From: a virus
Virus record (IMG/VR): IMGVR_UViG_3300029922_000007
Coordinates: 102,170 to 166,169 of that record
Direction: 5' to 3' (one strand)
DNA length: 64,000 nucleotides
Shown here: positions 1 to 64,000 of the stretch, one piece after another
Layout of the letters: each line of letters begins with the position of its first letter
Numbering within the stretch: position 1 is the first letter of the stretch
The notes under the pieces: model-generated
Seen by the model: only the letters and a program-made list of their open reading frames with translations
The model's database searches: none
Told to the model about the DNA's origin: nothing
Program-made: the position numbers and the translations under genes

Positions 1-467
1 GCTAAAGCGCCGGTGGAAGTAGTGCCCCCAATAATAACTTGGTTAACGGTAAACGAAGTATCGCCAGTACCGCCGTTTGCAACAGGAATTGGGCCTAACA
101 TTGATAGTACTTGTGCTACAGTCAAATCTAAAGGAGCACCAGAAGCGCCTATATTGTTGCCCTTAATGGTATTTGCAGGCATTACGGCCAATTGAGTATT
201 AGTGATTGAGTGAGGAAGAACGTACAGCTTATTGGCACTGACTCCAATAGTAGAGTTATCTACCTGGACATCTAAGCCGGATGCGTTTACGATAAGAGCG
301 CTAGCTACGGGGATAAGAATCCCAACAGTAGTTCCGCTGCCGCCAGTGATACCTCCGCTAGAGTTGAACGTGGTTGAAACGATCTTATTCTGGTCTACAG
401 AATTAGATGCCATCTTAGCTAAGGTAATTGCACTATTCAAAATAAACTTTGTAGAAATTTGGCTCAT
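1..467 (-). CDS. Tail fibre-like protein, N-terminal part (runs off window)
   Basis: ATG at 467; translated by eye MSQISTKFILNSAITLAKM...PVANGGTGDTSFTVNQVIIGGTTSTG. Same N-terminus and PVANGGTG repeat as the adjacent 576-aa fibre. Confidence 0.8.
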   Translation of the reverse strand, partial: MSQISTKFILNSAITLAKMASNSVDQNKIVSTTFNSSGGITGGSGTTVGILIPVASALIVNASGLDVQVDNSTIGVSANKLYVLPHSITNTQLAVMPANTIKGNNIGASGAPLDLTVAQVLSMLGPIPVANGGTGDTSFTVNQVIIGGTTSTGAL

Positions 468-532
468 ACGTTTTTGAAGTTCCTAACTTCGGAGGTATCC
501 ACCCCCAGCTTCGATATTTCAATCGGTAATTA

Positions 533-554
533 GGGGCAGACTTTCATCTGCCCC
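533..554 (-). terminator. Stem-loop after the 576-aa fibre gene (possible terminator or processing site)
   Basis: GGGGCAGA-TGAAAG-TCTGCCCC on the minus strand just past the stop at 566; U-tract is weak. Confidence 0.45.
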
Positions 555-565
555 ACTATTTTAAA

Positions 566-2296
566 TTAATACGCGTATTTGATCATGAGAATGTCGCCCG
601 AGACCAAGGCAGCATTGCCGCCAGTAGCTAGATCCCCAGCAAATGTAATTCTAGTAACCCCACCAGCACCACCGGTCAAGGAAACGGTATAGTCCACTCC
701 CTTGAGTTGTTCTGGTCCACCAACAACATTAAGAGAAATGCTGTTTACGGTAGCGCTAGAACCTTGAGCTGGGTGAAGAAGATCTACGAACTGATTAGTT
801 ATATCTCCAGACACCAGAGTCTTGATGTCTTCGGTAACGGTCAGAGCGCTAGCAGTTGCTTGCCACGTTGGAGCAGCAGTGGCTCCATTGGAGGTCAACA
901 CGAATCCGGACGATGCGCCAGCAACTTGAGCCAGTGGTCCCGTTGAGGTAGTCCCACCAATAACGACTTGGTTGGCCGTGAAAGAAGAATCTCCAGTGCC
1001 ACCGTTAGCTACTGGAAGGACTCCGGTAACGCCGCTAGTCAGTGGCAGGCCGGTAGCGTTCGTAAGAACCGCAGCGCTAGGAGTTCCCAATGCTGGGGTT
1101 ACGAGCGTTGGGCTCGTGGCCAAAACCACATTCCCAGAGCCGGTAGTTGAAGCCGCACTGATTGCAGTTCCATTGCCTTGCAGAATACCGGTAATAGTCG
1201 TAGAAACTGTTAGTGCTGTACCGCTGTAGGTTCCAGCGAATCCATTGGCAGAAGCCATCGACATGACTACGGAACCTTGAGCCCCATTAACGAAGCTAAC
1301 ACCGGCAGCAGGAGTCGTTAATACCCATTTAGTCCCATTGTAGATTACCAGATCGCCAATTTGGAAGTTGACCATCGAGGGATCTGTCAACCCAGCAACC
1401 GTTCCAGTATCGGCAGCACTTACCCAATAAGTAAAACCGGTAGTTCCTGTACCATCAACCAAGGTAGGGGTATTGGTATTTGGATTCCAATTACCTTGGA
1501 ATTCCATGAGGGTAGATGGAAGCTGCGAAAGAGGGACTTTTCCGCCGCCATCCAAAGTGGCTACTCCACCCGCTGAACCTGCAAATGATAAATCTCCTAC
1601 GACAATAGCACGAGGGGTCATTGCCCCAGCGGAACCATTTGGAGAAGCCAAGAATAAATTTGCTGCTTCAGAAGTACCGGTAATGGCCAGAGTTCCAGAA
1701 GTGGTAATTGGGGAGCCGGTAACCGTCAACCAAGAAGGGGTCGTCAAGGCAACAGAGGTTACCGTTCCAGTAGAAGCAGTTTGCCAAGTAGGGGCTGCGG
1801 TCGTTCCGTTAGAGGTCAGAACGGTACCGGTAGCTCCTCCTGCAACAGCAGTGAATGGATTGGTAGAAGTCGTACCAGCGATAATAACCTGGTTAGCGCT
1901 GAAAGAACCAGAGCCGGTTCCACCATTGGCAACAGGGAGAATACCTGCTACTTGGGTCGTTAAACTAACAGTACCCGTCAGTTGGGACGTAGCAATCGAG
2001 AGCCCTGAACCGCCAGTAACGCCTACTGGAAGAACTCCGCTAAGGTTAGCCGCTGCCAAATTGGTTAAAGCCGATCCATTGACCGCTCCGAATGTACCTC
2101 CCGATACTTGTGAGCCAGAAATGGAAATACCCGAAACATCTCCAGAAGCAATCGCCCTAAAAGTTGTACCGCCAGATCCATCAGAAAAAAGAGCCGTGGT
2201 AGCCGCAGCCGCTCCAGAACCGATTTTACCGTGGGCTGCAGATGATCCTGAAGTTACCGCTAAGTCTTTGATAAATTTTGTTACGATTTGGCTCAT
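566..2296 (-). CDS. Tail fibre/appendage protein
   Basis: G/T/S/A-rich; repeated LPVANGGTG and GxVLTSNGxxAAPTWQ motifs; GVATLDGGGKVPLSQLP..QGNWNPNTNTPTL fibre motif. Confidence 0.8.
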   Translation of the reverse strand: MSQIVTKFIKDLAVTSGSSAAHGKIGSGAAAATTALFSDGSGGTTFRAIASGDVSGISISGSQVSGGTFGAVNGSALTNLAAANLSGVLPVGVTGGSGLSIATSQLTGTVSLTTQVAGILPVANGGTGSGSFSANQVIIAGTTSTNPFTAVAGGATGTVLTSNGTTAAPTWQTASTGTVTSVALTTPSWLTVTGSPITTSGTLAITGTSEAANLFLASPNGSAGAMTPRAIVVGDLSFAGSAGGVATLDGGGKVPLSQLPSTLMEFQGNWNPNTNTPTLVDGTGTTGFTYWVSAADTGTVAGLTDPSMVNFQIGDLVIYNGTKWVLTTPAAGVSFVNGAQGSVVMSMASANGFAGTYSGTALTVSTTITGILQGNGTAISAASTTGSGNVVLATSPTLVTPALGTPSAAVLTNATGLPLTSGVTGVLPVANGGTGDSSFTANQVVIGGTTSTGPLAQVAGASSGFVLTSNGATAAPTWQATASALTVTEDIKTLVSGDITNQFVDLLHPAQGSSATVNSISLNVVGGPEQLKGVDYTVSLTGGAGGVTRITFAGDLATGGNAALVSGDILMIKYAY

Positions 2297-2305
2297 AAAA
2301 ATTCC

Positions 2306-3328
2306 TTAATTGTATTGAACTACGAGCATATCGCCCGAAACTAAAACCCCATCTAAGAATAATCCACTCCAACTAAGCTGAGAGCCGGAAACTGTGTAAT
2401 CTGCCCCATACGATTGCATAGGGCCGCCAATAACTGTAAGAATGGTATCGGCGGCTGTATCTGGAGCGGAACTAAGTGTTACAAATTTATTGGTAATGTC
2501 TGTACCAGACAAAGTAAATAAATTAACATTATAAGAAGATGCCAACATCGAATTAGTGATAGCGCCATTTGCGATACTTGTAGCATTACCAACACTTGTA
2601 ACTACACCAGTAAGATTAGCGTTTGTGGTGACGGTCCCGGCATTACCGGTAATACTCCCAGTAGGAATAACGTAATCTGTTCCAGCGGTGGCTGCTGAAA
2701 CGGCTGTACCGTTACCTTTAAGGAGCCCAGAGATAGTAGTCGAGATTGTGATAGCAGGGGTAGTAGTAGCTGTAGCTACGGTCCCCGCAAAACCGTTTGC
2801 AGAAACAACTGAGACAGAAGATACCGTACCTGATCCAGCTGCAGGAGTCATCCATGCGGGTAGACCAGAAACAACAGTTAGGACTTGTCCTGCAGACCCA
2901 ATCGGCAATCTAGCCGCTGCTGGAGTCGCATTTTCAAAAAGTATATCTCCAGCGGTAGTTAAAGGAGATAGAGCATTAAAAGAAGAAGACGTAGAAGTTT
3001 GGCCCGTTCCACCATTAGCTACTGGAAGAGCAGTTCCAGAAAGGGTTACTGCTAGGGTACCAGTGCTGGTGATGGGAGATCCTGAAACACTCAAGAAAGA
3101 TGGTACAGTTAATGCAACAGATGTGACTGTTCCAGAACCACTACCAGGACTCCAACTCAGATTCCCAGCTCCATCGTTGGTCAGAACGTAACCGGAAGAG
3201 GCGGCTTGGGCTGGAGGCCAGAAAATAGAATACGTTGTAGTTACTGCGGAAGCAAATTGAGTTATAGAGCCAGAAGTGGCTCCGCTTAGTTGAGATTTAG
3301 CGCTAGTAGAAGATGGATTGTATGACAT
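2306..3328 (-). CDS. Tail fibre/appendage protein (paralogue of 566-2296)
   Basis: Shares GTVTSVALT, LPVANGGTG, SANGFAGT and the C-terminal GGP-x-Q..DYTV..LVSGD module with its neighbour. Confidence 0.8.
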   Translation of the reverse strand: MSYNPSSTSAKSQLSGATSGSITQFASAVTTTYSIFWPPAQAASSGYVLTNDGAGNLSWSPGSGSGTVTSVALTVPSFLSVSGSPITSTGTLAVTLSGTALPVANGGTGQTSTSSSFNALSPLTTAGDILFENATPAAARLPIGSAGQVLTVVSGLPAWMTPAAGSGTVSSVSVVSANGFAGTVATATTTPAITISTTISGLLKGNGTAVSAATAGTDYVIPTGSITGNAGTVTTNANLTGVVTSVGNATSIANGAITNSMLASSYNVNLFTLSGTDITNKFVTLSSAPDTAADTILTVIGGPMQSYGADYTVSGSQLSWSGLFLDGVLVSGDMLVVQYN

Positions 3329-3329
3329 A

Positions 3330-6278
3330 TTACAGAATATCCCATCCTGAGCCGTTGGAAGCTAAAGTAAACGATTCGTACTGAACATTTTCATATTGGG
3401 CGCTGAATCCATCGATTAAATCCGATCCAAACGCGTTGATGTTTAGGTAATTTGACGTACTGTCAACCTTTTTTAGGTAGAAAATTCTTCCAGTTACGGT
3501 AGAAGCGGCTGGTAAATCAAAGTTAACTACTCCAGCAGTGCAATCCGCGCGTAAAATACAGTCGCCTGTAAGAACAGCGTAGGTAGTTGGACCGAACTTA
3601 GTGGAAACAGAAACGGGAGTCATGCTTCCGTTCAGTCCTGGAGCGCCAGGAGCACCAGCCGGACCAGCAGGACCGACAGCGTTAGCTCCATTGCCTCCTC
3701 CGCCACCAAGCCTAATTTCAACTTCGTCCCCAATAACTAAGCCGCCGCCAGGAAGAGTAAGAATCTGAATTTGATTAGAAGGAGTTCCAGGTGCGCCAAC
3801 TTCAGCGTAAGCTCCGGACTCCAAATCCATGAACTGACCGTTCAAGAATAAGAGGAGCGACCCTGCTCCAACAGTATACTGTTGTGGGATATTTCCTTCT
3901 CTGCTATTGTTAGGAAGAGTAAGGAAACTTCCATTAGCAACGGGACCATTCAAACTGGTCGGTGGGGTTGCGCCTGATGCGACTATCTCGATAACTTCAT
4001 CGTACGAAGGAGAATCCAAGAGGGCTTGGATATTCCCAATAGCTTTATCTAGCTCTTTGATAGCTAAGGTCAAACTATCGGAGTCATGTATAACGTAGTT
4101 ACCAGTGCCAGTCCCGGATTGAGAAGTAGTGATCGCAAATGGAGCGCCAACGTTTACATTGCTAGCACCATTCGAAGTTCCTGCAGATGTATTGGTTACT
4201 ACAAGTGTGCCAACCCCAGAAGTAGCTGAAAAGTCTCCAAATGGAGCTGAATTCAGAGCAAGAGCCAACTTTGTTGCAACTTGAGTGGCTGTATCTCCAG
4301 TTAAGATGTCCACTTCAATAATAGCATTCGTATTTGGAGCTACAGGAGCACTACCTACACCGCTAACTTTGAACCAAACAGCGTATTCGCGAGCGTCTGC
4401 AGAAGAGCTAATGAGGAAATACTGACCGCCAGTAATAGTTGATCCACCACCAGTGGTAAAATCGGAGATCTGAACGGTAGATCCTGGATTCATAGCCGCT
4501 ACATATTGTGGCTTAGAAGATGACGCCGATGGAGAACCGATATATTGCAGAAGCTCAAGAGAGGTAGTTCCGGAAACAGATACACTCTCGCCATTATCAA
4601 GTTCTTGTGATAGGAAGCGAATGTAAACTTTAGGATTTCCCCCATTGTCTTCTCGCAGGAACAGCCAGAAAACATCGGCCCCTACTGGAACAGAGGCGCG
4701 GGACGAAATTTGAATAGCGCGGGTATCGCCAACTGGAGATGGCGAAGCATGATAAGAGCCAAACGCATACTGGGCTTGAGATCCGCCAGCACCAGAATTG
4801 TCCCCAGCCGAAACATTGCTCGTAAGGGTAACTTGAGATCCAGAATTGACTGTCAAGATCTGGTAATAACCGGAAGAAGTATTTGAAGCGACCTTAATAA
4901 AGTCACCGGGAAGTAGTCCAGAAGTCCAGGTTACAGCGCCAACAGAATTGACAGTTGGGGAACCTGAAACAAAAATCAGGTTTGGAGCGATAGGGACTTC
5001 TCTATTAAGGAGAATATAGGCTACTTCATCATCCGTAAGTGTTATATCGGTAGAAGAAGGATTAGCAGCAATAGTATAGGTGAGGGAAGATCCGATGACA
5101 CGAATTTCAATCGGTTGATCCCAATTGATCTGCCCTGGAGAAGTGATAGCGCTCGGACTATAGAAACTTACGCCAATTCCAGTACCGTTTAGGGTAGCTG
5201 GTTGGGACATGGTAATCGTAGACCCAGCGATAGAAAGTATGGTAGCCCCTTGAGGAATACCAGTACCGAAGATGAAGTCCCCATTAACTAATCCAGCAGT
5301 AGAAGCTAGAGAGGTTAACTGATTGCTAGTGACAGCTATATTTCCGGTGGTAACTAGGATAGGATCAGAATTAGGTAGAATCCCGTTAGAAATTTCACCA
5401 CTGCCGGTAATAACAGTATTCCCGAGATCCTGGAAAAGACTTTGCAGGGAGGGAATTGGACCACCTCCACCGCCGCCTGCTCCTGAGAACCAATAGGGCG
5501 TGCCCTTGATTCCAAGAAGTTCGGACATGATGGCGTTCATCCAAGATTTCAGGCTGTCTAGTTGTTTATCGCCGCCTATAAAGGGGTTAGCGGAGCTATT
5601 AGTAGCACTGATGGTTACTGGAGACTGGGTTTGCCCTTGGCTCCAAGGATAGGTGAAGTTAGGGTTAGGGCTAATTCCACCAGTTTCGAGGGAATAGAGC
5701 ATCCAGCGGGGATCGGTGATAGTTAGGACGTTTCCGTTAGAATCTGTGGTTACGATAGCTGCTGGGAGGACGTTTTGAGCCCAAGGAGAGGTCGTGATGA
5801 TGATTTTGTAGGTGAGGGTTTGGGCTTCAGGTGCTATCTCAGTTATTTCGTCGTTGGCGGTTGCGTTCCAGATGTACTTGGTTACGTCTGTGCTAGGATC
5901 AGCGAATCGATTGTAATCAATACCCACATAGTTCGTGCTGGAAGCTGTGAAGGATCCGGAAACATTAGGATTTGTGGCTGCATTTAGGACCTGGTTAGCG
6001 GTCCCAAGTGGTACCTGGAAAACGGTGCCGCTGGCCGACGCATCAATATTTAAAATAGAGCCTGGGTCTACGATCATCTGTAGGCCGTTTGCGGCGGAGC
6101 CAATAGCTCCGGACGTAACCAGTGAGAACCCGCGAATGATGTAACCCTGCGAAGTTCCAGTAATAATGGCGGTTACTGCAGCATCCCAATCAGAACGGGA
6201 AGCGCTTTCGATGCGCCTAAGGCTGCTCACATCCAGGCGTTGCTCGCTCAAAATGTTAAGAGTGCTTAATACTGCCAT
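3330..6278 (-). CDS. Large baseplate-associated fibre/structural protein
   Basis: 982 aa, beta-rich, short collagen-like GPAGPAGAPGAPG stretch, C-terminal LPAAS..GRIFYLKKVD..SNGSGW fibre-type domain. Confidence 0.75.
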   Translation of the reverse strand: MAVLSTLNILSEQRLDVSSLRRIESASRSDWDAAVTAIITGTSQGYIIRGFSLVTSGAIGSAANGLQMIVDPGSILNIDASASGTVFQVPLGTANQVLNAATNPNVSGSFTASSTNYVGIDYNRFADPSTDVTKYIWNATANDEITEIAPEAQTLTYKIIITTSPWAQNVLPAAIVTTDSNGNVLTITDPRWMLYSLETGGISPNPNFTYPWSQGQTQSPVTISATNSSANPFIGGDKQLDSLKSWMNAIMSELLGIKGTPYWFSGAGGGGGGPIPSLQSLFQDLGNTVITGSGEISNGILPNSDPILVTTGNIAVTSNQLTSLASTAGLVNGDFIFGTGIPQGATILSIAGSTITMSQPATLNGTGIGVSFYSPSAITSPGQINWDQPIEIRVIGSSLTYTIAANPSSTDITLTDDEVAYILLNREVPIAPNLIFVSGSPTVNSVGAVTWTSGLLPGDFIKVASNTSSGYYQILTVNSGSQVTLTSNVSAGDNSGAGGSQAQYAFGSYHASPSPVGDTRAIQISSRASVPVGADVFWLFLREDNGGNPKVYIRFLSQELDNGESVSVSGTTSLELLQYIGSPSASSSKPQYVAAMNPGSTVQISDFTTGGGSTITGGQYFLISSSADAREYAVWFKVSGVGSAPVAPNTNAIIEVDILTGDTATQVATKLALALNSAPFGDFSATSGVGTLVVTNTSAGTSNGASNVNVGAPFAITTSQSGTGTGNYVIHDSDSLTLAIKELDKAIGNIQALLDSPSYDEVIEIVASGATPPTSLNGPVANGSFLTLPNNSREGNIPQQYTVGAGSLLLFLNGQFMDLESGAYAEVGAPGTPSNQIQILTLPGGGLVIGDEVEIRLGGGGGNGANAVGPAGPAGAPGAPGLNGSMTPVSVSTKFGPTTYAVLTGDCILRADCTAGVVNFDLPAASTVTGRIFYLKKVDSTSNYLNINAFGSDLIDGFSAQYENVQYESFTLASNGSGWDIL

Positions 6279-7158
6279 AAATATTTGATTTCCTAGGCCT
6301 TTTCTTCAATTTATTGGATCTACGGCCTATAACCTTAGTACCATTAAAGGTGGCGATAGCGTATAGGTATCGCTCTTCTAATAAGATTGTGGGTTGGTCC
6401 TCATCTGCAAAAACCCAAACATGCTGTCCAGCGGACTTACTCTCCTTGAATAGGCAAGCCCCTCTTATTGCTGTAGAATGAGCGTCGATAGTTTTTTGGG
6501 CTACGAAACAGGACGGAAATTCTATAATTGAGCCATCGACTAAAGACTTACCTATAATAGCCCTGGATTGGTCATTGTTTCCGCGTTTTTTGGCCATTAA
6601 TCTTCTTCGTTCCATCTCCTCCACATTAAATTCGGATTTATGCATCCAAACCCAGCCACCGCAAGAAATTGCCTGCTGAGTTCTCTTCCCACAAATAGAA
6701 ACCGATAGTAGACAACATTTTCCGATATTTTTATAGTTAAACCCATCTAGGGCCGTATCTTTCCCACACGAGTATTCTTTAATCTCACCAGTCTCTATAG
6801 ACATTCCTATAATTGGTTTCTTAGAGGATTCTCCTATTTTTCTTTTTGCCTCTTCCGTATGCTTTACTGGGGGAGCGTCATAGCCGCCCTTTTTAAGGTT
6901 ATATAGGCGATGTTTTTCGTTTTCTAAGGTAAATATTTCTGCGGCTTCCATCTCCGCAATAGTTGAGAATTTCTGCCTTATGTGATACTTAAAAGCGCCT
7001 ACTCCGAATTCGTTGTATGCTTCTTGCAACTTATAGTTGTAGTGTTCATTTCTTTCCAATGATTTTCTGTGGGCAGACCAACGTCGTTCGATCCTACCCT
7101 TGGTAATTCCGGCGTAGCCCATTCCGTTAACAGTATTCGTAATCTCGTATAGAAACAT
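6256..7158 (-). CDS. GIY-YIG homing endonuclease with NUMOD-type DNA-binding repeats
   Basis: FLYEITNTVNGMGYAGIT..RRWSAH..LQEAYNEFG..E..YN; NUMOD3-like HTEEAKRKIGES; two IIG.S..G.I.EF/Y..W.W/F repeats. Confidence 0.85.
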   Translation of the reverse strand: MFLYEITNTVNGMGYAGITKGRIERRWSAHRKSLERNEHYNYKLQEAYNEFGVGAFKYHIRQKFSTIAEMEAAEIFTLENEKHRLYNLKKGGYDAPPVKHTEEAKRKIGESSKKPIIGMSIETGEIKEYSCGKDTALDGFNYKNIGKCCLLSVSICGKRTQQAISCGGWVWMHKSEFNVEEMERRRLMAKKRGNNDQSRAIIGKSLVDGSIIEFPSCFVAQKTIDAHSTAIRGACLFKESKSAGQHVWVFADEDQPTILLEERYLYAIATFNGTKVIGRRSNKLKKRPRKSNIYGSIKHS

Positions 7159-7194
7159 ACCCTTACTATATCATATCTCTCCTTGATTTCACTA

Positions 7195-7202
7195 CAATCT
7201 TG
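7195..7202 (+). promoter_or_regulatory. Putative late promoter motif CAATCTTG
   Basis: Same motif as upstream of the structural blocks; intergenic, inside the palindrome ACTACAA-TC-TTGTAGT. Confidence 0.45.
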
Positions 7203-7229
7203 TAGTAGAGTACGAATATGAGGTGCGAT

Positions 7230-7610
7230 TTGGGTAAAATCCGTCGTGGGTCAAAAGAATATTCTAAAGAACAGAGATTGATCAGAGAAAACAAACAGTT
7301 GAAGAAAGAGCTGGGTCACCTACGCAAGCAAATTGCTAGAATCGACCTCGACCGATACGAAACTGTTACGCAAATGTGCGCGGACTATCAAGAATCTGAG
7401 AGATTTCAGGAAAATATGGCTGATACCACTTCAAATGTGGACGATTTGAAGAAGGAATGGGCCTGTAATTCCTGTAGTTCCGGATACTTAGAGATTTTCT
7501 TGTACTCCAAGATGGGCGAAACGCACTACTATAGACGGTGCAACGGCTGTCAACATAGGACCCACGGAAAAAGATATTCGGCACAAGTCAAAGGAATTTT
7601 ACATCAATGA
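7230..7610 (+). CDS. Hypothetical protein, coiled coil plus C-terminal Zn ribbon
   Basis: GAGGTG SD before TTG at 7230; CxxC...CxxC near the C-terminus. Confidence 0.7.
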   Translation: MGKIRRGSKEYSKEQRLIRENKQLKKELGHLRKQIARIDLDRYETVTQMCADYQESERFQENMADTTSNVDDLKKEWACNSCSSGYLEIFLYSKMGETHYYRRCNGCQHRTHGKRYSAQVKGILHQ

Positions 7611-7831
7611 GTGATTATTTTAAAGAAGGCTCTGTGGTAATTGTAGATACCGGCCAATCGGGTTGTCTTACCCATCTGGACGGTAACGAAGCTTCTGTTC
7701 TACTTCTAAACCTAGAAATGTGGCACGGAATGACCAATAGGCTTAGACTGCCTCAGAACCAGGAAGATTTAAGCGCGTGCCCTCTTAATGTTGAAAAAGA
7801 GATCCCTCTTAAGCGTATTTCTAGGGATTAG
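7607..7831 (+). CDS. Hypothetical protein
   Basis: ATGA overlap with the upstream gene. Confidence 0.65.
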   Translation: MSDYFKEGSVVIVDTGQSGCLTHLDGNEASVLLLNLEMWHGMTNRLRLPQNQEDLSACPLNVEKEIPLKRISRD

Positions 7832-8568
7832 CTTACCCAGTACTTAATGAATGGATGTCCGGACTGGTAATAAGCTTGAGCAACCCCATTCATTTCGGCA
7901 TCCCCATAGTCTTTTTTTAAACGCCAATACCAAATAAAAGAAGCTACGTAGCACATGAAGGATGTTTGGTAAGTATTCTGCATAAGATGCCAACTTAAGC
8001 GTCTTGGGTCTGCCTGATTGATGGGCGTATTCGTGCAGCTAATCGCTATGGATGCTGCTGCTATAAAAAATAAGGGCATCGCCATAACCCTAACCAAAAG
8101 ATGAAGTGGGTTCCAGAAAGACGGGAACGCAGCTGAAACCATAGCTGCTAATAGTTGAGGCTGTCTGACCAAAAAACTTTGAGTGGTCCACTGACCTGGG
8201 CTAACATTGTTCAACGCTCCGAGATATCGAAAAACAGCCCAAAGAAATTTTCTGGGTATTTTAGTGTTTCCTAAGTATGAGCAAGCATTTAGGACGGCAT
8301 AGTAGTCGTCCGGACCTTCTTGACCATCTGATTGACTAGTTGGAACCCTATTGAGCATACCCTGTGAGTTTATGCAGTTTTGTATCGTTTTATCGAAAGT
8401 TACACAATCATCTTGCGTTAATTGATTAGATTTTGCTAAGATAGTGTAATATTCGGACGTAAACATTGGGCCGTTGTCACTAGCAGAAAGCGTTCCGGGT
8501 GTAACTAGATTTGGTGAAATCAATCCGTTACCATCTATATAAGGCTTAATGTCGTCTCTAATACTCAT
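7828..8568 (-). CDS. Hypothetical helical protein with hydrophobic segments, probably late
   Basis: 246-aa ORF directly preceded by CAATCTTA. Confidence 0.7.
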   Translation of the reverse strand: MSIRDDIKPYIDGNGLISPNLVTPGTLSASDNGPMFTSEYYTILAKSNQLTQDDCVTFDKTIQNCINSQGMLNRVPTSQSDGQEGPDDYYAVLNACSYLGNTKIPRKFLWAVFRYLGALNNVSPGQWTTQSFLVRQPQLLAAMVSAAFPSFWNPLHLLVRVMAMPLFFIAAASIAISCTNTPINQADPRRLSWHLMQNTYQTSFMCYVASFIWYWRLKKDYGDAEMNGVAQAYYQSGHPFIKYWVS

Positions 8569-8573
8569 ACTAG

Positions 8574-8581
8574 TAAGATTG
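8574..8581 (-). promoter_or_regulatory. Putative late promoter motif CAATCTTA
   Basis: 5 nt upstream of ATG 8568. Confidence 0.6.
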
Positions 8582-8607
8582 ACATTAGAATTTTGGCATG
8601 GTAGAGT
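8579..8607 (+). promoter_or_regulatory. Sigma70-type promoter (leaderless SLT mRNA)
   Basis: TTGACA-17-TAGAGT with TG extension; ATG follows after 6 nt. Confidence 0.75.
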
Positions 8608-8613
8608 CTAGAA

Positions 8614-9060
8614 ATGGAAGTAATGACCCTTATTATGTCTGCGGCTAAGGCGGTTGGAGTATCTGGAACCCTGTTGCTTGCTATTTGCAACCATGAATCT
8701 GGGGGGTTTAGGCAAAATTATGCCCCTTTTGATAAGGGCACACCAAGTTATGGTTCTTGCCAGCTAAAGGAAGATACGGCCTTAATGTTTAACTTTCAGG
8801 GTCTCCCCTTTGAACTTAACGATCCCAAAGAAAATGCCAAATATTCCGCCTTATATCTGAAATATCAGCAGGATAGATACGGTGAAGACTGGGTTAAGAT
8901 GACAGCGGCCTATAATAGTGGCACGTTTTTTGAAAGTAAGAGGGTTCCTGGCTGTCCGCGCAACCTCCGATACGTCAATCTGGTAAAGGCCAAGCTGCCC
9001 TTGGATTTGCAAGGAAGGCTGAATTGTGGCTTTTCTAGCAATTTTGCGGAGGCAGAATGA
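8614..9060 (+). CDS. Lytic transglycosylase (SLT domain)
   Basis: LLAICNHES (catalytic E), SYGSCQL..TA, L.DP.EN, AAYNSG motifs. Confidence 0.85.
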   Translation: MEVMTLIMSAAKAVGVSGTLLLAICNHESGGFRQNYAPFDKGTPSYGSCQLKEDTALMFNFQGLPFELNDPKENAKYSALYLKYQQDRYGEDWVKMTAAYNSGTFFESKRVPGCPRNLRYVNLVKAKLPLDLQGRLNCGFSSNFAEAE

Positions 9061-9251
9061 TTAAGTTTTGTTGGCTGTGCAGCAAGAAACTCTGGGGTCG
9101 TCACAAAGAAGTCTTGATAATTGATTACTATCCTAGGACCCTCCACAAGTCTTGTGCTAAGGACATTAAGCGAGAATCTGACTACCAGAAGGACAGAGAT
9201 GGAAGCTATCACTCCATGCATTGGGAGCCTATGGGCGCTTTTACGGATTAG
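9057..9251 (+). CDS. Hypothetical small Zn-binding protein
   Basis: ATGA overlap; CxxC...HxxC. Confidence 0.6.
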   Translation: MIKFCWLCSKKLWGRHKEVLIIDYYPRTLHKSCAKDIKRESDYQKDRDGSYHSMHWEPMGAFTD

Positions 9252-9253
9252 GA

Positions 9254-9282
9254 TTGACTCTTTAAGGTAGGTGTGATACTGT
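9254..9282 (+). promoter_or_regulatory. Sigma70-type promoter
   Basis: TTGACT-17-TACTGT with TG extension. Confidence 0.6.
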
Positions 9283-9316
9283 CTTTTTAGGTAGAAAGCC
9301 TAGAAAGAGTTGATCC

Positions 9317-10567
9317 GTGGGAGTAAGTAGGATATCTGATAAACAACATTACGAAAACTTAAAAGATTGTGTTGAAAAACGCGGTGGTAAGCTAGTATCT
9401 GAAAAATACTTAGGATCTAGAATAAAGCTAACCATAGACTGCGGTAAGGGGCACGAATGGGACTCTATACCCCGAAATATAATCGTTCTGAAGTCTTGGT
9501 GTCCGTTTTGCGCTAAAACCAGAACTCCTGGGATTGAAGGTATGCAGGAATTGGCTCAAGGTCAGAATCTTGTGTGCTTAAATAAATTTAAAAAGGGGGA
9601 AGAAAACACTTTTCAGTGGAAATGTTTGTTGTGTGGCGACACCTTCATAAGAAGGTTGAGCCATATTAGAAGCAGACCCGGTTGTTCCAATTGTAAGGCT
9701 AGAAATTTAGGCGAAAGGGTTTGTAGGCTATCTTTTGAGGCAATCTTTGAATCGAAATTCCCCAATACACACATGTCATGGCTTATAAACAATAACGGAA
9801 ATACGCTAACCCTAGATGGGGTTAATACCGATCTTAAGATAGCATTTGAGCATCAAGGAGAACAGCATTTTAAATTTAAAAAACACTTTCATAGAAAGGA
9901 AGGCGCTCTAGAAGATATTATACGGAGGGATAATTTGAAGATTAAGCTTTGTGAGGAAAATGGATATAAATTAGCAATAGTGCCAGACCTAATCTGTGTA
10001 GGAAAAATATTTTCCTCTATAGAGTCAGGACAATCCCTTATCCCCATTCCCGAACCGATTTTATTGGCCTGTAAGAACGCTGGAATAATACTACCAGACA
10101 GCGTAAGATCGATACTGTTGGACTTAAAGAAAATTACCGGAAAAGAAAGCGATCAAATACTGGAATCTCTCAAAATTCATGCAAAAAATGGTGGGTTTAG
10201 TATACCTGACTGTCTTATTTATAGCATGCACGATACTCCAATAAAAGCTATTTGCTATAAGTGTGAGTACGAGTGGAACACAACACCTACAAGAATAAAA
10301 GTGGGAAAGGCGTGTCCTAGATGTGCTGGGACGTTAAGGCTAGAAATAGGTTGGTTCAAACAAGAAGCGGAAAGGCGCGGCGATGTCCTTTTATCTACTC
10401 AGTACAACGGCCTATCGAGCTTTATCGAAGTAAAATGCGGCAAATGTAGCCATATTAGGAAAGTGCTAGCGCAAAGCTTTAGAAAGGGGCATGGTTGCAA
10501 AAAGTGTTCAGATAAAGAAGGCGCCAAGAAAAGATTAGCAAATCAGCTCAGGTCAAGAGGCCAATAA
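9317..10567 (+). CDS. Putative homing endonuclease, PD-(D/E)xK/Vsr-like core flanked by Zn-ribbon repeats
   Basis: LTLDG...IAFEHQGEQH...D.LK..LC core; four CxxGH/CxxC...CPxC repeats. Confidence 0.75.
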   Translation: MGVSRISDKQHYENLKDCVEKRGGKLVSEKYLGSRIKLTIDCGKGHEWDSIPRNIIVLKSWCPFCAKTRTPGIEGMQELAQGQNLVCLNKFKKGEENTFQWKCLLCGDTFIRRLSHIRSRPGCSNCKARNLGERVCRLSFEAIFESKFPNTHMSWLINNNGNTLTLDGVNTDLKIAFEHQGEQHFKFKKHFHRKEGALEDIIRRDNLKIKLCEENGYKLAIVPDLICVGKIFSSIESGQSLIPIPEPILLACKNAGIILPDSVRSILLDLKKITGKESDQILESLKIHAKNGGFSIPDCLIYSMHDTPIKAICYKCEYEWNTTPTRIKVGKACPRCAGTLRLEIGWFKQEAERRGDVLLSTQYNGLSSFIEVKCGKCSHIRKVLAQSFRKGHGCKKCSDKEGAKKRLANQLRSRGQ

Positions 10568-10974
10568 AGTACTTGGCCGATAAAAGAAAAGCTTACAGAG
10601 TAAACCCCCTTAGTCTGAACCGACTCAGAAATATTCGATACTTGTGCCTTAGGAATTGACCAGATTGTCTCGCCGCTTTGGCGATCTTCGAGTCTAAGGC
10701 TGCAGTAATTTGTTGCGGCCAAATTCGAAAATAAAGAGATCAAATTAGATCCCTGAAGTCCTCCGCTGTTGGTTATCCGCACTCCTTTACAGTTCCCCTT
10801 AACTACATTTTGTCCGCCAGTAGCTATTTCTTGCGGATAGGGAGAGTTGATCCCATAGATACTATAAGCGCCTTGATCCAACTCTATGGATACACTCTGA
10901 GTTATTGAAAAAATTTTATTGTTAACGTAGAGTCTACATCTAGCCCCAGTTATTACGAGCGATTGTTGCGCCAT
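10543..10974 (-). CDS. Tail tube-like protein
   Basis: 143 aa, ITGARCRLYVN..QSVS..IYGINSPYPQEI pattern of the tube fold; sits in the baseplate operon. Confidence 0.6.
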   Translation of the reverse strand: MAQQSLVITGARCRLYVNNKIFSITQSVSIELDQGAYSIYGINSPYPQEIATGGQNVVKGNCKGVRITNSGGLQGSNLISLFSNLAATNYCSLRLEDRQSGETIWSIPKAQVSNISESVQTKGVYSVSFSFIGQVLYWPLDLS

Positions 10975-10983
10975 ATGAACTCC

Positions 10984-12915
10984 TTATGGTCCGTAAACAT
11001 AGTCAACTTCCGAGTAAACAGTTCCATATTTACCCAATCCGATGTCGTTAGGATACAGGATCGTAAAATTTACCGTAACGCCAGCAGCCACAACCGAACC
11101 AATAATTGTTTGGCAGTAGGACCTAGCGTTCGCTGTGTCTGTGAGATATCCTTGATAGTAGGAGCCGTCGCTTGGCAAAACGATCGGCGCTTTAGAGGTA
11201 ACCAAAAGAACCGAAGTTCCAACTGGATGATCTTTTTGAATGAAATATGCTGGACTAACAAGAAGAGTCCCAGAACTTGGGGCAGCTATATAAGGAATGG
11301 GACCTTCCTGATTTTCTCCGCCATAGTCAAAAATAAAGTACCCGCTTGCGTCTGGGAATCCTACAGAAGACCCGACTGTAATGACGTGACTAGTCTCGCC
11401 GTTGACATCTTCTGTCAGGGTAGTGCTAGCGCCACCGATCGTAAAACCTTGGCTCGGATCAAAAATATAGGGTCCTAGCGTTATTGGCAAACTCGGTCCG
11501 GCATCTGCGATGGTAGTTGGATCGACCACAGTCATCGTAACGACGTTATCTACTACAGTATAGGTCAGAGTTGGAAGAACCGCACTAACAGCATCAAAAA
11601 CCTTAGCGGCGACAGTGCCTGGCAAATCCTCGCTTCCAATATTGACTTCAATCCCAGTGTATCCATTTGGAGCAGGATCCGTATTTCCACCATCGACATT
11701 AAGCCAACCATAGTACTGGAACATCGACCCTAAATCGTCTATCAAATAGTAATCTGCTATACCGGTACTAGGATAGAAACTTCCTGCTTGCAGAACTAAT
11801 TGTACCACGGGCTGTTCTGTAACCCCATGCAGGTGCATTGAACCGATCCTGCTTCTTTCGATTATCTTTGTTGTAGCGGGCAAAAATATCTGTAGGGTAT
11901 TGGCCTGAACTTGATAAACTGCAGCATAGTATTGCTTATTTAGGATAGTTTCTCTAACTGGTGTGTAGAATAAAACAGCAGTATCTGTTCCCTGCACTAC
12001 AATTCCAGTACTTCCAAGTGGACTATAGATTTGAAAATACGCAATGTCTACAGCCCCACCTTGGGATGATATAATAGGATACGATCCTTCGTTACTAGAA
12101 GAAGCGAACCCTCCACCAAAAATATTCACGTACTGCTGAGGTTCAACCACTCCAAGATTTGGGTCTGCTCCACCTGTCCAAGTAAATCTTAAATTCCCGC
12201 CTGGTTGTTGACTGATAGTCCACTGAGTTGAAAAATTGCCCCCAGCTGGGACTGTTGCACTAAATGAAAGTACGTTTTCTGCTCTACCACCTAAGACTGT
12301 AATGGAAGAAGAAGCTCCAATAGTGCTAGATACTAATTGAACATAGTTTCCATTGCCATCATTATTTACGATCGCACTACCAGAAACACCCAAACGGCTC
12401 AATCCAATAGAAATAGCGTTTGCGATTTCCTGCGCACTTGCTGCAGCGATACTAGTAAACTGACTTGCATGAAAAGTAACAGTACTGGTATTTGCGCCAT
12501 CAAAGTTAACGATTAGGGTGTCGCCGTCTTGCAAATTATAGGGCTCTAAGTTTTGAGCGTTAGAGGTGGCTTTTACGAATTCATCGCCAAACACAATGTC
12601 CAGGATGTTATTGATTAGATCTCGTACTTGCTTTCTATTTTTAACTTGAATACCCAAAGCACTGAAGATGGTATCACTAAGCCCAATAGTAGGATCTCTG
12701 GTGATCCCATAGTTGGCCAAACGAAGGTCTAGAAAGGCTCCTTGGGCAGTACCGATATAGAGAGAATCGTTAACTGCAGCGGCTGAATTCACCAAATAAG
12801 TACTGCACGAGGATGCAATAGCATTAAGAATTGCTGTAGTATTAGGCCCATTAATATATTGGCTAAGATACTGTCTTAACTTTTTATATTCTGTTGCTGT
12901 ATCAGTGACTGCCAT
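10984..12915 (-). CDS. Baseplate wedge protein (partner of the J-like protein) with inserted domains
   Basis: TAQGAFLDLRLANYGITR..LSD..F and C-terminal VAAGVTVNF motifs; directly downstream of the J-like gene. Confidence 0.7.
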   Translation of the reverse strand: MAVTDTATEYKKLRQYLSQYINGPNTTAILNAIASSCSTYLVNSAAAVNDSLYIGTAQGAFLDLRLANYGITRDPTIGLSDTIFSALGIQVKNRKQVRDLINNILDIVFGDEFVKATSNAQNLEPYNLQDGDTLIVNFDGANTSTVTFHASQFTSIAAASAQEIANAISIGLSRLGVSGSAIVNNDGNGNYVQLVSSTIGASSSITVLGGRAENVLSFSATVPAGGNFSTQWTISQQPGGNLRFTWTGGADPNLGVVEPQQYVNIFGGGFASSSNEGSYPIISSQGGAVDIAYFQIYSPLGSTGIVVQGTDTAVLFYTPVRETILNKQYYAAVYQVQANTLQIFLPATTKIIERSRIGSMHLHGVTEQPVVQLVLQAGSFYPSTGIADYYLIDDLGSMFQYYGWLNVDGGNTDPAPNGYTGIEVNIGSEDLPGTVAAKVFDAVSAVLPTLTYTVVDNVVTMTVVDPTTIADAGPSLPITLGPYIFDPSQGFTIGGASTTLTEDVNGETSHVITVGSSVGFPDASGYFIFDYGGENQEGPIPYIAAPSSGTLLVSPAYFIQKDHPVGTSVLLVTSKAPIVLPSDGSYYQGYLTDTANARSYCQTIIGSVVAAGVTVNFTILYPNDIGLGKYGTVYSEVDYVYGP

Positions 12916-12924
12916 AAATTTCCC

Positions 12925-15900
12925 TTATGTTAGTAACGATACACTTATATCACTAAGTTGAACGACGAATGCTTTTTGGCCAGTAGCTAATACAATTTCG
13001 TCATTGTTTACATTATATGCTGGACTCACCATCACAACGCTGGTCACACCAGGGATCAGCCTTACAGTTTCCACGATAGAACTCAAGTCAATACTAACTC
13101 CCAAGGGATTCGATTCAATCAAGGAGTACACTGAAGCTTGGATCTGCTGAGTAATCTGGCTGAACGAAACACCAATATTAGTTCTTATGGCCAAAGAAAC
13201 TTTAACTCTGAAATCGAGAGGTTCTCTGATAAAAATATTAGTACCAGCCGCCGAGACTCCTGGGTAGCTGATTGGATCACGTGGATCGCCATAGATTACT
13301 CGATTTGATTCACCGATCAAACCCGTATCGTAGTTATACGAATCTATTCCAAGTCTAATCGTTGTTGGAAAGTTTAATTTTCCAAGTGCAGTCATAGTAA
13401 CACCAGCGCTCAGATCGATTTTTTCATATTGGGCAGATGTATTGAAAACGATATCGTTAAAGCTGGTAGTTCCTGGCTCAGATGCAACATATGCAACCTG
13501 TTTATAGCCGGTGTACTTGATACCTTCTTGCACAGAGAGAGATGAAAAATTACCAGCAACATTCGTATCGTATTGAGTAGAAATTACACCAGATACAACG
13601 ACAGATGTTGGACTCAAAACCTGCAAGATATTATAGGTTCCAGAATTGCCTGCTCCAAGAACGGTTCCATTAACGACAAACTTATCTCCGGGAACGGCAG
13701 CTTCGTATGGATAGAATTGAATCTGAGGACGATCTACGGAGAAAGTTACAGATGAGATTCCAGACTGTACCACAGCGGAAGGATTAACGACCGTCAAGAA
13801 TGGGGTTTGTCCGGTTTGAGTTACCACAAAGCTGAATGCGGCAGGCATCGAAACATCAACAGGAACATGGGTCGCGGCTGCAACAGTAGCAGTTACAGTA
13901 ACGACATTCCCACTTACAGAATGGGTCATCAAGGCCAAAGCTGAAAGGGCAGTATTGGTCTTAGTGGCAACCGTAGCTGCCGTATCTGGAGTAACACCAC
14001 CAACGACGGTCACTTCGATACCAGTAAAACCAGCAGGAGCCGGATCAGTATTTGAGCCACCAGATACATTATACCAAACGTAGTACTTATTAGCGTTTCC
14101 ACCGTTCCAAATTTCGAAGTAGTCTCCAGGACCAGTCGATGGGAAGGTTATAGCTGGGGGCATTGTAAATTGAACAATTTGTTGCTGTGAAGGTCCAGAT
14201 TGTTTTACAGTGAAGCTTCCTTGATTTGGGGTAGAGAAACCGGTTCCAAAAGTAACCACATCGCCTGGTTGGGCAACCCCTAAGAATGGAGCAGTTCCAG
14301 TTCCAGTCCAACTGAGAGTTTCGATCCCTCCAGAAACAGAAACATTAAATACAGTAGTAGCATCGTATCCAGTAGAAATAGTACCTGCAGTGCAGGTTAC
14401 TTCTTCTTCTACAGAGTTAGCATTTTCATACCAAACACTATCGTTGTTTTCACGAATGACTCGATATTCACCTTGATTGAGGGGGCTGAAGGGGGAAGCT
14501 AAAATCATCGTGTCGCCTTCAGAAACAGATGATGTAGCGGTGAAGTCTCCAGCTAGTACAATAGTCCCATTTTCAACTACTACGGATGGATTAGAAACGG
14601 TAAAGGACAATCCATCTGGAGATACTCCAGTTACAAAGAATGTCCCGTTATTGCCAGCGTTCGCCATCCTCGTAATGGTAATCAAGTCTCCAATAGAGAG
14701 ACCGGCAAAGTTGGCATTGCCAGCAGGTCCAGGAGGGGCTGACTGTGTGTTAATGGTTGCTGTATCGCTTAAGGTAACCGCTGCAGTCAAGGCGATTAGG
14801 GACCCATTTACGATGCCGCCAAGAGTGTTGATGATGCTTGCCTGAGCTACAATATTACCTTCAAAGGTTCCAGCACTTCCACTATTAATGGTAGCAGATG
14901 AACCCACAATCCAGAAGATGTCTGCTGCAGTAGCCCCACCAGTCAAAACCATAGTTGGAACCCCACCAGCTCCAGTTGTGAGGGTAGACGCCGCATAAAT
15001 GATGTATTGTCCTGCACCATTAAAAGTCAGGGTTGCAGGACCCGATGTGGCCAAGTTAAACGTCCCGCTAGATTCCTTATAATTCCCAGGAGTCAAAACT
15101 ACTCCATCGAGATCTGCAGAAATAGCAGTTCCGGCCAACCCAAGAGTTTGCATGCTAGTATATGCTGCTAGAGCATCATTTTGGGCGGTATTTGCTGCTG
15201 AGTTAGCCAAGTTAGTAGAGCCAGTAACGGTAAAAGTGCCGGTAACAGTAGATCCAGGATATTCACCCAAATTCCCATTAACTACGCTGGTTCCAACACT
15301 ATTAGTGATGGCAGAAGATGCCAAGATCCCATAGGTAGCTGCTGACGCTAAAGGGCTTGGAGGTGGGGTTGGAGTTGGAACAGAGGTGTACGTACCATCA
15401 GAAGATACGTTTACGGTCCAATTCCCAGTATCGTTAAAATTCACTGAAGAGCTAAAGTCGGGAGAAGTTCCAACCCCATTCCAGCTAAGGCAGGTCAACA
15501 ATCCTTGTTTTTCTACCCTGAAAGTATCTCCTACAACCCTAATACCGCTTCTAGGAGCGCCAAAGTAGAGTTGCGCAGTTTCTTGGTTCAGGAGTATGAT
15601 CGTAGATTGTCCATCTATCGGCGTATTTTGTAGAACGGTAACACTCGTGTTATTGCTGATCCCCGTATCTTTCGTTTGATAGTTTGCCGCTTGGAGTCTG
15701 AACCATTGATCGCTAGCTACTGCTTGACTGGCGATGCTGTTAGCGGAGATGGACATCTCATTGTTACCAAGTAGCTCCCCAGAAGTCAATACTGGAACGA
15801 CATATTCGTTACCACTTCCGCCTACGATTTGGATAGCTCCGACAGATCCCAATGTTTCCGTTGCGAGTTGGAGTTTGGTTCCACGATCGACCACTTCTAC

Positions 15901-18900
15901 AGTTCCAACGGTAGTAAACCCAGTTACAGCCAAGATAGACCAAAGCCTTTGGACTTGATCCATAGTAGTTGGAATAAGTCTGACTTCATCTCCACTTGTA
16001 AAGAAGCTATAACCTGTATCGCTAGGGTAGGTAAGTGGTTCTTTAAGGGTAAATTGTGGATTTCCAGTAACGTTGGAGCTTGCAATCCAGTTAATCCCAT
16101 CTTTTAGGAAGTAGAATGGATGTGTAAATCCGCTATCTTCGAAAGTACTCAAAGCGATAATGCCAGATCCAGTAGTTCCGCCGTCATTTACGATCGTGGA
16201 AGTAAAGTACTGTTTTAGATTTGCATTGATATAGGTATTTATTTGTGCTGCCGTAGTTGGGGTTGCAATATAAAAAGTAATCCCGTTTAGAATGGTAGTA
16301 ACTACTCCAGTTTGATTTACGGCGGTACCGGTTGGGACTTGAACACTAAAGGATGTAGAAGTTGGAGTAAATCCTACTGCAGAAGATACCTTGAATGTTC
16401 CAGTGTTTGCGATGTTAAATCCGGTCGATGACAAGATCGTAACGTACTCTCCACCAGACAAGAACAGGGCTGGGTTGCCAGGACCGGAAAGGGTAAAGGC
16501 CGAGAAAGCAATCGTAGAATCGCCAGTTCCGGAAGTCTTGGTTAAGATTCCAGACGCAAGAGGCGGCCCACCAGCGCTCATTGCCGTTATCGTCGTACCA
16601 ACAAGCGTAACCTTAGTCGCGGTGACAGTGAACGTTTGGCCATTACTCGTATAGGTCGCGCCAATAGTTGCAGCGGCTGCCGTTGGGACAGTGAAAGTAT
16701 ACACTCCGTCCCAATTATAGGTTACTTGATCTGTCCCAGCAGTAGGGGTATTAGGGGTTACCGTTACGTTCCAAAGAGTGCTTGGCGCAATAGAAGATGC
16801 AATTGGTGCTCCGGACTGTAGGCCGATCGAAACACTTACTTCATTGTTAGAAGTGACAGTAACCGTAGAATTAATGGGTTGATTGGCAGAAGTAGGGTAG
16901 ACATAGGAAACATTTACCGCTTCACCGCTTCGGCCCCAAAGGGTGGACCTGATCAAAAGCGCTGTTTGAGCATTTGATCCCTGAAGTACAAATTTTGGTT
17001 GCAATAGGACCTTGAAGTTTGAGAAATCAAAGCCAGCAAAGTTTGTGGCAAAGGAAGCAGTAGGGCCAGCATCCACATCGTATGCGTTGAAACTATAATC
17101 GTTAGCGGGCCAAGTGCTGTTAACTATGGCTCTCCTGTAAAGAGGCATAGTATAGGTTTCGCCAGCAGTATTGTTGTCTACGATGGTAACTACCGTATCG
17201 TTATATCCAAAGTCGAGTGGGTTGGCCACATAGTACCTATCAGCGATTCTAAGACGTCTAACGTTTGGATACTCTGGGAGGATGGTAATTGCGGTTCCAG
17301 AAGTTGCCCACATTTGAACATTTTCTTCAGAAGGCTGTTCGTCATCAATAAGGCCAGTTCCAGCAGTAGTAAGGGTGGTTCCAGCTATGATGGTGGTACC
17401 TACCGTGAAGAAAATTCCGTTGTTAGAATACACAGCCCCGGAAGTTGCGTTTGCAGAGGTAGTCGTAAAGACAAATTGTCCTGGAGCAGGCGATGTAAAC
17501 GCAGAGAAAGTAATCGTTGAATCTCCGGTTCCAGAAACTTTGGTAAGAACTGGGGATCCAGAAGAAGGCTGTGAGTTGACTACTGCTGCAGCGCTTAAAG
17601 TTACAGCGGCAGTCAAGGCAATTAAAGATCCGTTAACTGTTCCGCCGAGGGTATTGGTGATGGAGGCCTGCGCTATGATGTTACCTTGGAAGGTTCCAAT
17701 ATTCCCGCTATTGATGGTAGCTGAGCTGCCTACAATCCAGAAGATGTTCTTTGCTAAAGCCCCACCAGAGAGGACCATGGTTGGAACGCCACCAGCACCG
17801 GTAGTAAGGGTAGAAGCGGTGATAATGATGTACTGTCCTGCCCCATTAAATGTAAGAGTTGCAGGACCAGAGGTAGCTAAAGTCGCTGCACCGGAAGAGA
17901 AGCTATATACGCCTGGAGTCAGGGTTTGACCGTCCAAGGCGGAAGGAATGACAGTCCCTGGAGCTTCTGCTGCCATGGTAGTATAAGCGGCCAAGGCGTC
18001 GTTTTGGGCGGTATGGGCCGCGCCATTAGCTAAGTTTGTAGCTCCAGTAACCGTAAAAGAACCGGTAACGGTAGAGCCAGGATATTCACCCAAGCTGCCG
18101 TTAACAGTGCTAGTCCCGACGCTATTGGTGATAGCGGAAGCCGCCAAGATACCATAATCGGCGGCTGAAGCTAGTGGGCTCGTAGAAGGACCGCCAGTAA
18201 GAGAGGGCGAGCTACCATATGGGTTCAGGAAATTGATAATTTCATTTGGACCGAATTGACTCAAAGATCTGGTGGACGTGAAGTTGGTTAGATATGTATC
18301 GATAGGTTCAGCATAGGAATCAGCACTGATCGTAGAATGAAAGAAAAGTGGTAATTCGGCAGTAGTAGCCTGGGTTTCATAGAACGCTACAAGGGCGTCC
18401 TGACTAGAGCTATTAGCCTGAGTGGTAAATCCAAGAGCTTGTCCTTCGGCATCAGCCGTAACAATGGTAAGCTCGCCTTCAGTATTGAGGGTGTTGGTAG
18501 TAACTACGATATTCGTATTGTCGAATACAGTGAAGGTGGCTTCGTCCGTTTGAGCTTGGAGTTCAGCGGCAATAACATCCAATGTACTGGTCCCAGACGT
18601 TACTTCGAACTTCTGAGGAACGTTGTTGGTTCTAACAACTACTAAACCCTGAACATAGAGGGCGTTCGTTACTGGAGTTACCAGGGCAGCTTCAGCGGCT
18701 GTGACCTTAATAGTCAGAACGGATCCGGTTGCGGAATGAACTCTTCCTTCAAGTTGGTCAGTATCGGGAATTTCGGCAGACCAAATGATGACGTAGTCTC
18801 CGGGAAGAACATTCGAAAATGAATTAGCTCCAGAAGAAGTGTAGCTAACCAAATCTCCTGAGACAGAAACGGAAAGATTAGATCCGGATTGGATGGTTGG

Positions 18901-21165
18901 AATGATTACTTCTGGAGAATCGATTAGGATCCAAACATGGGCGTTAGAGGTGAGCGTTACTGATCCAGAAGGAATGGTGATGCCTTTAATGTTGGCTTGA
19001 GTTACGAGAGTGCCTGCGGAAAGCTTATCTCCTTTAACCAAGGGCTTGACCAACTGAATCTGAGCGGTATTTCTGTCCAAAATATAGTCTGAAGCTACCC
19101 CAGTGGAGGTGAGGTCGGTGACGCTGATCATTCCCTTAGCAATCAAAGAGCTTGGATTAGCTACGGTATTTACGACCGTAACTTGAGCGCGATTTACCGC
19201 GCCAAGATTACTGGTGAATTCGATGGTGGACCCAACAGGGGTAGCAGTAACACCGGTAAGAAGTTTATTGAAGACGTTGACCCAAGATTGAATGCTGTTT
19301 GAGGAAGAGACGGTTTGATAAGTACCTTCAGCGACAAATTCAGCATCGGTGACAGTATAGGTCGTTGGTTGGGTTCCATCTACTGAAAGACTGAGAGTTT
19401 CGCCATTAGCAATAGTAGCGGACCAAAGACTCTGTGACTCAGTAAAGATAGAAGCAGTAGATCCATCTTCAGTGAGAAGGATTCCGTTTTTGTAGAGTCT
19501 GAGAGTTTTGGCGACGTTGGACGGGAATTGGAGTGCGAGGTTTGCATCGGTTACCAGGGAAGAGCTTGGGGGTTTAACTTGGATAGTATTGATAGTTTGG
19601 GAAATAGGACGAATGACGACAAAAGTTCCGTCGCCAGAAGTAACCGCTTCATAGGCAAGTAGGGTGTCGGCATTAATGCTAGCGGTAACTTCGTAGGCCG
19701 TAGCAGATCCTGGATTCTGAAAGTCGGTGGAAGCGAAAGTGTGCTGATAAGTAACATTCCCAACGATAACTTCCAGGACTTCGCCACCAGAAAGGGCGAA
19801 TGGGGATGGAGCAACAGTTTCAAGGAGAGCCTTAGTTACTGAAGTTTGGGTTCCACCAGTTACGAGTTGAAAATATTGTTCGCCGCCAAGAGCAGAATCT
19901 ACGATGGACTCGATTCCAACACCTAACCACGTAGCTTCGTAGCCGGAGCCATCATCAACATAAACAATGGTATTGCCCGAAGAATTCAGGATATCCGTGC
20001 TAACGATGGTAGCCGAAGAATTAGGGTCTTGGACCCCGAGCAATGCGCTCTCGATTGCAGTTACGGTCCCTAAGCCAGTAGAAGAAAGTTGAAGCTTGAT
20101 TCTAATCCTGTACGCATCATCTGTCTCTGTGTCGGCCCCGGTGGTAAAAGAAACGGGGTTAGTAACTGTAGCATTTGGGAAAGGAGCGCCTGCAAATTCA
20201 TCAACGGCACCAGCAGGAGCGTTCCCTAGAGCGCCTGGAAGCATGGCCGTCACAGCCACATTAGTCACGGTCGTTTCGCCATCGAGAATGATGGCCTGCT
20301 GAGTTACTGAGAATTGAATGTCTGGAGTGGACCCAACACCTGGATCGACTACGACAGTATTGACTGGGATAGTCCTAACGCCACCTTGAGCAAGAATAAC
20401 GGATTCGTTCAGGTTGTGATACTTAGTGGTTGGGCTAACCAGGGTAATGGCCCAATAGGAGCCAACTCGAACTGGAGGGGTACTGAAGGTAAAGACGATC
20501 CCACCAGCAGTTGCGGTGGCCGGATTGCTGATTGTAATTTGGCTACTAGAATCTACTGATTGGATGATGGATCCAGCTACAATGCCGATACCTGAAATAG
20601 GGAAGCCAGCGAGTAGGCCAAGAGTCGAAGATAGGCCGGAAATGACGTTTGAGAGATTTGCAGTGCTACCAGTGGCAGAAAGGGTTCCGGTGCCATAGGT
20701 TAGAGGGCCTTCGATGTCGGAGGTGCCACGGCCAATATAGAGGCCTCCGGTGGCTGGGAAGAGGGAAGCGTCGGAAACATAGATGGTGGTAGAGCCAATG
20801 AGGGGTGGATTCAAGCCAGAATAGATCTTGGCAGAAATCTTCTGAAATGAAGTATCAATTACCGTTACAAATCCAGTAGTTACCTTGGCGGTAAGGCGTG
20901 GAATGCCGTATTCTACGCCAAGACGATCTAAACTACTGCCCGTAGCCCTATCCAGGGAGAAATCTCGGAGGATAGAGAAGATGTCCCCGCTTGACCTAGC
21001 GGCTATCAAACTGACAATTTCAAAAAATTTTACATTGGCAGCCGAAACGCTTTGATCGGAAATCCCCAACGATCCCGCATAGCTAGAGAGTGCATTGCCA
21101 AGAATCTGTTGGTAGCTCTGGGGCTGTGGGAGAGATCCATTTTGAGAAGTAGGGGTAGTGGCCAT
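12925..21165 (-). CDS. Giant baseplate-J (gp6-like) protein with about 2200 aa of inserted beta domains, including two DUF3494-like domains
   Basis: N-terminal ATGSSLDRLGVEYGIPR..PGALGN..GADTETDDAYRIRI..GTVTAI; C-terminal SAAGTNIFI..QASVYSLI..LGVSIDLSSIV..IPGVTSV. Confidence 0.85.
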   Translation of the reverse strand: MATTPTSQNGSLPQPQSYQQILGNALSSYAGSLGISDQSVSAANVKFFEIVSLIAARSSGDIFSILRDFSLDRATGSSLDRLGVEYGIPRLTAKVTTGFVTVIDTSFQKISAKIYSGLNPPLIGSTTIYVSDASLFPATGGLYIGRGTSDIEGPLTYGTGTLSATGSTANLSNVISGLSSTLGLLAGFPISGIGIVAGSIIQSVDSSSQITISNPATATAGGIVFTFSTPPVRVGSYWAITLVSPTTKYHNLNESVILAQGGVRTIPVNTVVVDPGVGSTPDIQFSVTQQAIILDGETTVTNVAVTAMLPGALGNAPAGAVDEFAGAPFPNATVTNPVSFTTGADTETDDAYRIRIKLQLSSTGLGTVTAIESALLGVQDPNSSATIVSTDILNSSGNTIVYVDDGSGYEATWLGVGIESIVDSALGGEQYFQLVTGGTQTSVTKALLETVAPSPFALSGGEVLEVIVGNVTYQHTFASTDFQNPGSATAYEVTASINADTLLAYEAVTSGDGTFVVIRPISQTINTIQVKPPSSSLVTDANLALQFPSNVAKTLRLYKNGILLTEDGSTASIFTESQSLWSATIANGETLSLSVDGTQPTTYTVTDAEFVAEGTYQTVSSSNSIQSWVNVFNKLLTGVTATPVGSTIEFTSNLGAVNRAQVTVVNTVANPSSLIAKGMISVTDLTSTGVASDYILDRNTAQIQLVKPLVKGDKLSAGTLVTQANIKGITIPSGSVTLTSNAHVWILIDSPEVIIPTIQSGSNLSVSVSGDLVSYTSSGANSFSNVLPGDYVIIWSAEIPDTDQLEGRVHSATGSVLTIKVTAAEAALVTPVTNALYVQGLVVVRTNNVPQKFEVTSGTSTLDVIAAELQAQTDEATFTVFDNTNIVVTTNTLNTEGELTIVTADAEGQALGFTTQANSSSQDALVAFYETQATTAELPLFFHSTISADSYAEPIDTYLTNFTSTRSLSQFGPNEIINFLNPYGSSPSLTGGPSTSPLASAADYGILAASAITNSVGTSTVNGSLGEYPGSTVTGSFTVTGATNLANGAAHTAQNDALAAYTTMAAEAPGTVIPSALDGQTLTPGVYSFSSGAATLATSGPATLTFNGAGQYIIITASTLTTGAGGVPTMVLSGGALAKNIFWIVGSSATINSGNIGTFQGNIIAQASITNTLGGTVNGSLIALTAAVTLSAAAVVNSQPSSGSPVLTKVSGTGDSTITFSAFTSPAPGQFVFTTTSANATSGAVYSNNGIFFTVGTTIIAGTTLTTAGTGLIDDEQPSEENVQMWATSGTAITILPEYPNVRRLRIADRYYVANPLDFGYNDTVVTIVDNNTAGETYTMPLYRRAIVNSTWPANDYSFNAYDVDAGPTASFATNFAGFDFSNFKVLLQPKFVLQGSNAQTALLIRSTLWGRSGEAVNVSYVYPTSANQPINSTVTVTSNNEVSVSIGLQSGAPIASSIAPSTLWNVTVTPNTPTAGTDQVTYNWDGVYTFTVPTAAAATIGATYTSNGQTFTVTATKVTLVGTTITAMSAGGPPLASGILTKTSGTGDSTIAFSAFTLSGPGNPALFLSGGEYVTILSSTGFNIANTGTFKVSSAVGFTPTSTSFSVQVPTGTAVNQTGVVTTILNGITFYIATPTTAAQINTYINANLKQYFTSTIVNDGGTTGSGIIALSTFEDSGFTHPFYFLKDGINWIASSNVTGNPQFTLKEPLTYPSDTGYSFFTSGDEVRLIPTTMDQVQRLWSILAVTGFTTVGTVEVVDRGTKLQLATETLGSVGAIQIVGGSGNEYVVPVLTSGELLGNNEMSISANSIASQAVASDQWFRLQAANYQTKDTGISNNTSVTVLQNTPIDGQSTIILLNQETAQLYFGAPRSGIRVVGDTFRVEKQGLLTCLSWNGVGTSPDFSSSVNFNDTGNWTVNVSSDGTYTSVPTPTPPPSPLASAATYGILASSAITNSVGTSVVNGNLGEYPGSTVTGTFTVTGSTNLANSAANTAQNDALAAYTSMQTLGLAGTAISADLDGVVLTPGNYKESSGTFNLATSGPATLTFNGAGQYIIYAASTLTTGAGGVPTMVLTGGATAADIFWIVGSSATINSGSAGTFEGNIVAQASIINTLGGIVNGSLIALTAAVTLSDTATINTQSAPPGPAGNANFAGLSIGDLITITRMANAGNNGTFFVTGVSPDGLSFTVSNPSVVVENGTIVLAGDFTATSSVSEGDTMILASPFSPLNQGEYRVIRENNDSVWYENANSVEEEVTCTAGTISTGYDATTVFNVSVSGGIETLSWTGTGTAPFLGVAQPGDVVTFGTGFSTPNQGSFTVKQSGPSQQQIVQFTMPPAITFPSTGPGDYFEIWNGGNANKYYVWYNVSGGSNTDPAPAGFTGIEVTVVGGVTPDTAATVATKTNTALSALALMTHSVSGNVVTVTATVAAATHVPVDVSMPAAFSFVVTQTGQTPFLTVVNPSAVVQSGISSVTFSVDRPQIQFYPYEAAVPGDKFVVNGTVLGAGNSGTYNILQVLSPTSVVVSGVISTQYDTNVAGNFSSLSVQEGIKYTGYKQVAYVASEPGTTSFNDIVFNTSAQYEKIDLSAGVTMTALGKLNFPTTIRLGIDSYNYDTGLIGESNRVIYGDPRDPISYPGVSAAGTNIFIREPLDFRVKVSLAIRTNIGVSFSQITQQIQASVYSLIESNPLGVSIDLSSIVETVRLIPGVTSVVMVSPAYNVNNDEIVLATGQKAFVVQLSDISVSLLT
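14750..15357 (-). other. DUF3494/ice-binding-like domain 2 in the baseplate-J protein
   Basis: LASAATYGILASSAITN..GNLG.YPG..AQNDALAAY..LDG.VLTPG.Y..IFWIVGSSATI..FEGNIVAQASI..GSLIALTAAVTL. Confidence 0.85.
17575..18180 (-). other. DUF3494/ice-binding-like domain 1 in the baseplate-J protein
   Basis: LASAADYGILAASAITN..AQNDALAAY..LDGQTLTPGVY..NIFWIVGSSATI..FQGNIIAQASIT..NGSLIALTAAVTL. Confidence 0.85.
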
Positions 21166-21169
21166 ACAG

Positions 21170-21177
21170 TAAGATTG
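21170..21177 (-). promoter_or_regulatory. Putative late promoter motif CAATCTTA
   Basis: 4 nt upstream of the baseplate-J ATG; no SD present. Confidence 0.65.
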
Positions 21178-21181
21178 GGGG

Positions 21182-22165
21182 TTAAAGGATCCCCATCTCC
21201 TTAAGTTTTTTCTTATCCCAAAGCTCAGAGTTTGGAAATTGGGTAAGAAACCAATCCCATTTAATTTGGGACTTCGGTCTCATATATCCCTTAATTTCTA
21301 CCCACTTATTTTCATTAATTAGAAAAAGATCTGGTAGGTAGGTGGAAGTTTTGCCGGTTATAGCTGATGCCGGTAGGGTGAAGGTTTGAGGCTGCCATAG
21401 GAAATCTATTTTCCTCTCATTCAGATAATCAACGACCTTAGGCTCGTAAGAGGCCTGACAAACAAGTTCTTCCCCTGTTTTCCAATGAAATTTTATGACG
21501 CTGTTGCTTTGTGTTCTAGCAGCTTTTAGGGAAACATCTTTATTTTGCATTGGATTGGGAAACCCGTACTTTTCCAAATTAGTTTTCATAAATTTTTGTC
21601 TAGTTCTAGCGGGATGTCCGTGTCCTTTAAAGGCGCTAGTGACTAAGCATTCGAAGGCCCCATGCTCTTTATCTATGAAAGATGCTTTGTCGTTGATTAC
21701 GGTATAGGTATCCTCTACTATAGTAATGGTGTCTCCATGAACATCCGATATTCTTTTCCTTACTTCTGTAATGGGAATTCTGTACGTAAGCGGATGATTA
21801 GTGCCGTTAACTACTACGTTTTTAACTGAAGCGTCCCATGGACCGTGAGTTTTATTTATAAACGTTGCATCACTTCTTGAATTTTTGTAGGTCTCTTCGA
21901 CTATTGTAACGTCCTCCCCATGCATTTTAAAAAGTCTACGTTTTACCTCTTCTATTTTTTGTGTTTTCTTTTCAGTGCTATCTTTGGGGTGGCCGTGACC
22001 GTCTAGGATATTCTTAACCCATGGATTCCAGGGTCCGTGTTTCTTATGTATGAAAGTTGCTTTAGCTAATATTTCCGTATAGGTGCTTTCCACTATGGAG
22101 ATTGTGTCTCCATGTGCCCTGAATATCCTATTTTTAATCTCTTCGATGGGGATCCTTTTACTCAT
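21182..22165 (-). CDS. Putative homing endonuclease, DUF723-like repeats plus C-terminal PD-(D/E)xK nuclease
   Basis: Three HGD.I.IVE.TY..A.FI.K.HG repeats; TNLEKYG motif; YLPDLFL..WVEIKG. Confidence 0.8.
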   Translation of the reverse strand: MSKRIPIEEIKNRIFRAHGDTISIVESTYTEILAKATFIHKKHGPWNPWVKNILDGHGHPKDSTEKKTQKIEEVKRRLFKMHGEDVTIVEETYKNSRSDATFINKTHGPWDASVKNVVVNGTNHPLTYRIPITEVRKRISDVHGDTITIVEDTYTVINDKASFIDKEHGAFECLVTSAFKGHGHPARTRQKFMKTNLEKYGFPNPMQNKDVSLKAARTQSNSVIKFHWKTGEELVCQASYEPKVVDYLNERKIDFLWQPQTFTLPASAITGKTSTYLPDLFLINENKWVEIKGYMRPKSQIKWDWFLTQFPNSELWDKKKLKEMGIL

Positions 22166-22177
22166 ACGATCCTTATA

Positions 22178-24925
22178 TCATTGATTCGCTAGCTGATTAC
22201 CTAGTTGGAATCCGATTGGAAAAACTCCGGCGACCCCCGCAATACCCACTGCAAGATTAATGCTAAGTGATGGACCTTGCTGGTTAATTTGTAGGCCCGT
22301 AATCCCACTAAATCTTGGATCAGAAGTAATAGCGTTCGTAATCGAATTATAGATATCTTGTGCTTTGAAGTCGGCGATACTGGATCCCGGCTTTACCGCA
22401 GCACCAAATGTTGGATTGGCGTAACTGGTCCCAGCAACACTGGACATGGTGGTCGTCAAAGCCTGCACGAGATTTGGGATCCCTGCTGCAAGTCTAAAAT
22501 CTCCAGTATTGGTAACGGCAAGGTCCGCACCACTTCCATTACTGTTGGGCTGTAAAAGCCAATCGACCTTCGAAAGTGCGACTAAATCCACATTTGCCAC
22601 GGAAGTTGGAATTGATATTTGGTCGTAGGCTGGAGTTTGCAAATCTGAAGGGATAAAGATCACATTCGAACTATTGACGGTGCCAGGCAGGTACGCTTTC
22701 AGGTAGGCTCCGTCCGCGATTTTATAGATTTCCAGGTTCGCATCTCCATCTAAAGTCAACAAGAAGCTCGTCTGTGAAAGCGTAACGATATCCAGGATAG
22801 TTCTAGTGGTTGGGCTCTGAACCGAAGAATTGATGGAAACTAGCTGGCCTACAACTAAATTGGTACTGTCTCCGATGACTATATTCCTACCGTCGGCGTT
22901 GGATAGCAAATTATAAACAAAGCCCGTCTGATCGATGTAGGGTTCGACTAAGTTATTTAGTGTTGCAATCTCAAGCCATCTCTGCGCATCTCCCAAATAT
23001 CTGAGAGCGATCCCTTCCATATCCAAACCAAACGGGACTGGCTGTTGAACCTTAGAATTCGGAATAGAGAATGGGATACCTGAAGCTTGAGCTAAACTCT
23101 GTACGTACTCCATGTTATTTAGGGTATCCTGACTATCCAATTGTTGGGTTGCCGTCAGAATATCGTACGATTGCAGAAGCTCATAGAAAGTTTGCAGGAT
23201 ACTATATTGGTCTAAGGTGATAACCTGATTGCTAGTGTTTGGTGTAAATGGAGTATTATAGATTTTGCTATAGTACTGGTTTCCAGCCCCGAAAGAACTC
23301 TCAAGCTGCGTGACCATTGTTAGGATCGTTCCGCGCATTGCCTTGAGTTGTGCTACAGAAAATGAGTTTACCGTATCTACTTCGTTTTCTAGAGCCGCTT
23401 GTTGCTTTGAATTGAGTTTTAGGCTATTCACTGGAACCTGGCTGAAAAGCATTGGATTTAGTTGTGGTTTAACGAAGATATTATAGGCTGGATCGACTAC
23501 GGAGGCTGGAGAGATAGGAGAAGAGGTTACCCGCATTCTACCGCCTATATGAGGTTTCACGGGACCTGGCTGAGATCCTGCGAAGTTTTGTGGTGATAGC
23601 CCTTCGTTATCTCCAACAGAGGCCTTCAGAGCTTTAATTGCCCCGAGTACCCCTCCATTAGTGGCTCCAGCGCCCGTCAGGTTATTTAGGGTAAGCGTAC
23701 TCATGAACTGAGTGATAGTGCTTGAAGCGTCGTTAATAAGCTGTGAGGGTAAGTCGGAAGCAGCAATGGCAACTCCGGCAAGATCTTTAACGAATAGTCC
23801 AGTTTGACGGATTATATTCAGGATATTGTCAACATCGGAACGAACAGAGCCAATCAGAGCGGCAGAAGCTGCAGCAGTATTTTGTGCGGCAGTAATGGTT
23901 CCTAATATTTGTTGGAGAACACCTGGAGTGATTGGAATCAAAGTGCTTGGAGTATTTGCAAAATAATTGTTTAGGTCAATTCTACGCCAAGCTTTCAGCT
24001 GGAGATTGTAATTGATCTCCATTGGCTTATTTACATTTTCGTTCCAGGTAAAGGCTACTGGCGAGACCACAAAGGATTGTTTTTGTTTAGGAATGTCAAA
24101 GACTAGCCGCCAACTTGCGTTTACCGGATTCTTTTTAGCTTCTGCATACTGTTCTAGAAATTGTTGAAGGGCTATGGCCTGATAATATCCGGTTAGTTGT
24201 AGACCGTTACCTTGATCGCCAGGATCGCCTGGACTTACCGTTTTTGGTTTATTTGCATTTCCGGTTAGAGCGCTAACCACTGATGAGAATTGGGTAGCTA
24301 CGTTTTGGGCAGCAGCGATAGTACCTCCAAAGAGCGACTGCAGCCCGCTTGTTAGGGCGCTTGCAGGACTACCGGGAGGGGTAATGATGCTGTGTCTATT
24401 AGGCCAAACACCAAAAGTCCCCTGAATAGATATATTCTTAAATCTTACTCCGGAATGCTCTTCGAGGATACCCCTCAAGGTCGCCGACGTATTAATAGCA
24501 TAATTATCGGTAATATTAAGTTGTTGTGGGGTAATTGGTAAATTAAAGATCCACTGTGAATCGTCGATTGGCGTGATTGAGAGAGTTGAAACTGATTCTC
24601 CGGGAAGGGCCGTTACTTGCACCGTAGGAGTAATTGTTCCTCCAACAACGCCCCCTTTACCCTTATTAGCTCCCGTATCCCACACTATAAGCCTATAAGG
24701 CAGTAGTTTGTTCCAAAGTGTCCCATCCGGCTTGAAAAAAGAAAAAAAGGCGCTTTGGACTAAGGTCTTCGAATTTTGCCAAGGAAAAGAGCTGCCTTTA
24801 GCGTTATGGATCTGCGCGGCACTAATGGACGCCACAGAAAGAGGATTAAGGGATTGTGGGTTTGGTAGGCGCGTTTGAATTGGCCCTGCGGTGAAGCCGA
24901 AATTACTGTCTGTGCCGATGGTCAT
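22178..24925 (-). CDS. Multidomain baseplate protein: tube-initiator-like N-terminus, LysM-like domain, gp25-like C-terminus
   Basis: FNLPITPQQL..ISIQGTFG; MEGIALRYLGDAQRWLEIATLNNL; LAAGIPNLVQAL..PTFG..ITSDPRF. Confidence 0.7.
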   Translation of the reverse strand: MTIGTDSNFGFTAGPIQTRLPNPQSLNPLSVASISAAQIHNAKGSSFPWQNSKTLVQSAFFSFFKPDGTLWNKLLPYRLIVWDTGANKGKGGVVGGTITPTVQVTALPGESVSTLSITPIDDSQWIFNLPITPQQLNITDNYAINTSATLRGILEEHSGVRFKNISIQGTFGVWPNRHSIITPPGSPASALTSGLQSLFGGTIAAAQNVATQFSSVVSALTGNANKPKTVSPGDPGDQGNGLQLTGYYQAIALQQFLEQYAEAKKNPVNASWRLVFDIPKQKQSFVVSPVAFTWNENVNKPMEINYNLQLKAWRRIDLNNYFANTPSTLIPITPGVLQQILGTITAAQNTAAASAALIGSVRSDVDNILNIIRQTGLFVKDLAGVAIAASDLPSQLINDASSTITQFMSTLTLNNLTGAGATNGGVLGAIKALKASVGDNEGLSPQNFAGSQPGPVKPHIGGRMRVTSSPISPASVVDPAYNIFVKPQLNPMLFSQVPVNSLKLNSKQQAALENEVDTVNSFSVAQLKAMRGTILTMVTQLESSFGAGNQYYSKIYNTPFTPNTSNQVITLDQYSILQTFYELLQSYDILTATQQLDSQDTLNNMEYVQSLAQASGIPFSIPNSKVQQPVPFGLDMEGIALRYLGDAQRWLEIATLNNLVEPYIDQTGFVYNLLSNADGRNIVIGDSTNLVVGQLVSINSSVQSPTTRTILDIVTLSQTSFLLTLDGDANLEIYKIADGAYLKAYLPGTVNSSNVIFIPSDLQTPAYDQISIPTSVANVDLVALSKVDWLLQPNSNGSGADLAVTNTGDFRLAAGIPNLVQALTTTMSSVAGTSYANPTFGAAVKPGSSIADFKAQDIYNSITNAITSDPRFSGITGLQINQQGPSLSINLAVGIAGVAGVFPIGFQLGNQLANQ

Positions 24926-24945
24926 ATTAATCCTCTATATCGTAT

Positions 24946-24960
24946 GATAAGATTGACGGT
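24946..24960 (-). promoter_or_regulatory. Putative late promoter (ACCGTCAATCTTATC)
   Basis: Identical 15-mer at 33310-33324; upstream of an SD (GAGGA) and ATG 24925. Confidence 0.65.
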
Positions 24961-25012
24961 ACTCAAGACACGTCAAATGCTATATAAACGACTTGAGCGA
25001 AAGGAATAATAG

Positions 25013-25040
25013 TTGACTTAGCCCTATTTTTCGATATACT
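25013..25040 (+). promoter_or_regulatory. Sigma70-type promoter
   Basis: TTGACT-16-TATACT, followed by an AGGAG SD. Confidence 0.6.
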
Positions 25041-25058
25041 GACGTCAGGAGAACTGAG

Positions 25059-25331
25059 ATGGCCGAAAATACAAAGAAATTAGAGAATGAAATTAAAGAA
25101 CTAAATGGAATGTTAAAAGTGGCAGAAGATGCCCTTAATGATGTGATGAAAGCGTCCTATCTACAGTCTTTGGATAAACGCGTTGAATCATCAGAATTTT
25201 CAGTTCACGAACATTACCGAAAAATTGCCATGGATTCTTTGTACGCTATCAGTTTTAGGAAACTAGCCAATAAAGCCTTCCCGGATTGGACGGACGAGGA
25301 TGAGCATAAGTGGGATGGAGTGAAAGTGTGA
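25059..25331 (+). CDS. Hypothetical protein
   Basis: SD plus 90-aa ORF. Confidence 0.7.
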   Translation: MAENTKKLENEIKELNGMLKVAEDALNDVMKASYLQSLDKRVESSEFSVHEHYRKIAMDSLYAISFRKLANKAFPDWTDEDEHKWDGVKV

Positions 25332-25364
25332 AAACCGTAGAAGTGAGTGTCAGCGAGTAGAATT

Positions 25365-25925
25365 ATGCAGTTTTGCCGATACTTAGTAAACCTATCTCTT
25401 TTCGCGGTGTTGATCGCACTTTTGATCGATTGCTGTACCGTAGATGTACACTTTAGTAAGCCTGCGCCCGAATATAGCGGAGTTGACCCTAAGGTTGCCC
25501 AATATGTCAATGAATACTTGGAGTTAGCTAAAAGTAATGGAATTCGGTTTCATCATGTCGTTACCGTTGGATTTAAGAATATTCAGCAGGATTCCTCCAG
25601 CTACCGTACCATTGGATTAAGCAACTTTGGGACTTACTTTCGCGAAATTGATCTGGACAAGACTTCCTGGGATAACGCTACTGGAATGGGTAGGATGATG
25701 CTTGTATTTCACGAAAGTTCTCATAGCTACTGTAGCAGAGAGCACGACTTTGGGACAGGTAAAAAATATGAAATCGGCAAAAAAGAACCAACTTTGGAAA
25801 ACGGTTTTTACCCAGATAGGTGCCCTATATCACTCATGTATCCGGTTATCGTGGGAGACGATTGTGCGTTATCTCATTACTCCGATTATATTGTGGAGAT
25901 GTTCCAACGATGCACGCCCTATTAA
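25365..25925 (+). CDS. Exported/anchored zinc metallopeptidase (metzincin-like)
   Basis: N-terminal hydrophobic signal; HESSHSYCSREH (HExxHxxxxxxH) and Met-turn-like SLMYP. Confidence 0.7.
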   Translation: MQFCRYLVNLSLFAVLIALLIDCCTVDVHFSKPAPEYSGVDPKVAQYVNEYLELAKSNGIRFHHVVTVGFKNIQQDSSSYRTIGLSNFGTYFREIDLDKTSWDNATGMGRMMLVFHESSHSYCSREHDFGTGKKYEIGKKEPTLENGFYPDRCPISLMYPVIVGDDCALSHYSDYIVEMFQRCTPY

Positions 25926-25929
25926 TTAT

Positions 25930-26286
25930 ATGATGAGTAAAGAAGAGAAAGACGTAGTAACGGTCGTCTATAGGCGCTTTCTAGAGAGTGAGTCCGATGA
26001 TTCCTGGACTGACCTGGACGAGAAGATTTTGATGTTAGATTGGCTTACAGATCAGCAAATGATTTCTGAAGCTACATTGAAGTACCTGAGCCATAGTAAA
26101 GAAGGGACGATATTTCGCTGCATGCAGAATCATTCGCAGGCTGACTGTTTTTCTCCTTTTATCCTACAGGCTGTGGAAAGTATTGTCTTATTGTTTTCTG
26201 ACACTAATTATTTGCATGAAAGAAATAGGTATATACTCATGTTCTATCTGGCCATGAGCGATTTGGGCTTGATATTCAGCGAATAA
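25930..26286 (+). CDS. Hypothetical protein
   Basis: Start trimmed to ATG 25930, just after the upstream stop. Confidence 0.6.
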   Translation: MMSKEEKDVVTVVYRRFLESESDDSWTDLDEKILMLDWLTDQQMISEATLKYLSHSKEGTIFRCMQNHSQADCFSPFILQAVESIVLLFSDTNYLHERNRYILMFYLAMSDLGLIFSE

Positions 26287-26317
26287 CATACTACTATCCT
26301 GATAGGAGAATGTGTAT

Positions 26318-27355
26318 ATGGAAAAACCCGAAATTATGGAAACTGCAGAGCAAGACTTTTTAAATACTCTAATGGATCTTATGGATCTAATTTCCGATGA
26401 GGATCGTAAAGAGTGGAATTCGTTGGATCCACGAGAACAAAGTCGGCGTTGTAAAGAAGCGGTAGCCTCTCTTATGAATGAAGCTGTTTCCTTTAATAAA
26501 TGTGAGGCAGAGAAGGTCTCGGAAGACAAAATAGTACTAAATTGGACTAAAGAAGATCACCCTACCCGAGAAAGTTTGATTCAACAGATAAAAGAGTTAG
26601 AACTGCTAACCAGTGGCAGTAACTGCGGAGGAAGTTATGAGGACTCTCCCGTATCCTTTCGTAATCTTTATGACGCTAAAGCGAAGTTAGAAATTTGGGA
26701 TGAAGCGTTTGGGTCAAAAATGGAGCATCTTACCGACTTCGATGATCCCTATACCATTAAAGCTGCCAAAGAAAAGCAGGCTCATCATGACGCAACTACG
26801 GTTCCTAGACCGAGTATTAAAGAGCAGTTGGCAACAATGAGGCCGCCTAAGGATGCTATGGGGGAGATTGTTTCGGAATACCTTTCTAGAAAAAGTAAGA
26901 CTCCTGAATTAACCGAAGGGAAACCCTATATCATTGAGAGTGCTTCCTATGTCTTCGATAGTAATCCCAAAAATAAAATTGCAATGGGACAAATGAGAAA
27001 GAAATTCTGCGAATCCAATATTATGGAGTACGAAGATCGATACCTTCCCGTTAGTTATTTCGTAATTACTTTTACCCCAGAAAAGTTTATGAAGGCGGTA
27101 GAACTAATCTCTAAAGATCTTCAGACGGTAGGAGAGTTTATTGTAGGTCATTTAAGTTTGCCGAAAGTTCTGGTCCTATCGGGAAATAAACATGCCCTCT
27201 ATGTTTGGCCTTTTATTGACTACAAGAGGCTTGCCGAAAGTGTGGGTAAGGATTTTGGGATTGATTTTGAGTACGACGATATCGAGCTTCTTAAGTTTAT
27301 TAAGGTGGATAGCGCACGAGAAGAGGGGAGCCTTGGAGATAGTGATATCTCTTAA
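26318..27355 (+). CDS. Hypothetical protein
   Basis: TTGATA-17-TACTAT promoter and AGGAG SD upstream. Confidence 0.75.
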   Translation: MEKPEIMETAEQDFLNTLMDLMDLISDEDRKEWNSLDPREQSRRCKEAVASLMNEAVSFNKCEAEKVSEDKIVLNWTKEDHPTRESLIQQIKELELLTSGSNCGGSYEDSPVSFRNLYDAKAKLEIWDEAFGSKMEHLTDFDDPYTIKAAKEKQAHHDATTVPRPSIKEQLATMRPPKDAMGEIVSEYLSRKSKTPELTEGKPYIIESASYVFDSNPKNKIAMGQMRKKFCESNIMEYEDRYLPVSYFVITFTPEKFMKAVELISKDLQTVGEFIVGHLSLPKVLVLSGNKHALYVWPFIDYKRLAESVGKDFGIDFEYDDIELLKFIKVDSAREEGSLGDSDIS

Positions 27356-27363
27356 TAGACTCC

Positions 27364-27621
27364 TCAGTGAAGCTTAAACGGTACAACCCTAAGAGACCCT
27401 ATTAGGTCTAGGGCATATTTCGCATCTTTAGGGGAGCCTTCTTGGGAAAGTTTCACTAGGTCCCTCAATATTCCGCTATAGATCTTGTTCACCTCTTTGG
27501 GGGTGAAGGTCACAAGTTCCCCATGCATTTGAAAATCTCCGCCCATCATGATGCACCAGTACTGGCCTTCCATTCTCGTAAGCTCTTTTTCTGAAAACCC
27601 TAGATATGGGAACTTGGGCAT
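27364..27621 (-). CDS. Hypothetical protein
   Basis: GGAG SD; last gene of the spike operon. Confidence 0.65.
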   Translation of the reverse strand: MPKFPYLGFSEKELTRMEGQYWCIMMGGDFQMHGELVTFTPKEVNKIYSGILRDLVKLSQEGSPKDAKYALDLIGSLRVVPFKLH

Positions 27622-27629
27622 ACGATCTC

Positions 27630-28163
27630 CTATTGCGCTGGGGTTGGAACCGGAATTGGTGTGAAGGTTGGTGGTGCGCCAAGGCCTATGGCATTGAAAA
27701 CTAGGGCCAACGTTGCGTCTCGTATCGCTGTTGCTAATGGTAGCGGTGCATTAGAATCAGGCTTAACGTTAGCTAATTCTGCGATTAGGACTGCTTTAGC
27801 TGCCGGAAGAGTTAGAATGGTGGCCGCAGCGGATGGTAAGGTGGCCACATCGACAATGGACCCTAACCAAATTGGGTTTGTGACCGTACCACTTGCAATT
27901 ATGGATGTTAGGATACCAGCTTCCCATGAATTGCTGAACGGAATTATCCAGCTATCGTCCTTTACCGGTTGCATAGTAAGTAGGATAGCTTCCATTGCCT
28001 CATTGCCAAAAGTCAAAATACCTGGGGTGCCAAGCGGCCCACCCTGGATTTGGTTCGAAAAATCGGCTATAACTTTTACGAATGCTTTAACGCCGGAAAC
28101 CGCATCCTTTGTTGGAGCTAAATTTAGCAAGGACCGTTTAAGGTCTTCTGCTGAGGGTAGCAT
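27630..28163 (-). CDS. Putative spike-associated structural protein
   Basis: Abuts the spike gene; Ala/Pro-rich. Confidence 0.6.
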   Translation of the reverse strand: MLPSAEDLKRSLLNLAPTKDAVSGVKAFVKVIADFSNQIQGGPLGTPGILTFGNEAMEAILLTMQPVKDDSWIIPFSNSWEAGILTSIIASGTVTNPIWLGSIVDVATLPSAAATILTLPAAKAVLIAELANVKPDSNAPLPLATAIRDATLALVFNAIGLGAPPTFTPIPVPTPAQ

Positions 28164-29054
28164 TTATTCTGTCTTTACTTTGGTAGAGAGGGTGTCTGCG
28201 GGCATTTTCACTATAGAGGTTCCTGAAGGTCCTAGCGCCGTGGCGACAATAAACTGCGTATCCAAATACTTCTTAAAAGAATCTCCTTTTATAACAGCGT
28301 CCGTCGCATTTGCCCCCAGATTCACGTTTTTCCCCTCTACCGTCGTAGTGCCTTGAGCGGTTATTGTGCAATCCGTCTTGGTAGTGATAGACAGTGCCCC
28401 ACTCTTATCTGCCAAGATATCAATGGTCGAATGCATGAACTCAAAAGACCCATCTGTTTTGATCTGGAATACGGTTGGTCCCTGGCTAGAATCGATCGGC
28501 ACACCCTTACTGTCTGTGGCTCCCTTGAAGGTTAGTGTGCAGGAACCATCAGGAGAAACTTGGACGTTAACTCCGTTATATTCTCCGAAGAGTTGCGGAT
28601 CTGTAGAGGTAACATTGGTGGGTCTATCTGGATGAATTAAGTTACCAACAACGATGGCCTTCTCACCAACTCCATCCAAACAAAGAATCATGACGATAGC
28701 GCCATCCTGATCTCCAAAAGTAGGAAACCCTTTATTGGTTTGGAATGTTTTTGGTCTAAGGGTGAGTTCAAAATAATCCGCTAAGGAACCCAATCCCTGA
28801 GAAGATAAGCAGTGCCTATAAAGAATTGGAGTACTTCCCTTATTTTCAAATTGCTCCATTACTAAAACGTCATATTCCGTACAAATCTTTGTTATGTTTA
28901 ACGGATCATTGGCGGGATATGAGGTAATTACAATTCCAGCTTTAAGCGAGGTATTCCTATAGGAACGATTAAATCCAGAAATGGCTGCTTCAGGACCATT
29001 AGACCCTAAAAGGCCGGAGGGGAGCACTGTGCCGTTACCCATTATGTTGCTCAT
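28164..29054 (-). CDS. Baseplate central spike (gpV/gp5-like)
   Basis: OB-fold-like N-terminus (EYDV..V.ILCLDG..AIVVG) followed by beta-helix repeats and VNLGANAT.AVIKGD. Confidence 0.7.
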   Translation of the reverse strand: MSNIMGNGTVLPSGLLGSNGPEAAISGFNRSYRNTSLKAGIVITSYPANDPLNITKICTEYDVLVMEQFENKGSTPILYRHCLSSQGLGSLADYFELTLRPKTFQTNKGFPTFGDQDGAIVMILCLDGVGEKAIVVGNLIHPDRPTNVTSTDPQLFGEYNGVNVQVSPDGSCTLTFKGATDSKGVPIDSSQGPTVFQIKTDGSFEFMHSTIDILADKSGALSITTKTDCTITAQGTTTVEGKNVNLGANATDAVIKGDSFKKYLDTQFIVATALGPSGTSIVKMPADTLSTKVKTE

Positions 29055-30934
29055 TGTGTCCTCGTAGACTTACTTATAGATGTTTTGGTGTTTGGTTCAG
29101 TAAAGGATTCACCGTCTGATATTGGCGTATCCGGATTATTAGGGGCATGTCTATAGACCGTATCTTGACTTTCAGATACTCCTGGTAGTATTTTAGTGGT
29201 GTCGAAATCGTTTTGGCGCTTATCATCGGCTCCGCCAAAAGCCATTTCGGAGTAGATTACTTGAGAACCATTCTCAATATCCATGCCATTACTAACTAAA
29301 ATTGTCGTCCTAAATTGCTTAATGCCGTTGGGCGCAATAGAACAAGAATGCGTCATCTGCTCAATGTGGTAAACTACATTATCGAACTGGAGATTGTCTC
29401 CGACAGCGATTGGTTCCGGTATACCTACATAGTTAATAGTTCCGCTGAATTTAAGATGCCCCCCAATTAAGGCGTCTCCTACGATTCTAGCCCAACCGGG
29501 GGCGCGAAAACTCTTTCTAGCAGCGGATACCTGTTCTCCAGGTTTAATGTCTGGAAACCTATCGAATTCGGAAGTTACTACGAAGGGACGTAACCCATTA
29601 CGTTGAACATCTTCTATGTCGTAGAGATAATTATTTCTGGCTATTTCGTCCGAGATATCATAGCCCGCTGGACCGTTTACAGATCTACCAAAATATTGAA
29701 CGAAGTTCTTCCTGGCCACATCATCCCTACCTAAATCAAAGCTAAAAGCTAAAGAGGGGTTTATGTTCCATCGAGGAAGATTCATAAATCTAGTTACCTT
29801 ATTACTGCCGTCCCTAATATCAAAATTATCGGTAGTAAAGGGTATCTGCCTAAGAACTACTGTTGGCATAACATACCCATTGGGCGCTATTCTAAAGCAC
29901 GTGTACATCTCATTCAATGGGGAATTTACGAATTGATTCAGTATGGACCAAGCCTGATTCTGATTCCAGTATTCGGGTTTCGCTACTGTTATGCCCTCAA
30001 CAGAATCGGCCAAAAAAATAAAACGGTCCTCGTCATTCTGATCCGGATCTACTCCTGTGGGATTCATTCCTTGAGCTAGAGTCTGATTAGCTCCAGAAGA
30101 ATAGCTCTGAATACCAAAAAGGAAATTGTAGACATCCTTAGCTGCCACAGCAGAATCCTGGTTTAGAAGGTTTCCCACTCCTTGTGGCATATAGAAATGA
30201 GTATTTGATGTGAATAAGCCTGCTTGAGGTTTACGCCCATTGTTCGTAAAACCTACCCCTATAAAGCTTTGAATTAGGGCACGGATGACACTTTGTATAT
30301 TGACTAGGGATTTTTCTGCTTGTATGTGTGCCCAATCTATGCCTATCAAACTTGCAAAAAGAAGTAGATTGTTGTCTTCTTTAGTAACAAGATATGGATT
30401 AAAATAGATAGAGTTATTGAATTCGGTAAAAGCGAAGGCGGTAACCTTTATAGCATACGTTTTTGTTCCGGACTGTGGGTCTACCATAAGAGACTTTCTT
30501 ACACTGGCTACCTTAAAAAAGCCTTTAAATCCATCATGGACACCATTAATGGGATCCATGGCTCTAGCTTGGTTGGCGACTTTTCTAGCGTGAGATTCCC
30601 AATTTAACATATTGACGAAAACAAAATCCCCAGGAGCCACTTCGGTTTCGTAATTAACGTCGGTCATCAGGAGAGTCGCCGACATAGAAGGGGTTAGTGT
30701 AGTTTTTGAATCCGATACGGTCAACTGAATACAGTCATTCTCCACAACTAGTGGCGGGGATATAGTGGTGGAGTTTACCTTGCCGTATGGATTAGTTCTT
30801 AGAGTGTCTCTGATCTCCCAACGCAAGAATGTTAAGACCCAAGCAGGACCTGTTTGATGTACGGAAAGATGTTCGTCTGCGCTAGAAGTATTGGGGTTAA
30901 TATCCTTTACGAAAGCGGTATTATTTATTGCCAT
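29051..30934 (-). CDS. Baseplate hub protein (gp27-like)
   Basis: Lies between tape measure and spike; VQRNGLRP..SGTINYVG..IAVGDN..YHIEQMTH motif. Confidence 0.7.
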   Translation of the reverse strand: MAINNTAFVKDINPNTSSADEHLSVHQTGPAWVLTFLRWEIRDTLRTNPYGKVNSTTISPPLVVENDCIQLTVSDSKTTLTPSMSATLLMTDVNYETEVAPGDFVFVNMLNWESHARKVANQARAMDPINGVHDGFKGFFKVASVRKSLMVDPQSGTKTYAIKVTAFAFTEFNNSIYFNPYLVTKEDNNLLLFASLIGIDWAHIQAEKSLVNIQSVIRALIQSFIGVGFTNNGRKPQAGLFTSNTHFYMPQGVGNLLNQDSAVAAKDVYNFLFGIQSYSSGANQTLAQGMNPTGVDPDQNDEDRFIFLADSVEGITVAKPEYWNQNQAWSILNQFVNSPLNEMYTCFRIAPNGYVMPTVVLRQIPFTTDNFDIRDGSNKVTRFMNLPRWNINPSLAFSFDLGRDDVARKNFVQYFGRSVNGPAGYDISDEIARNNYLYDIEDVQRNGLRPFVVTSEFDRFPDIKPGEQVSAARKSFRAPGWARIVGDALIGGHLKFSGTINYVGIPEPIAVGDNLQFDNVVYHIEQMTHSCSIAPNGIKQFRTTILVSNGMDIENGSQVIYSEMAFGGADDKRQNDFDTTKILPGVSESQDTVYRHAPNNPDTPISDGESFTEPNTKTSISKSTRTQ

Positions 30935-33279
30935 TATTTACCCGTCATGGAGTTGCTGCCAGAACTAGTTGAGCCTGACGACGGAACCGTTGGCGCGTCT
31001 CCAATGATGTCGTGGGCATGCGCGGCCCAATATGCGGGCTGTTGCGATGCTGGCAGGGATCTTAGGGCTGCGGTAAAAGCTTGCCATTTTTTGGTCATGT
31101 TTTCTACTTCTGTTGCAGCCGGAATTATTTGGTCCCTCATGTCTGTGAACATCTTATTGGTAATCTTAGATATTTCTGCCTGCATGGCATTTACTGTATC
31201 ACCCGGACGATCAGTACCGGCTCCTTCTAATTTCGTTCTAGTAGCTCCCTCTAATGCTTTCCTAGCGCCAGCAGTGTCACCAGTCGCCAAAGATTGGGCC
31301 ATAGCTTCTGCAGCTTTGGTATTCGTCCCAAACTCTTCGTGCTCATTTAGTTGCCATAGGGCAGCCTTCCCTAAGGCTAGTTTTCTACCCTTATCCGTTC
31401 CAACAAACTGCATTCCCTTTAATTGGTTTATAGCTGCATCTGATCCGGAATACTTATTAGCAGATGAGGCCGTATTTTTATTTGCAGCGTCTATCAATTG
31501 TTGTGACGAAACTCCAGCTTCATCGGCCAAAGCTTCTATTGTTGCGCCTCCAGGTCTTAACTGATCTACAGGAAGCCTAAATAGTGCGGCAGCAGAATTA
31601 CTCGATAACTTACTGAGAATAGGATCGGTCATCATCCCCCCAGCTCTCATCGTCCCTACTGGACCAGTTTGTGCCATGGACATTTGCCTATAAACATCAA
31701 ACGCGCTTTTCCCAGCTTCCATACCAGCAGTAGTTTTTTCTCCACCAAAAAATTTACCAAACGCGTTCATCATCTGGTCTACGTCAGCCCCAGAAGTAGC
31801 TCCAGATTGAGAAATAACATTGGCGGCCATTTCAACAAATTTTCGATTTTCTTCTACGAAGTCTGCCTGATTTACGCCTATTCTTGTTCCTTCTGATTGT
31901 ATCTTAATGAGGGCTTCTTTGCTAAGTTCGGAAGTTCCTAGAGTTCCGCTAAGTTTACCCATAACTTGCGGGGCATTCGTTAGATCAAAGGCTCTCTGAG
32001 CTTGATTTGCAGTAACTGCACCTCCTCTAGCCCCCAGAGTTGTCCCTCCAGCAGCCATAATTCCAGAAGCTGCTGCCATATTCTGCTCTTGTGTAAAACC
32101 TCCTCCAGTAAAATTAGTTCTAAACTCTTTCTCTCCTATTCCCATTTGTCTCTGGAAGTCCAAATTTCTCTGGGAATTCTTATAGAAGTCTTCAGCAGCA
32201 GCAACCCTTTCAGGTTGAGAATCTAATTGTCCTTGAAGGGATTTTTGCTGTTGTTCGGAAAGTAGATGCGCGTTTTGGGCAGAATATTCTCTCGCCCATT
32301 TAGGGTCGGCTCCTGGCATCATACTTCTAGCAAGAGGCCCAAGTCTTGGGTCGGACAGGTTGCTCATCATCCCCGCACCGGCACCACCCAAAGCGCCAAG
32401 GGCAGCCCCCCCTCCCATTCCAGCAGCCATAGTGAAAGGCGCGGCAAGACCTAGGGTCCCAGCCGTCAGATAAGCTCCTGCAGCGGTGCCGCCTACTAAT
32501 CCTGCAGTTCCGCCCGCCATACCGCCAAGAATAGGATTAGCGTAAAGATCTCGTAAGTCTTTAGATTTTTGGGCTTGAACTATTTTACTCGCCTCTTCAT
32601 ATGAAGCCTGACGCTCTGTCTTAAAAGCGGCATTGAAAGGGGTACGCCCATTATATAGAGCTGCGACGTCCTTACCCACAGTACCTTGCATCGCACTGCC
32701 AAAGGATGACTGGGCGTTTACGGTTGAGGAGGCCGACATCATAGCACTTCTGTTTGCGGTTTCGTATATCTTAGAAACCATTGCGGTGACTGTTCCGAGA
32801 ATGACTGGTAAGGCAACACCCATCATTCCTCCGCCAGCGAACCCTCCTTGGCCGGTATTAAAGGTGGTAGTTGTGCTACCCCCACCAGCAGAGCCTCCAC
32901 GCGGTTGCTGATTAGCTTTTACCTGAGCTTGTTTTTCTGCAGTTATCTTTTGCTCTATTTTAAGTATTTCGTCTCTAAAAGTCTTCTCTTTGGCCAATAT
33001 ATCTATTTTTGCTCTATTGATTGAGGCCTCTTGCATGCCCCTTTGAGTCATTTGATTTGTGGCTTGAGTGTGGGCTCTAAAAGCTTCTACTCCCGCACCT
33101 CCACCACCCGCTTTTTGAAAGGCGTCTTGTTGAGGAGTAACGATCTTACTTACGGGAACCTTCATTCCAGCAAAATCCTGCTGGATCTTCTTAACGGAAG
33201 CTGCGAACTCCTGCTCCATCTTCTTGAGAGCGGCTGCAACCTCGATAGAGAGGCCAATTGTTACTTTCTTGTCGGCCAT
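30934..33279 (-). CDS. Tape measure protein (putative)
   Basis: Ala/Gly/Gln-rich helical protein with Gly-zipper hydrophobic segments, upstream of the hub; GGAG SD before ATG 33279. Confidence 0.7.
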   Translation of the reverse strand: MADKKVTIGLSIEVAAALKKMEQEFAASVKKIQQDFAGMKVPVSKIVTPQQDAFQKAGGGGAGVEAFRAHTQATNQMTQRGMQEASINRAKIDILAKEKTFRDEILKIEQKITAEKQAQVKANQQPRGGSAGGGSTTTTFNTGQGGFAGGGMMGVALPVILGTVTAMVSKIYETANRSAMMSASSTVNAQSSFGSAMQGTVGKDVAALYNGRTPFNAAFKTERQASYEEASKIVQAQKSKDLRDLYANPILGGMAGGTAGLVGGTAAGAYLTAGTLGLAAPFTMAAGMGGGAALGALGGAGAGMMSNLSDPRLGPLARSMMPGADPKWAREYSAQNAHLLSEQQQKSLQGQLDSQPERVAAAEDFYKNSQRNLDFQRQMGIGEKEFRTNFTGGGFTQEQNMAAASGIMAAGGTTLGARGGAVTANQAQRAFDLTNAPQVMGKLSGTLGTSELSKEALIKIQSEGTRIGVNQADFVEENRKFVEMAANVISQSGATSGADVDQMMNAFGKFFGGEKTTAGMEAGKSAFDVYRQMSMAQTGPVGTMRAGGMMTDPILSKLSSNSAAALFRLPVDQLRPGGATIEALADEAGVSSQQLIDAANKNTASSANKYSGSDAAINQLKGMQFVGTDKGRKLALGKAALWQLNEHEEFGTNTKAAEAMAQSLATGDTAGARKALEGATRTKLEGAGTDRPGDTVNAMQAEISKITNKMFTDMRDQIIPAATEVENMTKKWQAFTAALRSLPASQQPAYWAAHAHDIIGDAPTVPSSGSTSSGSNSMTGK

Positions 33280-33309
33280 TGAAATTACTCCGAATTTGGA
33301 ACCCAATAG

Positions 33310-33324
33310 GATAAGATTGACGGT
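33310..33324 (-). promoter_or_regulatory. Putative late promoter (ACCGTCAATCTTATC)
   Basis: Identical to 24946-24960; heads the tape measure-hub-spike operon. Confidence 0.65.
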
Positions 33325-33354
33325 TCTAAGGTCTATATATCATCGAAATAGGGC

Positions 33355-33383
33355 TTGACGTATGATAGATCATGGTTTACGAT
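33355..33383 (+). promoter_or_regulatory. Sigma70-type promoter (leaderless)
   Basis: TTGACG-17-TACGAT; ATG follows after 5 nt. Confidence 0.65.
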
Positions 33384-33388
33384 ATCTT

Positions 33389-33586
33389 ATGGCTAAGAAG
33401 TCCAAGAAAAAAGTTGAAAAGAAAGTAGAAAATAAGGAATTCATGAGTCGAATTAGGTACTTGAATATCCTTATTGATTGTAGCATGAAGAATGTTAAGG
33501 GTGATGGTTCTAGTTTGGACGACCTATTTAAGAGACAGGCTAGTCGTTTGTTGGATCAAAGAAAGAAACTTGAGGAAGATCAATGA
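33389..33586 (+). CDS. Hypothetical basic protein
   Basis: ATG at the predicted TSS; ATGA overlap with the next gene. Confidence 0.65.
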   Translation: MAKKSKKKVEKKVENKEFMSRIRYLNILIDCSMKNVKGDGSSLDDLFKRQASRLLDQRKKLEEDQ

Positions 33587-34062
33587 AATCATTAGGATTA
33601 TTCCTTTTAGTGGTTCTATTCCTTATCCCCACTTTTACTCGATCTGATGAAATGCTCTTCGATGTTGGCTTAGGGGCTCTTGATACCTCTTCTTCCATGA
33701 AGTTCTTTAGCGTCGGTATACAGGAAGATCTTTGGGGTCCGCTGAAGGAAAGGGCAAGTTGTGGTGGCTGGGTAGACTCTTCTGCAGGCGCTTCCTCTTC
33801 TGGGTTCTTTTCGGGCCAGTTAGGCTTTGAGGTCGATAGCGGTAGTTTGACTGGAGATGCGTTCTTTGGTCCAGGATCTATAACTCAGACAGATGTCCTA
33901 TTGGGCGGTTATTTTCAATTCGAGAGTAGTTTGGAACTAACCTTCCACGATATAAATAGGAACGGCATGGGAGTATTCTTTAGGCATTTTAGTTCTGCAG
34001 GATTTGAGATGCCAAACCAAGGCCGAGATGTTTTGGGATTAGAATTGATTTTTCCTTTTTAG
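33583..34062 (+). CDS. pagL: PagL-like lipid A 3-O-deacylase (outer-membrane beta-barrel)
   Basis: Signal peptide; LGG.FQF; HFSSAGFEMPNQGRD matches PagL H-x-S-x7-N-x3-E/D spacing; C-terminal Phe. Confidence 0.8.
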   Translation: MKSLGLFLLVVLFLIPTFTRSDEMLFDVGLGALDTSSSMKFFSVGIQEDLWGPLKERASCGGWVDSSAGASSSGFFSGQLGFEVDSGSLTGDAFFGPGSITQTDVLLGGYFQFESSLELTFHDINRNGMGVFFRHFSSAGFEMPNQGRDVLGLELIFPF

Positions 34063-34069
34063 GAGTTTT

Positions 34070-34466
34070 ATGACACGAGAAGACCTAGATAAGTTTCAGA
34101 AGCTGTGGATAGATATGATAACCAGCTGTAACGAATGGTGGCGAACTCCAATTATCGATAGTTATCCTGACAGCGATGCATTGGATTGTTTACGCTACAG
34201 TATTGGCTGTAACGGGTTTACTGTTGCTACTTTAAGTCCAAGTGCAAAAAATTTCCCTTTCTCAATTACCTTCAACCTATGTGGGCGTTGATTGGGGCTA
34301 TCAGGATGCTGGAGTCAAACACATTGGAGATGGTATTCGATGGCATGAAGCTACTGATTCGGGCATTAAATTACATAAAATGCTAAAATGCGAATGCGGC
34401 AAAGAAAAACATGGATTTGCAAATCACAGTCACTGGTGCGATATGGCGGATAATAGCAATACATAG
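34070..34466 (+). CDS. Hypothetical protein(s): two overlapping ORFs, possibly one frameshifted gene
   Basis: 34070-34291 has an SD; 34242-34466 lacks a good start but ends in CECG..HSHWC. Confidence 0.5.
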
Positions 34467-34493
34467 GCCCTAGAGTACGATAAGGAGCAATAT

Positions 34494-35120
34494 ATGGATC
34501 CTAAAGAATATGAACAGAATTGTCTTATAACTGAATCTAAAGAATTTACCCCTATTCATGATCGAATTAACGATCGAATGATTAGAATTCTCCACGCTGG
34601 CCTAGGAATGTCATCAGAACTTTCTGAGCTTACTGATGCTGCCTACTCGGCCACAAAAGAGAATGAGGTTGATTGGGTTAACGTATCGGAAGAATCGGCT
34701 GATATCTTGTGGTATTGTTCTATCGGTGTGAATTCATTAGGATTCGATCAAGATGAGATCTCGTCATTTGAAACAGACCCTCTTCCAGCTTCTTTCCGTA
34801 GTCCTGTACACGATACGACTATTTTAACTGCCGCTATCGCCGCTATCACTTGTTCTGTTGGTGAATTCAATGACCAAATTAAGAAGCACATGTTCTACGG
34901 TCGGAAACTGAATAAGGAAAAAATGAAGCAGTCTCTGCAGCAGATCTGTATGGGGATATCAGGAATTTGCATTGTATCCGGCACTACTATTTCCGATGCT
35001 CGCCAAACCAACATTAATAAGCTCAAGGCACGGTATGGGGAGAAGTTTAGTGAAGCAGCTGCCTTGAATCGTAATTTAGAAGTAGAACGTAAGATATTAG
35101 AAGATGGAGTAAAAGTATGA
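34494..35120 (+). CDS. MazG-like NTP pyrophosphohydrolase, tandem domains
   Basis: LGMSSELSELTD..EESADILWY; second half GEFNDQIKK..NINKLKARY. Confidence 0.8.
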   Translation: MDPKEYEQNCLITESKEFTPIHDRINDRMIRILHAGLGMSSELSELTDAAYSATKENEVDWVNVSEESADILWYCSIGVNSLGFDQDEISSFETDPLPASFRSPVHDTTILTAAIAAITCSVGEFNDQIKKHMFYGRKLNKEKMKQSLQQICMGISGICIVSGTTISDARQTNINKLKARYGEKFSEAAALNRNLEVERKILEDGVKV

Positions 35121-35371
35121 GAAGCCGAGATTTTGCCTATTGGTTGCAAGGATTTTTTGAGATTGATGGCGATGAGAATCGCCCTTTGACGGCAGAACAG
35201 GTTCGAAAGATCCGCAATCATCTTGCCATGGTCTTTAAACATGAGATCGATCCTAGTTTTGGGGATAAAAAGGTACAAGAAGAGTTGCACAAGGTCCATA
35301 CTGGGATTCAAGGTGTGGGCGGAGTACAAGGCATCTCTTTCCCTATCGGCACTACGATGCTTAACTGCTAA
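35117..35371 (+). CDS. Hypothetical phage protein
   Basis: ATGA overlap; DFAYWLQGFFE N-terminus. Confidence 0.7.
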   Translation: MRSRDFAYWLQGFFEIDGDENRPLTAEQVRKIRNHLAMVFKHEIDPSFGDKKVQEELHKVHTGIQGVGGVQGISFPIGTTMLNC

Positions 35372-35486
35372 TGGGTTCGGTCCACTTTCCCATCTATATT
35401 GCCTATGAAGACTACTGCGCCATACTTTTCGTATTGGTTCAGACAGGATTGCTGCACACTATGTGCGAGATTTTTGGGATGCCTTA

Positions 35487-36146
35487 TTAGATCTCAAAAA
35501 CGATAGGTTTATTAGTCGCATTGTAGTTTTCATCGCAAATCGAAGCATTGATAAAATGGATCCCACTTTGGTGGATTTCGCCCCATCCTTCATGAATATG
35601 ACCTGCGATATGGGCACGAGGCTTAACTTCCAGCAATTTCTTCAAGAGTTGGGGACATCCGACATGTTTAACGTCCATTTCACCCTTTTTACGATTAAAC
35701 TCGGGGATGCCATCTAATAGTCCGTAACAAGGACCATGAGTAACCACAATGTCCATCCCTTCCGGAATCCTGTCCCAGTGTTTCTGGATATCATCGCCTG
35801 GGTAGCGATTATACGCCCAATTACAGAAAAAGGGCTGAATCGCTGAAAGCCAAATCCTGATACCTTCTACCTCAACCAATCCCTCTTCAATAAAGTGAAC
35901 ACGGGGGCAAGCTTCAAGGGCAATCTGCTTAGAGAACTCAAAGTTCTTCTCCACGCCTTTTTCGTGGTTACCCTGCAAAGAGATAACGTGTTTAGCCGGT
36001 TGCTTGTTGAGCCATTTATGGAAATCTTTGACTACATGAGGCTCTCCTAAGAAGCTATAGTCTCCTGCGCTGATCAATAGATCACACTCGGGAATGGTTA
36101 CCTGTTTCTGCCTACAATGTACATCTGAAATCGCACAAATTTTCAT
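35487..36146 (-). CDS. Metallophosphoesterase (calcineurin-like, MPPED-like)
   Basis: ISDVH, AGD, GNHE, THGP, GHIHE motifs. Confidence 0.9.
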   Translation of the reverse strand: MKICAISDVHCRQKQVTIPECDLLISAGDYSFLGEPHVVKDFHKWLNKQPAKHVISLQGNHEKGVEKNFEFSKQIALEACPRVHFIEEGLVEVEGIRIWLSAIQPFFCNWAYNRYPGDDIQKHWDRIPEGMDIVVTHGPCYGLLDGIPEFNRKKGEMDVKHVGCPQLLKKLLEVKPRAHIAGHIHEGWGEIHQSGIHFINASICDENYNATNKPIVFEI

Positions 36147-36424
36147 TTCTTTTTCTTTCTAGAGCTTTTCTTAAAAGGCTTCTCTGTTCCCTCAACAGCC
36201 ATACGAAGAAGTTGGTCATCCAGTTCTTCCAAGTGCCCAAAGTGATTTGGTGCTCCGTCAGCTGCATAGTTAATATCATGGTCTGCGGGAAAATGGCGGA
36301 GACAATGGTAGGCCTGTTCACGAACATCTTTGGGGACCCGAGGCGTCTTCTTTGGGTCAAGAAGGCTATACAGAAAATTTCGGGCGTTCTTCAACGATCT
36401 AGATCTCTCCAGGGGTACTGTCAT
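36143..36424 (-). CDS. BPSL0761-like hypothetical protein
   Basis: MT.P.ER.R....FL..L....VR..A...LRHFP pattern; AGGAG SD. Confidence 0.6.
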   Translation of the reverse strand: MTVPLERSRSLKNARNFLYSLLDPKKTPRVPKDVREQAYHCLRHFPADHDINYAADGAPNHFGHLEELDDQLLRMAVEGTEKPFKKSSRKKKK

Positions 36425-36671
36425 CTTGTTTCTCCTTATTAATAACGGTAACATAATGATAGAAGGTTTGCAATCTAACAATTTTTGATTCTAGTTCTTC
36501 AGAAAATCCAAACAATTCTCCCAAATAGTACGACACAGCTAAAATATGGCAACTGGTGGATTGTGCTATCATACTTAGGTTCATATTGAGATCAGAATCT
36601 GGATTACGTGCGATATGCAATTTTACTAGAGGTTTAATGGTCTTCCTATACCGATTCAGGTCAAGTATCAT
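36399..36671 (-). CDS. Hypothetical protein
   Basis: Overlapping operon arrangement. Confidence 0.6.
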   Translation of the reverse strand: MILDLNRYRKTIKPLVKLHIARNPDSDLNMNLSMIAQSTSCHILAVSYYLGELFGFSEELESKIVRLQTFYHYVTVINKEKQDDSTPGEI

Positions 36672-37807
36672 ACTTTTCTTCCAGAATTGTGGGCTCCAGC
36701 TTCGATGCTGGATGCTGGGCTAACTACTACAAACTCTGCCAATTGGTGGTACTCTTCAATATTAAAGGCTCCAACCATAGAAAGAGAGCCTCTGAGGCCT
36801 CCTTCAATGTCCTGCAATACATCTACAGCTGAGCCCTTATGAGAGACGTAGAAAGTTTCTCCTTCTACGGCTCGGTGCTTAGCTAACTTACCTTGGTCCT
36901 CATAAGATTCTTTAGACGCACTACCGCGATATTTCTTCACCTTATCTACCTTGCCGAAAAACCAATTATTGGGGCTATTCAGTGGATCATCTCCGCCTTC
37001 ATCTTCTTTTTTGTAATGATCGGAGTTTTTTCCAGTAGCGAAATAGTTCTCTCCAGGCGTTTCCTCGCATCCCGCGAACATTCCGCCTGTCATGACAAAA
37101 TGGGCTCCAGCAGCAATAGCCTTACTGACATCGCCAGCGGTTTTCATCCCGCCATCAGCAATCATGGTCAGTCCAGCTTTTGTTACCGCACCGCGACAAT
37201 CCATAAGGGCGCTAATTTGAGGAATGCCTACGCCGGTCTTCTCTCGGGTCAAACATATTGATCCTGGGCCAATTCCGACCTTAAACCCATCGACCGTTCC
37301 AGTTCCAGCATGCTCAAGAAAGACTTCAATGGAATTACCCGTAGCAAAGTTGCCAACTACAATGCCAAAATCTTTACCAAGAATCTCTCGAAGCTGTTTT
37401 GCCTGATTTACGACTGCAATATTAGCGCCATGATTCACATCGATGACAAAAGTTGTAGCACCGACATCTCTGAGAGCTTCTGCTCGTTCAAGTTCTTTCA
37501 TCCCAAGCCCAATAGAGACCATCGGAGACCTGAGGTCGAATCCTGGCAAGGTGCTATCTTCAAACATCTTTACATTTTCTTCGATGGTTAAGAACCTATG
37601 AAGAACAGCTTGTCCCCCGTAACGGATCATCGCTTTCGCCATTTCAGGTCCTGTGATTGTATCCATATTGGCGGACAGGACTGGAAGAGTTGCGTATGGG
37701 AATCCAGACCTATTGACTGTCAGATTAACTAGTTCTCTAGAGCTAACCGTAGAGAACTTTGGGATAATATTAATATCAGAAAATGTGATGAGTTGCTTCA
37801 TTGCCAT
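36668..37807 (-). CDS. IMP dehydrogenase/GMP reductase family enzyme (no CBS domains)
   Basis: [20 protein letters not shown] (catalytic Cys), ADGG, YRGSAS, VEG, GGLRG. Confidence 0.9.
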
Positions 37808-37808
37808 A

Positions 37809-37958
37809 CTATTCTCCCTGGTTGCAAGGTCCATTACTATACTTACATAGGTCGTTAAAATTGTCCATCTTTTTACGAACTTCTGAGATCATAAGACAAA
37901 AATATATGGCCCAAACGAGGCCCATGAACAACATTGAGCTGATTCCTACCCTCTTCAT
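37809..37958 (-). CDS. Small membrane protein
   Basis: 49-aa ORF MKRVGISSMLFMGLVWAIYF..., ATGA overlap; read by eye. Confidence 0.5.
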   Translation of the reverse strand: MKRVGISSMLFMGLVWAIYFCLMISEVRKKMDNFNDLCKYSNGPCNQGE

Positions 37959-38293
37959 CGGATACTCCATTTTAAGCCGAGTTGGGCAGAGTTTGGCGTT
38001 AAGGTTGTATCTATAGAGTTAGCGATGCCAAAATTTGGCAACTTAAGGCTTAAAGTCTGAGTTTGGTAAATATGGTAAAGGTAGTAGATAGACCCAATAG
38101 TTTCTATGGTCGGCTGCCCAACGTACTTTACGGCCATATACTGGGCTCTAGACCTTCCATAGGACTCCAGCGCCCCTAAGTTCTGACTCACGCCAGTTTG
38201 CTTAAGGGTGGCCTCCATAGCCTTACTACAGGGCTGGTTGTATTGCCCTTGGATAGAGATGCAGGCATAGGTGATCATTAAAGACGTTAGCAA
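37955..38293 (-). CDS. Hypothetical protein, possibly exported
   Basis: Hydrophobic N-terminus; beta-like C-terminus. Confidence 0.6.
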   Translation of the reverse strand: MLTSLMITYACISIQGQYNQPCSKAMEATLKQTGVSQNLGALESYGRSRAQYMAVKYVGQPTIETIGSIYYLYHIYQTQTLSLKLPNFGIANSIDTTLTPNSAQLGLKWSIR

Positions 38294-38442
38294 TTCTGTT
38301 CTTCCATTAGTTGTTCGAAGGTTTCCAGGTAGTGATCTCTTTCCTCTGGATCCTCAACGAAGTTAATAAGCTCTGAGAGATTCCTCATAGCCTCTTTAGG
38401 GGTAAGTTCACCTTTATTCCAAGATACGCAGACAAGACACAT
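38287..38442 (-). CDS. Hypothetical protein
   Basis: 51-aa ORF MCLVCVSWNKGELTPKEAMRNL...; read by eye. Confidence 0.55.
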   Translation of the reverse strand: MCLVCVSWNKGELTPKEAMRNLSELINFVEDPEERDHYLETFEQLMEEQNC

Positions 38443-38444
38443 AG

Positions 38445-38927
38445 CTATCTCCTGAATCCTTCGAGATCTTTTTCTGTTATATAATTAACTCTAGCCACAT
38501 TAGCCTCTTCTTCTGTTGGGTAGCAGCCAATATGGACTCTGTCCTTATTCACTTTTATAGAGGCTATCCAGACTCTATTTGCCGAACTAAAATGTACTCC
38601 TACATACTTAGATGTAGATCCCCTTCTTGAACTTCTGTTTCTGTTCTGCTGAAGTCTATCAGAGGGCCTAAGATTGTCTTTTCTGTTGTCTGTTTTATTA
38701 CCATTTATGTGGTCAATTTCTTGGTCCGTTTTTAGTACTTCTCTATGCATATAAATAGTATTTCGACAACCATTATCCCTTCTTTCCTTAGCGGAAGAAG
38801 TTCTTTGGGCGTATCCGTGTCCTGGTTTCTTTTCATTGTAGTGCCATTTATATTGGGACAATCTCTCGTAGTCGTCATCGTCTACGATAGCCTCTCTTCC
38901 CTGGCTCAATTTTATGGTTTTTGACAT
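38445..38927 (-). CDS. HNH endonuclease with AP2 domain
   Basis: YMHREV..IDHINGNKTDNRKDNLR; SKYVGV..W.A.I..HIG.Y.TEEEA..A. Confidence 0.9.
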   Translation of the reverse strand: MSKTIKLSQGREAIVDDDDYERLSQYKWHYNEKKPGHGYAQRTSSAKERRDNGCRNTIYMHREVLKTDQEIDHINGNKTDNRKDNLRPSDRLQQNRNRSSRRGSTSKYVGVHFSSANRVWIASIKVNKDRVHIGCYPTEEEANVARVNYITEKDLEGFRR

Positions 38928-38930
38928 AAT

Positions 38931-39203
38931 TTAGTCGTAAGTCCTTATTAGATAAGGATAATCGTCATCGTTTTTATCGTCATCGTCGTTTGGCGGCTCT
39001 TCTAAGATGATCTCTTTGGTCTTTTCTTCGTATGGAGTAGTTCCAGCGTAGTAGTCAATGCTATTGGAGATATCCTGTACTGTCAAATGTTTTCGATCCT
39101 TACACTTAACGCAGGAAGTATACTTAGAGGGAGCGTATTCTATCTTATCTTGATGTCCGCAATAGTTACAGTTAATTAAAAAGTTTGGCACAATTGAATC
39201 CAA
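38931..39203 (-). CDS. Hypothetical Zn-ribbon protein
   Basis: CxxC...CxxC, acidic tail. Confidence 0.6.
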   Translation of the reverse strand: MDSIVPNFLINCNYCGHQDKIEYAPSKYTSCVKCKDRKHLTVQDISNSIDYYAGTTPYEEKTKEIILEEPPNDDDDKNDDDYPYLIRTYD

Positions 39204-39516
39204 ACTTCTTCATCAGATCCATACCGTGGGATAAGCTAAGACTCTCTACAACGCCATTAAAATCTCTATGTCTCCTGGCCTGCTCGTAGATTCTACCTTT
39301 GAAGTAATCCGGACAGATATATTCGGCCCTCCGAATGAGCCGATCGCCTTCTTCTTCCATATAGAGTCCATAGTAGTCATGGGCTAGACATGTGAATCCC
39401 TTAGCTGCATCTTCTGGATTTACAGTCTCCCTGTGATTATCGAACCACAGCTCCAGACCTTCGAGTTCCTTAATCAGAGCTTGATCCTTTTTGGGAATAT
39501 CGCCGTATGTTTTCAT
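39172..39516 (-). CDS. Hypothetical protein
   Basis: Operon-like overlap. Confidence 0.65.
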   Translation of the reverse strand: MKTYGDIPKKDQALIKELEGLELWFDNHRETVNPEDAAKGFTCLAHDYYGLYMEEEGDRLIRRAEYICPDYFKGRIYEQARRHRDFNGVVESLSLSHGMDLMKKFGFNCAKLFN

Positions 39517-39776
39517 TCGACTTCGAGACCGTCCGTGAAAAAATCTACGCGACCAGACACATTGGTGACGCTGAAATCAATCCAATGTCCGGAACTGTGG
39601 CTGGCATAGTCCGGGTATTTTTTAAGAAACTTATCTATAAAAGTTCCCAAAGCTTTAGTCGTACTAAACTTTTTAATCTTTGGAGAGCTATCTTCAACAT
39701 ACATAAGGAGATGATAAGGCAAAACTTTAGGATGCTTTGTCTTAGACTTCAGTTTTTTAGGCTTATGAGTTTTCAT
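39513..39776 (-). CDS. Hypothetical protein
   Basis: ATGA overlap. Confidence 0.65.
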   Translation of the reverse strand: MKTHKPKKLKSKTKHPKVLPYHLLMYVEDSSPKIKKFSTTKALGTFIDKFLKKYPDYASHSSGHWIDFSVTNVSGRVDFFTDGLEVE

Positions 39777-40182
39777 TTTTGTCCTTTGTGATTAAACGGG
39801 CTTTGGGCATGAATTCAGAGGGTTGCAAATCGTCGTATAGCCAGACGGGCTTACTGATTACCACGTCTACGTACTGTTCTAGCTTAAGGGTTCGTACCGC
39901 TGTCTCGGCCCAGTCGTATCCACCCGAACTCCAGACCACTACGGTATGATGGCGAAGTCGATGCTTCTTAAGCTGTTCGATTTGGGGCCAATTAGGGACG
40001 AGTAGTTCGGACCATTCTCCAGCAAATCCAATTTCGCTGCCGTCTTCGGGGTCGTAAACCATTGAACCTGGGCAGGTAAATAGAACGCCGTTCTTTTCCT
40101 TATCCTCTTGGGTGGAGTCCCAGTCTAGAATAGTCGAGTCAACATCACAATATACGATACGGTTTCCTGGAATCACAATCAT
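39763..40182 (-). CDS. HAD-superfamily phosphatase
   Basis: YCDVDSTI, VVWSSGG, KP..YDD. Confidence 0.8.
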   Translation of the reverse strand: MIVIPGNRIVYCDVDSTILDWDSTQEDKEKNGVLFTCPGSMVYDPEDGSEIGFAGEWSELLVPNWPQIEQLKKHRLRHHTVVVWSSGGYDWAETAVRTLKLEQYVDVVISKPVWLYDDLQPSEFMPKARLITKDKNENS

Positions 40183-40189
40183 AGGCTAC

Positions 40190-40218
40190 AGGATAAACTA
40201 AAATGATAGCCATGTCAA
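40190..40218 (-). promoter_or_regulatory. Sigma70-type promoter (leaderless)
   Basis: TTGACA-17-TATCCT; ATG follows after 7 nt. Confidence 0.75.
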
Positions 40219-40221
40219 TAG

Positions 40222-43200
40222 CTAAATATCACAATTTCCAGAAGAACAGGCTAGAGACTTAGCTCCTTCCGTATTGTCTTCTTTTTCGTATGTACTTAAC
40301 TTAGAATAGTCCAGTTTAGGGAATGCTTTAGATAGCTTATGGAATTCTTCCTCTGTAATAGACTCATACGGGGCCTGCTCGTAAACATTGTCTTCGTGAG
40401 GCAAAAAAGATACTCCGTTGACAATATCCCAATTTTTGTAAACCCAATCCCCAACTGCAAGCCAGTCCTCGTTCTTTACATAGACCGTAATAGAGGCATT
40501 ATGTTCACACCAATTCTTTTGAACTTTCTTATAGTGTTCGAGCTGTTGGATGGCCGTAACATCTTCTACTGTGATGGCGTTTTTAGGGGCTGCAATTGGA
40601 AAGGATACTACCCAAGTGGACACCTTATCTTGAGACCATCCAGTATTGTCGAACATAGGGCAAATGGACTTTGCCTGTCTCATGGCCTCTGCTTTGCTTT
40701 CGATAGAGTCGTAGATCTTAAAGGCCTTAACGTAGTCTTGTTTGCGTTGACCATTTTCTGGGGACACGGGGCACCCTTGGTCTCTAATCATCCTAAAGAG
40801 TGGGTCGTTTGCAGAAATGCGGTACCTACGAATGTAGAATTTTGAGAAGCGAGGATGGAGCCCAGAGGCAGAGTCTACCAGTTGTGAGACCGTGTTGTGG
40901 CTTCTAACCGATCCATTGTAATACTGATGTTCTCCGCCGACTTCGATATCGAAAGTTTCTTTTTGTCCAATAGATCGAACGTTAGAAACAACTCCTGAAA
41001 CGTTTAAGGATTCCTTATTGTCTCTTTCAAAAAACCATCTACCTTCGTTAATAGTGTCAATGCTAGACATCTTATTGCTGTTCCTAATAAGGGTCTTACA
41101 AGATCCATTATCCGATATGGCCGCAATGGACATTAAGTACATTTCTTTATTTTTTTGTAAGTTTTTACCTTTATCATTTAAGGATCTTCCTAGACAAATA
41201 CCAACAGACCAAGCTACGTGCTGCAAATGCTTTGAAAAATTTTTATCTGCGGTGGTTATCATAGCTCTTTTTACTCCATCCTTATCTACTCCGGACCAAC
41301 CATCGGAGTCGATTAGGCCAGAAATAAAAGCGATTATATCATTTTTAGATGACATCCTAACGCATTTTGGGACAATATCTAACTTATCGGAAAAATATTT
41401 CCATACATCGTTTTTTATGAACCAGTGCCAAAGCATCTTGGATGAAATGTCTAAAGTAAGGGCCTTTCTATGTTCGCTAGCTTTATGAAGTTTGCTTTCT
41501 ATTCCGAATGTTTCTTTTAATACTCTCTGGGCCTTTTCAAGATTGAATACGTGTTCGTCGATAAAGCGAATCCTATACTTGATAGGACTCATGGCTCCAT
41601 CACCCCAGAGATAGCCTAGAAGCCAACAGAGATCCTCCGTCAATTCATTGGGCTGAATAATGGAGTCGTGATCTCCTCTCATTTTTAGGGCTCTAGAGTC
41701 TAATTTTAGTAATTTAGAATGTTTTTCTGAATCGTATAAGTTGGGATCAATCTGCAAAACATGGTTCTCTGAAATATGTTTGGTTTCCATCCATTCATTA
41801 ATCGGCTCGATTCCACTCCTACCTTTTCCGATTTTTTTACCCACCACGAACCATTTGTGGTTGGGTGTGCTCTGAACTGAGAGGCCATAGGACATAGTGA
41901 TTTCCACGACTTCAGAGATACCGTTATCGTAAGTTTTAGTTATCCATTGTTCTTCATCTTTACAGACAACGGCCACATTTTTGTTAAACTTAGACCACTG
42001 TTCTCCGTCGATATGGCCCTCAAACAATTCTTCTAATGTAAGGATTCCAGTGCTCGTTGTTGTTAATGCGTCCCACGGGCGACAGCCGCTGGGCTTCACG
42101 CAGGTAATAGCGGTAGGCATAGGAATACCCATCGTTTCAGAGGCCTTCTTAGCGACCTTAATAGCCTTAGACTTGTAGGCCTTGAGAGCAGCATCAGTAC
42201 ATACATCGAGATTGTCGAATTGTCCGGTGATAGAGACCCCCAAAAGACGTTCTTCATCGCAGTTTTCTTTCCAGGAACTGCTAAGATTTGGAAAATTGGT
42301 AAAACAAGATTGAAGAATGCCCATCCAAACGGCTGTTTCTACCTTTTCAAGCATGGTCTCAATGTCGTCTTCCGCGCGAGCTACTATTTCAGATAAATTG
42401 CAGAATTCTTTTGAGCGAAGTAAAATTTCTGAACACGGGTTAACTCCTTGAATTAACTCGGCTTTTCTACGTTTAGGCGCCATCTTTTTTGCTGTTTCTA
42501 GATTGCAAATACCACGTTCGCCAGATCCAGAAGCGGCTAGGGCGGTCCATTCCTTCATGAATGTGATCAAAGTTGGCTTCTTATGGTATACCGCTGAATT
42601 ATTGGACATATAGCGTCTAACGGGAAAGTTTCCACTCTTAGAGTCTCGCATAAGGACATCGTCCAAATCAGACAGGCTAATCTCTGAACTTCTGCGGACT
42701 CCACCTACCACTACGATTTGAGCGATCTCATTTAGGATATCGTGACATTCCAGAGAAGTAAGCTTACGACCTCTGGCACCGTGAAATGTGTCCCTAATGA
42801 AGGAGTGCAACTGGGCAAGAGGTGCTGGACCAGAAGAACGCCCTCCCATGGTTTTTAGGCGTGCTCCTGCAGGACGGAGTTGATTATAGTCATGGGTAAA
42901 GTCTTGACCAGCGTATAGGGAGTAGATGTGATCCCTGACCGAATTAGACCAGCCAACACGGGAGTCTTCTACGACGTGAACTTTTTCGGTAAGATGGATG
43001 TCCTTGGGCACTTCAGGTAATAGAGAGGTGTATTTATTCTCAACGGAGAATCCGTATCCAGTTCCACACATAAGGATATATAGAGCTTCATGGAAAGCGT
43101 CAATGCTATCTACAGCCGCAAAGGCACAGTTATAGATAGTGACATTATCAGCCATTGCAGGAGCACCAGCAGCCCAAAGGAACCGCATAGATGGCATAAC

Positions 43201-43404
43201 TTCAAAATTAAGGACTTTTTCTTGAATCTTTTTAAGTACTTTAGGTGGGATCTTATCTCCGAGATTAGATTTTAGAAAATCGACATATCTCTGTACGGTT
43301 TGTGGCCAAAACTCTCGGCAGCCCTGCTCTTCAAGCCAACGAGAATAAGAACGAACGTAAACAAATTCGGCAGCTGGACTACGAAACATTTGTGCTCCTG
43401 GCAT
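40222..43404 (-). CDS. nrdJ: Class II (B12-dependent) ribonucleotide reductase with intein
   Basis: MPSMR, YNCAF, GGVRRS, GVNPCSEI, CVKPSG|TVSQL, HNASITV, C-terminal ACSSGNCDI. Confidence 0.9.
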   Translation of the reverse strand: MPGAQMFRSPAAEFVYVRSYSRWLEEQGCREFWPQTVQRYVDFLKSNLGDKIPPKVLKKIQEKVLNFEVMPSMRFLWAAGAPAMADNVTIYNCAFAAVDSIDAFHEALYILMCGTGYGFSVENKYTSLLPEVPKDIHLTEKVHVVEDSRVGWSNSVRDHIYSLYAGQDFTHDYNQLRPAGARLKTMGGRSSGPAPLAQLHSFIRDTFHGARGRKLTSLECHDILNEIAQIVVVGGVRRSSEISLSDLDDVLMRDSKSGNFPVRRYMSNNSAVYHKKPTLITFMKEWTALAASGSGERGICNLETAKKMAPKRRKAELIQGVNPCSEILLRSKEFCNLSEIVARAEDDIETMLEKVETAVWMGILQSCFTNFPNLSSSWKENCDEERLLGVSITGQFDNLDVCTDAALKAYKSKAIKVAKKASETMGIPMPTAITCVKPSGCRPWDALTTTSTGILTLEELFEGHIDGEQWSKFNKNVAVVCKDEEQWITKTYDNGISEVVEITMSYGLSVQSTPNHKWFVVGKKIGKGRSGIEPINEWMETKHISENHVLQIDPNLYDSEKHSKLLKLDSRALKMRGDHDSIIQPNELTEDLCWLLGYLWGDGAMSPIKYRIRFIDEHVFNLEKAQRVLKETFGIESKLHKASEHRKALTLDISSKMLWHWFIKNDVWKYFSDKLDIVPKCVRMSSKNDIIAFISGLIDSDGWSGVDKDGVKRAMITTADKNFSKHLQHVAWSVGICLGRSLNDKGKNLQKNKEMYLMSIAAISDNGSCKTLIRNSNKMSSIDTINEGRWFFERDNKESLNVSGVVSNVRSIGQKETFDIEVGGEHQYYNGSVRSHNTVSQLVDSASGLHPRFSKFYIRRYRISANDPLFRMIRDQGCPVSPENGQRKQDYVKAFKIYDSIESKAEAMRQAKSICPMFDNTGWSQDKVSTWVVSFPIAAPKNAITVEDVTAIQQLEHYKKVQKNWCEHNASITVYVKNEDWLAVGDWVYKNWDIVNGVSFLPHEDNVYEQAPYESITEEEFHKLSKAFPKLDYSKLSTYEKEDNTEGAKSLACSSGNCDI
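40894..42084 (-). mobile_element. Intein with LAGLIDADG endonuclease (397 aa)
   Basis: Starts with C after KPSG; block B TPNHKW; LLGYLWGDG and FISGLIDSDG; ends SHN before T+1. Confidence 0.9.
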
Positions 43405-43418
43405 GGTGTGGTTACGAA

Positions 43419-43727
43419 CTACTTATTCAAAAGTTCTTTGATCTTGTTACTAACTATATCAGAGTTTTCTTTCATGGCGCGAGAAAAATATGTGCTCATG
43501 AAAATAGCATTAACCACAATGCAAACTCCTTGATATCCAACGACAATTCCTGGATCTGAGTCTACAAATAGTGCTGCACCTACCAATAGACAGACGAGAT
43601 TGGCAGCAAATAGTCCAAGTCCAGCCTTCATGGATGCCCAAAGAAGTCGATTTCTGGCTTTAGTTACGGTCTCTTGCAATTCTTTTTTCTGTTCTGGCGT
43701 GAAATTGTCAAAATTGGGATTATCCAT
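43419..43727 (-). CDS. Membrane protein (2 TM)
   Basis: Two hydrophobic segments. Confidence 0.7.
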   Translation of the reverse strand: MDNPNFDNFTPEQKKELQETVTKARNRLLWASMKAGLGLFAANLVCLLVGAALFVDSDPGIVVGYQGVCIVVNAIFMSTYFSRAMKENSDIVSNKIKELLNK

Positions 43728-43728
43728 G

Positions 43729-44313
43729 TCAATCCCACCAACTTCTCAGGTGGTTCTGCAGAATGGAGTACATCCAGCGTTCCTCTCTTTTCATCCTGAT
43801 ATCTGCAAGTCGATATTGTTCTTTAGTTTCTTCCCAGCATTGAGCTTCTAATTCTGGAGTTGGAGCGCCAGCCCTACTGCTATGCATTTTGGATGTACCA
43901 TGCTCATTAGGCTCAAACCATATCTTTGATTCGCCCCACTTCTTAACTATGCGAGCGTGTCCTACTGATTCATAGTGTTCGTCTTTGAGTCTTCCTGCAA
44001 GCTTGATAGCGAGGCTAAGCGCCTTCATGTCCTTAGGTTCCTGGTAGGCGTGACCGTTCTCCAGAACTTTCTTGACCCGTTTCAGTTTAAATTCAATGAT
44101 AGCAAACAGGGAATGACCATCGAAGTCGAAATCGTACCTAAATACATTGAGATACCACTCGACCAGGCGTTTGACTTGAAAATATGGATTGCCAAAGAAT
44201 TTCCATGTAAAGTGATAATAGTGCCTAGAAAATCTGGTACCGATCCACCACAAATACAGCTTAGAGGATTCTTTTTCTTCTGGAAAATCTTTTAGTGCTT
44301 GACTTTGTAGCAT
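43729..44313 (-). CDS. Hypothetical protein
   Basis: 194-aa ORF ending in SWWD. Confidence 0.7.
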   Translation of the reverse strand: MLQSQALKDFPEEKESSKLYLWWIGTRFSRHYYHFTWKFFGNPYFQVKRLVEWYLNVFRYDFDFDGHSLFAIIEFKLKRVKKVLENGHAYQEPKDMKALSLAIKLAGRLKDEHYESVGHARIVKKWGESKIWFEPNEHGTSKMHSSRAGAPTPELEAQCWEETKEQYRLADIRMKREERWMYSILQNHLRSWWD

Positions 44314-44314
44314 T

Positions 44315-44473
44315 TTAGTCTTCTTTCAGATGGTTACGTAGAGACATCATACAAAATCTGGCAGTAGTTTCGGCCCATTCATCGTTTGCATCGGTCAAGG
44401 CCTTAATGTGAACTAGCCATTCTGCTCTGAGGGGCTCTAGACCGTGCTTTTCTACCCATTCATCCAGGGTCAT
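44315..44473 (-). CDS. Hypothetical protein
   Basis: 52-aa ORF MTLDEWVEKHG...; read by eye. Confidence 0.55.
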   Translation of the reverse strand: MTLDEWVEKHGLEPLRAEWLVHIKALTDANDEWAETTARFCMMSLRNHLKED

Positions 44474-44658
44474 TTTCTGTCCTTTACCCGAAGCATAACC
44501 ATTTTAACGTATTCGTGCATCTTTTCCGTATTCGCTTTCTCTTCAACCAATAGCTTCGCGAACTTCTCGGCAGCTCTGGTCGGATCGTTAAGTTCAAGCC
44601 ATTCCATGAGGAAGACCTGCTCTTCTGCGGTCAAGTAAATACGGTCGTTCATTGGCAC
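44470..44658 (-). CDS. Hypothetical protein
   Basis: Tight operon packing. Confidence 0.6.
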   Translation of the reverse strand: MPMNDRIYLTAEEQVFLMEWLELNDPTRAAEKFAKLLVEEKANTEKMHEYVKMVMLRVKDRK

Positions 44659-44807
44659 TCACTATCTTCTTCGTGCTCTTTAGCTTCTTTATCTTCAAGA
44701 TAGCACTGATAACAAGGCTTATCGCCTGCCTCACTCAAGAGATCATCACCAGGATAGGTCTGAAAAACGCGTTCGTTATTGCAAATCCAGCAAATCAAGT
44801 TGTTCAT
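44649..44807 (-). CDS. Small Zn-finger protein
   Basis: MNNLICWIC...PCYQC; read by eye. Confidence 0.55.
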   Translation of the reverse strand: MNNLICWICNNERVFQTYPGDDLLSEAGDKPCYQCYLEDKEAKEHEEDSECQ

Positions 44808-44810
44808 ATT

Positions 44811-44990
44811 TTACTTAGTGGGTACAGCCTTAAGCTCTTCAATACTCCGATTTACGGCATCTAATTCGCGTTGCAAGAACTGGCGATACTGTTCTGGGTG
44901 CTTCTGATGCTTTGAAGGCGTTGGAGACGTAAGCTTGTTCTTAACTCCGTCTTGGTACTTTGAGAGACTCTTCAGCTTTTCCTTAGACAT
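44811..44990 (-). CDS. Hypothetical protein
   Basis: TG-T-TATAAT and AAGGA SD upstream; MSKEKLKSL... Confidence 0.6.
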   Translation of the reverse strand: MSKEKLKSLSKYQDGVKNKLTSPTPSKHQKHPEQYRQFLQRELDAVNRSIEELKAVPTK

Positions 44991-45095
44991 TTTTATCCTT
45001 TTTATTATAACAAGTTAGGCAATAGTAGACACTAAAAACTTCACCGTTCAAGACCATATGAGTTCCGACTTCAGACTCCTGACCGCATTGACAGT

Positions 45096-45458
45096 TCATT
45101 TTTTACTCTTTTTCTTCTTCTTCTTAGACTTTTTCTTAGATTTCTTTTTGGACTTCTTTTCCTTAATTGGAGCTTCTGCGCCAGTCTCGTCCCAATAGAA
45201 TGTTGGCATAGGATTGGACCAATTTGGTGGTCCTTCGACAGCAGCCTCGATTTTAGCGTAAAGATCTTCCTCTAATTGAGCTGCGAGTCCAAGCATTGCG
45301 GGACACTTATCGAGGGCCTGTTCGACCAGTTTTTCTAATTCTGGAACGTAGCCTTCATCCAAGACTACTTCCTGATCTTTGGACCAGAGAAAATAACTCA
45401 GCCAGGATCCAAAAACTACGAGGCAGCTCAAAAACACGATCTTCTGATGCAAGGTCAT
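45096..45458 (-). CDS. Membrane-anchored protein with Lys-rich tail
   Basis: N-terminal TM segment; (KKSK)n C-terminus. Confidence 0.65.
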   Translation of the reverse strand: MTLHQKIVFLSCLVVFGSWLSYFLWSKDQEVVLDEGYVPELEKLVEQALDKCPAMLGLAAQLEEDLYAKIEAAVEGPPNWSNPMPTFYWDETGAEAPIKEKKSKKKSKKKSKKKKKKSKK

Positions 45459-45462
45459 ACTT

Positions 45463-45675
45463 TTACTCCAAAATCAAGATACGAACATTACCTTCGTTAT
45501 CATTACAGGTCAAGTAGCCATTTTGGCGGGCGGTCCTAATGTACCCTTGAGTATATTCGTTATCTTGGCCACAGAGATATTCCCAAACGCCACGAAGCTG
45601 CCAATTGTATCTACGATCACGATCATAAATAAGATAGAAGGTATTGTCTTCAGGACGCCTACGAAGTGACCACAT
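45463..45675 (-). CDS. Hypothetical protein
   Basis: Operon packing. Confidence 0.55.
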   Translation of the reverse strand: MWSLRRRPEDNTFYLIYDRDRRYNWQLRGVWEYLCGQDNEYTQGYIRTARQNGYLTCNDNEGNVRILILE

Positions 45676-45831
45676 ATTACGTCTCCCTCAGAAATGCCAA
45701 GTATGGATCGTCTTGGACTGGATTGCAGTTTGGGCAAAGATTTCGATTGTGAGCCTTGGGAATAGGAACTCCGTCATTGGAATGGACTGCATTTAATTCT
45801 GGGCATTCATTTTCTTTAGATTGTTCCGTAT

Positions 45832-46278
45832 TCACGCTAGTTCCTTCATTTGGCACCAACCGGAGTGCTGGTTAGATCCTACCTTATGAGCGCCACATTC
45901 GCAAGTAGATTTGTAGGGAGTAATGTTAACGGTGATATTCGGCCAAGACGCATCTTGCTGCGTGCCGGGGAATGAGATCCTATGGTTGCCAGGTGTTGAA
46001 GAGATTTGGCCGCTTACGTTCAGGTAAACGGGAGTTGCGGGATTGGGAAGTGGAATAAAAAGTCCGGTGCAGTCCTTGATTACTTTCCCATTGTGCCAAA
46101 CATAAACGGATTTTGAGATTTTCTGTGAAAAAGAAAGAAGGGGGCCGGACAGAAAATCATTTTTGGTAGAAGCGGGGTGTCCAAATCTATATCCCGGATC
46201 TTGGGTATCGCTGCTAATGCAGTAATTAGGGTCTACGGTCCAAATCTTGGTTTGGAATTCCTGTTCGGTACAATTCAT
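45832..46278 (-). CDS. Hypothetical protein with C-terminal CECG..HSxWC motif
   Basis: Leaderless from TTGACC-17-TAATCT (46285-46313). Confidence 0.7.
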   Translation of the reverse strand: MNCTEQEFQTKIWTVDPNYCISSDTQDPGYRFGHPASTKNDFLSGPLLSFSQKISKSVYVWHNGKVIKDCTGLFIPLPNPATPVYLNVSGQISSTPGNHRISFPGTQQDASWPNITVNITPYKSTCECGAHKVGSNQHSGWCQMKELA

Positions 46279-46309
46279 GTCCTGAGATTACCAAAGGATA
46301 GGGTGAAGG

Positions 46310-46879
46310 TCAAGGGGTATTTTTCTTTCTTGGGCCGGATAAATCGCGAGACGTCTTTCGGCGGTGACAAGTCTTACATAAACAGACTACCCCTTCCAAG
46401 TTCAGTGAAAGAGGTTTATTTCCCTTATAGATGGCCTGCACATGATCGATTTCCGGTTCATGTCCTTCAGGGCTCTTTTGTTTAATTCTCTTCATTAGCC
46501 AATAGGAATAAACTACCTTAAAATCATTAGGCTTATCGTAGACTCTACCGTTAACCAAAAGCTGAAGGATGAGCGGAACGTAGTCATATTGACAATCGGA
46601 GCACTTGAAATCTTGTCTGACCAATAAATACCATAGGGAATTCTCACCTTGAGGGTAAAAATGAGCCTTTGCAGATTGAGAGCAGTCTTTCCCGCAGTAC
46701 TTTATTCCTTTAACTTTCATGGCATTACACCATGCGCACAGCCTTACGCCATCTACGATGATGGGCTGTATTAGAGTAAGGGCTACGGACCTGTTTTGGC
46801 ACGATTTAATAAGTTCGATGGCTTTAGGGTTCGTAGGAGGTTTGAGCATCAGAAGGATAATATCATGGATCGGTCTCAT
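46310..46879 (-). CDS. HNH endonuclease
   Basis: RQDFKCSDC..EIDHVQAIYKG..LCKTCHRRKT. Confidence 0.75.
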   Translation of the reverse strand: MRPIHDIILLMLKPPTNPKAIELIKSCQNRSVALTLIQPIIVDGVRLCAWCNAMKVKGIKYCGKDCSQSAKAHFYPQGENSLWYLLVRQDFKCSDCQYDYVPLILQLLVNGRVYDKPNDFKVVYSYWLMKRIKQKSPEGHEPEIDHVQAIYKGNKPLSLNLEGVVCLCKTCHRRKTSRDLSGPRKKNTP

Positions 46880-46900
46880 GATATAGGTTATTGTAGTGAA

Positions 46901-46967
46901 GCCCTCTTTCTCTCGTACGAGACGGTTGGTTTTGCAACGAAACTAACCGGAGAGAAAGAGGGTTTTT
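46901..46967 (+). promoter_or_regulatory. RBS-sequestering/attenuator hairpin upstream of the EndoVII-type gene
   Basis: CCCTCTTTCTCTC pairs with GAGAGAAAGAGGG (contains the SD); inner 10-bp stem; then TTTTT-ATG. Confidence 0.7.
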
Positions 46968-47738
46968 ATGTCTGATATTCCTGCCGCGAATCCTACCAAG
47001 CAATGTTCCAAGTGTAAGGAAGTTAAAGAGTTGGGTGAGTTTACCAAAAGTAGGAACCGCAAAAACGGAGTGGGATCTTGTTGTAAGGATTGCAAAAATA
47101 AGCAAAATGCAGCCTGGCAATCTCTCCCTTACGATCCAATACCTGAGATTAAAATCTGCACACTTTGTCTTATCGGTAAAAACCCAAATCGGTTTAGCAA
47201 AGCTAAAAATTCTAGAGATGGTCTGTGTCCCCAATGTAAGGATTGTAATAAAATTAACGCTAATCTCTATAGAGAGCAGCCATTGGACCCTCAGGTAAGT
47301 AAGATATGTGCCTCTTGCAATACGGAGAGATCTCCGCAAGAATATAGTTTTAATAAGACAGCGAGGGATGGTCTACAATCTATCTGTAGGGACTGTGCTA
47401 GAGAAGCACGTTTTAAGAAAGATTACGGAATTTCTATTGAATACTATAATCAGATCCTAGAAGAACAGGACGGGAAATGTGCTATCTGCCACATAACGCA
47501 AAACGAGAATGTTATCAATAACAAATCTGGGGAGCCTGCGCGATTTGCGGTAGACCACTGCCATAGAACTGGGAATGTGCGAGGATTACTGTGTGATCGT
47601 TGTAATAGAGCATTAGGAGCATTGCGCGATAACCCTAAAAGTGCTGAAAATGCTGCTGCTTATTTAAGATCCGGAGGGTCCATAAAACAAAAAGGGCACC
47701 TGATTACCTCAGATGCCCTTAACAAGATGTCTACCTAG
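46968..47738 (+). CDS. Endonuclease VII-type homing endonuclease
   Basis: Three KxCxxC..F..CKxC repeats; YGIS..Y..Q.GKCAIC; AVDHCH.TG.VRGLLC.RCN.ALG. Confidence 0.9.
   Translation: MSDIPAANPTKQCSKCKEVKELGEFTKSRNRKNGVGSCCKDCKNKQNAAWQSLPYDPIPEIKICTLCLIGKNPNRFSKAKNSRDGLCPQCKDCNKINANLYREQPLDPQVSKICASCNTERSPQEYSFNKTARDGLQSICRDCAREARFKKDYGISIEYYNQILEEQDGKCAICHITQNENVINNKSGEPARFAVDHCHRTGNVRGLLCDRCNRALGALRDNPKSAENAAAYLRSGGSIKQKGHLITSDALNKMST
47684..47720 (-). terminator. Intrinsic terminator of the stand-alone DUF3494 gene
   Basis: Minus strand GGGCATCTGA-GGTAA-TCAGGTGCCC (U-G wobble) followed by TTTTTGTTTT. Confidence 0.75.
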
Positions 47739-47744
47739 ATGAAC

Positions 47745-49070
47745 TTAGCAGTGATAGGCGTTCTGGACAACAACCGTAACAGTTGATCCAGAAACATAAG
47801 CATTTGCGCCAGCGAGAACAGGCGCTCCTGGCCCAGTAGCTTGAGCATTGACGACAGAAGCCGCACTCAGAGTTACAGCTCCCGTAAGAGCGATGAGGCT
47901 CCCATTGACCGTTCCACCTAGGGTATCTGTGATACTGGCTTCAGCAATAATGTTACCCTGGAAAGTGCCAGCCGTACCGGAATTAATAGTAGCCGAACTA
48001 CCAACGATCCAGAAGATATTGGCTGCAGTAGCTCCACCTGTCAAGGTCATGGTTGGAACACCGCCAGCACCGGTAGTAAGGGTAGAAGCCGCATAGATAT
48101 TGTATACGCCCGCACCGTTGAAGGTCAAAGTTCCAGGACCTGAAGTTGCCAAATGGAAGGTACCACTCGACTCCTTGTAGTTACCTGGAGTCAGAGTTTG
48201 ACCGTCAAGGGTAGCTGAAATAGCGGTCCCAGCCGAGCAGAGCGTTTGCTTTGCGGTAAAAGACGCTTGAGCGTTCGTTTGTCCAGTTGCAGCCACTGAA
48301 TCAGCAATGTGCTCAGTTCCCGTATATGTACCAGGTGGGAAACCGGTGATGGACGTCCCTGGAGAAATACCCAGATCTCCGGTCAGAACGCTAGCACCGG
48401 TATTCGTCACGGCGGAAGCAGCTAGAATTGCGAATCCACCAGGAGGGGTAATGGTAGAGCTAAGGACGGCTTGCGTCTTAGAGGCGACAGTAGCAGCAGA
48501 ATCGCCAGCGCCAATCGTCACTTCAATGCCAGTAAAGCCAGCAGGAGCTGGATCAGTATTTGAACCGCCAGAGACGTTGTACCAAACGTAGTACTTGTGA
48601 GCATTAGCTGCAGTAAACAATTCCCAATACTTACCGGCACCAGTCGAAGCAAAGGCGGATCCGGCTGGGAAGGTCATAGCCTCAAATTGCTGCCGAGCAT
48701 TTCCTACATAGTTGATAGTAAAACTAAATCCGGCAGGCATGGAAACGTTAATTACTGGGCTATTAGAAAGAGGCGGCCCACTTTGATAGCCACCGGCCAA
48801 ATTGTCCATGACAGATTGAAAAGCGGAATCGGGCAATTCAAAGCCGTCACGAACGAAGGACTGGGAACGCAGAGAGAGGCATACCGAGCCCAAGATGCAA
48901 GCCTGAAGTTCCGAGGCCACAGCGGGATCCGTGAGGCAATCCGTGAGACGGATATAGTCAGCAGGCGTAAGAACGGTACTGTTCTGGATATTAGCCGCTA
49001 AACGCTGACCAGAGGCTGTGCTGGCCATGCCAGAAATCAAATAACTGAGAGACTCGGTGGATAATGCCAT
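47745..49070 (-). CDS. Putative virion protein with DUF3494/ice-binding-like domain
   Basis: FAILAASAVTNTG..GDLGISPGTSITGFPPG..LDGQTLTPG..NIFWIVGSSATI..GNIIAEASIT..GSLIALTGAVTL (about 47845-48440); AAGGAG SD. Confidence 0.85.
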   Translation of the reverse strand: MALSTESLSYLISGMASTASGQRLAANIQNSTVLTPADYIRLTDCLTDPAVASELQACILGSVCLSLRSQSFVRDGFELPDSAFQSVMDNLAGGYQSGPPLSNSPVINVSMPAGFSFTINYVGNARQQFEAMTFPAGSAFASTGAGKYWELFTAANAHKYYVWYNVSGGSNTDPAPAGFTGIEVTIGAGDSAATVASKTQAVLSSTITPPGGFAILAASAVTNTGASVLTGDLGISPGTSITGFPPGTYTGTEHIADSVAATGQTNAQASFTAKQTLCSAGTAISATLDGQTLTPGNYKESSGTFHLATSGPGTLTFNGAGVYNIYAASTLTTGAGGVPTMTLTGGATAANIFWIVGSSATINSGTAGTFQGNIIAEASITDTLGGTVNGSLIALTGAVTLSAASVVNAQATGPGAPVLAGANAYVSGSTVTVVVQNAYHC

Positions 49071-49110
49071 AAAAACTCCTTAATTGTAACCCAATATAGT
49101 GGATTACGTA

Positions 49111-49118
49111 CAAGATTG
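49111..49118 (-). promoter_or_regulatory. Putative late promoter motif CAATCTTG
   Basis: Intergenic, 40 nt upstream of ATG 49070. Confidence 0.55.
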
Positions 49119-49149
49119 GAATAATGTTTCTTTCTGAATAGACAACTAG

Positions 49150-49344
49150 TTAATATCTTTGACTATTTCCTAAAATAAAAGGAAACCCATAGCTTTTGAA
49201 CCTGAACTTGACTTCAAACCTAAAACGGTAATAGTTTACCTCCGTTAAGCCTCCATTTTCCCATCCCCAGCCAAAACTAACCCCATATTCGGGCGGATTG
49301 TAGTTCAGTCTTTTCCAAGTAAGGGAAAACTTAGGTAGACTCAT
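49150..49344 (-). CDS. Hypothetical protein
   Basis: ATGA overlap. Confidence 0.55.
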   Translation of the reverse strand: MSLPKFSLTWKRLNYNPPEYGVSFGWGWENGGLTEVNYYRFRFEVKFRFKSYGFPFILGNSQRY

Positions 49345-49691
49345 TTGTTCTTCACCAATCCAATAAATACTGGTTTCTTAGGTTTCTTCATCTCTAATAT
49401 CATTCCTTTCGTGCCTGGACTTACCCCGTCCCAAACAGCTACAAGGGCATCAGCGTATTGGGCCATTTCTCTATTCCTGCGATGGCCAGCGCTCTTTCCG
49501 AACCGAATCCAGTCAGCCGGAAACACCTTCACTGGTAATCCATTCTTTTCTGCAAAAATCTCGCCTAAACGGTCTACCCCTCTAGCCCCACCGGAAACGA
49601 CCTCGGTAATATCAAACTTGGACATCAACGAGGCATCTTCTACTAGATATAGACTCGTTACATCTCTAGAACCTGCAATGATGACTTTCAT
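49341..49691 (-). CDS. SLOG-family (DUF2493/YspA-like) protein
   Basis: IIAGSR, VSGGARGVD, AG..RN.EM, W.G.S.GT..MI. Confidence 0.85.
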   Translation of the reverse strand: MKVIIAGSRDVTSLYLVEDASLMSKFDITEVVSGGARGVDRLGEIFAEKNGLPVKVFPADWIRFGKSAGHRRNREMAQYADALVAVWDGVSPGTKGMILEMKKPKKPVFIGLVKNK

Positions 49692-49915
49692 CCAATAACC
49701 ACTAGTTGATTCCTGCACTTCCAAAAATCCCACAGTCTCATTCGTTTGTATTCGAAAAGAATTCCCACTGCTTGATATGGTTCCAGGAACATCCTAGTCT
49801 CATCCACAAGATCGGCATGGACTCTGATAACTACCGTATGTTTCCTATTGTTGATATGGATCCTAGCAACGGTCCTTAAGCTAAATAGGTATTCTGCTAG
49901 TTTATCGGCGCTCAT
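49688..49915 (-). CDS. Hypothetical protein
   Basis: ATGA overlaps. Confidence 0.6.
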   Translation of the reverse strand: MSADKLAEYLFSLRTVARIHINNRKHTVVIRVHADLVDETRMFLEPYQAVGILFEYKRMRLWDFWKCRNQLVVIG

Positions 49916-50292
49916 GGCTTTCTTCCTGTGATCCTGAGAGGGGGTTGATTACTGGGCATACTACATTGAACCGAACCTACGGACCTATTCTCTTCGTCGA
50001 ACCAAAACCTATGCGAGATAGGCGCTACGCTGCTGTCGAATAGGCCAACTTTTACGTGGCTATATCTATTACCTGGTTGAATCGGGGCAGACCACAAGTC
50101 TAAAGGCTGAACTAAATAGTTATCGAATCCGTTAATTTCTTGAATCTTAATAATCTTGAAAGAAGCTAAGAATTGAACTTCTGATGTGTTTTCATTTAGG
50201 TTTAGGGTTGACATATAACAGCCTCCTTCCTCCAGCATTGGAGTATGAGCGCAACCAGTCAAAAAGAGTAAAAACGGAACGAGATATTTCAT
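49912..50292 (-). CDS. Lipoprotein
   Basis: MKYLVPFLLFLTGC lipobox. Confidence 0.7.
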   Translation of the reverse strand: MKYLVPFLLFLTGCAHTPMLEEGGCYMSTLNLNENTSEVQFLASFKIIKIQEINGFDNYLVQPLDLWSAPIQPGNRYSHVKVGLFDSSVAPISHRFWFDEENRSVGSVQCSMPSNQPPLRITGRKP

Positions 50293-50296
50293 AAAT

Positions 50297-50530
50297 TTAT
50301 TCCTTCAAGTGTTTCTCTCTAAAAGAGTTCAGAGACTCAATAATATTCTGTTCTAGGATATCTCGTGGGCAATCAGGATAGCCGAGATGCTCATGTTCGT
50401 AGAATTTTTCGTCGTATTCTTTAGTAAATTCGATTCTAATCATTCCGGAAAAATCAGAATGAAAACTAACAACAAAATCTTCTTGTGTGATGTCATGAAG
50501 CTGATTTACGATATGGAGTCCAATTTTCAT
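50297..50530 (-). CDS. Hypothetical protein
   Basis: Operon packing. Confidence 0.6.
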   Translation of the reverse strand: MKIGLHIVNQLHDITQEDFVVSFHSDFSGMIRIEFTKEYDEKFYEHEHLGYPDCPRDILEQNIIESLNSFREKHLKE

Positions 50531-50615
50531 TTAAGGCCTCTTTTATCATTCAGTTTATCATTCATTAAAAACGGTAAGTATATAAAAATAAAGGGTTTCT
50601 GATAAAATTTATCAT

Positions 50616-51140
50616 TCATTTTAACGCTTCTTTAGATAACCCTAGCACACGCAAGGCCCAAAGCATATCACCATATTGGAAACCGTGCAATGATGAAGTC
50701 TTTACGAGTTTATCGGCTAAATGATCCATATCAGAGTCGTCATCAATAATTACAAAATCGGTAACTTCAAGATGATCATCAAGCCATCTCTGAATCTCTT
50801 GACCTCTAGATGTTCCCCAATCGAGGCGAGGGGTAACATCTATAACGGCATCTGAAACTAGTTTTGAGGGAGAAAGTATTTTCTTTAGAGATTCTACGGT
50901 TTCGCCTATACGCCAAGTACTAGAGACTACGATCTTTAAATCTGGTACTCTACGAATCAATTCTTCTACATTGGATAAAGCAATAGGGCAGAATTCCATA
51001 GCAATGTACTCTTTGAGAGTTCCTGGCCAATCACGGTACATCTCGTTTTCCCATTTACTCTGATCTCTTCGGTTATGCCAAAAAGTGGCGGACTGATGGG
51101 AATTGAGAACTCCGTCCACGTCTAAAAATATAACTTTCAT
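50616..51140 (-). CDS. HAD phosphatase (Swiss-Army-knife RNA-repair-type HAD)
   Basis: IFLDVDGVLN, IVVSSTWR, RG.EI..WL, FVIIDDD. Confidence 0.85.
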   Translation of the reverse strand: MKVIFLDVDGVLNSHQSATFWHNRRDQSKWENEMYRDWPGTLKEYIAMEFCPIALSNVEELIRRVPDLKIVVSSTWRIGETVESLKKILSPSKLVSDAVIDVTPRLDWGTSRGQEIQRWLDDHLEVTDFVIIDDDSDMDHLADKLVKTSSLHGFQYGDMLWALRVLGLSKEALK

Positions 51141-51643
51141 TTTGTTTCTCCCTGTCCTCTATAGTGTTCTCCCCTTTTTATTTTTCCTATATTTCTATCG
51201 TTGCAGTTCATCCTTTTCCCTATTTCTCTACATGTTACTCCTTCGGACAGCCATTTCTTAATCTGAATAATCTGTTCTATATTGAACATCGCTCTTTTAT
51301 TTTTTACACCTATGTCATCAGTTCCGTGTTCTTTTTTCCTGTGACAGTTTTTGCTTCTATTTTCCCAAATCAAATTTTCGGGTAAGTTATTTTTGTCGTT
51401 TCCGTCTAAATGGGATGCATCTTGATTTTCGTTAGGCTTTCCATTAAAAGTTTCGCATATAAGCCGGTGTACACTTCTAAGATAGGTTTTTCCGTCTTTT
51501 CTTAAGCCCACAAATAGATATTTACCTGTACTGTAAGTATGAGACTTTAATTTTCTAGGGTAAATATTCTTATAAGAATAAATATGCCCATCAGAACCTG
51601 CTTTGTAGCCTGGGTAGTCTTTTAGATCTTTCAGTTCTACCAT
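51137..51643 (-). CDS. NUMOD4/HNH homing endonuclease
   Basis: YPGY...DG.IYS; VHRLI..F; HLDGN..NN..ENL.W; C-terminal HTH. Confidence 0.85.
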   Translation of the reverse strand: MVELKDLKDYPGYKAGSDGHIYSYKNIYPRKLKSHTYSTGKYLFVGLRKDGKTYLRSVHRLICETFNGKPNENQDASHLDGNDKNNLPENLIWENRSKNCHRKKEHGTDDIGVKNKRAMFNIEQIIQIKKWLSEGVTCREIGKRMNCNDRNIGKIKRGEHYRGQGETK

Positions 51644-52074
51644 TTCAGGACCTCTTTAAAGAATTCTTCGTGTTCCTCTTCTTGGATAGCCATATCTAAG
51701 AGTAGCCCATAGGTAACTGTTTTGTCAAGGCCGTTACACTCCCTAGAAATTCGGTAGTAGGAGATTGACCCAAGTTTTTCGATCAATCCCGCGCCCCACA
51801 TAGCCACTCTATAGGACATAACTCTACAAGAAACGGAGATAGTCCTACCGATGAGCCAAAATACTCTATCTAGGAATGGACTTGGCTTAGCTTCTAACGA
51901 TTGCAGGATAGCCTCTACATACAACTTATGAGTCAGTTCTTCCAACCGGATTATCCTAAGTTCGGTCTTAATTCGACCGTGCGGCAAAGAAGCGATATGC
52001 CCAGTGTAGGCTTCCATGGCACCGACTTCCATCGCGTGGGCTTGTTGGAGCATACGAATCAATTTCTTATTCAT
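51637..52074 (-). CDS. Ferritin-like di-iron protein (Coq7-like)
   Basis: E..A..AY.GH, EExxH, IE, EEEH motifs. Confidence 0.7.
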   Translation of the reverse strand: MNKKLIRMLQQAHAMEVGAMEAYTGHIASLPHGRIKTELRIIRLEELTHKLYVEAILQSLEAKPSPFLDRVFWLIGRTISVSCRVMSYRVAMWGAGLIEKLGSISYYRISRECNGLDKTVTYGLLLDMAIQEEEHEEFFKEVLKW

Positions 52075-53093
52075 TGGGTCTCCCTAACGATCTTAGAGTA
52101 CACTTCATAGACGAAATTGTCAGCCCATTCTCGATCTGGCTCATCTCGAAGGGTAGATTTTTCATGGGCAATGTATAGATCGGCCAATCCCTGTTCAATC
52201 ATTTCTGCTACCTCATCGTAGGGAAGTTGGCCGAGTTTAACCTTCAAAAGAAGGTCGCGATCGGGACGAGGAAAGGTGATATGACCCGTATTTAGCAATT
52301 CCAGAGCTTCGCCGTTAACCCTCAGGCAATGTGAGATCGCCTTCCAGTCTTTGCCGCCCGCAATATGAGCCTTTTCAGCTCTAGCTCCATAGCTATCCAG
52401 CATCTTACCTACGATATCCTTGGCATACTTTACCGTAGCATGAAAGGGGATAGAGCGACCGTTTACTTTAAGGTGAGGAGCATCCAGTTCACCTTTAGGT
52501 CCTTTAAGCATTACAATTTCAATAAGCGGAAGTTTCTCAAGAGAAATAATGTCTCTAGATTGTTCCACAAGAGTCTCAAGATATGGACGGTAATCGTTTA
52601 AAGTAGCTCTAGGTGCCGTGAAATCTTCAAGCAATGCTGCGGTGCGTTTAAGGGCATCCATACGAGAACCTTTAATCCCATATTTGGCACATTGCTGTTT
52701 TGCATACCCAACGAACGCGTTAACGTTGCGAGTTAGAAGCTTATCTTTGTTGTCTTTGATAGTTCTCCATATGGTCAATCCTGGAACTTTCCCGTCATAG
52801 GTCCTGTAATAGGATTCCTCCATTGGAGCGAAGATCATATCGAGCGCGACCGTCTGTCCTTGCATTAGAAGGTCAAGATACCGATCAAGACTAAAAACTT
52901 CAACGTCTATATCGTCCTTAGTATTACGTTCACAAGTAGCCTTTGGGCGACATGTAGCGATAGTCTTCTTATAGGTACCAAGAACGATCTCTTTGGCGGT
53001 TGGAAGATAGATACCCTTAAAGTCTAAATCAGAATTTTCCGTATTGGTACCGTACAAGTGACTTCCGAATTTAATTTCTAGAATTTTATTCAT
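52071..53093 (-). CDS. Pol-beta superfamily nucleotidyltransferase (RlaP-like)
   Basis: FGSHLYGTNTENSDLDFKGIY; DWKAISH.LR..E..ELL.TG.ITFPRP..LL.VK.G. Confidence 0.85.
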   Translation of the reverse strand: MNKILEIKFGSHLYGTNTENSDLDFKGIYLPTAKEIVLGTYKKTIATCRPKATCERNTKDDIDVEVFSLDRYLDLLMQGQTVALDMIFAPMEESYYRTYDGKVPGLTIWRTIKDNKDKLLTRNVNAFVGYAKQQCAKYGIKGSRMDALKRTAALLEDFTAPRATLNDYRPYLETLVEQSRDIISLEKLPLIEIVMLKGPKGELDAPHLKVNGRSIPFHATVKYAKDIVGKMLDSYGARAEKAHIAGGKDWKAISHCLRVNGEALELLNTGHITFPRPDRDLLLKVKLGQLPYDEVAEMIEQGLADLYIAHEKSTLRDEPDREWADNFVYEVYSKIVRETQ

Positions 53094-53265
53094 TCCACTT
53101 ATCCAATTCTTCGACTGTGTAGGTAAACGCGGCATTGTGAGAGACGGATATCGTTCGATAGTTGTCAGTAATCAGTATTACCGTTCCGTCTGCATAATAA
53201 GTTTCTGGATCGTCATCGTGCCAATAAGGGACTAGGGCTGCTTGACTTAAGGGGTATTTATTCAT
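53086..53265 (-). CDS. Hypothetical protein
   Basis: 59-aa ORF MNKYPLSQAALVPYW...; read by eye. Confidence 0.5.
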   Translation of the reverse strand: MNKYPLSQAALVPYWHDDDPETYYADGTVILITDNYRTISVSHNAAFTYTVEELDKWNE

Positions 53266-53401
53266 GAGTAAACCTTAAAAGCGCTTTTTGGGTCCACTAC
53301 CCAAAACTTATACTGCCAAAGACACTTAACTAGAATACCAATTGGCATAAAACGTACGATCCTAACAAGCCTGCCATTGATATCGAGTACATCGTCTACT
53401 T

Positions 53402-54472
53402 TCATTGCAGCACTTTCATGCTATTGCCATCTGGCCTGATCTGTTTTAGTATGTAGCCATCGAGAGCATCGTTCTTCCCAAGAAGGAAAGGGAATATTCC
53501 TTGGCTATACTTCACATCGTTATTGGCCAAGTAAAGACCAACATTTTTACGCCAATCAGGCCCAAAATTCTTCAGATTGTGGGTAACTGTCTCAAGGGCA
53601 ATAGTAACGAGAACATTCTTATATTGCTGATCAAGTTCAGCAACGTAAGGCTCATAATCCTTACGAAGTTCTTCCGGGAGTTGCTGTAAGTATGTCTGAT
53701 CTACTTTGCCGCCCTTCATAGTTTCCCAGAGCGCGATTGGGGATAGGCTGGACATGAGTTTGGCGATTCGGAGATACTCTTTTCCTTTGATCTTAACGCG
53801 GGTTCCATTTTCAAAACGGACCACGAATCCTTCATCGTCCTTTGGTAAAGTTTCTTGGAGAGCGATCATTTCGGGGATAGTGTAGTTGTAACTCTTAGCC
53901 ATCCTCATGCCCATAGAAGCGGCCATATATTGAACGGTTTCGTGATCGTGCTCGTAACCATCGTTGCGGCGGAAGGCCCCAAGTAGAACCAACTCTTCCG
54001 TGTCTCCATAGTTAATTATGATTCGGTTCTGAGGGTAAATGATTTCAGCGAGAAGAGTCGTATTGGGCTCGATGGATGAGAGGTTGTATTTTTTGAGTAG
54101 TTCTGCTCCTTTGGCCGCTTGATCTGAATAGAAGCTACCGCGAGTAGAAACGTGCCATTCTCCCTCGTAGTGGAATATGATGCCAAGAGAGCCGTCGACC
54201 TTTTCTGAAACCGTATAGGGAAGATCTGGTAGATTTTTAAGAAATGTCTGCTCCATCTCACCCAAATTAAAAAATTTTGGTATGCATTTTCCGACAACGT
54301 CGCCAGTATCCTTATTTAAGATCAGTCCCCGAGCGATAAGTGTGTATTCGTCCCAAGCTCTTTCGAACGTACATTTATCGGTATAACCGTATAAAATCAA
54401 GGACTTATACTCACTCTTACGAAGGAATCCCAGTTCTACACGTTTTTCGAATTCTGATAGGTCGTATTTCAC
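53402..54472 (-). CDS. RNA ligase 1 (T4 Rnl1-like)
   Basis: ARGLI, KFFNLGE, EKVDGSL (adenylated K), TRGSF, EGFVV, RVKIK..Y. Confidence 0.9.
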   Translation of the reverse strand: MKYDLSEFEKRVELGFLRKSEYKSLILYGYTDKCTFERAWDEYTLIARGLILNKDTGDVVGKCIPKFFNLGEMEQTFLKNLPDLPYTVSEKVDGSLGIIFHYEGEWHVSTRGSFYSDQAAKGAELLKKYNLSSIEPNTTLLAEIIYPQNRIIINYGDTEELVLLGAFRRNDGYEHDHETVQYMAASMGMRMAKSYNYTIPEMIALQETLPKDDEGFVVRFENGTRVKIKGKEYLRIAKLMSSLSPIALWETMKGGKVDQTYLQQLPEELRKDYEPYVAELDQQYKNVLVTIALETVTHNLKNFGPDWRKNVGLYLANNDVKYSQGIFPFLLGKNDALDGYILKQIRPDGNSMKVLQ

Positions 54473-55338
54473 TAAAAATGCCCCTTCTCTCCAGCGCAGT
54501 CCAAAACTACAATTCCGTGGGATCTGATCTGGTCGATTACTTGCTTTCGATCATCCACGCAGAAGAGTAGATTATACTTAGTTTTGATCTCAAACTCAAG
54601 CATAATCTCCTTAACGATAGAGTCCTTTCGAGAATCATTAGTCCTGCGCATAATTAGCTGGTCGTAGGGAATATCATGGTATTTTAACCACTTCTCTGTT
54701 TGCTCTCTATAGTCTTCTGGACGACCTGAACAAATGAGAATATGGCTACAATAGCTCATGCCCACAGTCATTTTTTTACACCACCCATTTACTGGGTCTT
54801 CAGACATTCCCGCAAAGAAGGCAGGCCAATTCTTTTTAGGTCCTTGAACGTAGTGCTCTCTATGGGAAGCGTCAGACAGCGTATTGTCAGCATCCACCCA
54901 AATAGCTGGCGTCTTATAGCCTTCAGGCCAGCATCTCAAAACCCTATCGGCTTCCTCATCGGTAACGCGCTCGTATTTTGTAAAAAACATGTGTAGAGCT
55001 GACTTAGCATCGGTCTCGTTTTGAATGGTAAGATGGTCTTTACGTTCCATGCAGCGCTTAAAGCACGTATCGTAGGACTCATGAAGAACGGTAATGTGGG
55101 TACTATAGCCCAAAGCCTTAGCTGGATCTAAGTACCGATTCCGTTGACCTTTGGAGAAATTAAGGCGATCTACTACAATATCCTTGCCTTCTTGAAGGGC
55201 CAAGTTGAATAGGCGGAGATGATCTTTACCTTGAAGGTCTTGATTGATATACGTGACACCGCCCTTAGAACAATAGTCCAAAGCTAAGGTGGATTTCCCA
55301 GATCCTGGAGGGCCAACAAGCAATGTGAGTCTCTTCAT
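54472..55338 (-). CDS. pseT: Polynucleotide kinase/3-prime phosphatase (PseT-like)
   Basis: P-loop GPPGSGKS plus HAD DADNTL, SGR, K, DDR. Confidence 0.9.
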   Translation of the reverse strand: MKRLTLLVGPPGSGKSTLALDYCSKGGVTYINQDLQGKDHLRLFNLALQEGKDIVVDRLNFSKGQRNRYLDPAKALGYSTHITVLHESYDTCFKRCMERKDHLTIQNETDAKSALHMFFTKYERVTDEEADRVLRCWPEGYKTPAIWVDADNTLSDASHREHYVQGPKKNWPAFFAGMSEDPVNGWCKKMTVGMSYCSHILICSGRPEDYREQTEKWLKYHDIPYDQLIMRRTNDSRKDSIVKEIMLEFEIKTKYNLLFCVDDRKQVIDQIRSHGIVVLDCAGEKGHF

Positions 55339-55346
55339 ACTTTCAT

Positions 55347-55375
55347 AGTATGCCATAGGGTTAAGGGATGGTCAA
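55347..55375 (-). promoter_or_regulatory. Sigma70-type promoter of the PNKP-ligase operon
   Basis: TTGACC-17-CATACT with TG extension; ATG follows after 8 nt. Confidence 0.65.
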
Positions 55376-55383
55376 TATTTAAT

Positions 55384-55412
55384 TTGACTTCTTTCAAGAG
55401 ATAGGTTAACGT
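55384..55412 (+). promoter_or_regulatory. Sigma70-type promoter of the recombinase gene
   Basis: TTGACT-17-TAACGT; AGGAGG SD downstream. Confidence 0.6.
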
Positions 55413-55444
55413 TTTAAAAGGTCGGTAAAACAAAGGAGGTTCAA

Positions 55445-56038
55445 ATGAAAGGCTGCAGGAACTTAACGGACGAAGAGATTGTCAATGTTTACAACGAGCT
55501 AAGCACTCCAAGGGATAAGAATATGTTTCTCGTCGGCGTGCTTACAGGCCTAAGAATTAGCGAACTCTTGAGTCTAAGGGTAAAGGATGTTTACGAAAAT
55601 GGTCGAATGTCAGAATGGATCACCGTAGCTAGAAAGAATACTAAGGGAAAGATCGAATCCAAGACCTTGCCCATGGTGGATGAGGCTCGAAACTCTTTGG
55701 AGAAGTTCATAAGCTCAATGGAAAATCCTAAGCCTACAGATCCACTCTTCAAGTCAACTCAGGGGGATAAAGCTATCTCTAGGGTTATGGCCCATAAGAT
55801 TTTAAAGAAAGCGTTTACTTCCCTAAAGATGACCGGAAAGCTTAGTACTCATAGCTGTAGGAAATCATTCGCTCAGAGGATCCATAAGGAGCTTGGAAAT
55901 CGAATTGAGAGAACACAGGTAGCTCTTTGCCATAAAAGCTTGTCGAGCACGGTTAGTTATATTCAGGTTGATAGGGAAGAAGTTGAGAATGGTATTCGGA
56001 ATGTTGGTGGATTTTTGGCTGGGAAGATTGTGGGGTAA
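55445..56038 (+). CDS. Tyrosine recombinase (catalytic domain only)
   Basis: TGLRISELL (R), TKG (K), HSCRK, CH, SY. Confidence 0.9.
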   Translation: MKGCRNLTDEEIVNVYNELSTPRDKNMFLVGVLTGLRISELLSLRVKDVYENGRMSEWITVARKNTKGKIESKTLPMVDEARNSLEKFISSMENPKPTDPLFKSTQGDKAISRVMAHKILKKAFTSLKMTGKLSTHSCRKSFAQRIHKELGNRIERTQVALCHKSLSSTVSYIQVDREEVENGIRNVGGFLAGKIVG

Positions 56039-56656
56039 TTACCGACCGTACTTGGCGATCCACGATTCGATCTCCGAAATAGAAACGGGCCTGTAATTAT
56101 TTCCGACAACTCCAACATCCCTCTGTTTCCCTAAGATCTTCTGAGACTTACCACTATTAGGGCTATGTACATGACCATGACAGTGAAACTGGCCTCGATC
56201 AGGAACAGAATAGGCATGATTTTTATGGTCGCCATGCCAACAGGCTCCAAGTTGAGCGCCCTTCATTTCAGAAGTATCCTCACGCCATACACCCATAAGA
56301 GGACAATGCGACATGGTAACTTCATGTCCGGCAATCCAAAGGGAAGCTGAGTTCAAGACTACATCGAACCCAGCTTTATACATGGCGCTAGAGCCTTTGT
56401 CGTGATTGCCCATGATTAAGACTTTGGTGCCGTGGAGTTGGTCGATAATACCTTTTAGTTTATCTCCAGTACAAAGGCCCATATCGCCTAGAAAATAGGT
56501 AATGCTATCTTCGGGAACGGTAGAATTGAAGTTATTGATGAGAACCCTATGCATGTGGTCCAAGTTATCAAATGGACGCTTATCGAATTTTAACGAATTC
56601 TCATGAAAGCAATGCCAATCCGACGTCAGAAAAACGAGTTTACGTTCATTCCCCAT
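56039..56656 (-). CDS. Calcineurin-like phosphoesterase
   Basis: TSDWH..H, LGD, GNHD, SHCP, HGHVH, DVGV. Confidence 0.9.
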   Translation of the reverse strand: MGNERKLVFLTSDWHCFHENSLKFDKRPFDNLDHMHRVLINNFNSTVPEDSITYFLGDMGLCTGDKLKGIIDQLHGTKVLIMGNHDKGSSAMYKAGFDVVLNSASLWIAGHEVTMSHCPLMGVWREDTSEMKGAQLGACWHGDHKNHAYSVPDRGQFHCHGHVHSPNSGKSQKILGKQRDVGVVGNNYRPVSISEIESWIAKYGR

Positions 56657-57131
56657 ATGGTTTACCCTGAAACAAGTACACTTCCCTCTTCACCTTCCAA
56701 ATTTGAGCCTTGTTTGGGGTATAGCAGGCAAAGAAGTATCCTTTAGGCGTAAGATGAATTTCGAAGTTCTTAGGCTCACAAGCCATCCAAAGTCTAGGCT
56801 CAAGTCGAACGAGGTGGGTTGGGCTACCCATGTTCTTAGCGCACTCTACGACGATATCGGAAACTAGTTCCAGGAGAGATTCTTTAAAGACTTCTACGGT
56901 TGGAATGTGCTGTAGGAAGTCGTAAGGAGTTAAAGGAAGCGAGTAATTTAGCAGAACAGCCGTACACCTGCGAAGAGGAGATTCGTAAAAGGATGAGCGC
57001 CCTATTCTTTTATAATATTGGAGATGGTGAGTGTCCCATTTATTTTCTCTAGTGGGAATGAGCTTTATGAATTCCTTGAGAGAAATAGGACTGACTGACC
57101 CAAAAGAAGTGTTGATGATGCTAGGGTTCAT
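56646..57131 (-). CDS. Hypothetical protein
   Basis: TAATG-coupled to an upstream leaderless 24-aa ORF (57131-57205). Confidence 0.65.
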   Translation of the reverse strand: MNPSIINTSFGSVSPISLKEFIKLIPTRENKWDTHHLQYYKRIGRSSFYESPLRRCTAVLLNYSLPLTPYDFLQHIPTVEVFKESLLELVSDIVVECAKNMGSPTHLVRLEPRLWMACEPKNFEIHLTPKGYFFACYTPNKAQIWKVKREVYLFQGKPYGE

Positions 57132-57212
57132 TAATACCTCGTAACCAACCAAAATAGTTGAAGTGTTGCAAGTTTTTCTTCGAGTTCTTCGTAAGAAGGT
57201 TTCATAAGGAAC

Positions 57213-57241
57213 ATCTTAGCACCAAGGACGGACTTGTGCAA
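57213..57241 (-). promoter_or_regulatory. Sigma70-type promoter (leaderless)
   Basis: TTGCAC-17-TAAGAT with TG extension; ATG follows after 7 nt. Confidence 0.65.
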
Positions 57242-57244
57242 TAT

Positions 57245-57542
57245 TTTTCTTGGGCGTAGCCCAAGGGGCGCAGTGCCCCTTCAAGTACGTTGCAACTGAT
57301 GCAAAATGGGCGTCGACTCTTGGTAGGTAGTTGATACTATGGGTGTTTTATGGAGTGTGGATGGGCTAGATCGCTACTTCTAGCTTTGGTGGGTATTTAT
57401 CAGATTCATTTCCCACCGCCGACGTGTCGGGCCGGTAGACTGCTCCAAGGGTAGTGCCGTTCGCGGGACACGATTCCGAGTCACACCTTTCGGTGAAGAA
57501 CCTTCTAGTTATTTATATCCCTATCTACAATCAATCTCATCC
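57245..57542 (-). ncRNA. Candidate structured non-coding RNA
   Basis: Own promoter TTGACA-16-TATCCT (57549-57576); only an 11-codon ORF at the 5-prime end; nested stems including CACC-GAAA-GGUG. Confidence 0.45.
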
Positions 57543-57609
57543 AAGGCTAGGATATCAAAATGGGGAAGGGTGTCAAGCTTTAGATTTCTTTGGCCGAAGG
57601 CCAAGGGGG

Positions 57610-58527
57610 TTATAGGATCCCGTTGGCGAGTTTATACGCGTCCCATTCTTCGGGCGATTTATCTCTCTTGAGAAAATTATCTTTTTGCCATAAAGGCTGG
57701 AAATTTGAGAAATGGTTCAACCTGTATAGGTCTTCCACGCTTTTAGCCTCGGCCATGGGCGTGATGTGGTCGATATTCCACTTATCTTCGCCGTAGCCGT
57801 AGTTATCCCAGGACATGCCTGGTTGCCAGAGGGACTCTAAGTGGGCCTTAAACTCTTGCGAGTTGCAACCAAGGTAAAGACTTAGCTTAGAACTTTTTAC
57901 GAAGCCATTGTACTTAGTGGCACCGCTAACAGCTCTTCTAATATTGTCGGCCAATTTAACCATAGGGTTTTCTTGGCGCTTCTTTCTTCTTTTGGCGTTT
58001 AGGGCGTCCCTATTTTCTTCGTGATACTTTCTAGTCTTAATTTTTCGTTTTTCTCTGTGTTTGTAGTGGGATGCTCTTTGCCCTTCTGCTCTTTTTTCTG
58101 GATCTTTCGCTTTATATTCTTTATTGTAATCTGAGCGACATTTTTTACAGTCCGCCGACAGTCCATGAAAACCTCCCGCACTTTTATTGAAGAATTCTTT
58201 AGTTTCTTCTTTTAATATTAAGCACTTAGAGCAGTTCTTAAACCCAGGAAGAGGAGCTTCGTGCTGAAATCTTTTAGGCCTACCTGGAGGCCTACTCGTT
58301 TGTTTTGATTGGGACTCTTCGTTCTTTCTCGGGCGACCCCGTGGTTTTCCGTTAGGAACGTACCCCTGGGAATGCCGTTGCGCTGCATACAGTTGCATGC
58401 AGTTCTTACACCAAGAGGATAGGCCGCTTTTTATTTTAACGTTGATGTTAAAATCGGCTACCGGAAGATTTTGGCTACATTTGGAACAGTTTTTATGGCC
58501 ATCGATTATAGAGAATTTGGTATTCAT
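57610..58527 (-). CDS. HNH-type endonuclease with Zn fingers and two AT-hooks
   Basis: KxCSKC repeats; KPRGRPRK and RPPGRPKR; LGC...HLE....GMSWDNYG..WNIDHI.P..H.SN.QPLW..DN..K. Confidence 0.85.
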   Translation of the reverse strand: MNTKFSIIDGHKNCSKCSQNLPVADFNINVKIKSGLSSWCKNCMQLYAAQRHSQGYVPNGKPRGRPRKNEESQSKQTSRPPGRPKRFQHEAPLPGFKNCSKCLILKEETKEFFNKSAGGFHGLSADCKKCRSDYNKEYKAKDPEKRAEGQRASHYKHREKRKIKTRKYHEENRDALNAKRRKKRQENPMVKLADNIRRAVSGATKYNGFVKSSKLSLYLGCNSQEFKAHLESLWQPGMSWDNYGYGEDKWNIDHITPMAEAKSVEDLYRLNHFSNFQPLWQKDNFLKRDKSPEEWDAYKLANGIL

Positions 58528-58758
58528 AAATGTTATATATCATAGGATTTTTTTAAAAAAATATTTTTGTACATAGGATGATAGGTAATGAAAATATTTA
58601 GAAATTTTAAAGACGTTTTCATGTCCGTATTACTCGGGTGAAGTGTGTCGTAGGTGACACAGACCCCGGTAAACGGGTATTATGTCAATCATTTCATATA
58701 CTTAAACCTGTGTCAGTCTCCTGCGACGCAGGGATGTGTCGCCTATTTTAAATGCATG

Positions 58759-58791
58759 GGCAATATACGTGCCGAATCAATAACCGTGCCA
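58759..58791 (-). promoter_or_regulatory. Sigma54-type -24/-12 sites (tandem)
   Basis: CGGCACGTATATTGCC (58759-58774) and TGGCACGGTTATTGAT (58776-58791, one mismatch). Confidence 0.55.
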
Positions 58792-59389
58792 TTGCGTCAT
58801 ATGCGCTATAGGGCGTTATAGACGACGCACTGTTACATGACGCCATTGCATAGGCCGATACGCTGAAGGAGCGCCATAGCCTTGCAATGCCTCAATAGGT
58901 CAAGTCTAATAGGATGCATTAGACGCGGTTAGATAGGCGCGGCGCAGTGCTCGCTTGAGTGTGTCATGATGGACACGGGTTGTGAGCGCTCGTTTGAGGT
59001 AGGTTTCGGCGTGGTTAACATTATCCTATATCGTATACCGTATGGATAACTAATTAGAATTTAAAGAGAATATAGAATCTCGTTTTATAGCGCGGTGCCA
59101 GTCAATCGACCGTTATCATTAGACGCACGAATGCACCGCAAAACCATGGTCAAGCGATGCATAAAACGATTGATATTTTTGGCGCTCATAACGCTAGGGC
59201 CAATATATGAGATATGAGAGATATCCGGCCTAGACTTCTCCCATACCCTAACGCTAAGATTGACTGTTTTTGGCCCATATCGCATATAGCTTAGCTTAGC
59301 GTTTAAGTAATGATCAAATGTACTGACAATGATCATATTTCGCCCTAACTCCATTCATTTTTCCCTAATGAATGTATCTATTATCCCTT

Positions 59390-59405
59390 TGGCATATCGT
59401 CTGCA
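59390..59405 (+). promoter_or_regulatory. Sigma54-type promoter heading the early region
   Basis: TGGCATATCGTCTGCA (GG-N10-GC). Confidence 0.5.
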
Positions 59406-59415
59406 ATAACTCATG

Positions 59416-59790
59416 GTGTCCAGTTTGATTTAAACCGCTAGTAACTCGACTAAGCCTAACCCGCATACCGCACCATTGTTTTACATGGGTTAGACTTCCA
59501 AGGGTTTACACGTCTAGGTATCCCTGTACCAGACTTTGACGCTAGCAGGATATCCCACAATTCTATCGGCACTGGCGCATGCGCGGTCGATACGGTCAAG
59601 GGGATTAGACGACTAAGGCTCTAAATATTGACTCAAGTATTTGACTTCATTAAATAAAACTTTCATTGCGTTTTAACTAACGCATCTAATGGCATGTTGC
59701 AACATGCCTAACGCCTCATACCGGGTTAGCAATGACTCGGTATGAGGTCCCGCCTTTGTCCTATTGAGTCTGATAACATGTTGAACGTAT
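59416..59790 (+). ncRNA. Candidate structured RNA / long 5-prime leader
   Basis: Multiple nested stems with G-U pairs on the plus strand; 15-bp stem with a GCAA tetraloop at 59714-59747. Confidence 0.5.
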
Positions 59791-59799
59791 GAGGTACTT

Positions 59800-60006
59800 A
59801 TGATCAAGGTATACGCTAAGATAGGTAAACGGTATTTTGCCAGTGAATATAAAGCCGACCGTCAAGGTAATTTGCGTGAAGGTTCGGTTAAATCGTCTGA
59901 AACTAAATTAGTTGCTAGGGTTTATGACTCGGTAGACTTGGTTATCAGGGATGCTAGGCTTTTAGGTGTATCCCTGGATTGCATTGAATTCGAAAAAGCA
60001 GCATAA
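59800..60006 (+). CDS. Hypothetical early protein
   Basis: GAGG SD. Confidence 0.7.
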   Translation: MIKVYAKIGKRYFASEYKADRQGNLREGSVKSSETKLVARVYDSVDLVIRDARLLGVSLDCIEFEKAA

Positions 60007-60033
60007 CTTTTAACAGTCTGAAAGGATATTCCA

Positions 60034-60261
60034 ATGAAACTAGGCATCTATATCGACGATAATGGTCAAGTCATTGAAATCTTTAACGATACTCCGAATA
60101 TTCGATTGGAGCAAGCCGATGGTTTCGTAGAAGTTCAAACACTGCGGAATGACGGGAATGAAACAGAAGTTACTGGCTCGTATGTGTTCTATCAATTGGT
60201 TACCGATCTTAAAATGATTAAGGCGGCTATGAAGCTAGTTCCTAAGAGGTCTAAGGCCTAA
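60034..60261 (+). CDS. Hypothetical early protein
   Basis: AAGGA SD. Confidence 0.7.
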   Translation: MKLGIYIDDNGQVIEIFNDTPNIRLEQADGFVEVQTLRNDGNETEVTGSYVFYQLVTDLKMIKAAMKLVPKRSKA

Positions 60262-60333
60262 CCGATGCATTCCCTTATAACCGCACGTAACTTTGAGTCT
60301 TTTTTGTCTAATAACCCTACTAATGAGGTATCT

Positions 60334-61116
60334 ATGTCTAATCAAGTTGTTAAGTTGTCCGGCTCATATGTCCAAGACCAACGTCATACCAATGTATCTA
60401 ATCGTTTCAACGTTATTCAGCCTAGCGCAGTAGGGGATGCTATGGCGCGTCATGGCTTGCAACTTGCTTCATTGTCTACCGGTAAAGCACGTCATGTTGA
60501 TAAGCTTGATTTTCAGCGTACTTTGTCTCGGTATCGTGGCGCGGAAATTATGCCGGGTATTCATATCGATATCATTCATTCCGGTTATCATATGGGGCGC
60601 GGCGTGGATTCGTTTTCGGTCGGGTTTTATCGCATTGTCTGTACTAATGGTTTGCAGACTGGTACTAGCTTTGATCGTTTTGAGGTCCGGCATTCGGGCG
60701 ATACGTTTTTGAACCTGGACAATGCAATTGCGGCATGCCTTGAATCTAAAGAACGCTTGACGGCCACAATTGAACGTATGAAGTCTACTGTCTTGACTCC
60801 GGAACAACATGTTGAATTCGGTGCGCAAGTTGCTAGACTTCTAACTCCTAGCGGTGCATTGCGGGTTAAGCATCGGCTATTGACGCCTAAACGCGATGAT
60901 GATAAGGGTTTTGGCTTGTTTGAGGTCTTGAACGTTGCTCAAGAGTCTGGAATGCAAGGCAAAAACGTTGTTTACGAATTGCCCACTGATAAGCTTGATT
61001 CTAGTGGTCAAGCTAAGGTCCGCACCATGACTGCTAGGGCGATTAAGCCTAACTCGGCGAAAGACGAGGAGTTTAATTCAGCTATTTTTGACCTTGCATT
61101 GAAATTTGCGGCATAA
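60334..61116 (+). CDS. DUF932/DUF945-family protein
   Basis: VSNRF..I; GFYRIVCTNGL..G; VRH.G; L.P.R.DD...LF...NV.QE; GAGG SD. Confidence 0.8.
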   Translation: MSNQVVKLSGSYVQDQRHTNVSNRFNVIQPSAVGDAMARHGLQLASLSTGKARHVDKLDFQRTLSRYRGAEIMPGIHIDIIHSGYHMGRGVDSFSVGFYRIVCTNGLQTGTSFDRFEVRHSGDTFLNLDNAIAACLESKERLTATIERMKSTVLTPEQHVEFGAQVARLLTPSGALRVKHRLLTPKRDDDKGFGLFEVLNVAQESGMQGKNVVYELPTDKLDSSGQAKVRTMTARAIKPNSAKDEEFNSAIFDLALKFAA

Positions 61117-61130
61117 TCGTTTGATATCCG

Positions 61131-61162
61131 GGAGTTACGGCCTAGCGCTGTAACTCCCTTTT
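61131..61162 (+). terminator. Intrinsic terminator/processing hairpin
   Basis: GGAGTTACGGC-CTAGC-GCTGTAACTCC followed by CTTTT. Confidence 0.7.
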
Positions 61163-61175
61163 ATAGGAGTGTGTC

Positions 61176-61337
61176 ATGGTAGACGCAATTAAGGTTAGCA
61201 CTAGCGTTTTAGACCTAACTGGTATCGGCACTGAATACCTAGTGTCTGAAGATGGTACCGTAATTGCTAAGTTTTACAATGGTCAATTTGCGCTGGATTG
61301 TCCGCGCGGTAACTTAGACCAAACCATTGCAGCATAA
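61176..61337 (+). CDS. Hypothetical protein
   Basis: AGGAG SD; 53 aa MVDAIKVSTS...; read by eye. Confidence 0.6.
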   Translation: MVDAIKVSTSVLDLTGIGTEYLVSEDGTVIAKFYNGQFALDCPRGNLDQTIAA

Positions 61338-61354
61338 CAAAGGGAGATTTTAAA

Positions 61355-61825
61355 ATGTCTAATAAATACAAGCTTCTTTCTACTGATACTAAAATCAATT
61401 GGGATGGAAAAACTCTTTATAGGATTCAAGCGCTTATCAATATCGGGAGTGTTTTAGCCGGTACTTTAGGCGGATATATCGAAAAAAAATCTAACCTATC
61501 TGTATCCGGCAACGCATGGGTCTCTGGCAACGCACTGGTATCCGGCAACGCACTGGTATCCGGCAACGCACAGGTATCCGGCAACGCACTGGTATCCGGC
61601 AACGCACTGGTATCCGAGAAAAAACATTGCTATGTGTTTCATTGCGAAAGTTACTCTATGACAGTAACTCCTCAAAATATCTCAATTGGTTGCCAGTTAA
61701 AAACGCATAAAGAATGGTTGAAAGTAACTAAAAAACAAGCTATCACAATGGGATTGCAAGCTAATCTCTATGAAACCTATAAGGGACTAGCTAAAATTGG
61801 AATGAAAGCAGTTAAACTCAAGTAA
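61355..61825 (+). CDS. Hexapeptide-repeat (left-handed beta-helix, YdcK-like) protein
   Basis: LYRIQAL..G.LGGYIE..NL then (VSGNAx)6. Confidence 0.85.
   Translation: MSNKYKLLSTDTKINWDGKTLYRIQALINIGSVLAGTLGGYIEKKSNLSVSGNAWVSGNALVSGNALVSGNAQVSGNALVSGNALVSEKKHCYVFHCESYSMTVTPQNISIGCQLKTHKEWLKVTKKQAITMGLQANLYETYKGLAKIGMKAVKLK
61502..61616 (+). repeat. 18-bp tandem repeat, about 6.4 copies
   Basis: GTATCCGGCAACGCACTG units. Confidence 0.95.
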
Positions 61826-61851
61826 TCGATAGGCTAAACAAGGGAGTTTTT

Positions 61852-62250
61852 ATGTTTAAAATCAATAGTATATCTCGTTTTAGTTCGGATACTGTCAAGG
61901 TTTCAATTGACTGCAATGCGCGTGCATGGGCGATAGCTAAAAAGACTGGCACGCTAGGCACGCTATACGGTATTGACGTATCTAATGCGGTGTATCAAAT
62001 GCATGGGGTTAAGGCTAGCAATCCGACCGTATCGGACGATAAAAGAGCTAGTATGACAGGGGTTAAGTCTATTGATCTTTATTACCGTGATTCCGAATGG
62101 TCCGCGCCTATCGATAACGTTATCCGCATGCCTAACCTTTTTGCCTCTAATGCCAGTGCTAAGGCTATTCGAGGGGATGGAGCTAGTCCTACGGATAGTG
62201 TGAATAATGTTATTGCGGTCGATTTCATTAATCGCCGCAAAATCGCTTGA
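61852..62250 (+). CDS. Hypothetical protein
   Basis: GGGAG SD. Confidence 0.7.
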   Translation: MFKINSISRFSSDTVKVSIDCNARAWAIAKKTGTLGTLYGIDVSNAVYQMHGVKASNPTVSDDKRASMTGVKSIDLYYRDSEWSAPIDNVIRMPNLFASNASAKAIRGDGASPTDSVNNVIAVDFINRRKIA

Positions 62251-62261
62251 AAGGGGATAAC

Positions 62262-62627
62262 GTGTTTAAATCATATAGGGAATTTACCTTGGATAAGCCA
62301 GTTAACACTAAACGTCTAAAGGTTAGGCATATACACGATACAAAATCTAAATTAGCTTGCACAATCGTACAGTTACACAATACTGACGTGGTACATAGGG
62401 TAAACGTCAATAATGTTGTGACCTTGAATAGTGGCGGATGGAAAACACCTAGCACTAAGGTCACAATGAATACGGCTATGCGTTTAATCTATGGGTCAAT
62501 TGCGCCATGCATCTATCAAAGCAAGGGTAAATGGTACGTGGAATTTAACAATGGAGATATTGAATTGTATTTTGACGGTATGATTATCGGTGGCGGATGC
62601 GGCGCACCATTTGCCGTATTGAATTGA
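62262..62627 (+). CDS. Hypothetical phage early protein
   Basis: AGGGG SD before GTG; LH.T.V..TLNSGGW.T.STK..MN motif. Confidence 0.7.
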   Translation: MFKSYREFTLDKPVNTKRLKVRHIHDTKSKLACTIVQLHNTDVVHRVNVNNVVTLNSGGWKTPSTKVTMNTAMRLIYGSIAPCIYQSKGKWYVEFNNGDIELYFDGMIIGGGCGAPFAVLN

Positions 62628-62635
62628 GGGATACT

Positions 62636-62875
62636 ATGCCAAAGTTAACAAAGGTTCAAGTCAAAGCAATGCAAGACGTATGCCACTATATCTTAGACTG
62701 TACTGATGCGGACTATGACGATTATGTACAGTATTGTGACGATTATGGTTATGATCCTGCTAAGATACGCGGCAAGGGGCAGAGTAAACACGTATACGCT
62801 AAGGCTTATCGCACTGTTAACCTTGCAACGTTGCGCCGCGTATCGCTTGACGGTACGTCATACACGGTAGTTTGA
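62636..62875 (+). CDS. Hypothetical protein
   Basis: GAGG SD. Confidence 0.65.
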   Translation: MPKLTKVQVKAMQDVCHYILDCTDADYDDYVQYCDDYGYDPAKIRGKGQSKHVYAKAYRTVNLATLRRVSLDGTSYTVV

Positions 62876-62900
62876 TCTAAGCTAGTTAACTCTCAATTGA

Positions 62901-62971
62901 CGGTATCACTTCGACCGCTAGGTTTTGCTATAGGACACGATTAGAGGTCAATAGCGGTCGAAGTGATACCG
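62901..62971. repeat. Perfect 20-bp inverted repeat with a 31-nt spacer
   Basis: CGGTATCACTTCGACCGCTA ... TAGCGGTCGAAGTGATACCG. Confidence 0.95.
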
Positions 62972-63214
62972 GGTTAGGGCGATAGCCTATCGCGCTGTTT
63001 TTGACTCCCTGCTAGGCATGCGGCGCGAGTCAATACCGTGACACGGCTATTACATTATATAGCTGTTAAAATTTCAAGTATTCCCGACACATGGGTTACT
63101 ATCGCTATGCCTTGATTGACACATTGCGTTAATTTCGGCCCAGTCTTTTTGGACACACCCCCTGTGTCAAATCGGATTTTTACCCTGGATCTTTTTCCCT
63201 AATAGGAGATTTTT

Positions 63215-63544
63215 ATGGACGTTCGTCGTGGTCAATGGGTTAGATTCGACTGTTTTAAGTTAGTTGAAGACGATAAAGGGAAGTATACAGGAGAATTAGC
63301 TTCAATCCATTGCTATTATCGTATTATGGGTATTTCTAAGGCTAAGGGTATGTTCACCGTAGAATATCCCGACTACGTATTTAGCCTTGATGATGGGTCG
63401 GTACTGTATGGTGACGAAAAATGTCCGCATGTTGGCTCAGTATCTCCTCTTAACATTGAAGATATGATTTGGCTTAATGAGGTATTGAATGAATCCCCTC
63501 AAGCTATTATGATTGAAGCTAGGGGAGAATACTACCGAGTATAG
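63215..63544 (+). CDS. Hypothetical protein
   Basis: AGGAG SD. Confidence 0.7.
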   Translation: MDVRRGQWVRFDCFKLVEDDKGKYTGELASIHCYYRIMGISKAKGMFTVEYPDYVFSLDDGSVLYGDEKCPHVGSVSPLNIEDMIWLNEVLNESPQAIMIEARGEYYRV

Positions 63545-63569
63545 TTTAGGGTAGGGGGTATGCAAAAAT

Positions 63570-63636
63570 TGGCCTATCCCTTGCATCTATCCCAAAAGTG
63601 ATTTTTGGGTAGGGGTATGTTGGAATAAGGCTTGCA
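63570..63636 (+). promoter_or_regulatory. Two sigma54-type promoters
   Basis: TGGCCTATCCCTTGCA (63570-63585) and TGGAATAAGGCTTGCA (63621-63636), each preceded by GGGTAGGGG(G)TATG. Confidence 0.6.
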
Positions 63637-63702
63637 TTATATTTTAGTTCAGTAGTGAATTTTCTCAAAAGTGAATTTTATCAAAGGAGTTAGGGTGTCT
63701 CT

Positions 63703-64000
63703 ATGAAACTGCAAATTAAGAATCGGTTTACGGATCTTGTTATTTTTGAAGCTGATACTGCGGATATGAAAGCCTTAGTTCTATTGGCTATCGCTTCCGA
63801 TATCTCTCTGTCTGGGGCCAACCTGTCTGGGGCCAACCTGTCTGGGGCCAACCTGTCTGGGGCCAACCTGTCTGGGGCCAACCTGTCTCGGGCCAACCTG
63901 TCTCGGGCCAACCTGTCTCGGGCCAACCTGTATGGGGCCGACCTGTCTCGGGCCTACCTGTCTGGGGCCTACCTGTCTGGGGCCGACCTGTCTGGGGCCA
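63703..64000 (+). CDS. Pentapeptide-repeat protein (partial)
   Basis: [12 protein letters not shown] then ([10 protein letters not shown])n. Confidence 0.9.
63808..64000 (+). repeat. 15-bp tandem repeat, at least 12 copies
   Basis: CTGTCTGGGGCCAAC and variants. Confidence 0.95.

Follow-up and report, generated by a model that had tools for sequence, protein, structure and literature searches.

DUF3494 ice-binding-type cassettes in a predicted baseplate wedge protein of an uncultured 166-kb phage

The window analysed here is a stretch of 64,000 nucleotides from an uncultured, soil-type phage of 166 kb, and its minus strand carries an unusually long gene of baseplate type in which two DUF3494 domains are embedded. 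The features discussed below are the following, with positions counted along the window:

22178-24925, minus strand: upstream baseplate protein of 915 aa (phrog_975, E 6.3e-18)
12925-21165, minus strand: single uninterrupted open reading frame for a giant 2746-aa protein (P0001), predicted Baseplate-J / T4 gp6-type wedge protein
20074-20376, minus strand: Baseplate_J core, aa 264-364 (PF04865, E 5.9e-14, 52.4 bits against a cut-off of 21.1)
17353-18204, minus strand: cassette 1, aa 988-1271, comprising a linker, DUF3494 copy 1 and a permuted small ‘S’ module (precise indel)
17551-18180, minus strand: DUF3494/IBP-1 copy 1, aa 996-1205 (PF11999, AF2 model, Foldseek)
16480-16716, minus strand: second ‘S’ module, aa 1484-1562 (local HMM matches, alignment, AF2 pLDDT 81)
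14536-15411, minus strand: cassette 2, about aa 1919-2210, comprising a Pro-rich linker, DUF3494 copy 2 and a linker (gap in the Mx1 alignment)
14722-15357, minus strand: DUF3494/IBP-1 copy 2, aa 1937-2148 (PF11999)
13939-14235, minus strand: ‘Y’ module, aa 2311-2409, common to the 441-aa DUF3494 protein, in a region absent from Mx1
47745-49070, minus strand: 441-aa protein with a third DUF3494 domain (aa 215-406; nt 47853-48428) and a Y module (PF11999, E 1.1e-32)

At the level of sequence, the assignment of the 2746-aa product to the Baseplate-J / T4 gp6-type wedge proteins holds, because it matches the PHROG profile of the phrog_6 baseplate wedge subunit (E 1.7e-21), contains the PF04865 core and is homologous from end to end to the baseplate protein J-like protein of Myxococcus phage Mx1 (WNM70274.1, 1925 aa). 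The same three results bear out the initial annotation in placing the DUF3494 stretches within a baseplate wedge protein. The Mx1 protein represents the orthologous scaffold, with 33-35% identity in three parts (N-terminal 930 aa, middle, C-terminal 265 aa), and Mx1 also has a similar gene neighbourhood and the same genome size class. On the same strand, the gene is flanked upstream by the phrog_975 baseplate protein and downstream by a tail protein, a tail/baseplate gene order that is kept in relatives and resembles that of Mx1. T4 gp6, P2 gpJ and Mu gp47 have the PF04865 core and phrog_6 membership in common with the 2746-aa protein, but these canonical members are about 300-660 aa long and have no DUF3494 domain, whereas the protein described here has some 2000 added residues made up of lineage-specific modules. 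Its orthologues contain PF04865 together with PF26079, and about 36 metagenomic baseplate-J orthologues carry a DUF3494 domain.

The two embedded stretches are real, complete DUF3494/IBP-1 domains, since Pfam, a profile search against PDB sequences and the predicted fold all agree. PF11999 (DUF3494, Ice_binding) matches the 2746-aa protein in two full-length stretches with 175.7 bits against a cut-off of 28.7 (E 1.3e-51), so the Pfam check named beforehand gave the expected answer. A six-frame search of the whole genome recovers them at 17581-18150 and 14761-15327 (110 and 96.7 bits), inside the intervals where the initial annotation had claimed two complete domains. The motifs it had listed, YGILA.SAITN, AQNDALAAY, LTPG.Y, IFWIVGSSAT and GSLIALTAAVTL, are likewise found in the translation of the reading frame, as are the flanking Pro/Ser/Thr-rich linkers, PTPTPPPSP preceding copy 2 and SAPPGP following it.

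The AlphaFold (AF2) model of the domain (pLDDT 95.5, pTM 0.91) places a helix at residues 59-76 ahead of short stacked strands, giving the discontinuous right-handed beta-solenoid with a long alpha-helix alongside that is typical of DUF3494. In a Foldseek comparison with the PDB, the best 31 matches are all DUF3494 ice-binding proteins (TM 0.65-0.88), and copy 1 reaches TM 0.81-0.88 to 6EIO (EfcIBP) and 7BWX (AnpIBP), as the proposed DUF3494 fold had led one to expect. EfcIBP, from a Euplotes focardii bacterial consortium, is both the best profile match (E 5.5e-64) and the best fold match (TM 0.81). The domain of about 205 aa aligns end to end with EfcIBP residues 29-228 with no large gap, and no capping segment separates its first coils from the long helix, as in 6EIO and 7BWX, so that it falls in the capless subgroup. 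The rows STLTT, SSA(S/T), SIT.(D/T) and AVT of EfcIBP also align with the phage domain. The pectate-lyase-type Foldseek rows have E >1, and a depolymerase or tailspike beta-helix was rejected. EfcIBP itself is secreted and stands alone (about 23 kDa), and its thermal hysteresis and cryoprotection have been measured, whereas both phage domains are internal to a 2746-aa protein of predicted virion function whose N-terminus is Baseplate-J scaffold; they have no signal peptide and are not free or cell-surface proteins.

Both domains are cassette insertions, as they are in frame and absent from relatives with clean junctions. Cassette 1 is missing from seven metagenomic orthologues (P0018, P0030, P0034, P0038, P0023, P0046 and P0048), in which residue ~985-987 joins directly to ~1271-1272. 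For cassette 2, the Mx1 protein aligns through aa 1918 and again from aa 2211, and it has neither DUF3494 cassette nor the Y-module region; a PF11999 search of the whole Mx1 genome gave no match. Every orthologue examined keeps a DUF3494 copy in the middle region. The accessory S module is a beta domain of about 70 aa that repeats in orthologues and in the sheath, and its second occurrence is missing from P0030, again with a clean junction. For the S module, Foldseek found only weak similarity to chains of baseplate-J type from Mu, E217 and Pa193 (E 0.03-0.1). The Y module is 58% identical to aa 110-205 of the 441-aa protein, and neither it nor the other inserted modules has a Pfam family above threshold in a search to E 1.

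The two baseplate copies are 78% identical in protein and 70% in DNA. Their synonymous sites are saturated (pS 0.66, or about 0.7), so by sequence divergence the copies are old and not a recent repeat, and a recent DNA duplication or assembly artefact was rejected. Strong purifying selection acts on them (dN/dS 0.04-0.14). Copy 2 matches site 2 of P0004, an orthologue from the peat bog, at 89% identity (dN/dS 0.04). Copy 1 shares only 59% identity with site 1 of P0004 despite a scaffold identity of 80%, and the domain tree puts it among site-2-type copies, away from site 1 of the closest orthologues. Site-1 orthology was rejected for copy 1 on these grounds, and the low identity together with the site-2-type clustering points to a cassette replacement at site 1. 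The tree also has copies swapping sites, and all phage DUF3494 copies fall together in it as one clade with an SH-aLRT of 99, separate from the cellular, Acidobacteriota-type ones. The nearest named cellular homologue is from Candidatus Angelobacter (46%), and a single-domain search of genome contigs found one Bryobacterales MAG (35%); an Acidobacteriota host would be only a guess. In distant orthologues such as P0021, P0024 and P0032 the DUF3494 domain retains 60-72% identity against 25-38% for the scaffold. Because the domain is thus better conserved than its scaffold, unlike fast-evolving receptor-binding tips, an invariant ligand can be argued.

DUF3494 is not confined to the baseplate protein. 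Three proteins of this phage carry it: the baseplate protein, the tail sheath (in permuted form) and the 441-aa protein, whose domain is 65-69% identical to the baseplate copies. The sheath homologue has no PHROG family, and the 441-aa protein has neither a PHROG family nor a match among GenBank phages. Two complete relatives repeat this spread, with DUF3494 in sheath-sized, fibre-like (2287 aa) and small proteins. The initial annotation had envisaged a multivalent ring of domains on the baseplate. Multivalent display is a fair expectation, since T4 gp6 is present in 12 copies and gp6/J-type proteins are multi-copy inner-baseplate components, but a ring on the baseplate is too narrow a picture because the sheath and the 441-aa protein carry the domain too. 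The phage tail probably bears many flat binding faces.

The initial annotation had known of no characterised phage baseplate with this domain, which agrees with our searches: tblastn against 50,697 GenBank phage records gave no DUF3494 match even at E 0.1, a BFVD fold search found the fold in giant-virus proteins and in no phage protein, and the searchable literature yielded no characterised phage with it. The sole viral proteins with the fold in BFVD are three of Hyperionvirus (A0A3G5A745 and two others, E 8e-14 to 7e-10), a giant eukaryotic virus in which they are free-standing (261-623 aa) and not known as baseplate parts. A cellular parallel is SfIBP_1 of Shewanella frigidimarina (6BG8, TM 0.78), a proposed ice adhesin. 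There too the DUF3494 domain is not freely secreted but held on a larger scaffold anchored at a surface, so that the two have the idea of a displayed domain in common, but that scaffold is on the bacterial cell surface, consists of tandem Ig-like extenders and carries one domain per protein, with a capping region.

DUF3494 is the commonest microbial ice-binding fold, and the candidate ice-binding face is intact in the phage domains. AnpIBP of Antarctomyces psychrotrophicus (7BWX/7BWY), a secreted fungal protein, shares the capless fold (TM 0.88 by target) at a pairwise identity of about 31%, and activity is demonstrated for AnpIBP only. Its residues S153 and T156, at which Tyr mutants lower thermal hysteresis to 17% (PMC7277481), align in both structures with S1147 and T1150 of the GSSAT motif, positions kept in 72/75 and 74/75 copies. 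The predicted outward columns of the flat B face, assigned by alignment to AnpIBP and not from coordinates, are all Ser, Ala or Thr, and include a putative six-rung Thr ladder in copy 1 (T1013, T1105, T1122, T1150, T1170 and T1189) in which Ile replaces Thr at one rung of copy 2. The Thr/Ser/Ala rows noted in the initial annotation are thus retained. The same signature positions, however, are conserved at ≥89% in cellular DUF3494 copies, and because the S153/T156-type positions are family-wide they do not discriminate for ice activity. Ice binding by the tail domains is plausible.

As to habitat, at least three contigs with an orthologue are vOTUs sampled in the uppermost 10 cm of a northern Minnesota peat bog that freezes seasonally (JAFMOA, the identifier of the SPRUCE peat vOTUs). 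These peat-bog relatives lean towards the cold-habitat enrichment that had been proposed, but the link to freezing is suggestive but thin.

We tentatively favour a role in non-catalytic, low-affinity, high-avidity adhesion through a multivalent DUF3494 array on the tail exterior. The beta-solenoids would be plug-in surface modules in the lineage-specific middle region of the wedge protein. Because the first and last coils stack adjacently in the fold, both Pro/Ser/Thr-rich linkers would exit at one end and leave the B face free, its Thr ladder flanked only by Ser, Ala and Thr. Some 12 wedge proteins per baseplate, a figure carried over from T4 gp6 and TssF, would display about 24 domains, plus one per sheath subunit, and the baseplate, sheath and 441-aa copies would together spread an array of faces over the tail exterior. 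The ligand would be an extended, regularly repeating and evolutionarily invariant surface; our best guess is a repeating polymer of the host envelope, slime or soil matrix, and ice binding may have persisted alongside as a secondary activity. Virion decoration domains, Ig-like ones for example, commonly mediate weak carbohydrate adhesion, and the likeness to Hoc-type domains is one of functional analogy only, the fold being a beta-solenoid and not Ig-like. Consistent with such adhesion are the family and fold, the clean-junction cassettes under purifying selection, the single phage clade with its site swaps, and the presence of the domain in a sheath homologue, which is not a receptor-recognition part, as well as in the sheath-sized, fibre-like and small proteins of the two relatives. 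DUF3494 proteins also occur in non-freezing (tropical and hot-spring) habitats, and a range of repeating substrates has been proposed for them (PMC7783341). Weighing against it are the conserved AnpIBP ice-binding residues and the three relatives from seasonally frozen peat, and the literature covered reports no carbohydrate-binding activity for the fold. To our knowledge all DUF3494 proteins with solved structures are ice binders, and the nearest, EfcIBP and AnpIBP, are genuinely so. The array further requires that the B face be exposed once the virion is assembled, which we infer.

True ice binding as the selected function, with virions adsorbing to ice or inhibiting its recrystallisation, is a real possibility, if short of probable. 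It would improve freeze-thaw survival, or retain virions in the liquid veins and on the ice surfaces at which hosts gather in peat that freezes seasonally. The capless EfcIBP and AnpIBP as closest solved relatives, the retained S1147/T1150 and Ser/Ala/Thr columns and the three Minnesota vOTUs all speak for it, as does the absence of DUF3494 from the cultured relative Mx1, which came from cow dung; conservation across divergent phages and a location in the sheath would fit a host-independent ligand. Yet the conserved positions are shared with cellular copies, the family extends to tropical and hot-spring habitats, the PDB is biased to ice binders, the peat association may merely mirror host range, and a benefit of ice binding to the virion is speculative. 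The broader proposition, that a clade of Mx1-like peat/soil myoviruses of about 160-177 kb bears functional ice-binding domains all over its tail, on baseplate, sheath and fibres as well as an accessory protein, making the virion an ice adhesin or recrystallisation inhibitor, strikes us as somewhat doubtful.

A structural role alone, with the domains as rigid spacers or inter-subunit clamps of an oversized baseplate and sheath and no external ligand, is unlikely. A rigid, compact fold within structural proteins, the sheath among them, and strong purifying selection on both copies would suit it, but the cassettes are dispensable (site 1 is missing in seven orthologues and both sites in Mx1), copies swap between sites and proteins, the linkers are flexible and Pro/Ser-rich, and the free-standing 441-aa protein has the same domain. 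Least probable is a specific receptor-binding domain setting host range in the manner of a tail-fibre tip, for although the baseplate location, the fibre-like 2287-aa protein of the relatives and the Acidobacteriota surface-type proteins (Candidatus Angelobacter and Bryobacterales) as closest named cellular homologues are compatible with it, the domain is internal instead of terminal, occurs in the sheath as well, and is the most conserved part of strongly diverged orthologues, the opposite of usual tips.

Whether adhesion to a polymer or to ice is the selected function, the occurrence of DUF3494 as an exchangeable cassette, kept by selection in multiple tail proteins throughout a phage clade, is a new context relative to GenBank phages, BFVD phage proteins and the searchable literature, and it touches on the wider question of what many DUF3494 members do outside cold habitats. 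The domains are small, well folded and easily expressed, and either outcome would be informative. A polymer, should it prove to be the ligand, would be the first other than ice for this large family. Should the ligand be ice, the particles would bring along their own cryoprotection or ice anchor, with consequences for how viruses persist in soils that freeze seasonally; were the whole clade so equipped, it would provide the first antifreeze function built into the structure of a virion, and soil phages would be under selection for surviving freeze-thaw or for localising to ice.

The source record in IMG/VR is 166,169 bp long and complete according to CheckV, and the window forms its final 64 kb. 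The initial annotation had placed two DUF3494 domains at 14750-15357 and 17575-18180, and a six-frame genome search with the corresponding Pfam model (PF11999, Ice_binding) gave matches that fall inside both intervals:

12925-21165, minus strand: baseplate protein gene, a single unbroken ORF of 2746 aa with both domains within it
17581-18150, in this gene: PF11999 match, first domain (copy 1)
14761-15327, in this gene: PF11999 match, second domain (copy 2)

At the protein level, PF11999 scores 175.7 bits over two stretches, well above the cut-off of 28.7 (E 1.3e-51). According to a custom HMM, the domains span aa 996-1205 (copy 1) and aa 1937-2148 (copy 2), which are 78% identical in protein sequence, and all of the motifs previously quoted were found in the translation, as were the Pro/Ser/Thr-rich linkers. 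The AlphaFold2 model of the domain is confident (pLDDT 95.5, pTM 0.91), and the best 31 Foldseek matches in the PDB are all (31/31) DUF3494 ice-binding proteins, headed by the capless EfcIBP (6EIO, TM 0.81) and AnpIBP (7BWX, TM 0.88 by target). A profile from our alignment of 75 domain copies, cellular ones included, matches the EfcIBP 6EIO sequence end to end (E 5.5e-64).

Judged by its sequence matches, the carrier of both domains is a baseplate wedge protein. Its N-terminal part matches the phrog_6 baseplate wedge subunit (E 1.7e-21), PF04865 (Baseplate_J) reaches 52.4 bits where the cut-off is 21.1, and the gene lies between a phrog_975 baseplate protein upstream and a tail protein downstream. 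Among 50,697 GenBank phage records the sole relative comes from the cultured Myxococcus phage Mx1, whose 1925-aa ‘baseplate protein J-like protein’ aligns at 26-35% identity over aa 10-932 (N-terminus), 1287-1918 (middle) and 2482-2745 (C-terminus). A 76-aa block at aa 158-233 (window 20467-20694, minus strand) is missing in several orthologues and in Mx1, with the orthologue junction running from aa 157 to 234; it is a further small insertion, in the N-terminal scaffold. The tail and baseplate genes are also interspersed with four homing-endonuclease-type genes (one GIY-YIG and three HNH/endonuclease-type), one of them immediately upstream of the giant baseplate gene; other endonuclease genes occupy the matching positions in relatives:

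6256-7158, minus strand: homing-endonuclease-type gene
9317-10567, plus strand: homing-endonuclease-type gene
21182-22165, minus strand: homing-endonuclease-type gene
46310-46879, minus strand: homing-endonuclease-type gene

Elsewhere in the window, the phrog_367 match of a 1060-aa ribonucleotide reductase (40222-43404, minus strand) is limited to aa 8-454, in two stretches.

Sequence comparison with relatives identifies the DUF3494 domains as cassettes. The Mx1 protein has Baseplate_J and no Ice_binding domain, there is no PF11999 match in the whole Mx1 genome, and its alignment skips from aa 1918 to 2211 of the baseplate protein; both DUF3494 domains are missing from Mx1. Among about 36 metagenomic orthologues, seven (P0018, P0030, P0034, P0038, P0023, P0046 and P0048) have residue ~985-987 fused directly to ~1271-1272, so that aa 988-1271, comprising copy 1 and a small S module, constitute one clean indel. 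Layouts in relatives vary, including one copy, two apart, two in tandem, and one plus a permuted copy. The S module is a ~70-aa beta module (window 16480-16716 and 17353-17547, minus strand; consensus YTFTV..ANAT.GATYTNNGQTFTV...SGTGDATITFS.FT) that is repeated one to six times in J-like orthologues, and at site 1 its two halves stand in swapped order. Its AlphaFold2 model has a pLDDT of 81, and the only Foldseek matches, to J-type chains of the Mu, E217 and Pa193 baseplates, are weak (E 0.03-0.1).

The earlier assignment of the domains to the baseplate holds for these two copies, but the genome has five PF11999 matches, the others being one in a 441-aa protein and two pieces in a 977-aa tail sheath homologue. 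In two complete relatives, 171 kb and 162 kb long, there are four and five matches, in the same classes of carrier (J-like, sheath-sized, small, and one fibre-like of 2287 aa). The following carriers lie outside the baseplate gene, the first two in this genome and the third in a relative:

47745-49070, minus strand: 441-aa protein, third DUF3494 domain at aa 215-406
C1:19060-21993 of the genome (L006:124-3057:-), outside the window, minus strand: 977-aa tail sheath homologue, 41% identical to the Mx1 sheath
8001-14864 of L027 (JGI 3300021168 contig, 160 kb), downstream of the J-like gene: fibre-like 2287-aa protein, DUF3494 cassette at aa 417-629

The 441-aa protein also has a Y module, 58% identical to aa 2311-2409 of the baseplate protein, and has neither a PHROG family nor a match in GenBank phages; around 100 metagenomic proteins of 300-390 aa appear to be related to it. 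In the sheath homologue, which has its own S module at aa 114-181, the C-terminal part of DUF3494 (aa 244-400) precedes the N-terminal part (aa 397-437), an apparent circular permutation. The positional counterpart of the fibre-like gene in the window (3330-6278, 982 aa) has no DUF3494 cassette.

Synonymous sites are saturated in every comparison, including copy 1 against copy 2 (pS 0.66-0.73), and dN/dS is 0.04-0.14, with site 2 conserved slightly better than the scaffold; both copies are therefore old and kept by protein-level selection. In distant orthologues the domain is 60-72% identical and the scaffold 25-38%. The maximum-likelihood tree places all phage-borne copies in a single clade (SH-aLRT 99), separate from Acidobacteriota-type cellular copies. 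The closest named cellular homologues are both Acidobacteriota (Candidatus Angelobacter, 46%; a Bryobacterales MAG, 35%). In the tree, our site-1 copy clusters with site-2-type copies (SH-aLRT 99), apart from the site-1 copies of the closest orthologues (SH-aLRT 96), and compared to the orthologue P0004 site 1 is 59% identical where the scaffold is 80% identical, a pattern that indicates cassette replacement at site 1.

The initial annotation knew of no characterised phage baseplate with this domain, which agrees with our searches: tblastn of the domain against the 50,697 GenBank phage records gave no match even at E 0.1, nothing relevant was found in the literature on DUF3494 or ice-binding combined with phage, and in BFVD the fold is limited to three giant-virus proteins annotated as DUF3494:

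A0A3G5A745: Hyperionvirus
A0A3G5ACG7: Hyperionvirus
A0A3G5AEI1: Hyperionvirus

Despite this absence from GenBank and BFVD, the DUF3494-bearing phage clade is sizeable in metagenomes. The domain family itself is known, and its structural setting here is new.

Ice as the selected ligand is a possibility that we take seriously but lean against. The closest relatives to have been characterised bind ice, and the residues of the ice-binding site are conserved. When 7BWX and its S153Y mutant 7BWY are each aligned by phmmer, the two alignments part solely at the Ser that opens the SSAT stretch of the GSSAT motif, so AnpIBP S153 and T156 are the equivalents of S1147 and T1150 in the baseplate protein; Tyr substitutions at these AnpIBP positions lower thermal hysteresis to 17% (PMC7277481). 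By alignment, copy 1 has a six-rung Thr ladder (T1013, T1105, T1122, T1150, T1170 and T1189) beside two outward columns exclusively of Ser, Ala or Thr; in copy 2, one rung is Ile. There is also an association with peat bog, as three orthologue-bearing contigs (JAFMOA010001147, JAFMOA010003606 and JAFMOA010001977) belong to the SPRUCE vOTUs, which come from the uppermost 10 cm of a northern Minnesota bog (PMC8626947). However, these supporting features are common to the whole family, the PDB is skewed to ice binders, DUF3494 proteins are also known from tropical and hot-spring sites (PMC7783341), and the habitat evidence is sparse. Flat-face positions are 89-99% conserved over the 75 copies, cellular copies counted in, which shows retention of an intact flat face and is no mark of ice specificity.

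Since the first coil of the fold is stacked on the last (PMC7277481), both linkers exit at one end, and loop insertion or permutation can leave the B face free. The cassettes are dispensable in relatives, their linkers are flexible, and the domain is also on the sheath and unusually well conserved, which argues for an adhesion module with an invariant ligand over a structural clamp, a role we consider improbable, or a host-specific receptor tip, which seems more improbable still. The domains would then serve these phages as accessory, outward-facing adhesion modules, and there is close to an even chance that what they adhere to is a repeating polymer.

Follow-up and report, generated by a model that had tools for sequence, protein, structure and literature searches.

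A candidate PagL-type lipid A deacylase encoded by a large environmental phage related to Myxococcus phage Mx1

Genes and regulatory features of the pagL locus

The DNA analysed here, referred to throughout as the window, is a stretch of 64,000 nucleotides that constitutes the final 64 kb of a 166,169-bp IMG/VR record. At positions 33583-34062, on the + strand, the window carries a gene (hereafter pagL) for a 159-residue protein that is predicted to consist of a signal peptide (residues 1-21) followed by an 8-stranded outer-membrane beta-barrel. As read from the sequence, the N-terminus begins with an MK n-region, continues through a 16-residue hydrophobic core (hydrophobic stretch MKSLGLFLLVVLFLIPTFTRS) and the residues TRS, and then reaches Asp22, which follows the predicted Sec signal and is invariant in homologues. 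The C-terminus, ...LGLELIFPF, has the aromatic final residue of a predicted outer-membrane protein insertion signal. The putative active-site segment RHFSSAGFEMPNQGRD (33982-34029, + strand; residues 134-149) was delimited by alignment to Pseudomonas aeruginosa PagL. On the same strand it holds the predicted catalytic residues His135 (33985-87), Ser137 (33991-93), Asn145 (34015-17) and Asp149 (34027-29), such that Asn145 and Asp149 lie at +10 and +14 relative to His135. An earlier note on this DNA, prepared by a model from the letters and a list of open reading frames (ORFs), had described the ORF, the signal peptide, the terminal Phe and the motif, and all are present in the 159-aa translation. 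A Shine-Dalgarno sequence, GAGGAAG (33571-33577, + strand), can be read 5 nt 5' of the pagL ATG, and this start codon overlaps the stop codon of the preceding ORF (ATGA).

The pagL gene is the second in a tightly packed + strand cassette that is wedged between two - strand blocks. The cassette, counted as six genes, encodes a Lys-rich protein, PagL, a Cys/His-rich protein, a MazG-like protein and an 84-aa protein, and is divergent from a tail gene of 790 aa (30934-33306, - strand). The first cassette gene is the small Lys-rich ORF (65 aa; 33389-33586, + strand), which the ORF list starts at 33362. It belongs to no Pfam or PHROG family, and its 65-aa product is also called on a JGI contig. Following pagL is the Cys/His-rich gene (34070-34466, + strand), which is split here into ORFs of 73 aa and 74 aa, whereas sister strains L038 and L040 carry a single-ORF form (129 aa) with a Cys/His-rich C-terminus. 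The split is caused by an additional A within a run of A residues around position 34250 (GCAAAAAATTTCC versus GCAAAGATTCC). Independent contigs carry the split form as well, so it is a real variant, either a pseudogene or a site of +1 frameshifting. The remaining genes, co-oriented with pagL, encode a MazG-like nucleotide pyrophosphatase (34494-35120, + strand; phrog_229, E 3.6e-29) and the 84-aa protein that ends the cassette (35117-35371, + strand; phrog_28500, E 1.1e-7). A terminator-like hairpin followed by a T-run (35453-35477, + strand), identified by consensus scan only, lies between the cassette and a convergent metallophosphoesterase gene.

Heading the cassette is a sigma70-type promoter-like site, TTGACG-17 nt-TACGAT (33355-33383, + strand), which was recognized by a consensus scan together with a comparison of related phages. 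The earlier note had placed pagL in a predicted sigma70 operon, and the two approaches bear on that prediction differently. A plain promoter scan lends it nothing, as the 6 sites found compare with 6.2 expected and are thus at chance level. The comparison, by contrast, argues for it. Counterparts of the site are found in the related viral contigs L007 (TTGACT-17-TATTCT), L008 (TTGACG-17-TACTTT) and L036 (TTGACA-17-TATCGT), such that the pattern TTGACN-17-TAnnnT is held at a constant 5-6 nt from an ATG in four diverged phages that differ in the sequence of the spacer. The pattern occurs 24 times in the genome versus 5.6 +/- 2.3 times expected, an approximately 4-fold enrichment. The homologues of the Lys-rich protein begin MAKKSKKK, MAVRSKKK, MAISKKSKKK or MAKRSKTKKK, 5-6 nt past the -10 element. 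Because the distance between the -10 element and the ATG is conserved, the Lys-rich ORF likely starts at 33389, and its mRNA is possibly leaderless.

A different element is associated with the structural genes. The motif CAATCTTA, found at 33312-33319 on the - strand just 5' of the 790-aa tail gene and outside the pagL cassette, is a candidate late-promoter element. It is present in 21 copies in the genome compared with 9.7 expected, and 19 of these are on the structural-gene (-) strand, mostly directly 5' of gene starts. The site near the tail gene is conserved as ATAAGATTGACGG in L007, L008 and L036. The phage also encodes, at genome positions 64712-65749, a homologue with 34% identity to the protein annotated in Mx1 as 'putative RNA polymerase sigma factor', and CAATCTTA is probably read with this sigma factor of the phage itself. 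The pagL gene, judging from the promoter-like site upstream, would be transcribed by unmodified host RNA polymerase, and so would be expressed early or constitutively. By the same reasoning, the host would rely on canonical sigma70 promoters, an argument against its belonging to Bacteroidota.

Sequence and structural relationship to PagL

The protein was compared with known families, beginning with the Pfam PagL profile that the earlier note had proposed as a check. PF09411 (PagL) was the sole family returned by a Pfam scan to E 10, in which HMMER filters remove most matches above E ~0.1. The match scores 30.1 bits (E 5.9e-7), above the curated gathering cut-off of 23 bits, and aligns residues 76-155 with positions 48-133 of the 136-position profile; it was recovered again, with 29.9 bits, in a genome-wide search. 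PHROGs v4 and NCBIfam yielded no family for the 159-aa protein, which falls below every NCBIfam model. When phmmer was used to search all PDB chains, P. aeruginosa PagL (2erv) ranked first, weakly, at E 0.2. Identity to this sole solved PagL is only ~20%. PagL is described as using a Ser-His-Glu triad with an oxyanion-hole Asn (PMC4402001, review), and the H-F-S, N and D of the phage protein align on H-Y-S, N and E of 2erv. The HMMER alignment to 2erv_A agrees with the spacing that the earlier note had given for PagL, in which His-x-Ser is followed by an Asn (+10) and then by an acidic residue (+14). The acidic position of the triad is Asp149 here versus Glu in P. aeruginosa PagL, which is a conservative change.

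When 1.84 billion representatives were searched exhaustively, 324 representative homologues were recovered at E<=1e-3. A profile built from 99 homologues matches 2erv at E 5e-10, and the only other PDB chain listed has E 0.3. Despite a mean identity of ~30% among these 99 sequences, Ser137 and Asp104 are invariant, and His135, Asn145, Gly147 and Arg148 are each at least 90% conserved. In the 10 closest homologues, the H, S and N residues are invariant and D149 is 90% conserved; the close homologue P0004 carries Asn instead of Asp at position 149. Comparison with natural variants of 85-87% nucleotide identity gives dN/dS values of 0.08-0.12. The gene is strongly conserved and under purifying selection.

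An AlphaFold2 model, fed with the 99-sequence alignment, exhibits a pLDDT of 95.1 and consists of one N-terminal helix at residues 2-20 (the signal) and 8 strands, which bears out the alternating beta-strand pattern noticed earlier in the translation. Foldseek returned 2erv as the top match for this model (E 2.5e-6), and VIA-align superimposed the two with Z 19.5 and an rmsd of 1.6 Å over 133/150 residues. Generic 8-stranded barrels (OprF-N, OmpA and NspA) reach Z 15-16, 3 Z units below PagL, and the natural barrels OprF-N, OmpA, NspA and OmpW deviate from the model by 2.5-3.5 Å. The de novo designed barrel 6x9z fits at 1.9 Å over 114 residues with Z 16.2. The best matches in BFVD are generic phage outer-membrane barrels of 10-16% identity that are not recognisable as PagL. 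In the strand order of the model, His135 and Ser137 end strand 7, Asn145 resides in extracellular loop L4 and Asp149 opens strand 8, and this order positions the predicted active site at the outer-leaflet rim, as in PagL.

Two other assignments were considered and set aside. LpxR (PF09982) needs 12 strands and ~300 aa, whereas the phage protein has 8 strands and 159 aa, and no LpxR match was present in the Pfam scan to E 10. A barrel of the Ail/Lom/OmpX type is disfavoured because that scan gave PagL only and because OmpX and Ail fit the model far more poorly (Z 10.5-11.1 versus 19.5; rmsd 3.3-3.4 Å). The Pfam match, the profile-to-PDB comparison, the predicted fold, the aligned and conserved catalytic residues (H-x-S with the acid and Asn) and the signal features all agree with the family named in the earlier note, far beyond what chance would give, and they support the assignment of the protein as a member of the PagL family.

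The phage, its relatives and the distribution of related proteins

The IMG/VR record has a completeness rating of 100% at 166,169 bp. Its structural and packaging genes include those for the major capsid protein, portal, large terminase, prohead protease, sheath, tail fibre and baseplate proteins, and RNR, RNA ligase, PNK, NAMPT and helicases are encoded as well; the genome is that of an uncultured, bona fide complete tailed phage. Its nearest, and only, cultured relative is the distant Myxococcus phage Mx1 (OR576727). The two genomes are similar in size (169.6 kb for Mx1 versus 166.2 kb), and their structural and replication genes are homologous and largely colinear, with identities to Mx1 of 47% for the major capsid protein, 42% for the portal, 40% for the sheath, 31% for the large terminase and 34% for the sigma factor. 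They differ in GC content, which is 55-57% in Mx1 and 44% here. Over the first 100 kb of Mx1, ~22 genes are held in common at 21-47% identity, mostly in one colinear block. A profile search (E<=0.1) found no PagL-like gene in Mx1, which implies that pagL is dispensable for such phages.

Five members of the phage group to which this genome belongs are represented by viral contigs (L006-L009 and L036; four from IMG/VR and one from Logan), two of which are complete at 162-163 kb. Each carries one PagL gene adjoining a homologue of the 790-aa tail gene, and the neighbouring proteins are 27-72% identical to those encoded here. Among these related phages, the cassette is rearranged around a constant pagL. 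The identical protein, with identical neighbours, also occurs in several data sets, on 11 independent metagenome contigs in all, and the GC content of the gene (43.8%) matches that of the genome (43.7%).

Several further features of these genomes were recorded. An extra small hydrophobic, membrane-type ORF is present between the Lys-rich ORF and pagL in L008 (9826-10000) and L036 (9784-9969), and in L006 and L009 pagL runs in the orientation of the tail genes and is preceded by another gene. A 197-aa ORF in the window (55445-56038, + strand) matches the catalytic domain of tyrosine recombinases (Phage_integrase, PF00589; E 8.5e-22) but is too short for a classical integrase, and might reflect either a temperate lifestyle or dimer resolution; a sigma70-like site is located just 5' of it. 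No serine recombinase was found in the genome. ARAGORN identified no tRNA within the 64-kb window; tRNA-like sequences occur outside the window in gene-upstream regions at genome positions 3355-3450 and 62196-62340.

Peptide patterns specific to the clade of this protein have no match in 185,579 GTDB species genomes. A wider pattern recovered one full-length bacterial match, in a Bdellovibrionota metagenome-assembled genome (MAG), and three C-terminal fragments in larger Cytophagales proteins. A profile search of 301 Bdellovibrionota genomes gave 4 clear members, and 6 at E<=1e-3. The gene in the Bdellovibrionota MAG is chromosomal and adjoins genes for SurE, sugar epimerases and a glycosyltransferase of family GT4, a neighbourhood devoted to envelope polysaccharide. 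The Cytophagales matches suggest larger proteins with a PagL-like C-terminal end. In these sequences (L021-L023; Spirosoma, Pontibacter), the profile covers only the C-terminal 30-50 residues, corresponding to the H-x-S...N-x-G-R-D region, of ORFs of 364-380 aa.

Two more distant homologues on long contigs occur in other phage types. One of these genes resides between those for DNA polymerase A and DnaB helicase, and the other is found among genes for DenV, HNH, peptide deformylase and thymidylate synthase. A quick maximum-likelihood tree places the query within a 23-sequence clade (SH-aLRT 99), in which all members whose context was seen (7/7) are viral. Bdellovibrionota sequences are scattered outside this clade in the tree, most of whose deep branches are unsupported. 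Searches of 50,697 GenBank phage records, by blastn with 8 kb around the gene and by tblastn with the family members P0001, P0160 and P0041, gave no match, and we found no description of a phage, prophage or viral PagL in the literature. We propose, tentatively and with rather less assurance than attaches to the activity discussed below, that PagL enzymes may form an unpublished class carried by unrelated phage types (Mx1-like myoviruses, DNA-polA/DnaB-type phages and phages carrying DenV and ThyA). Its members might be expressed from host-type promoters during infection and edit lipid A, in addition to LPS sugars, as a device for receptor editing or exclusion, or for loosening the outer membrane. 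The present case contributes an Mx1-like lineage, synteny across six phages, dN/dS values and a conserved promoter.

Proposed function and comparison with known systems

We favour, with some confidence, the interpretation that the protein is an active lipid A 3-O-deacylase placed in the host outer membrane during infection, and, with the gene intact and strongly conserved, editing of the lipid anchor of host LPS by this phage is probable. In this scheme, the cassette would be transcribed from the host-type sigma70 promoter, before or apart from the structural genes served by the CAATCTTA motif, and PagL translation could be coupled to the upstream ORF through the ATGA overlap and the strong Shine-Dalgarno sequence. 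The precursor would be exported by Sec and cleaved before Asp22, after which BAM would insert the 8-stranded barrel by way of the C-terminal ...ELIFPF signal. At the outer-leaflet rim, Ser137 is predicted to act as the nucleophile, His135 as the base and Asp149 as the acid, with Asn145 contributing the oxyanion hole, such that the enzyme would release the 3-O-acyl chain of lipid A by hydrolysis of its ester bond. With fewer acyl chains, the LPS is expected to alter the packing of the outer membrane. A caution comes from Salmonella, in which PagL lies latent in a membrane whose LPS carries other modifications (PMC4402001), and the presence of the gene therefore does not guarantee activity.

Several benefits to the phage can be envisaged, and we infer them, as we do export, activity, substrate and timing, from the features described above. 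The leading pay-off would be a change in the LPS surface used by phages, which could bring about superinfection exclusion or spare progeny from adsorbing to debris. We rank receptor editing and superinfection exclusion first because pagL appears to have early-type expression together with MazG, and because the acylation state of lipid A affects phage genome entry in P. aeruginosa (PMC10783630). As a second possibility, the outer membrane might be loosened or vesiculated ahead of lysis. Evasion of immune recognition, which had also been suggested, was discarded, as evasion of the TLR4 type is irrelevant for an environmental phage. An LPS-bearing (diderm) host, as the earlier note had supposed, is a fair inference.

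Other explanations for this gene must be weighed against a lipid A deacylase. A serine esterase with the PagL fold and the same catalytic machinery might act on a different outer-membrane lipid, and candidate substrates include an outer-leaflet phospholipid or lysophospholipid, ornithine or another aminolipid, or lipid A itself at a different ester position. Such a change of substrate would fit the ~20% identity to characterised PagL, the subfamily-specific GRD sequence (Arg148, where PagL has Ile), the clade-specific GIQEDLW motif and the position of the protein below every NCBIfam model. We nevertheless judge it unlikely, as PagL ranks first in every structural and sequence comparison, one cellular relative is found amid envelope-polysaccharide genes, and we know of no member of PF09411 that has another substrate.

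A loss of catalysis is considerably less probable. The protein would then be a small non-enzymatic outer-membrane barrel resembling lambda Lom or Ail/OmpX, functioning in surface change, exclusion or adhesion, and its PagL motif would be merely inherited. The invariance of Ser137 and the conservation of His135, Asn145, Gly147 and Arg148 (at least 90% in the 99 homologues) speak against this, as do the dN/dS of ~0.1 and the return of PagL as the only family in the Pfam scan to E 10. Small 8-stranded barrels are admittedly common in phage genomes (many BFVD matches at E<1e-3), and OprF-N, OmpA and NspA also attain Z 15-16, but PagL stands 3 Z units above these generic barrels and fits at 1.6 Å versus 2.5-3.5 Å for natural ones. 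That the gene belongs to the host and entered the contig through mis-assembly or contamination is barely credible, even though the record derives from a metagenome assembly and is classed 'linear'. The identical gene and neighbours recur on the 11 contigs, the locus is syntenic in the five diverged viral contigs (including the two complete genomes of 162-163 kb), gene and genome GC are equal, phage genes lie on both flanks, and the clade-specific patterns are absent from the 185,579 GTDB species genomes. Mis-assembly or recent capture is very unlikely.

Among known systems, the phage protein can be compared most directly with PagL itself (P. aeruginosa 2ERV, Salmonella, Bordetella; PF09411). 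Both are ~150-residue, 8-stranded outer-membrane barrels with a signal peptide and a C-terminal aromatic residue, and both carry His-x-Ser followed by Asn (+10) and an acidic residue (+14) at what is, or is predicted to be, the extracellular rim. They differ in that PagL has Gly-Ile-Glu where the phage protein has a conserved Gly-Arg-Asp, and in that the phage protein has a clade-specific GIQEDLW motif. In addition, PagL is a PhoPQ-regulated chromosomal gene, whereas the phage gene apparently has a constitutive host-type promoter.

Phage seroconversion enzymes modify LPS, and they and small outer-membrane barrels of the lambda Lom kind alter the cell surface, in many cases so as to block superinfection. 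Lom, of the Ail/OmpX family, has in common with the phage PagL the architecture of an 8-stranded outer-membrane barrel. However, seroconversion enzymes act on O-antigen sugars and Lom-type proteins are without a catalytic site, whereas the phage PagL has a predicted hydrolase triad and would target the lipid anchor. Remodelling of LPS by phages is known for O-antigen sugars, and for lipid A the sole known case is LpxR of EHEC prophages. If confirmed in large environmental phages, a conserved deacylase of the PagL type would extend such remodelling to the membrane anchor, with consequences for competition between phages, receptor masking, vesiculation of the outer membrane and lysis. The gene would also indicate that the host is a diderm whose lipid A is ester-linked and whose sigma70 promoters are canonical, and the protein is small and self-contained.

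LpxR provides the precedent for a lipid A deacylase carried as phage cargo. The gene for this lipid A 3'-O-deacylase (PF09982) adjoins the Q antiterminator gene in lambdoid prophages of EHEC and EPEC (bioRxiv 10.64898/2026.05.13.724894; PMC6863877). LpxR is unrelated in structure: its 319 aa form a 12-stranded barrel that depends on Ca2+ and takes off the 3'-acyloxyacyl group. It serves lysogenic conversion by temperate phages of an animal pathogen, whereas the candidate enzyme described here is encoded by a 166-kb Mx1-like environmental phage.

Follow-up and report, generated by a model that had tools for sequence, protein, structure and literature searches.

Among microbes the most common ice-binding fold is DUF3494, which until now has been regarded as that of a secreted cellular protein. 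The locus described here raises the question of what this fold is doing in a phage protein of 441 amino acids that has no signal peptide and is encoded away from the structural genes. In cells, DUF3494 proteins act as free extracellular proteins, and members of the family occur in non-freezing habitats too (PMC11645318). Among viruses, PF11999 genes on Arctic viral contigs have been listed as possible host cryoprotection genes, their architecture being left undescribed (PMC11515562), and a literature search for published descriptions of phage PF11999 proteins as particle proteins found none. The genes of that study belong to the same Pfam family as the one analysed here, whose domain context points instead to a particle protein.

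The window, by which we mean the whole stretch of DNA that was analysed, covers the final 64 kb of a virus record of 166,169 bp whose completeness is rated at 100%. Its source is an uncultured phage of 166 kb that is distantly related to Myxococcus phage Mx1 (169.6 kb), the major capsid proteins of the two being 47% identical, which makes Myxococcota and other Gram-negative soil bacteria candidate hosts. A tblastn search of 50,697 cultured-phage records, Mx1 among them, gave no match to the whole 441-amino acid protein, to its residues 1-214 or to its DUF3494 part.

The gene and its transcription signals

The coordinates of the gene, its signals and the parts of its product are collected in Table 1. 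The original prediction described a DUF3494-bearing gene about 27 kb from the baseplate-J gene, equipped with a strong Shine-Dalgarno sequence and its own terminator. The open frame and its PF11999 match bear this out; the distance to the gene for a 2746-amino acid baseplate protein (12925..21165) measures 26.6 kb, an AAGGAG stands before the start codon, and the terminator hairpin has a folding energy of -21.3 kcal/mol (z -3.55 against shuffled sequences).

Table 1. Features of the 441-amino acid gene, its product and its convergent neighbour (positions within the window)
Feature	Position	Strand	Basis or remark
Coding sequence, 441 aa (P0001)	47745..49070	-	ATG at 49070, 441-codon frame
Late-type promoter motif CCAATCTTG	49111..49119	-	48 nt before ATG; 7/8 match to CAATCTTA consensus
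Shine-Dalgarno AAGGAG	49076..49081	-	ends five bases before ATG
Six-helix N-domain, aa 1-95	48786..49070	-	helices at 5-89, pLDDT about 95
'YYVWYNV' alpha/beta module, first part, aa 110-205	48456..48743	-	tblastn against own genome, profile
Complete capless DUF3494 / IBP-1 beta-solenoid, aa 213-408	47847..48434	-	nested in module
Module resumption, aa 419-436, ...YVSGSTVTVVVQ	47763..47816	-	predicted strands 422-427, 430-435
Intrinsic terminator	47682..47720	-	12-bp stem (47720..47692), 5-nt loop, T-run
Convergent endonuclease VII-type gene	46968..47738	+	last codons overlapped by terminator of the 441-aa gene

The neighbours of the gene are a ribonucleotide reductase with an intein, HNH and endonuclease VII-type nucleases, a SLOG protein, a HAD phosphatase, an RlaP-type nucleotidyltransferase and an RNA ligase, so that its flanking genes, which were predicted to be middle genes, are those of nucleotide metabolism and RNA repair. 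Orthologues found in contigs of 36-176 kb have similar surroundings with conserved synteny, and neither in this phage nor in its relatives does the gene lie within a structural block.

Late expression was suggested by a motif upstream of the gene. The genome contains 21 copies of the sequence CAATCTTA, and about 16 of these sites are intergenic, 8-50 nt upstream of genes, and fall mostly within two blocks that hold recognisable virion genes. It precedes the giant baseplate gene, a 915-amino acid baseplate gene, a 790-amino acid gene and two fibre-like genes, and it also precedes homing-endonuclease genes. The copy before the 441-amino acid gene departs from this consensus at its last base. As a bare 7-mer the motif is not enriched genome-wide (37 seen against 28 expected); the estimated chance of meeting it in the right orientation in the 79-nt spacer of this gene is about 0.007. 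In all the orthologous loci examined (assembly contigs L006-L009 and L022-L024, and IMG/VR loci L031-L038), (C/T)AATCTT is found at -47 to -59 from the start codon and is followed by AGGAG or AAGGAG, and this pairing of motif and ribosome site is retained despite diverged surrounding sequence. A hairpin and then a T-run lie 3' of the stop codon in most of these loci (L006/7, L008, L009, L022 and L024).

The late motif that had been claimed is thus present and its heptamer is kept in relatives, a pattern which suggests that the gene is expressed late. No terminator was found between the motif and the ORF upstream, so read-through from upstream genes may reach the gene. Of the further claim that the gene forms a late transcription unit of its own, the late-type motif, Shine-Dalgarno sequence and terminator stand; the timing would follow from the motif pattern, and the isolation of the unit may be incomplete.

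Domain architecture of the protein

The AlphaFold2 model of the protein, built on 34 relatives (mean pLDDT 90.6), falls into four parts, namely helices at 5-89, strands at 116-186 with a helix at 192-203, a solenoid at 213-408, and strands at 422-435. PF11999 (Ice_binding/DUF3494) is the sole Pfam family found, matching residues 215-406 with an E-value of 1.1e-32 and a score of 113.9 bits, where the cut-off is 28.7 bits, and spanning profile positions 1-207 of 208. The model also has the long helix alongside the coils (258-279) that belongs to the DUF3494 fold. By sequence, the best solved relative of the solenoid is 6EIO (E 8e-32). Superposition of the modelled solenoid on AnpIBP, an Antarctic fungal ice-binding protein (7BWY), gives Z 31.0 and an rmsd of 1.2 Å over 193 residues with 43% identity, and superposition on EfcIBP (6EIO) gives Z 29.9 with 41% identity.

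AnpIBP (7BWX/7BWY) and EfcIBP are therefore of the same family and fold, that of the capless DUF3494 or type-1 ice-binding proteins. They are, however, secreted single-domain proteins of cold-adapted cells, whereas the phage protein has no signal peptide and holds its domain nested within another; it further differs in its helical N-domain, its late-type motif and an ice activity that is only putative.

The same domain occurs in two copies in the baseplate protein, to which the DUF3494 of the 441-amino acid protein is 69% and 65% identical. At the DNA level the paralogues in the genome are about 70% identical and their longest exact match is 26 nt, which rules out recent gene conversion with the baseplate copies. 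The paralogues are old, and each has therefore been kept separately.

The domain that surrounds the solenoid is a module of about 100 amino acids that is common to baseplate or fibre proteins of the same phage of 2746, 643 and 982 amino acids, with 57.6%, 42% and 39% identity, respectively (tblastn against its own genome), the first of these being the baseplate wedge protein. In these three proteins only a few residues separate the module helix from a subsequent strand of the SVSGNVVTVTAT type, and in P0124, a family member of another layout, the strand comes directly after the helix. In the 441-amino acid protein, about 200 residues of DUF3494 stand between the helix (192-203) and YVSGSTVTVVV. 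The profile obtained from 412 module copies that are uninterrupted aligns with residues 110-208 (E 1.3e-37), and its positions 110-127 align in register with residues 419-436, a piece that is weak when taken alone. The uninterrupted copies of the phage itself thus confirm that the module is split here, and that DUF3494 lies inside a shared domain which resumes afterwards. Such an insertion is feasible because the final coil of DUF3494 ends beside the first (PMC11645318), and with these two coils adjoining the fold tolerates being placed in a loop.

No Pfam family and no solved structure corresponds to the module. Within residues 1-214 it is the only part that matches other viral proteins, and one of its matches among viral structures carries a baseplate J-like annotation. 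When the N-terminal 214 residues were used as a query, 779 cluster representatives matched, mostly by way of the module, and a single protein could contain as many as 10 matched stretches.

Ahead of the module stands the N-domain, which is acidic and contains all five residues that are invariant in the alignment (L24, L34, L42, L65 and F77). It occurs only with DUF3494 and/or CHB_HEX_C_1 payloads, and we regard it as the family-defining part and a candidate docking domain. Neither Pfam nor PHROGs gave a match for it, and PHROGs gave none for the whole protein. Against solved folds, residues 1-214 reached at best an E-value of 0.07 with Foldseek and a Z of 4.5 with VIA (about 48,000 chains), and comparison of the N-domain with known virion-docking folds by Foldseek, VIA and viral structures found no match. 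The helical N-terminus was predicted to be novel, and six helices without a relative in Pfam, PHROGs or the solved folds agree with this. The best VIA matches are small helix-turn-helix bundles; despite these weak matches, DNA binding is unlikely because the domain is acidic.

The absence of a signal peptide is seen at the N-terminus, which has no basic or hydrophobic leader and reaches a maximum 11-residue hydropathy of 1.0; this departure from cellular members bears on the way of life of the family and leaves the domain as such unaffected. By a crude test, 113 of the 121 closest relatives are likewise not signal-peptide-like. Relatives that share the domain alone have a phage-like context in the one context examined.

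Orthologues and other carriers of the domain

About 25 full-length orthologues were found, with roughly 50-68% identity to the 441-amino acid protein. Most are about 536 amino acids long owing to an added C-terminal CHB_HEX_C_1/Fn3_assoc domain and, because CHB_HEX_C_1 is absent from the genome studied here, the 441-amino acid form is a genuine short variant. The family occurs in several layouts, in which the module and DUF3494 are found with or without CHB_HEX_C_1, or the module is followed by CHB_HEX_C_1 and a C-terminal DUF3494, or CHB_HEX_C_1 is the payload alone. A constant N-domain with swappable outer domains is the typical pattern of phage fibre and decoration proteins, and the conserved N-domain end with changing payloads across this family fits that pattern.

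Beyond the orthologues, DUF3494 is also carried in this phage by a protein of 977 amino acids. PHROGs and Pfam gave no identification of it as a sheath; homology to Mx1 did, as the annotated Mx1 sheath matches both sides of the DUF3494 insert, and the protein is the tail sheath. The presence of the same DUF3494 subtype there, together with the baseplate copies, shows that the fold is displayed on particles in this lineage.

The closest relative, of 162 kb, has two PF11999 matches in a 2621-amino acid baseplate protein, a rearranged one in a 917-amino acid protein, which repeats the pattern of the sheath gene described above, and one in the orthologue. By contrast, in three more distant relatives of 150, 176 and 163 kb (G002, G003 and G004; 91-100% complete) there is a single PF11999 match each, in the counterpart of the stand-alone gene. 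The gene had been taken for a third copy beside a baseplate system, and this census reverses the relation. Being the sole carrier in those near-complete genomes, the stand-alone gene is the core DUF3494 carrier that the phage group has conserved; the inserts in baseplate and sheath, which no genome but that of this phage and its closest relative shows, are an expansion.

In these three more distant relatives, DUF3494 is C-terminal, un-nested and of the capped type known from FfIBP of Flavobacterium frigoris (4NU2/4NU3). The domain of these counterparts (for instance that of P0125) matches 4NU3 at an E-value of 2e-68, whereas the domain of the 441-amino acid protein is capless, differently placed and 31% identical to it. 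A comparison with the distant members, domain by domain, gives 37% identity in the N-domain, 55% in the module and 32% in DUF3494. At least two acquisitions or replacements of DUF3494, as two subtypes, have taken place in the slot of the stand-alone gene, and the presence of both subtypes in one slot argues that the fold's own function is under selection.

Possible functions and ligands

We lean towards the view that the 441-amino acid protein is an accessory virion-surface adhesin of an uncultured group of Mx1-like myoviruses, docked through its N-domain and displaying the flat face of its solenoid. Lacking a signal peptide, it would be made in the cytoplasm from its own unit behind the late-type motif, and the six-helix N-domain would dock it onto the particle, for which the capsid or the neck/tail exterior are candidate sites. 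The module of about 100 residues would form a pedestal, and the DUF3494 solenoid, spliced into the last loop of the module, would expose its flat face to the outside and there bind a surface that is extended and regular. This surface would be either ice or something else, such as the envelope or slime polysaccharide of the host. A decoration or fibre role on the virion fits because of the late-type motif, the lack of an export signal, the module and DUF3494 shared with baseplate proteins, the conserved N-domain with its variable outer domains, and the inserts in baseplate and sheath. To that extent the original prediction of a capsid or tail decoration protein is partly supported; presence in the virion, and the choice between capsid and tail, would be extrapolations from the same features. 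More generally, the late timing, virion attachment and adhesive function of the protein are what we infer from the gene and its relatives.

With regard to the docking site, the Hoc and Soc proteins of phage T4 offer a comparison. They are non-essential late capsid decoration proteins that dock on finished particles and display adhesive domains, and their late genes lie away from the structural clusters. By likeness to them the capsid would be a reasonable guess; no sequence or fold similarity between Hoc or Soc and the 441-amino acid protein was found.

Some features of the locus count against an adhesin. The gene sits among those of nucleotide metabolism and RNA repair, and the N-domain is without a docking-fold match. 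The motif is off consensus at its last base and is also found before homing-endonuclease genes, and read-through is possible.

It could be that the protein is made late but is no part of the particle, and is instead a soluble protein that, once released at lysis, attaches to ice or to matrix in the vicinity of the burst. We consider this unlikely, and the same holds for its more specific versions, in which the protein would inhibit recrystallisation near the progeny or mask binding sites on debris. Lysis release would suit a protein with no signal peptide and a late-type expression motif whose gene lies outside the structural blocks, and DUF3494 proteins do function as free extracellular proteins in cells (PMC11645318). 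A free ice-binder, however, would have no need of a conserved 95-amino acid N-domain or of a module shared with the baseplate, and the sheath and baseplate proteins of this lineage incorporate the same domain.

The occurrence of both the module and DUF3494 in the baseplate wedge protein would also be consistent with a receptor-binding fibre or baseplate-attached protein that is required for host recognition, where DUF3494 binds a host polymer and ice is irrelevant. The CHB_HEX_C_1 domain that orthologues carry in addition, and whose Pfam family takes its name from the C-terminal domain of chitobiase/beta-hexosaminidase, points the same way, as does the same solenoid fold inserted in the pilin ComZ, which is a non-ice context (6QVI, Z 13.5). 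We nevertheless think this decidedly unlikely, given that throughout the group the gene is conserved at a distance from those of the tail, that there is no sign of a trimeric fibre shaft, and that the domain shares 41-43% of its residues with proven ice-binders. Finally, an auxiliary metabolic gene that shields the infected host from freezing, in line with the listing of PF11999 genes in PMC11515562, is highly improbable, because the protein has no export signal and so could not reach the cell surface before lysis, and because of its late-type motif, to which the baseplate-type module and the N-domain may be added.

For the virion-surface adhesin that we favour, the nature of the ligand is a separate matter, and ice as the biologically relevant one is a tentative proposal. 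Ice is plausible because of this 41-43% identity and because relatives have a domain close to that of FfIBP; a non-ice ligand is plausible because DUF3494 occurs in non-freezing habitats, because orthologues carry CHB_HEX_C_1, and because of the ComZ solenoid. The latter is inserted in the host domain of a surface-filament protein, which would be a precedent for surface display of an inserted solenoid in a non-ice role. ComZ is a competence pilin of Thermus thermophilus, and the alignment of its solenoid with that of the phage covers 187 residues with 10% identity; it is, however, a bacterial pilus protein, and its host domain is unrelated to the phage module.

A bolder and rather doubtful extension is that the group of Mx1-related large phages keeps a dedicated ice-binding particle protein, which in one lineage has grown into a particle-wide coat. 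If this were true, the coat would consist of the 441-amino acid protein, every sheath subunit and the baseplate, and the virion would stick to ice or block local recrystallisation, surviving freeze-thaw or staying in liquid veins with its hosts. It would then be the first description of a virus with a structural adhesin system that is directed at the environment and not at the host.

What the locus reveals is a conserved phage gene family, with its own unit and a kept late-type motif, whose only constant payload is DUF3494. Its two natural DUF3494 variants in one gene slot lend themselves to a comparison of ice and glycan binding. If the protein is on the particle, the family would provide a testable case of an environmental-surface adhesin on a virus, or else a new class of receptor-binding domain.

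Late-type motif spacing and leaders

At many sites across the whole genome the late-type motif CAATCTTA starts exactly 12–13 nt 5′ of the ATG and no ribosome-binding site is present (CAATCTTAnnnnnATG). Late messages from such sites would be nearly leaderless if this motif acts as a -10-like element. The 441-aa gene and its orthologues, unlike these close-motif sites, have a leader of ~40 nt and a strong ribosome site. In the distant orthologues (IMG/VR loci L034–L037) the leader contains a conserved hairpin, CTACTGGAGTAATTACCAGT, downstream of the motif and ahead of the ribosome site; this hairpin could be a regulatory element.

Family C-termini and the tail sheath homologue

All short forms lacking CHB_HEX_C_1 (P0001, encoded by the 441-aa gene, and its relatives P0004 and P0020) have C-termini of the aromatic-x-Cys type (YHC, YHIC, YPC), and YVIT is the ending of the long forms of the family.

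In a 977-aa tail sheath homologue PF11999 is matched in the order profile 49–203, then 2–106, and the sheath of the Myxococcus phage Mx1 matches this protein in its flanks only. The profile order fits a circular permutation of the insert.

Coordinates of the features discussed
Feature	Position	Strand
Late-type motif close to ATG without ribosome-binding site	e.g. window 21177 (before 2746-aa baseplate gene), 24955, 33319, 8581	
Conserved leader hairpin	about 20–45 nt upstream of start codon, L034–L037	
Aromatic-x-Cys C-terminus of P0001	window 47745–47760	
977-aa tail sheath homologue	genome 19060–21993, outside window (= L005 124–3057)	minus
Homing-type nuclease gene	window 46968–47738	+
Homing-type nuclease gene	window 46310–46879	-
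64-aa ORF	window 49150–49344	-
Ribonucleotide reductase large subunit with intein	window 40222–43404	-
Tandem repeats	window about 63927–64000, contig end	

Adjoining genes and possible mobility

Elsewhere in the window, an intein that carries a LAGLIDADG homing endonuclease splits the ribonucleotide reductase large subunit, and ~15-nt CCCAGACAGGTNGGC-like tandem repeats, perhaps a terminal repeat or one related to packaging, extend into the record end. Immediately upstream of the late motif of the 441-aa gene lies a Trp/Gly/Phe-rich ORF without family.

Genes for homing-type nucleases, either endonuclease VII or HNH, directly adjoin the 441-aa gene and also its orthologues in at least four relatives (contigs L009, L024 and L008, and that encoding P0012), with side and strand varying between the window and these relatives. 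Such nucleases may help cassettes of the 441-aa gene to move between co-infecting phages.

Follow-up and report, generated by a model that had tools for sequence, protein, structure and literature searches.

Transcription from sigma-54 promoters needs RpoN together with ATP hydrolysis by a bacterial enhancer-binding protein (bEBP). These promoters have the consensus TGGCAC-N5-TTGCW, with a strict 10-bp distance from GG to GC, and the start site lies about 12 nt past the GC. An IHF site between enhancer and core is common, if not obligatory, as in the enhancer-dependent promoters of E. coli pspA, Klebsiella nifH and Pseudomonas putida Pu. T4-type phages, on the other hand, carry promoter-early stem-loop (PeSL) units, in which strong sigma-70 early promoters need no activator. 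We know of essentially no precedent for a lytic phage whose first transcripts rely on an enhancer-dependent sigma factor, which counts against the sigma-54 reading presented here. In Pseudomonas phage YuA, a lytic phage, one sigma-54-like promoter (P015) is assigned to the host factor; its other promoters are of sigma-70 type or specific to the phage (Ceyssens et al. 2008, as related in PMC10914365). Host rpoN also matters to infection by Salmonella phages FelixO1 and Aji_GE; unlike in our case, the effect involves no phage sigma-54 promoters, but is metabolic, RpoS-mediated and rescued by glutamine (bioRxiv 10.1101/2020.04.27.058388).

The window analysed is a stretch of 64,000 nucleotides from one of a clade of ~160-kb uncultured soil/peat phages that are distant relatives of Myxococcus phage Mx1. 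The original prediction named five intergenic sigma-54-type elements in it, the last two preceded by repeats. All five are found at the positions and strands listed below, with one or two mismatches to TGGCAC-N5-TTGC; all five are intergenic, and the G-rich repeats are likewise present. Scores come from a position weight matrix (PWM) that is approximate, modelled on the published consensus, and that was split into its two half-sites. The relevant features, in window coordinates, are:

57610-58527, minus strand: endonuclease VII/Lar-like gene, in the block faced by the tandem pair at 58760 and 58777
58760-58774, minus strand: -24/-12 element CGGCACGTATATTGC, one mismatch, 13.3-13.8 bits, predicted start site ~58748
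58777-58791, minus strand: -24/-12-like element TGGCACGGTTATTGA, upstream tandem copy, one mismatch, predicted start site ~58765
59352-59374, no strand assigned: inverted repeat CATTCATT-N7-AATGAATG, directly 5' of the 59390 core, a candidate regulator site as read from sequence
59390-59405, plus strand: -24/-12 element TGGCATATCGTCTGCA, two mismatches, 14.7 bits, predicted start site ~59416
59800-64000, continuing at genome positions 1 to ~5650, plus strand: early-type block of small ORFs, assigned from gene content
60265-61116, plus strand: DUF932 gene within the early-type block
63549-63562, plus strand: G-rich box GGGTAGGGGGTATG, 5' of the core at 63570
63570-63585, plus strand: -24/-12 element TGGCCTATCCCTTGCA, two mismatches, 12.8-13.4 bits, predicted start site ~63596
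63593-63606, 63652-63663 and 63666-63679, plus strand: box (C)AAAAGTGA(A/T)TTTT in three copies, at or just past predicted start sites
63607-63619, plus strand: second G-rich box GGGTAGGGGTATG, with a counterpart in the relative L035
63621-63636, plus strand: -24/-12 element TGGAATAAGGCTTGCA, two mismatches, 12.5-12.7 bits, predicted start site ~63647

As in pspA, nifH and Pu, the -24 GG and -12 GC stand 10 bp apart within a TGGCAC-N5-TTGCW frame that is free of -35/-10 boxes. Both dinucleotides are retained in four of the five sites, including 59390, 63570 and 63621 despite their two mismatches each. The exception is 58777, whose mismatch falls on the near-invariant -12 C (GC to GA), making it, taken singly, the weakest candidate. 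It forms a tandem pair with the downstream copy at 58760, and both point into the minus-strand block. The first plus-strand site, 59390, lies within a 1.27-kb non-coding region preceding the early plus-strand genes; the ORF at 59800 would follow a leader of ~385 nt, and the 3' part of that leader (59692-59800) is 98-100% identical in L033, a 95% relative. The start predicted for the 63570 site falls within a CAAAAGTGATTTTT box. The 63621 site has a predicted 56-nt leader with AGTGAATTTT boxes and a Shine-Dalgarno (SD) sequence, followed by a pentapeptide-repeat gene (ATG ~63703). A sixth intergenic site, TGGCACGAGGGATGCA at genome position 2789, falls a little outside the window, the contig being interrupted within the gene that starts at 63703. 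The term "early" reflects gene content only; the block also encodes a YdcK-type beta-solenoid protein and the pentapeptide-repeat protein.

The occurrence of the five sites is not due to chance. In the 10.2 kb scored as early region (genome 160697-166169 plus 1-4700; threshold at least 12 bits), there are 11 PWM matches at the sigma-54 spacing and 0-3 at every other spacing, compared with 19 and 3-18, respectively, in the remainder of the genome. Consensus matches across the window also exceed their shuffled controls, both at up to two mismatches (63 vs. 41.5 +/- 6.5) and at up to one (9 vs. 2.7). Some of the matches are probably not promoters: window 60453 is intragenic and encodes a conserved DUF932 peptide (HGLxLA), genome 1779 lies inside a lipoprotein signal peptide, and window 62670 and genome 1425 are intragenic and antisense. 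Equally good matches elsewhere in the coding DNA of this genome (16627, 29208 and 65688) count against the sigma-54 reading.

The same motif recurs across the clade. Early regions of six IMG/VR relatives contain 44 matches at the sigma-54 gap (3-13 at other gaps) and those of eight further metagenome relatives contain 40 (3-8 at others), whereas 481 kb of unrelated DUF932 control loci show no excess at this gap (48 vs. ~60). The ordered pair GGCA-N7-TGCA occurs 53 times, compared with 2-5 for other spacings and 3-6 for other half-site combinations; the motif is thus an ordered heterologous pair, neither palindrome nor repeat. GCA-N7-TGC and GGC-N8-TGC rank among the top dyads in a gapped-dyad search, and a Gibbs sampler run de novo on 88 upstream regions returned TGgCA-N7-tGCAaT as its best motif. 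Relative to their gene block, 43 sites are co-oriented and 9 anti-oriented (p = 2e-6); of 52 sites, 26 are in sequence outside long ORFs, a fraction amounting to 33% of bases, and 18 of 68 lie 25-79 nt 5' of an SD-led start (13% of random positions). Against the sigma-54 reading, ~40% of the clade's co-oriented sites fall inside naively called ORFs. Among 47 co-oriented sites, G-25, G-24, G-13 and C-12 are conserved at 98-100%, T-26 at 96%, C-23 and A-22 at 94% and T-14 at 98%, figures that the selecting PWM partly imposes. All five exact TGGCAY-N6-TGCA sites of the complete relative G001 are confined to a 9.4-kb stretch and to the early strand, and all six of G002 lie no more than 10 kb from the contig ends; with the wrong spacing (N7), no more than five scattered matches turn up over the records of five relatives, three of them 96-100% complete. 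Early regions are mosaic among close relatives. The capsid protein of G006 is 87% identical to that of this phage, yet its early DNA is unrelated, and its early block again has seven co-oriented matches. These results support the view that the sites are members of a conserved, spacing- and strand-specific -24/-12 family concentrated in the early regions of the clade. Unlike the single P015 described for YuA (PMC10914365), the motif and its conserved accessory sites run through the whole early region of many related phages.

In relatives, the accessory sites form a module. A dyad element, TGTMTAAAAGTTCTACA, lies 50-52 nt upstream of the core (about -86 to -69), where AGTT[CT]TAC is found in 10 cases (0.028 expected). 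An IHF consensus, WATCAA-N4-TTR, begins exactly 17 nt before the core in 12 sites (1.0 expected), spanning -43 to -31; the core then occupies positions -26 through -11. An SD-ATG often lies 12-45 nt downstream of the core, and in many relatives the distance from the GC is compatible with the predicted start at +1. A dyad-symmetric upstream site with an IHF consensus between it and the core is also the arrangement of pspA, nifH and Pu. The clade's sites differ in standing ahead of small early ORFs in a genome of virulent type, and in a far more compact module (upstream element fixed at ~-78, IHF at ~-40) that is repeated as a cassette 4-7 times per genome. The candidate activator site stands close by and at a fixed position (-78), a tighter arrangement than textbook enhancers show, which counts against the sigma-54 reading.

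We consider it likely that the five sites and the sixth are this phage's copies of a sigma-54 (RpoN) type promoter family that marks the early region of the clade. Host RNA polymerase bearing sigma-54 would bind TGGCAY-N5-YTGCA as a closed complex, to be opened by an ATP-hydrolysing enhancer-binding protein, presumably the host's since the phages encode none; transcription would then start ~12 nt past the GC, just 5' of the ribosome-binding site. In the relatives' module, a U-turn induced by IHF would bring whatever occupies the upstream element close beside the -12 region. The sigma-54 reading is well supported, and infection probably needs both a sigma factor and an ATP-driven activator of the host in order to begin.

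This phage itself has only weaker cores, joined to other upstream boxes: the G-rich box, TGTCATAATGGG and short palindromes. Neither the upstream dyad element nor the IHF site was found in its early region, including at the five window sites, and these may have lower strength, another mode of activation or some degree of decay. Its sites could also be decayed relics or chance matches, inactive here though the family functions in relatives, with the early genes read from other promoters such as unrecognised ones of sigma-70 type. Scores of 12.5-14.8 bits, as opposed to 16-19 in relatives, are in keeping with this, as are the GA at -12 of one site, the missing accessory sites, the comparable matches within coding DNA and a TTGACC-N18-CATAAT match at 61088-61117. 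We nevertheless regard it as unlikely, given six intergenic, correctly oriented matches in ~2.3 kb of early intergenic DNA (~0.3 expected from other spacings), positional counterparts for each, and no enrichment of sigma-70 matches. A consensus scan (TTGACA-N16-18-TATAAT) of 58400-64000 gave 14 sites where 14.6 were expected, which agrees with the earlier remark that the region has no convincing sigma-70 promoter, though one may yet be present.

A tandem pair at the syntenic position, its copies spaced by 16-17 nt, is present in L003 (4362/4379) and L035 (836/852), and 58760 has single-site counterparts in L001 (7415) and L004 (3474). Like 59390, plus-strand sites of relatives occupy the large non-coding region 5' of the DUF932 cluster. 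The GGGTAGGGG boxes of this phage are genuinely present and are matched in L035, where the homologous layout reads ggggtgggcaggggtcaaaaat-TGGCAT at 6575, sharing the composite arrangement of 63570, and ggtagggagcgggtcaaaat-TGGCAC at 6961, the counterpart of 63621; cagAAGTGTTTTTTcga is found 3' of both cores. The TGGCCTA variant of the 63570 core recurs in L003, L004 and G006. The TGTCATAATGGG composite has its counterpart in L002. Further copies of the (C)AAAAGTGA(A/T)TTTT box, at genome ~871 and ~1025, stand directly 5' of an SD-ATG without a sigma-54 core.

As for factors encoded by the phages, no match above cut-off was obtained to Sigma54_activat (PF00158) in six phages (this genome and five relatives) or to Sigma54_DBD (PF04552) in the five tested; their P-loop proteins are PNKP or, in G001, an RFC/Rad17-like (clamp-loader-like) AAA protein. 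The search for a phage bEBP therefore came out negative in all six, and the lack of either gene in the phages tested most naturally suggests that the sites rely on RpoN and an activator supplied by the host. This also separates the clade from pspA, nifH and Pu, there being no activator gene near the sites or anywhere in the phage, and the core alone in this one. The prediction of such early dependence is partly supported: it draws strength from the conserved family, the relatives' accessory sites and the lack of phage-encoded bEBP or sigma-54, but less from this phage's own sites, which are weak and without accessories. The proposed three-stage programme (sigma-54, sigma-70, CAATCTT) stays a guess, because sigma-70-like matches are flat along the whole genome and give no sign of a distinct sigma-70 "middle" class.

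The missing bEBP could fit a phage-specific factor (sigma-like, RNA-polymerase-modifying or an asymmetric DNA-binding protein) that reads the motif, its resemblance to sigma-54 being coincidental. So could the conserved T at -5, A at -10 and G/T at -35 and -32, which lie outside the sigma-54 consensus, and the upstream element at fixed distance, as in class-I-type activation. Yet ~12 positions agree with sigma-54, among them the invariant GG and GC with their exact 10-bp distance, and secondary preferences are kept (Y at -21, R at -20, T at -15/-14, A/T at -11); the IHF site with upstream dyad is the textbook sigma-54 layout. Moreover, Mx1, the nearest cultured relative, which infects Myxococcus, is annotated with a sigma factor adjoining a helicase gene, but a search found the motif absent from it; and the earliest genes cannot need a factor that is still to be synthesised, unless the virion carries it. 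We therefore judge a dedicated phage factor quite improbable.

Arrays of up to seven sites, as in L004 with seven in 1.5 kb of non-coding DNA, are odd for simple promoters, and some face-to-face pairs, as in L036 (976-1058), resemble hairpins followed by T-runs; both count against the sigma-54 promoter reading. Together with intragenic and antisense sites and the absence of an activator gene, they would suit sites that mainly hold sigma-54 holoenzyme as closed complexes (roadblocks, insulators or a sigma-54 sink) in place of productive promoters, as would the conserved TGTCATAAT extended -10-like box ~30 nt upstream of both the 2789 site and L002 14709. We think this very unlikely, since the fixed phasing of the conserved upstream element and IHF site speaks for activation, the SD-ATG often stands at a distance from the -12 GC that suits a short leader, and the sites are strongly biased towards co-orientation.

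Returning to sigma-54 promoters, it is possible, and we suggest it tentatively, that the whole clade has ceded early-gene control to the host sigma-54 machinery through a repeated, miniaturised activator-site/IHF/-24/-12 cassette, without an activator of its own. Infection would then fire only while a particular host ATPase activator is active, one that might, for example, respond to damage done by the infection to the envelope or to RNA; or else a new phage factor outside the AAA+ family might open the sigma-54 complexes. Like T4 PeSL units, these are repeated promoter units, sometimes with hairpins, before small, fast-evolving early ORFs in mosaic early regions, unlike them in that T4 early promoters are sigma-70 and activator-free. 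The full composite occurs 17 times in six phage contigs and only once among 185,579 bacterial genomes, on a phage-like contig. One composite promoter belongs to a contig that was placed in the bin of a Cellvibrionaceae MAG; the Myxococcus group and Cellvibrionaceae both possess sigma-54.

The window is the terminal 64 kb of an IMG/VR phage contig of 166,169 bp, rated complete by CheckV. Its major capsid protein has 47% identity to that of Myxococcus phage Mx1 and about 26% or less to those of other cultured phages, so that the phage is Mx1-like; an ORF taken for a capsid gene proved to be NAMPT. The contig is broken inside a pentapeptide-repeat gene starting at window 63703, and thus the plus-strand block of small ORFs beginning at window 59800 continues from genome position 1 to ~5650. 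The early region, so labelled from its gene content, covers genome 160697-166169 and 1-4700 and includes a divergent junction with the following features (window coordinates):

up to 58527, minus strand: end of the minus-strand genes, with an endonuclease VII/Lar-like gene
between 58527 and the plus-strand ORFs: 1.27 kb of non-coding DNA
from 59800, plus strand: small ORFs, including one for a DUF932 protein, following the 1.27-kb non-coding DNA

Megablast and blastn searches of the region against cultured phages returned pentapeptide-repeat matches only, and an Rfam scan of 57000-64000 gave no match.

The original prediction placed five intergenic sigma-54-type cores, i.e. -24/-12 elements resembling TGGCAC-N5-TTGC, at window 58760 and 58777 (minus strand) and 59390, 63570 and 63621 (plus strand), the last two following G-rich repeats. 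All five core sequences and both repeats are present at these positions. The cores carry one or two mismatches to the consensus, and that of 58777 falls in the -12 GC. The proposed comparison with chance was carried out on the window, giving 63 matches vs. 41.5 ± 6.5 in shuffled sequence with up to two mismatches, and 9 vs. 2.7 with at most one. In addition, a sigma-54 matrix that approximates the published consensus was split into its -24 and -12 halves and the gap between them was varied. At a threshold of at least 12 bits, the 10.2-kb early region contains 11 matches at the sigma-54 gap vs. 0-3 at each other gap, while the remaining 156 kb of the genome contains 19 vs. 3-18. The excess is therefore real, local and specific to the spacing.

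Five of the early-region matches are not credible as promoters, namely: window 60453, which encodes the conserved DUF932 peptide HGLxLA; window 61253, which is intragenic; window 62670 and genome 1425, which are antisense; and genome 1779, which lies inside the coding sequence of a lipoprotein signal peptide. The perfect TGGCACTGGTATTGCA found within this signal-peptide sequence illustrates the quality that a chance or coding match can reach. The lipoprotein gene itself (genome 1735-2331) contains a collagen-like G-x-y stretch. Once these five are discarded, exactly the five predicted sites, all of them intergenic, and one further site at genome 2789 are left.

Early regions of related phages were retrieved through alignment of DUF932 homologues. 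In six IMG/VR loci (81 kb), the sigma-54 gap gives 44 matches, many of which are near-perfect (e.g. TGGCACGGGCATTGCA), vs. 3-13 for other gaps; eight further close metagenome loci yield 40 vs. 3-8. The 71 distant DUF932 loci (481 kb) show no excess, with 48 matches vs. ~60. The same motif is obtained when no matrix is imposed: in an unbiased dyad count, GCA-N7-TGC and GGC-N8-TGC are two of the highest-ranking gapped dyads, and the best motif returned by a Gibbs sampler from 88 upstream regions is TGgCA-N7-tGCAaT. In complete genomes, exact TGGCAY-N6-TGCA sites are confined to the early region: in G001, a complete genome, all five fall on the early strand in a stretch of 9.4 kb, and in G002 all six are no more than 10 kb away from the ends of the contig. 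With one extra N, the same scans gave scattered matches only. Mx1, the nearest cultured relative, could not serve as a positive example, as it has neither strict sites nor DUF932.

A recurrent motif of this kind might instead be the binding site of a palindromic or direct-repeat transcription factor, or a by-product of codon phase. The ordered pair GGCA-N7-TGCA occurs 53 times vs. 2-5 at other spacings, while the combinations GGCA..GGCA, TGCA..GGCA and TGCA..TGCA occur 3-6 times each and palindromic forms are rare; the enrichment of the ordered pair alone excludes a palindromic or direct-repeat site. A codon-phase artefact was rejected because gaps in the same phase (1, 7 and 10) are not enriched. 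Moreover, 43 sites point along the direction of their gene block and 9 against it (p = 2e-6), and half of the sites lie outside long ORFs, in non-ORF DNA that accounts for one third of the total. The pattern is also found in G006, the closest relative by capsid (87% identity), in which the flanking synteny is kept and G006:41676-54158 has no detectable DNA similarity to genome 160-166 kb and 1-8 kb, i.e. across the whole early region. As judged from this comparison, the early module is swapped wholesale between close relatives. Despite its unrelated DNA, the early block of G006 carries seven co-oriented matches, and several of these lie 35-53 nt upstream of an ORF start.

In the relatives, the cores are accompanied by further elements at fixed distances. 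An upstream element with consensus (c)TGTMTAAAAGTTCTACA and imperfect dyad symmetry (TGT-N11-ACA) has its AGTTCTAC 50-52 nt before the T of TGGCA at 10 promoters in seven phages, where 0.028 are expected (p ~8e-23); the rare other offsets (62, 104 and 114 nt) correspond to one, five and six additional helical turns. A match to the IHF consensus WATCAA-N4-TTR begins exactly 17 nt ahead of the core at five sites (0.11 expected), or at 12 sites (1.0 expected) if one mismatch is allowed; its TTR end corresponds to a weakly conserved GTTAG that precedes the core. Six phage contigs of IMG/VR together contain 17 copies of the composite AAAGTTCTACA-N41-42-TGGCAY-N6-TGCA, with up to five copies per genome, against a roughly estimated expectation of ~0.1. 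In many cases a ribosome-binding site and start codon follow 12-45 nt after the -12 GC (e.g. TGCAttgtatagttaagaggtaactATG), which fits transcription starting 12 nt after the GC and not a sigma-70 -10 reading.

A sigma-70 origin of the motif fares poorly on other grounds as well. If nTGGCA were a -35 and TAGATA a -10 element, the spacer would be only 12 nt; an upstream TTGACT taken as the -35 fits only 3-4 sites and leaves the invariant GG and GC unexplained; and the upstream dyad lacks a consistent -35/-10 pair. By contrast with a bare motif match, the upstream element, the IHF offset and the distance to the start codon make up what is recognizable, at the level of sequence, as a sigma-54 promoter architecture. 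Its geometry suggests that an IHF bend at about -50 would fold a protein bound to the upstream element (centre about -78) back onto the -24/-12 core.

In the phage studied here, no core has a copy of the upstream element beside it, and an IHF site at the expected offset is likewise lacking; yet all six intergenic cores have positional counterparts in relatives, and so this phage represents the weak and variant extreme of the family. On the minus strand, the two tandem cores are spaced by 17 nt and correspond to tandem pairs in the related loci L003 (17 nt) and L035 (16 nt). Both sites before the pentapeptide-repeat gene are laid out as in L035 (6575 and 6961), with a G-rich box, tcaaaaat, the core and an AAGTG(T/A)TTTT box, and genome 2789 shares TGTCATAATGGG at -41 with L002 14709. 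Taken together, the sigma-54 reading of the cores is well supported and quite likely to be correct for the clade, with somewhat less support for the weak sites of this phage. The early timing and the wider proposal of successive sigma-54, sigma-70 and CAATCTT stages are conjectural; sigma-70-like matches are flat along the genome.

Sigma-54 is the only bacterial sigma factor that needs an ATP-driven activator to start. Searches with Sigma54_activat and Sigma54_DBD gave nothing above cut-off in this phage and five relatives. Two candidate enhancer-binding ATPases were set aside: the clamp-loader-like AAA protein of G001 is RFC/Rad17-like, and the other is a PNKP polynucleotide kinase-phosphatase belonging to an RNA-repair module. 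In window 52071-56038, this module comprises an RlaP-like gene (52071-53135), a T4 Rnl1-type RNA ligase (53402-54472) and the PNKP gene (54472-55356), and is adjoined on the opposite strand by a short tyrosine-recombinase (Phage_integrase) ORF (55445-56038). If the promoters are indeed sigma-54 promoters, the ATPase must thus be the host's or something not yet recognizable; the most likely mechanism we would predict is that the promoters depend on RpoN and an activator supplied by the host.

The IHF consensus together with sigma-54 suggests a proteobacterium-like host in the wide sense, myxobacteria included. Among bacteria and archaea (one genome per species, 185,579 species), the composite has a single match, on CAZIWB010000034.1, a phage-like 55-kb contig of 40% GC binned with a Cellvibrionaceae MAG. 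It carries small divergent ORFs and, ahead of a lipoprotein gene, a single complete composite promoter; it probably comes from a phage of the clade that was placed in the bin of a gammaproteobacterial MAG. The MAG yielded no capsid gene, and with a single composite match Cellvibrionaceae are a weak hint as to the host.

Early phage transcription classically relies on strong constitutive promoters read by the sigma-70 holoenzyme of the host, or on an injected or encoded phage polymerase. A 2746-aa protein considered here as an N4-like virion RNA polymerase matched baseplate families instead. First genes placed behind sigma-54 promoters would tie the start of infection to the signalling state of the host, representing either a new type of host-sensing checkpoint or a hint that sigma-54 complexes can be opened by a route not yet recognized. 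The cassette, in which upstream dyad, IHF site and core keep set distances, is compact and clearly delimited. It is directly testable although the phages are uncultured, and can serve as a sequence signature for spotting clade members and narrowing down their hosts. The searched literature, which does not extend to subscription journals, contained no account of a phage whose early regulon relies on sigma-54 promoters. The only phage precedent found there is a single sigma-54-like promoter in Pseudomonas phage YuA (PMC10914365); rpoN-linked phage resistance in Salmonella is an indirect effect (bioRxiv 10.1101/2020.04.27.058388).

Several other elements were identified in and around the early region. 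The palindrome TGTGTC-N6-GACACA is found at window 58644-58661, 58960-58977 and 61170-61187, flanks the tandem minus-strand sites both here and in L003, and is present in six copies within 200 nt at L001:10894-11094; GTC-N6-GAC is the most enriched gapped dyad in the relatives' early regions (104 vs. 28). A role as general enhancer was rejected, given its absence from L002, L004 and L006 despite their strong sites and its variable distance, and it is probably the operator of a separate regulator. Downstream of the tandem minus-strand cores lies a conserved non-coding block (window ~58560-58720, minus strand; counterparts L003:4140-4312, L004:3395-3562 and L001:7190-7345) with the order GACACAGG..TAAGTA..TGATATCAGACA..CCCGGTTATCGGGG..palindrome..AAGCCCCCATGTACT..GACATGG. 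This block may represent a leader or a small RNA; in an alignment of four sequences from downstream of these sites, RNAalifold detected no shared structure. The box (C)AAAAGTGA(A/T)TTTT, which could be a leader element or processing site, has five copies just before a ribosome-binding site and ATG (window 63593-63679 and genome ~871 and ~1025), its L035 counterpart being cagAAGTGTTTTTTcga.

Face-to-face core pairs at L036:976-1058 and L034:2601-2687 form long imperfect palindromes (TGGCA..TTGCAAT.GCAA..TGCCA), with T-runs after the L036 pair, and resemble terminator hairpins made of promoter sequence. In the window, an ORF ending at 62875 is directly followed by a perfect inverted repeat of 20 bp around a 31-nt loop (62901-62971), and past this repeat is a second small hairpin with a T-run (62979-62993). 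The candidate late motif CAATCTTA has 21 copies genome-wide, 19 of them on the minus strand and mostly before structural genes; one lies in the early non-coding region (window 59255-59262, minus strand). Finally, the non-coding stretch leading up to the first ORF of the plus strand (59692-59800) contains two perfect hairpins, GGCATGTTG/CAACATGCC and CCTCATACCG...CGGTATGAGG, and is 98-100% identical to L033, a 95% relative, with the coding DNA at 60052-60231 being only 73-81% identical.
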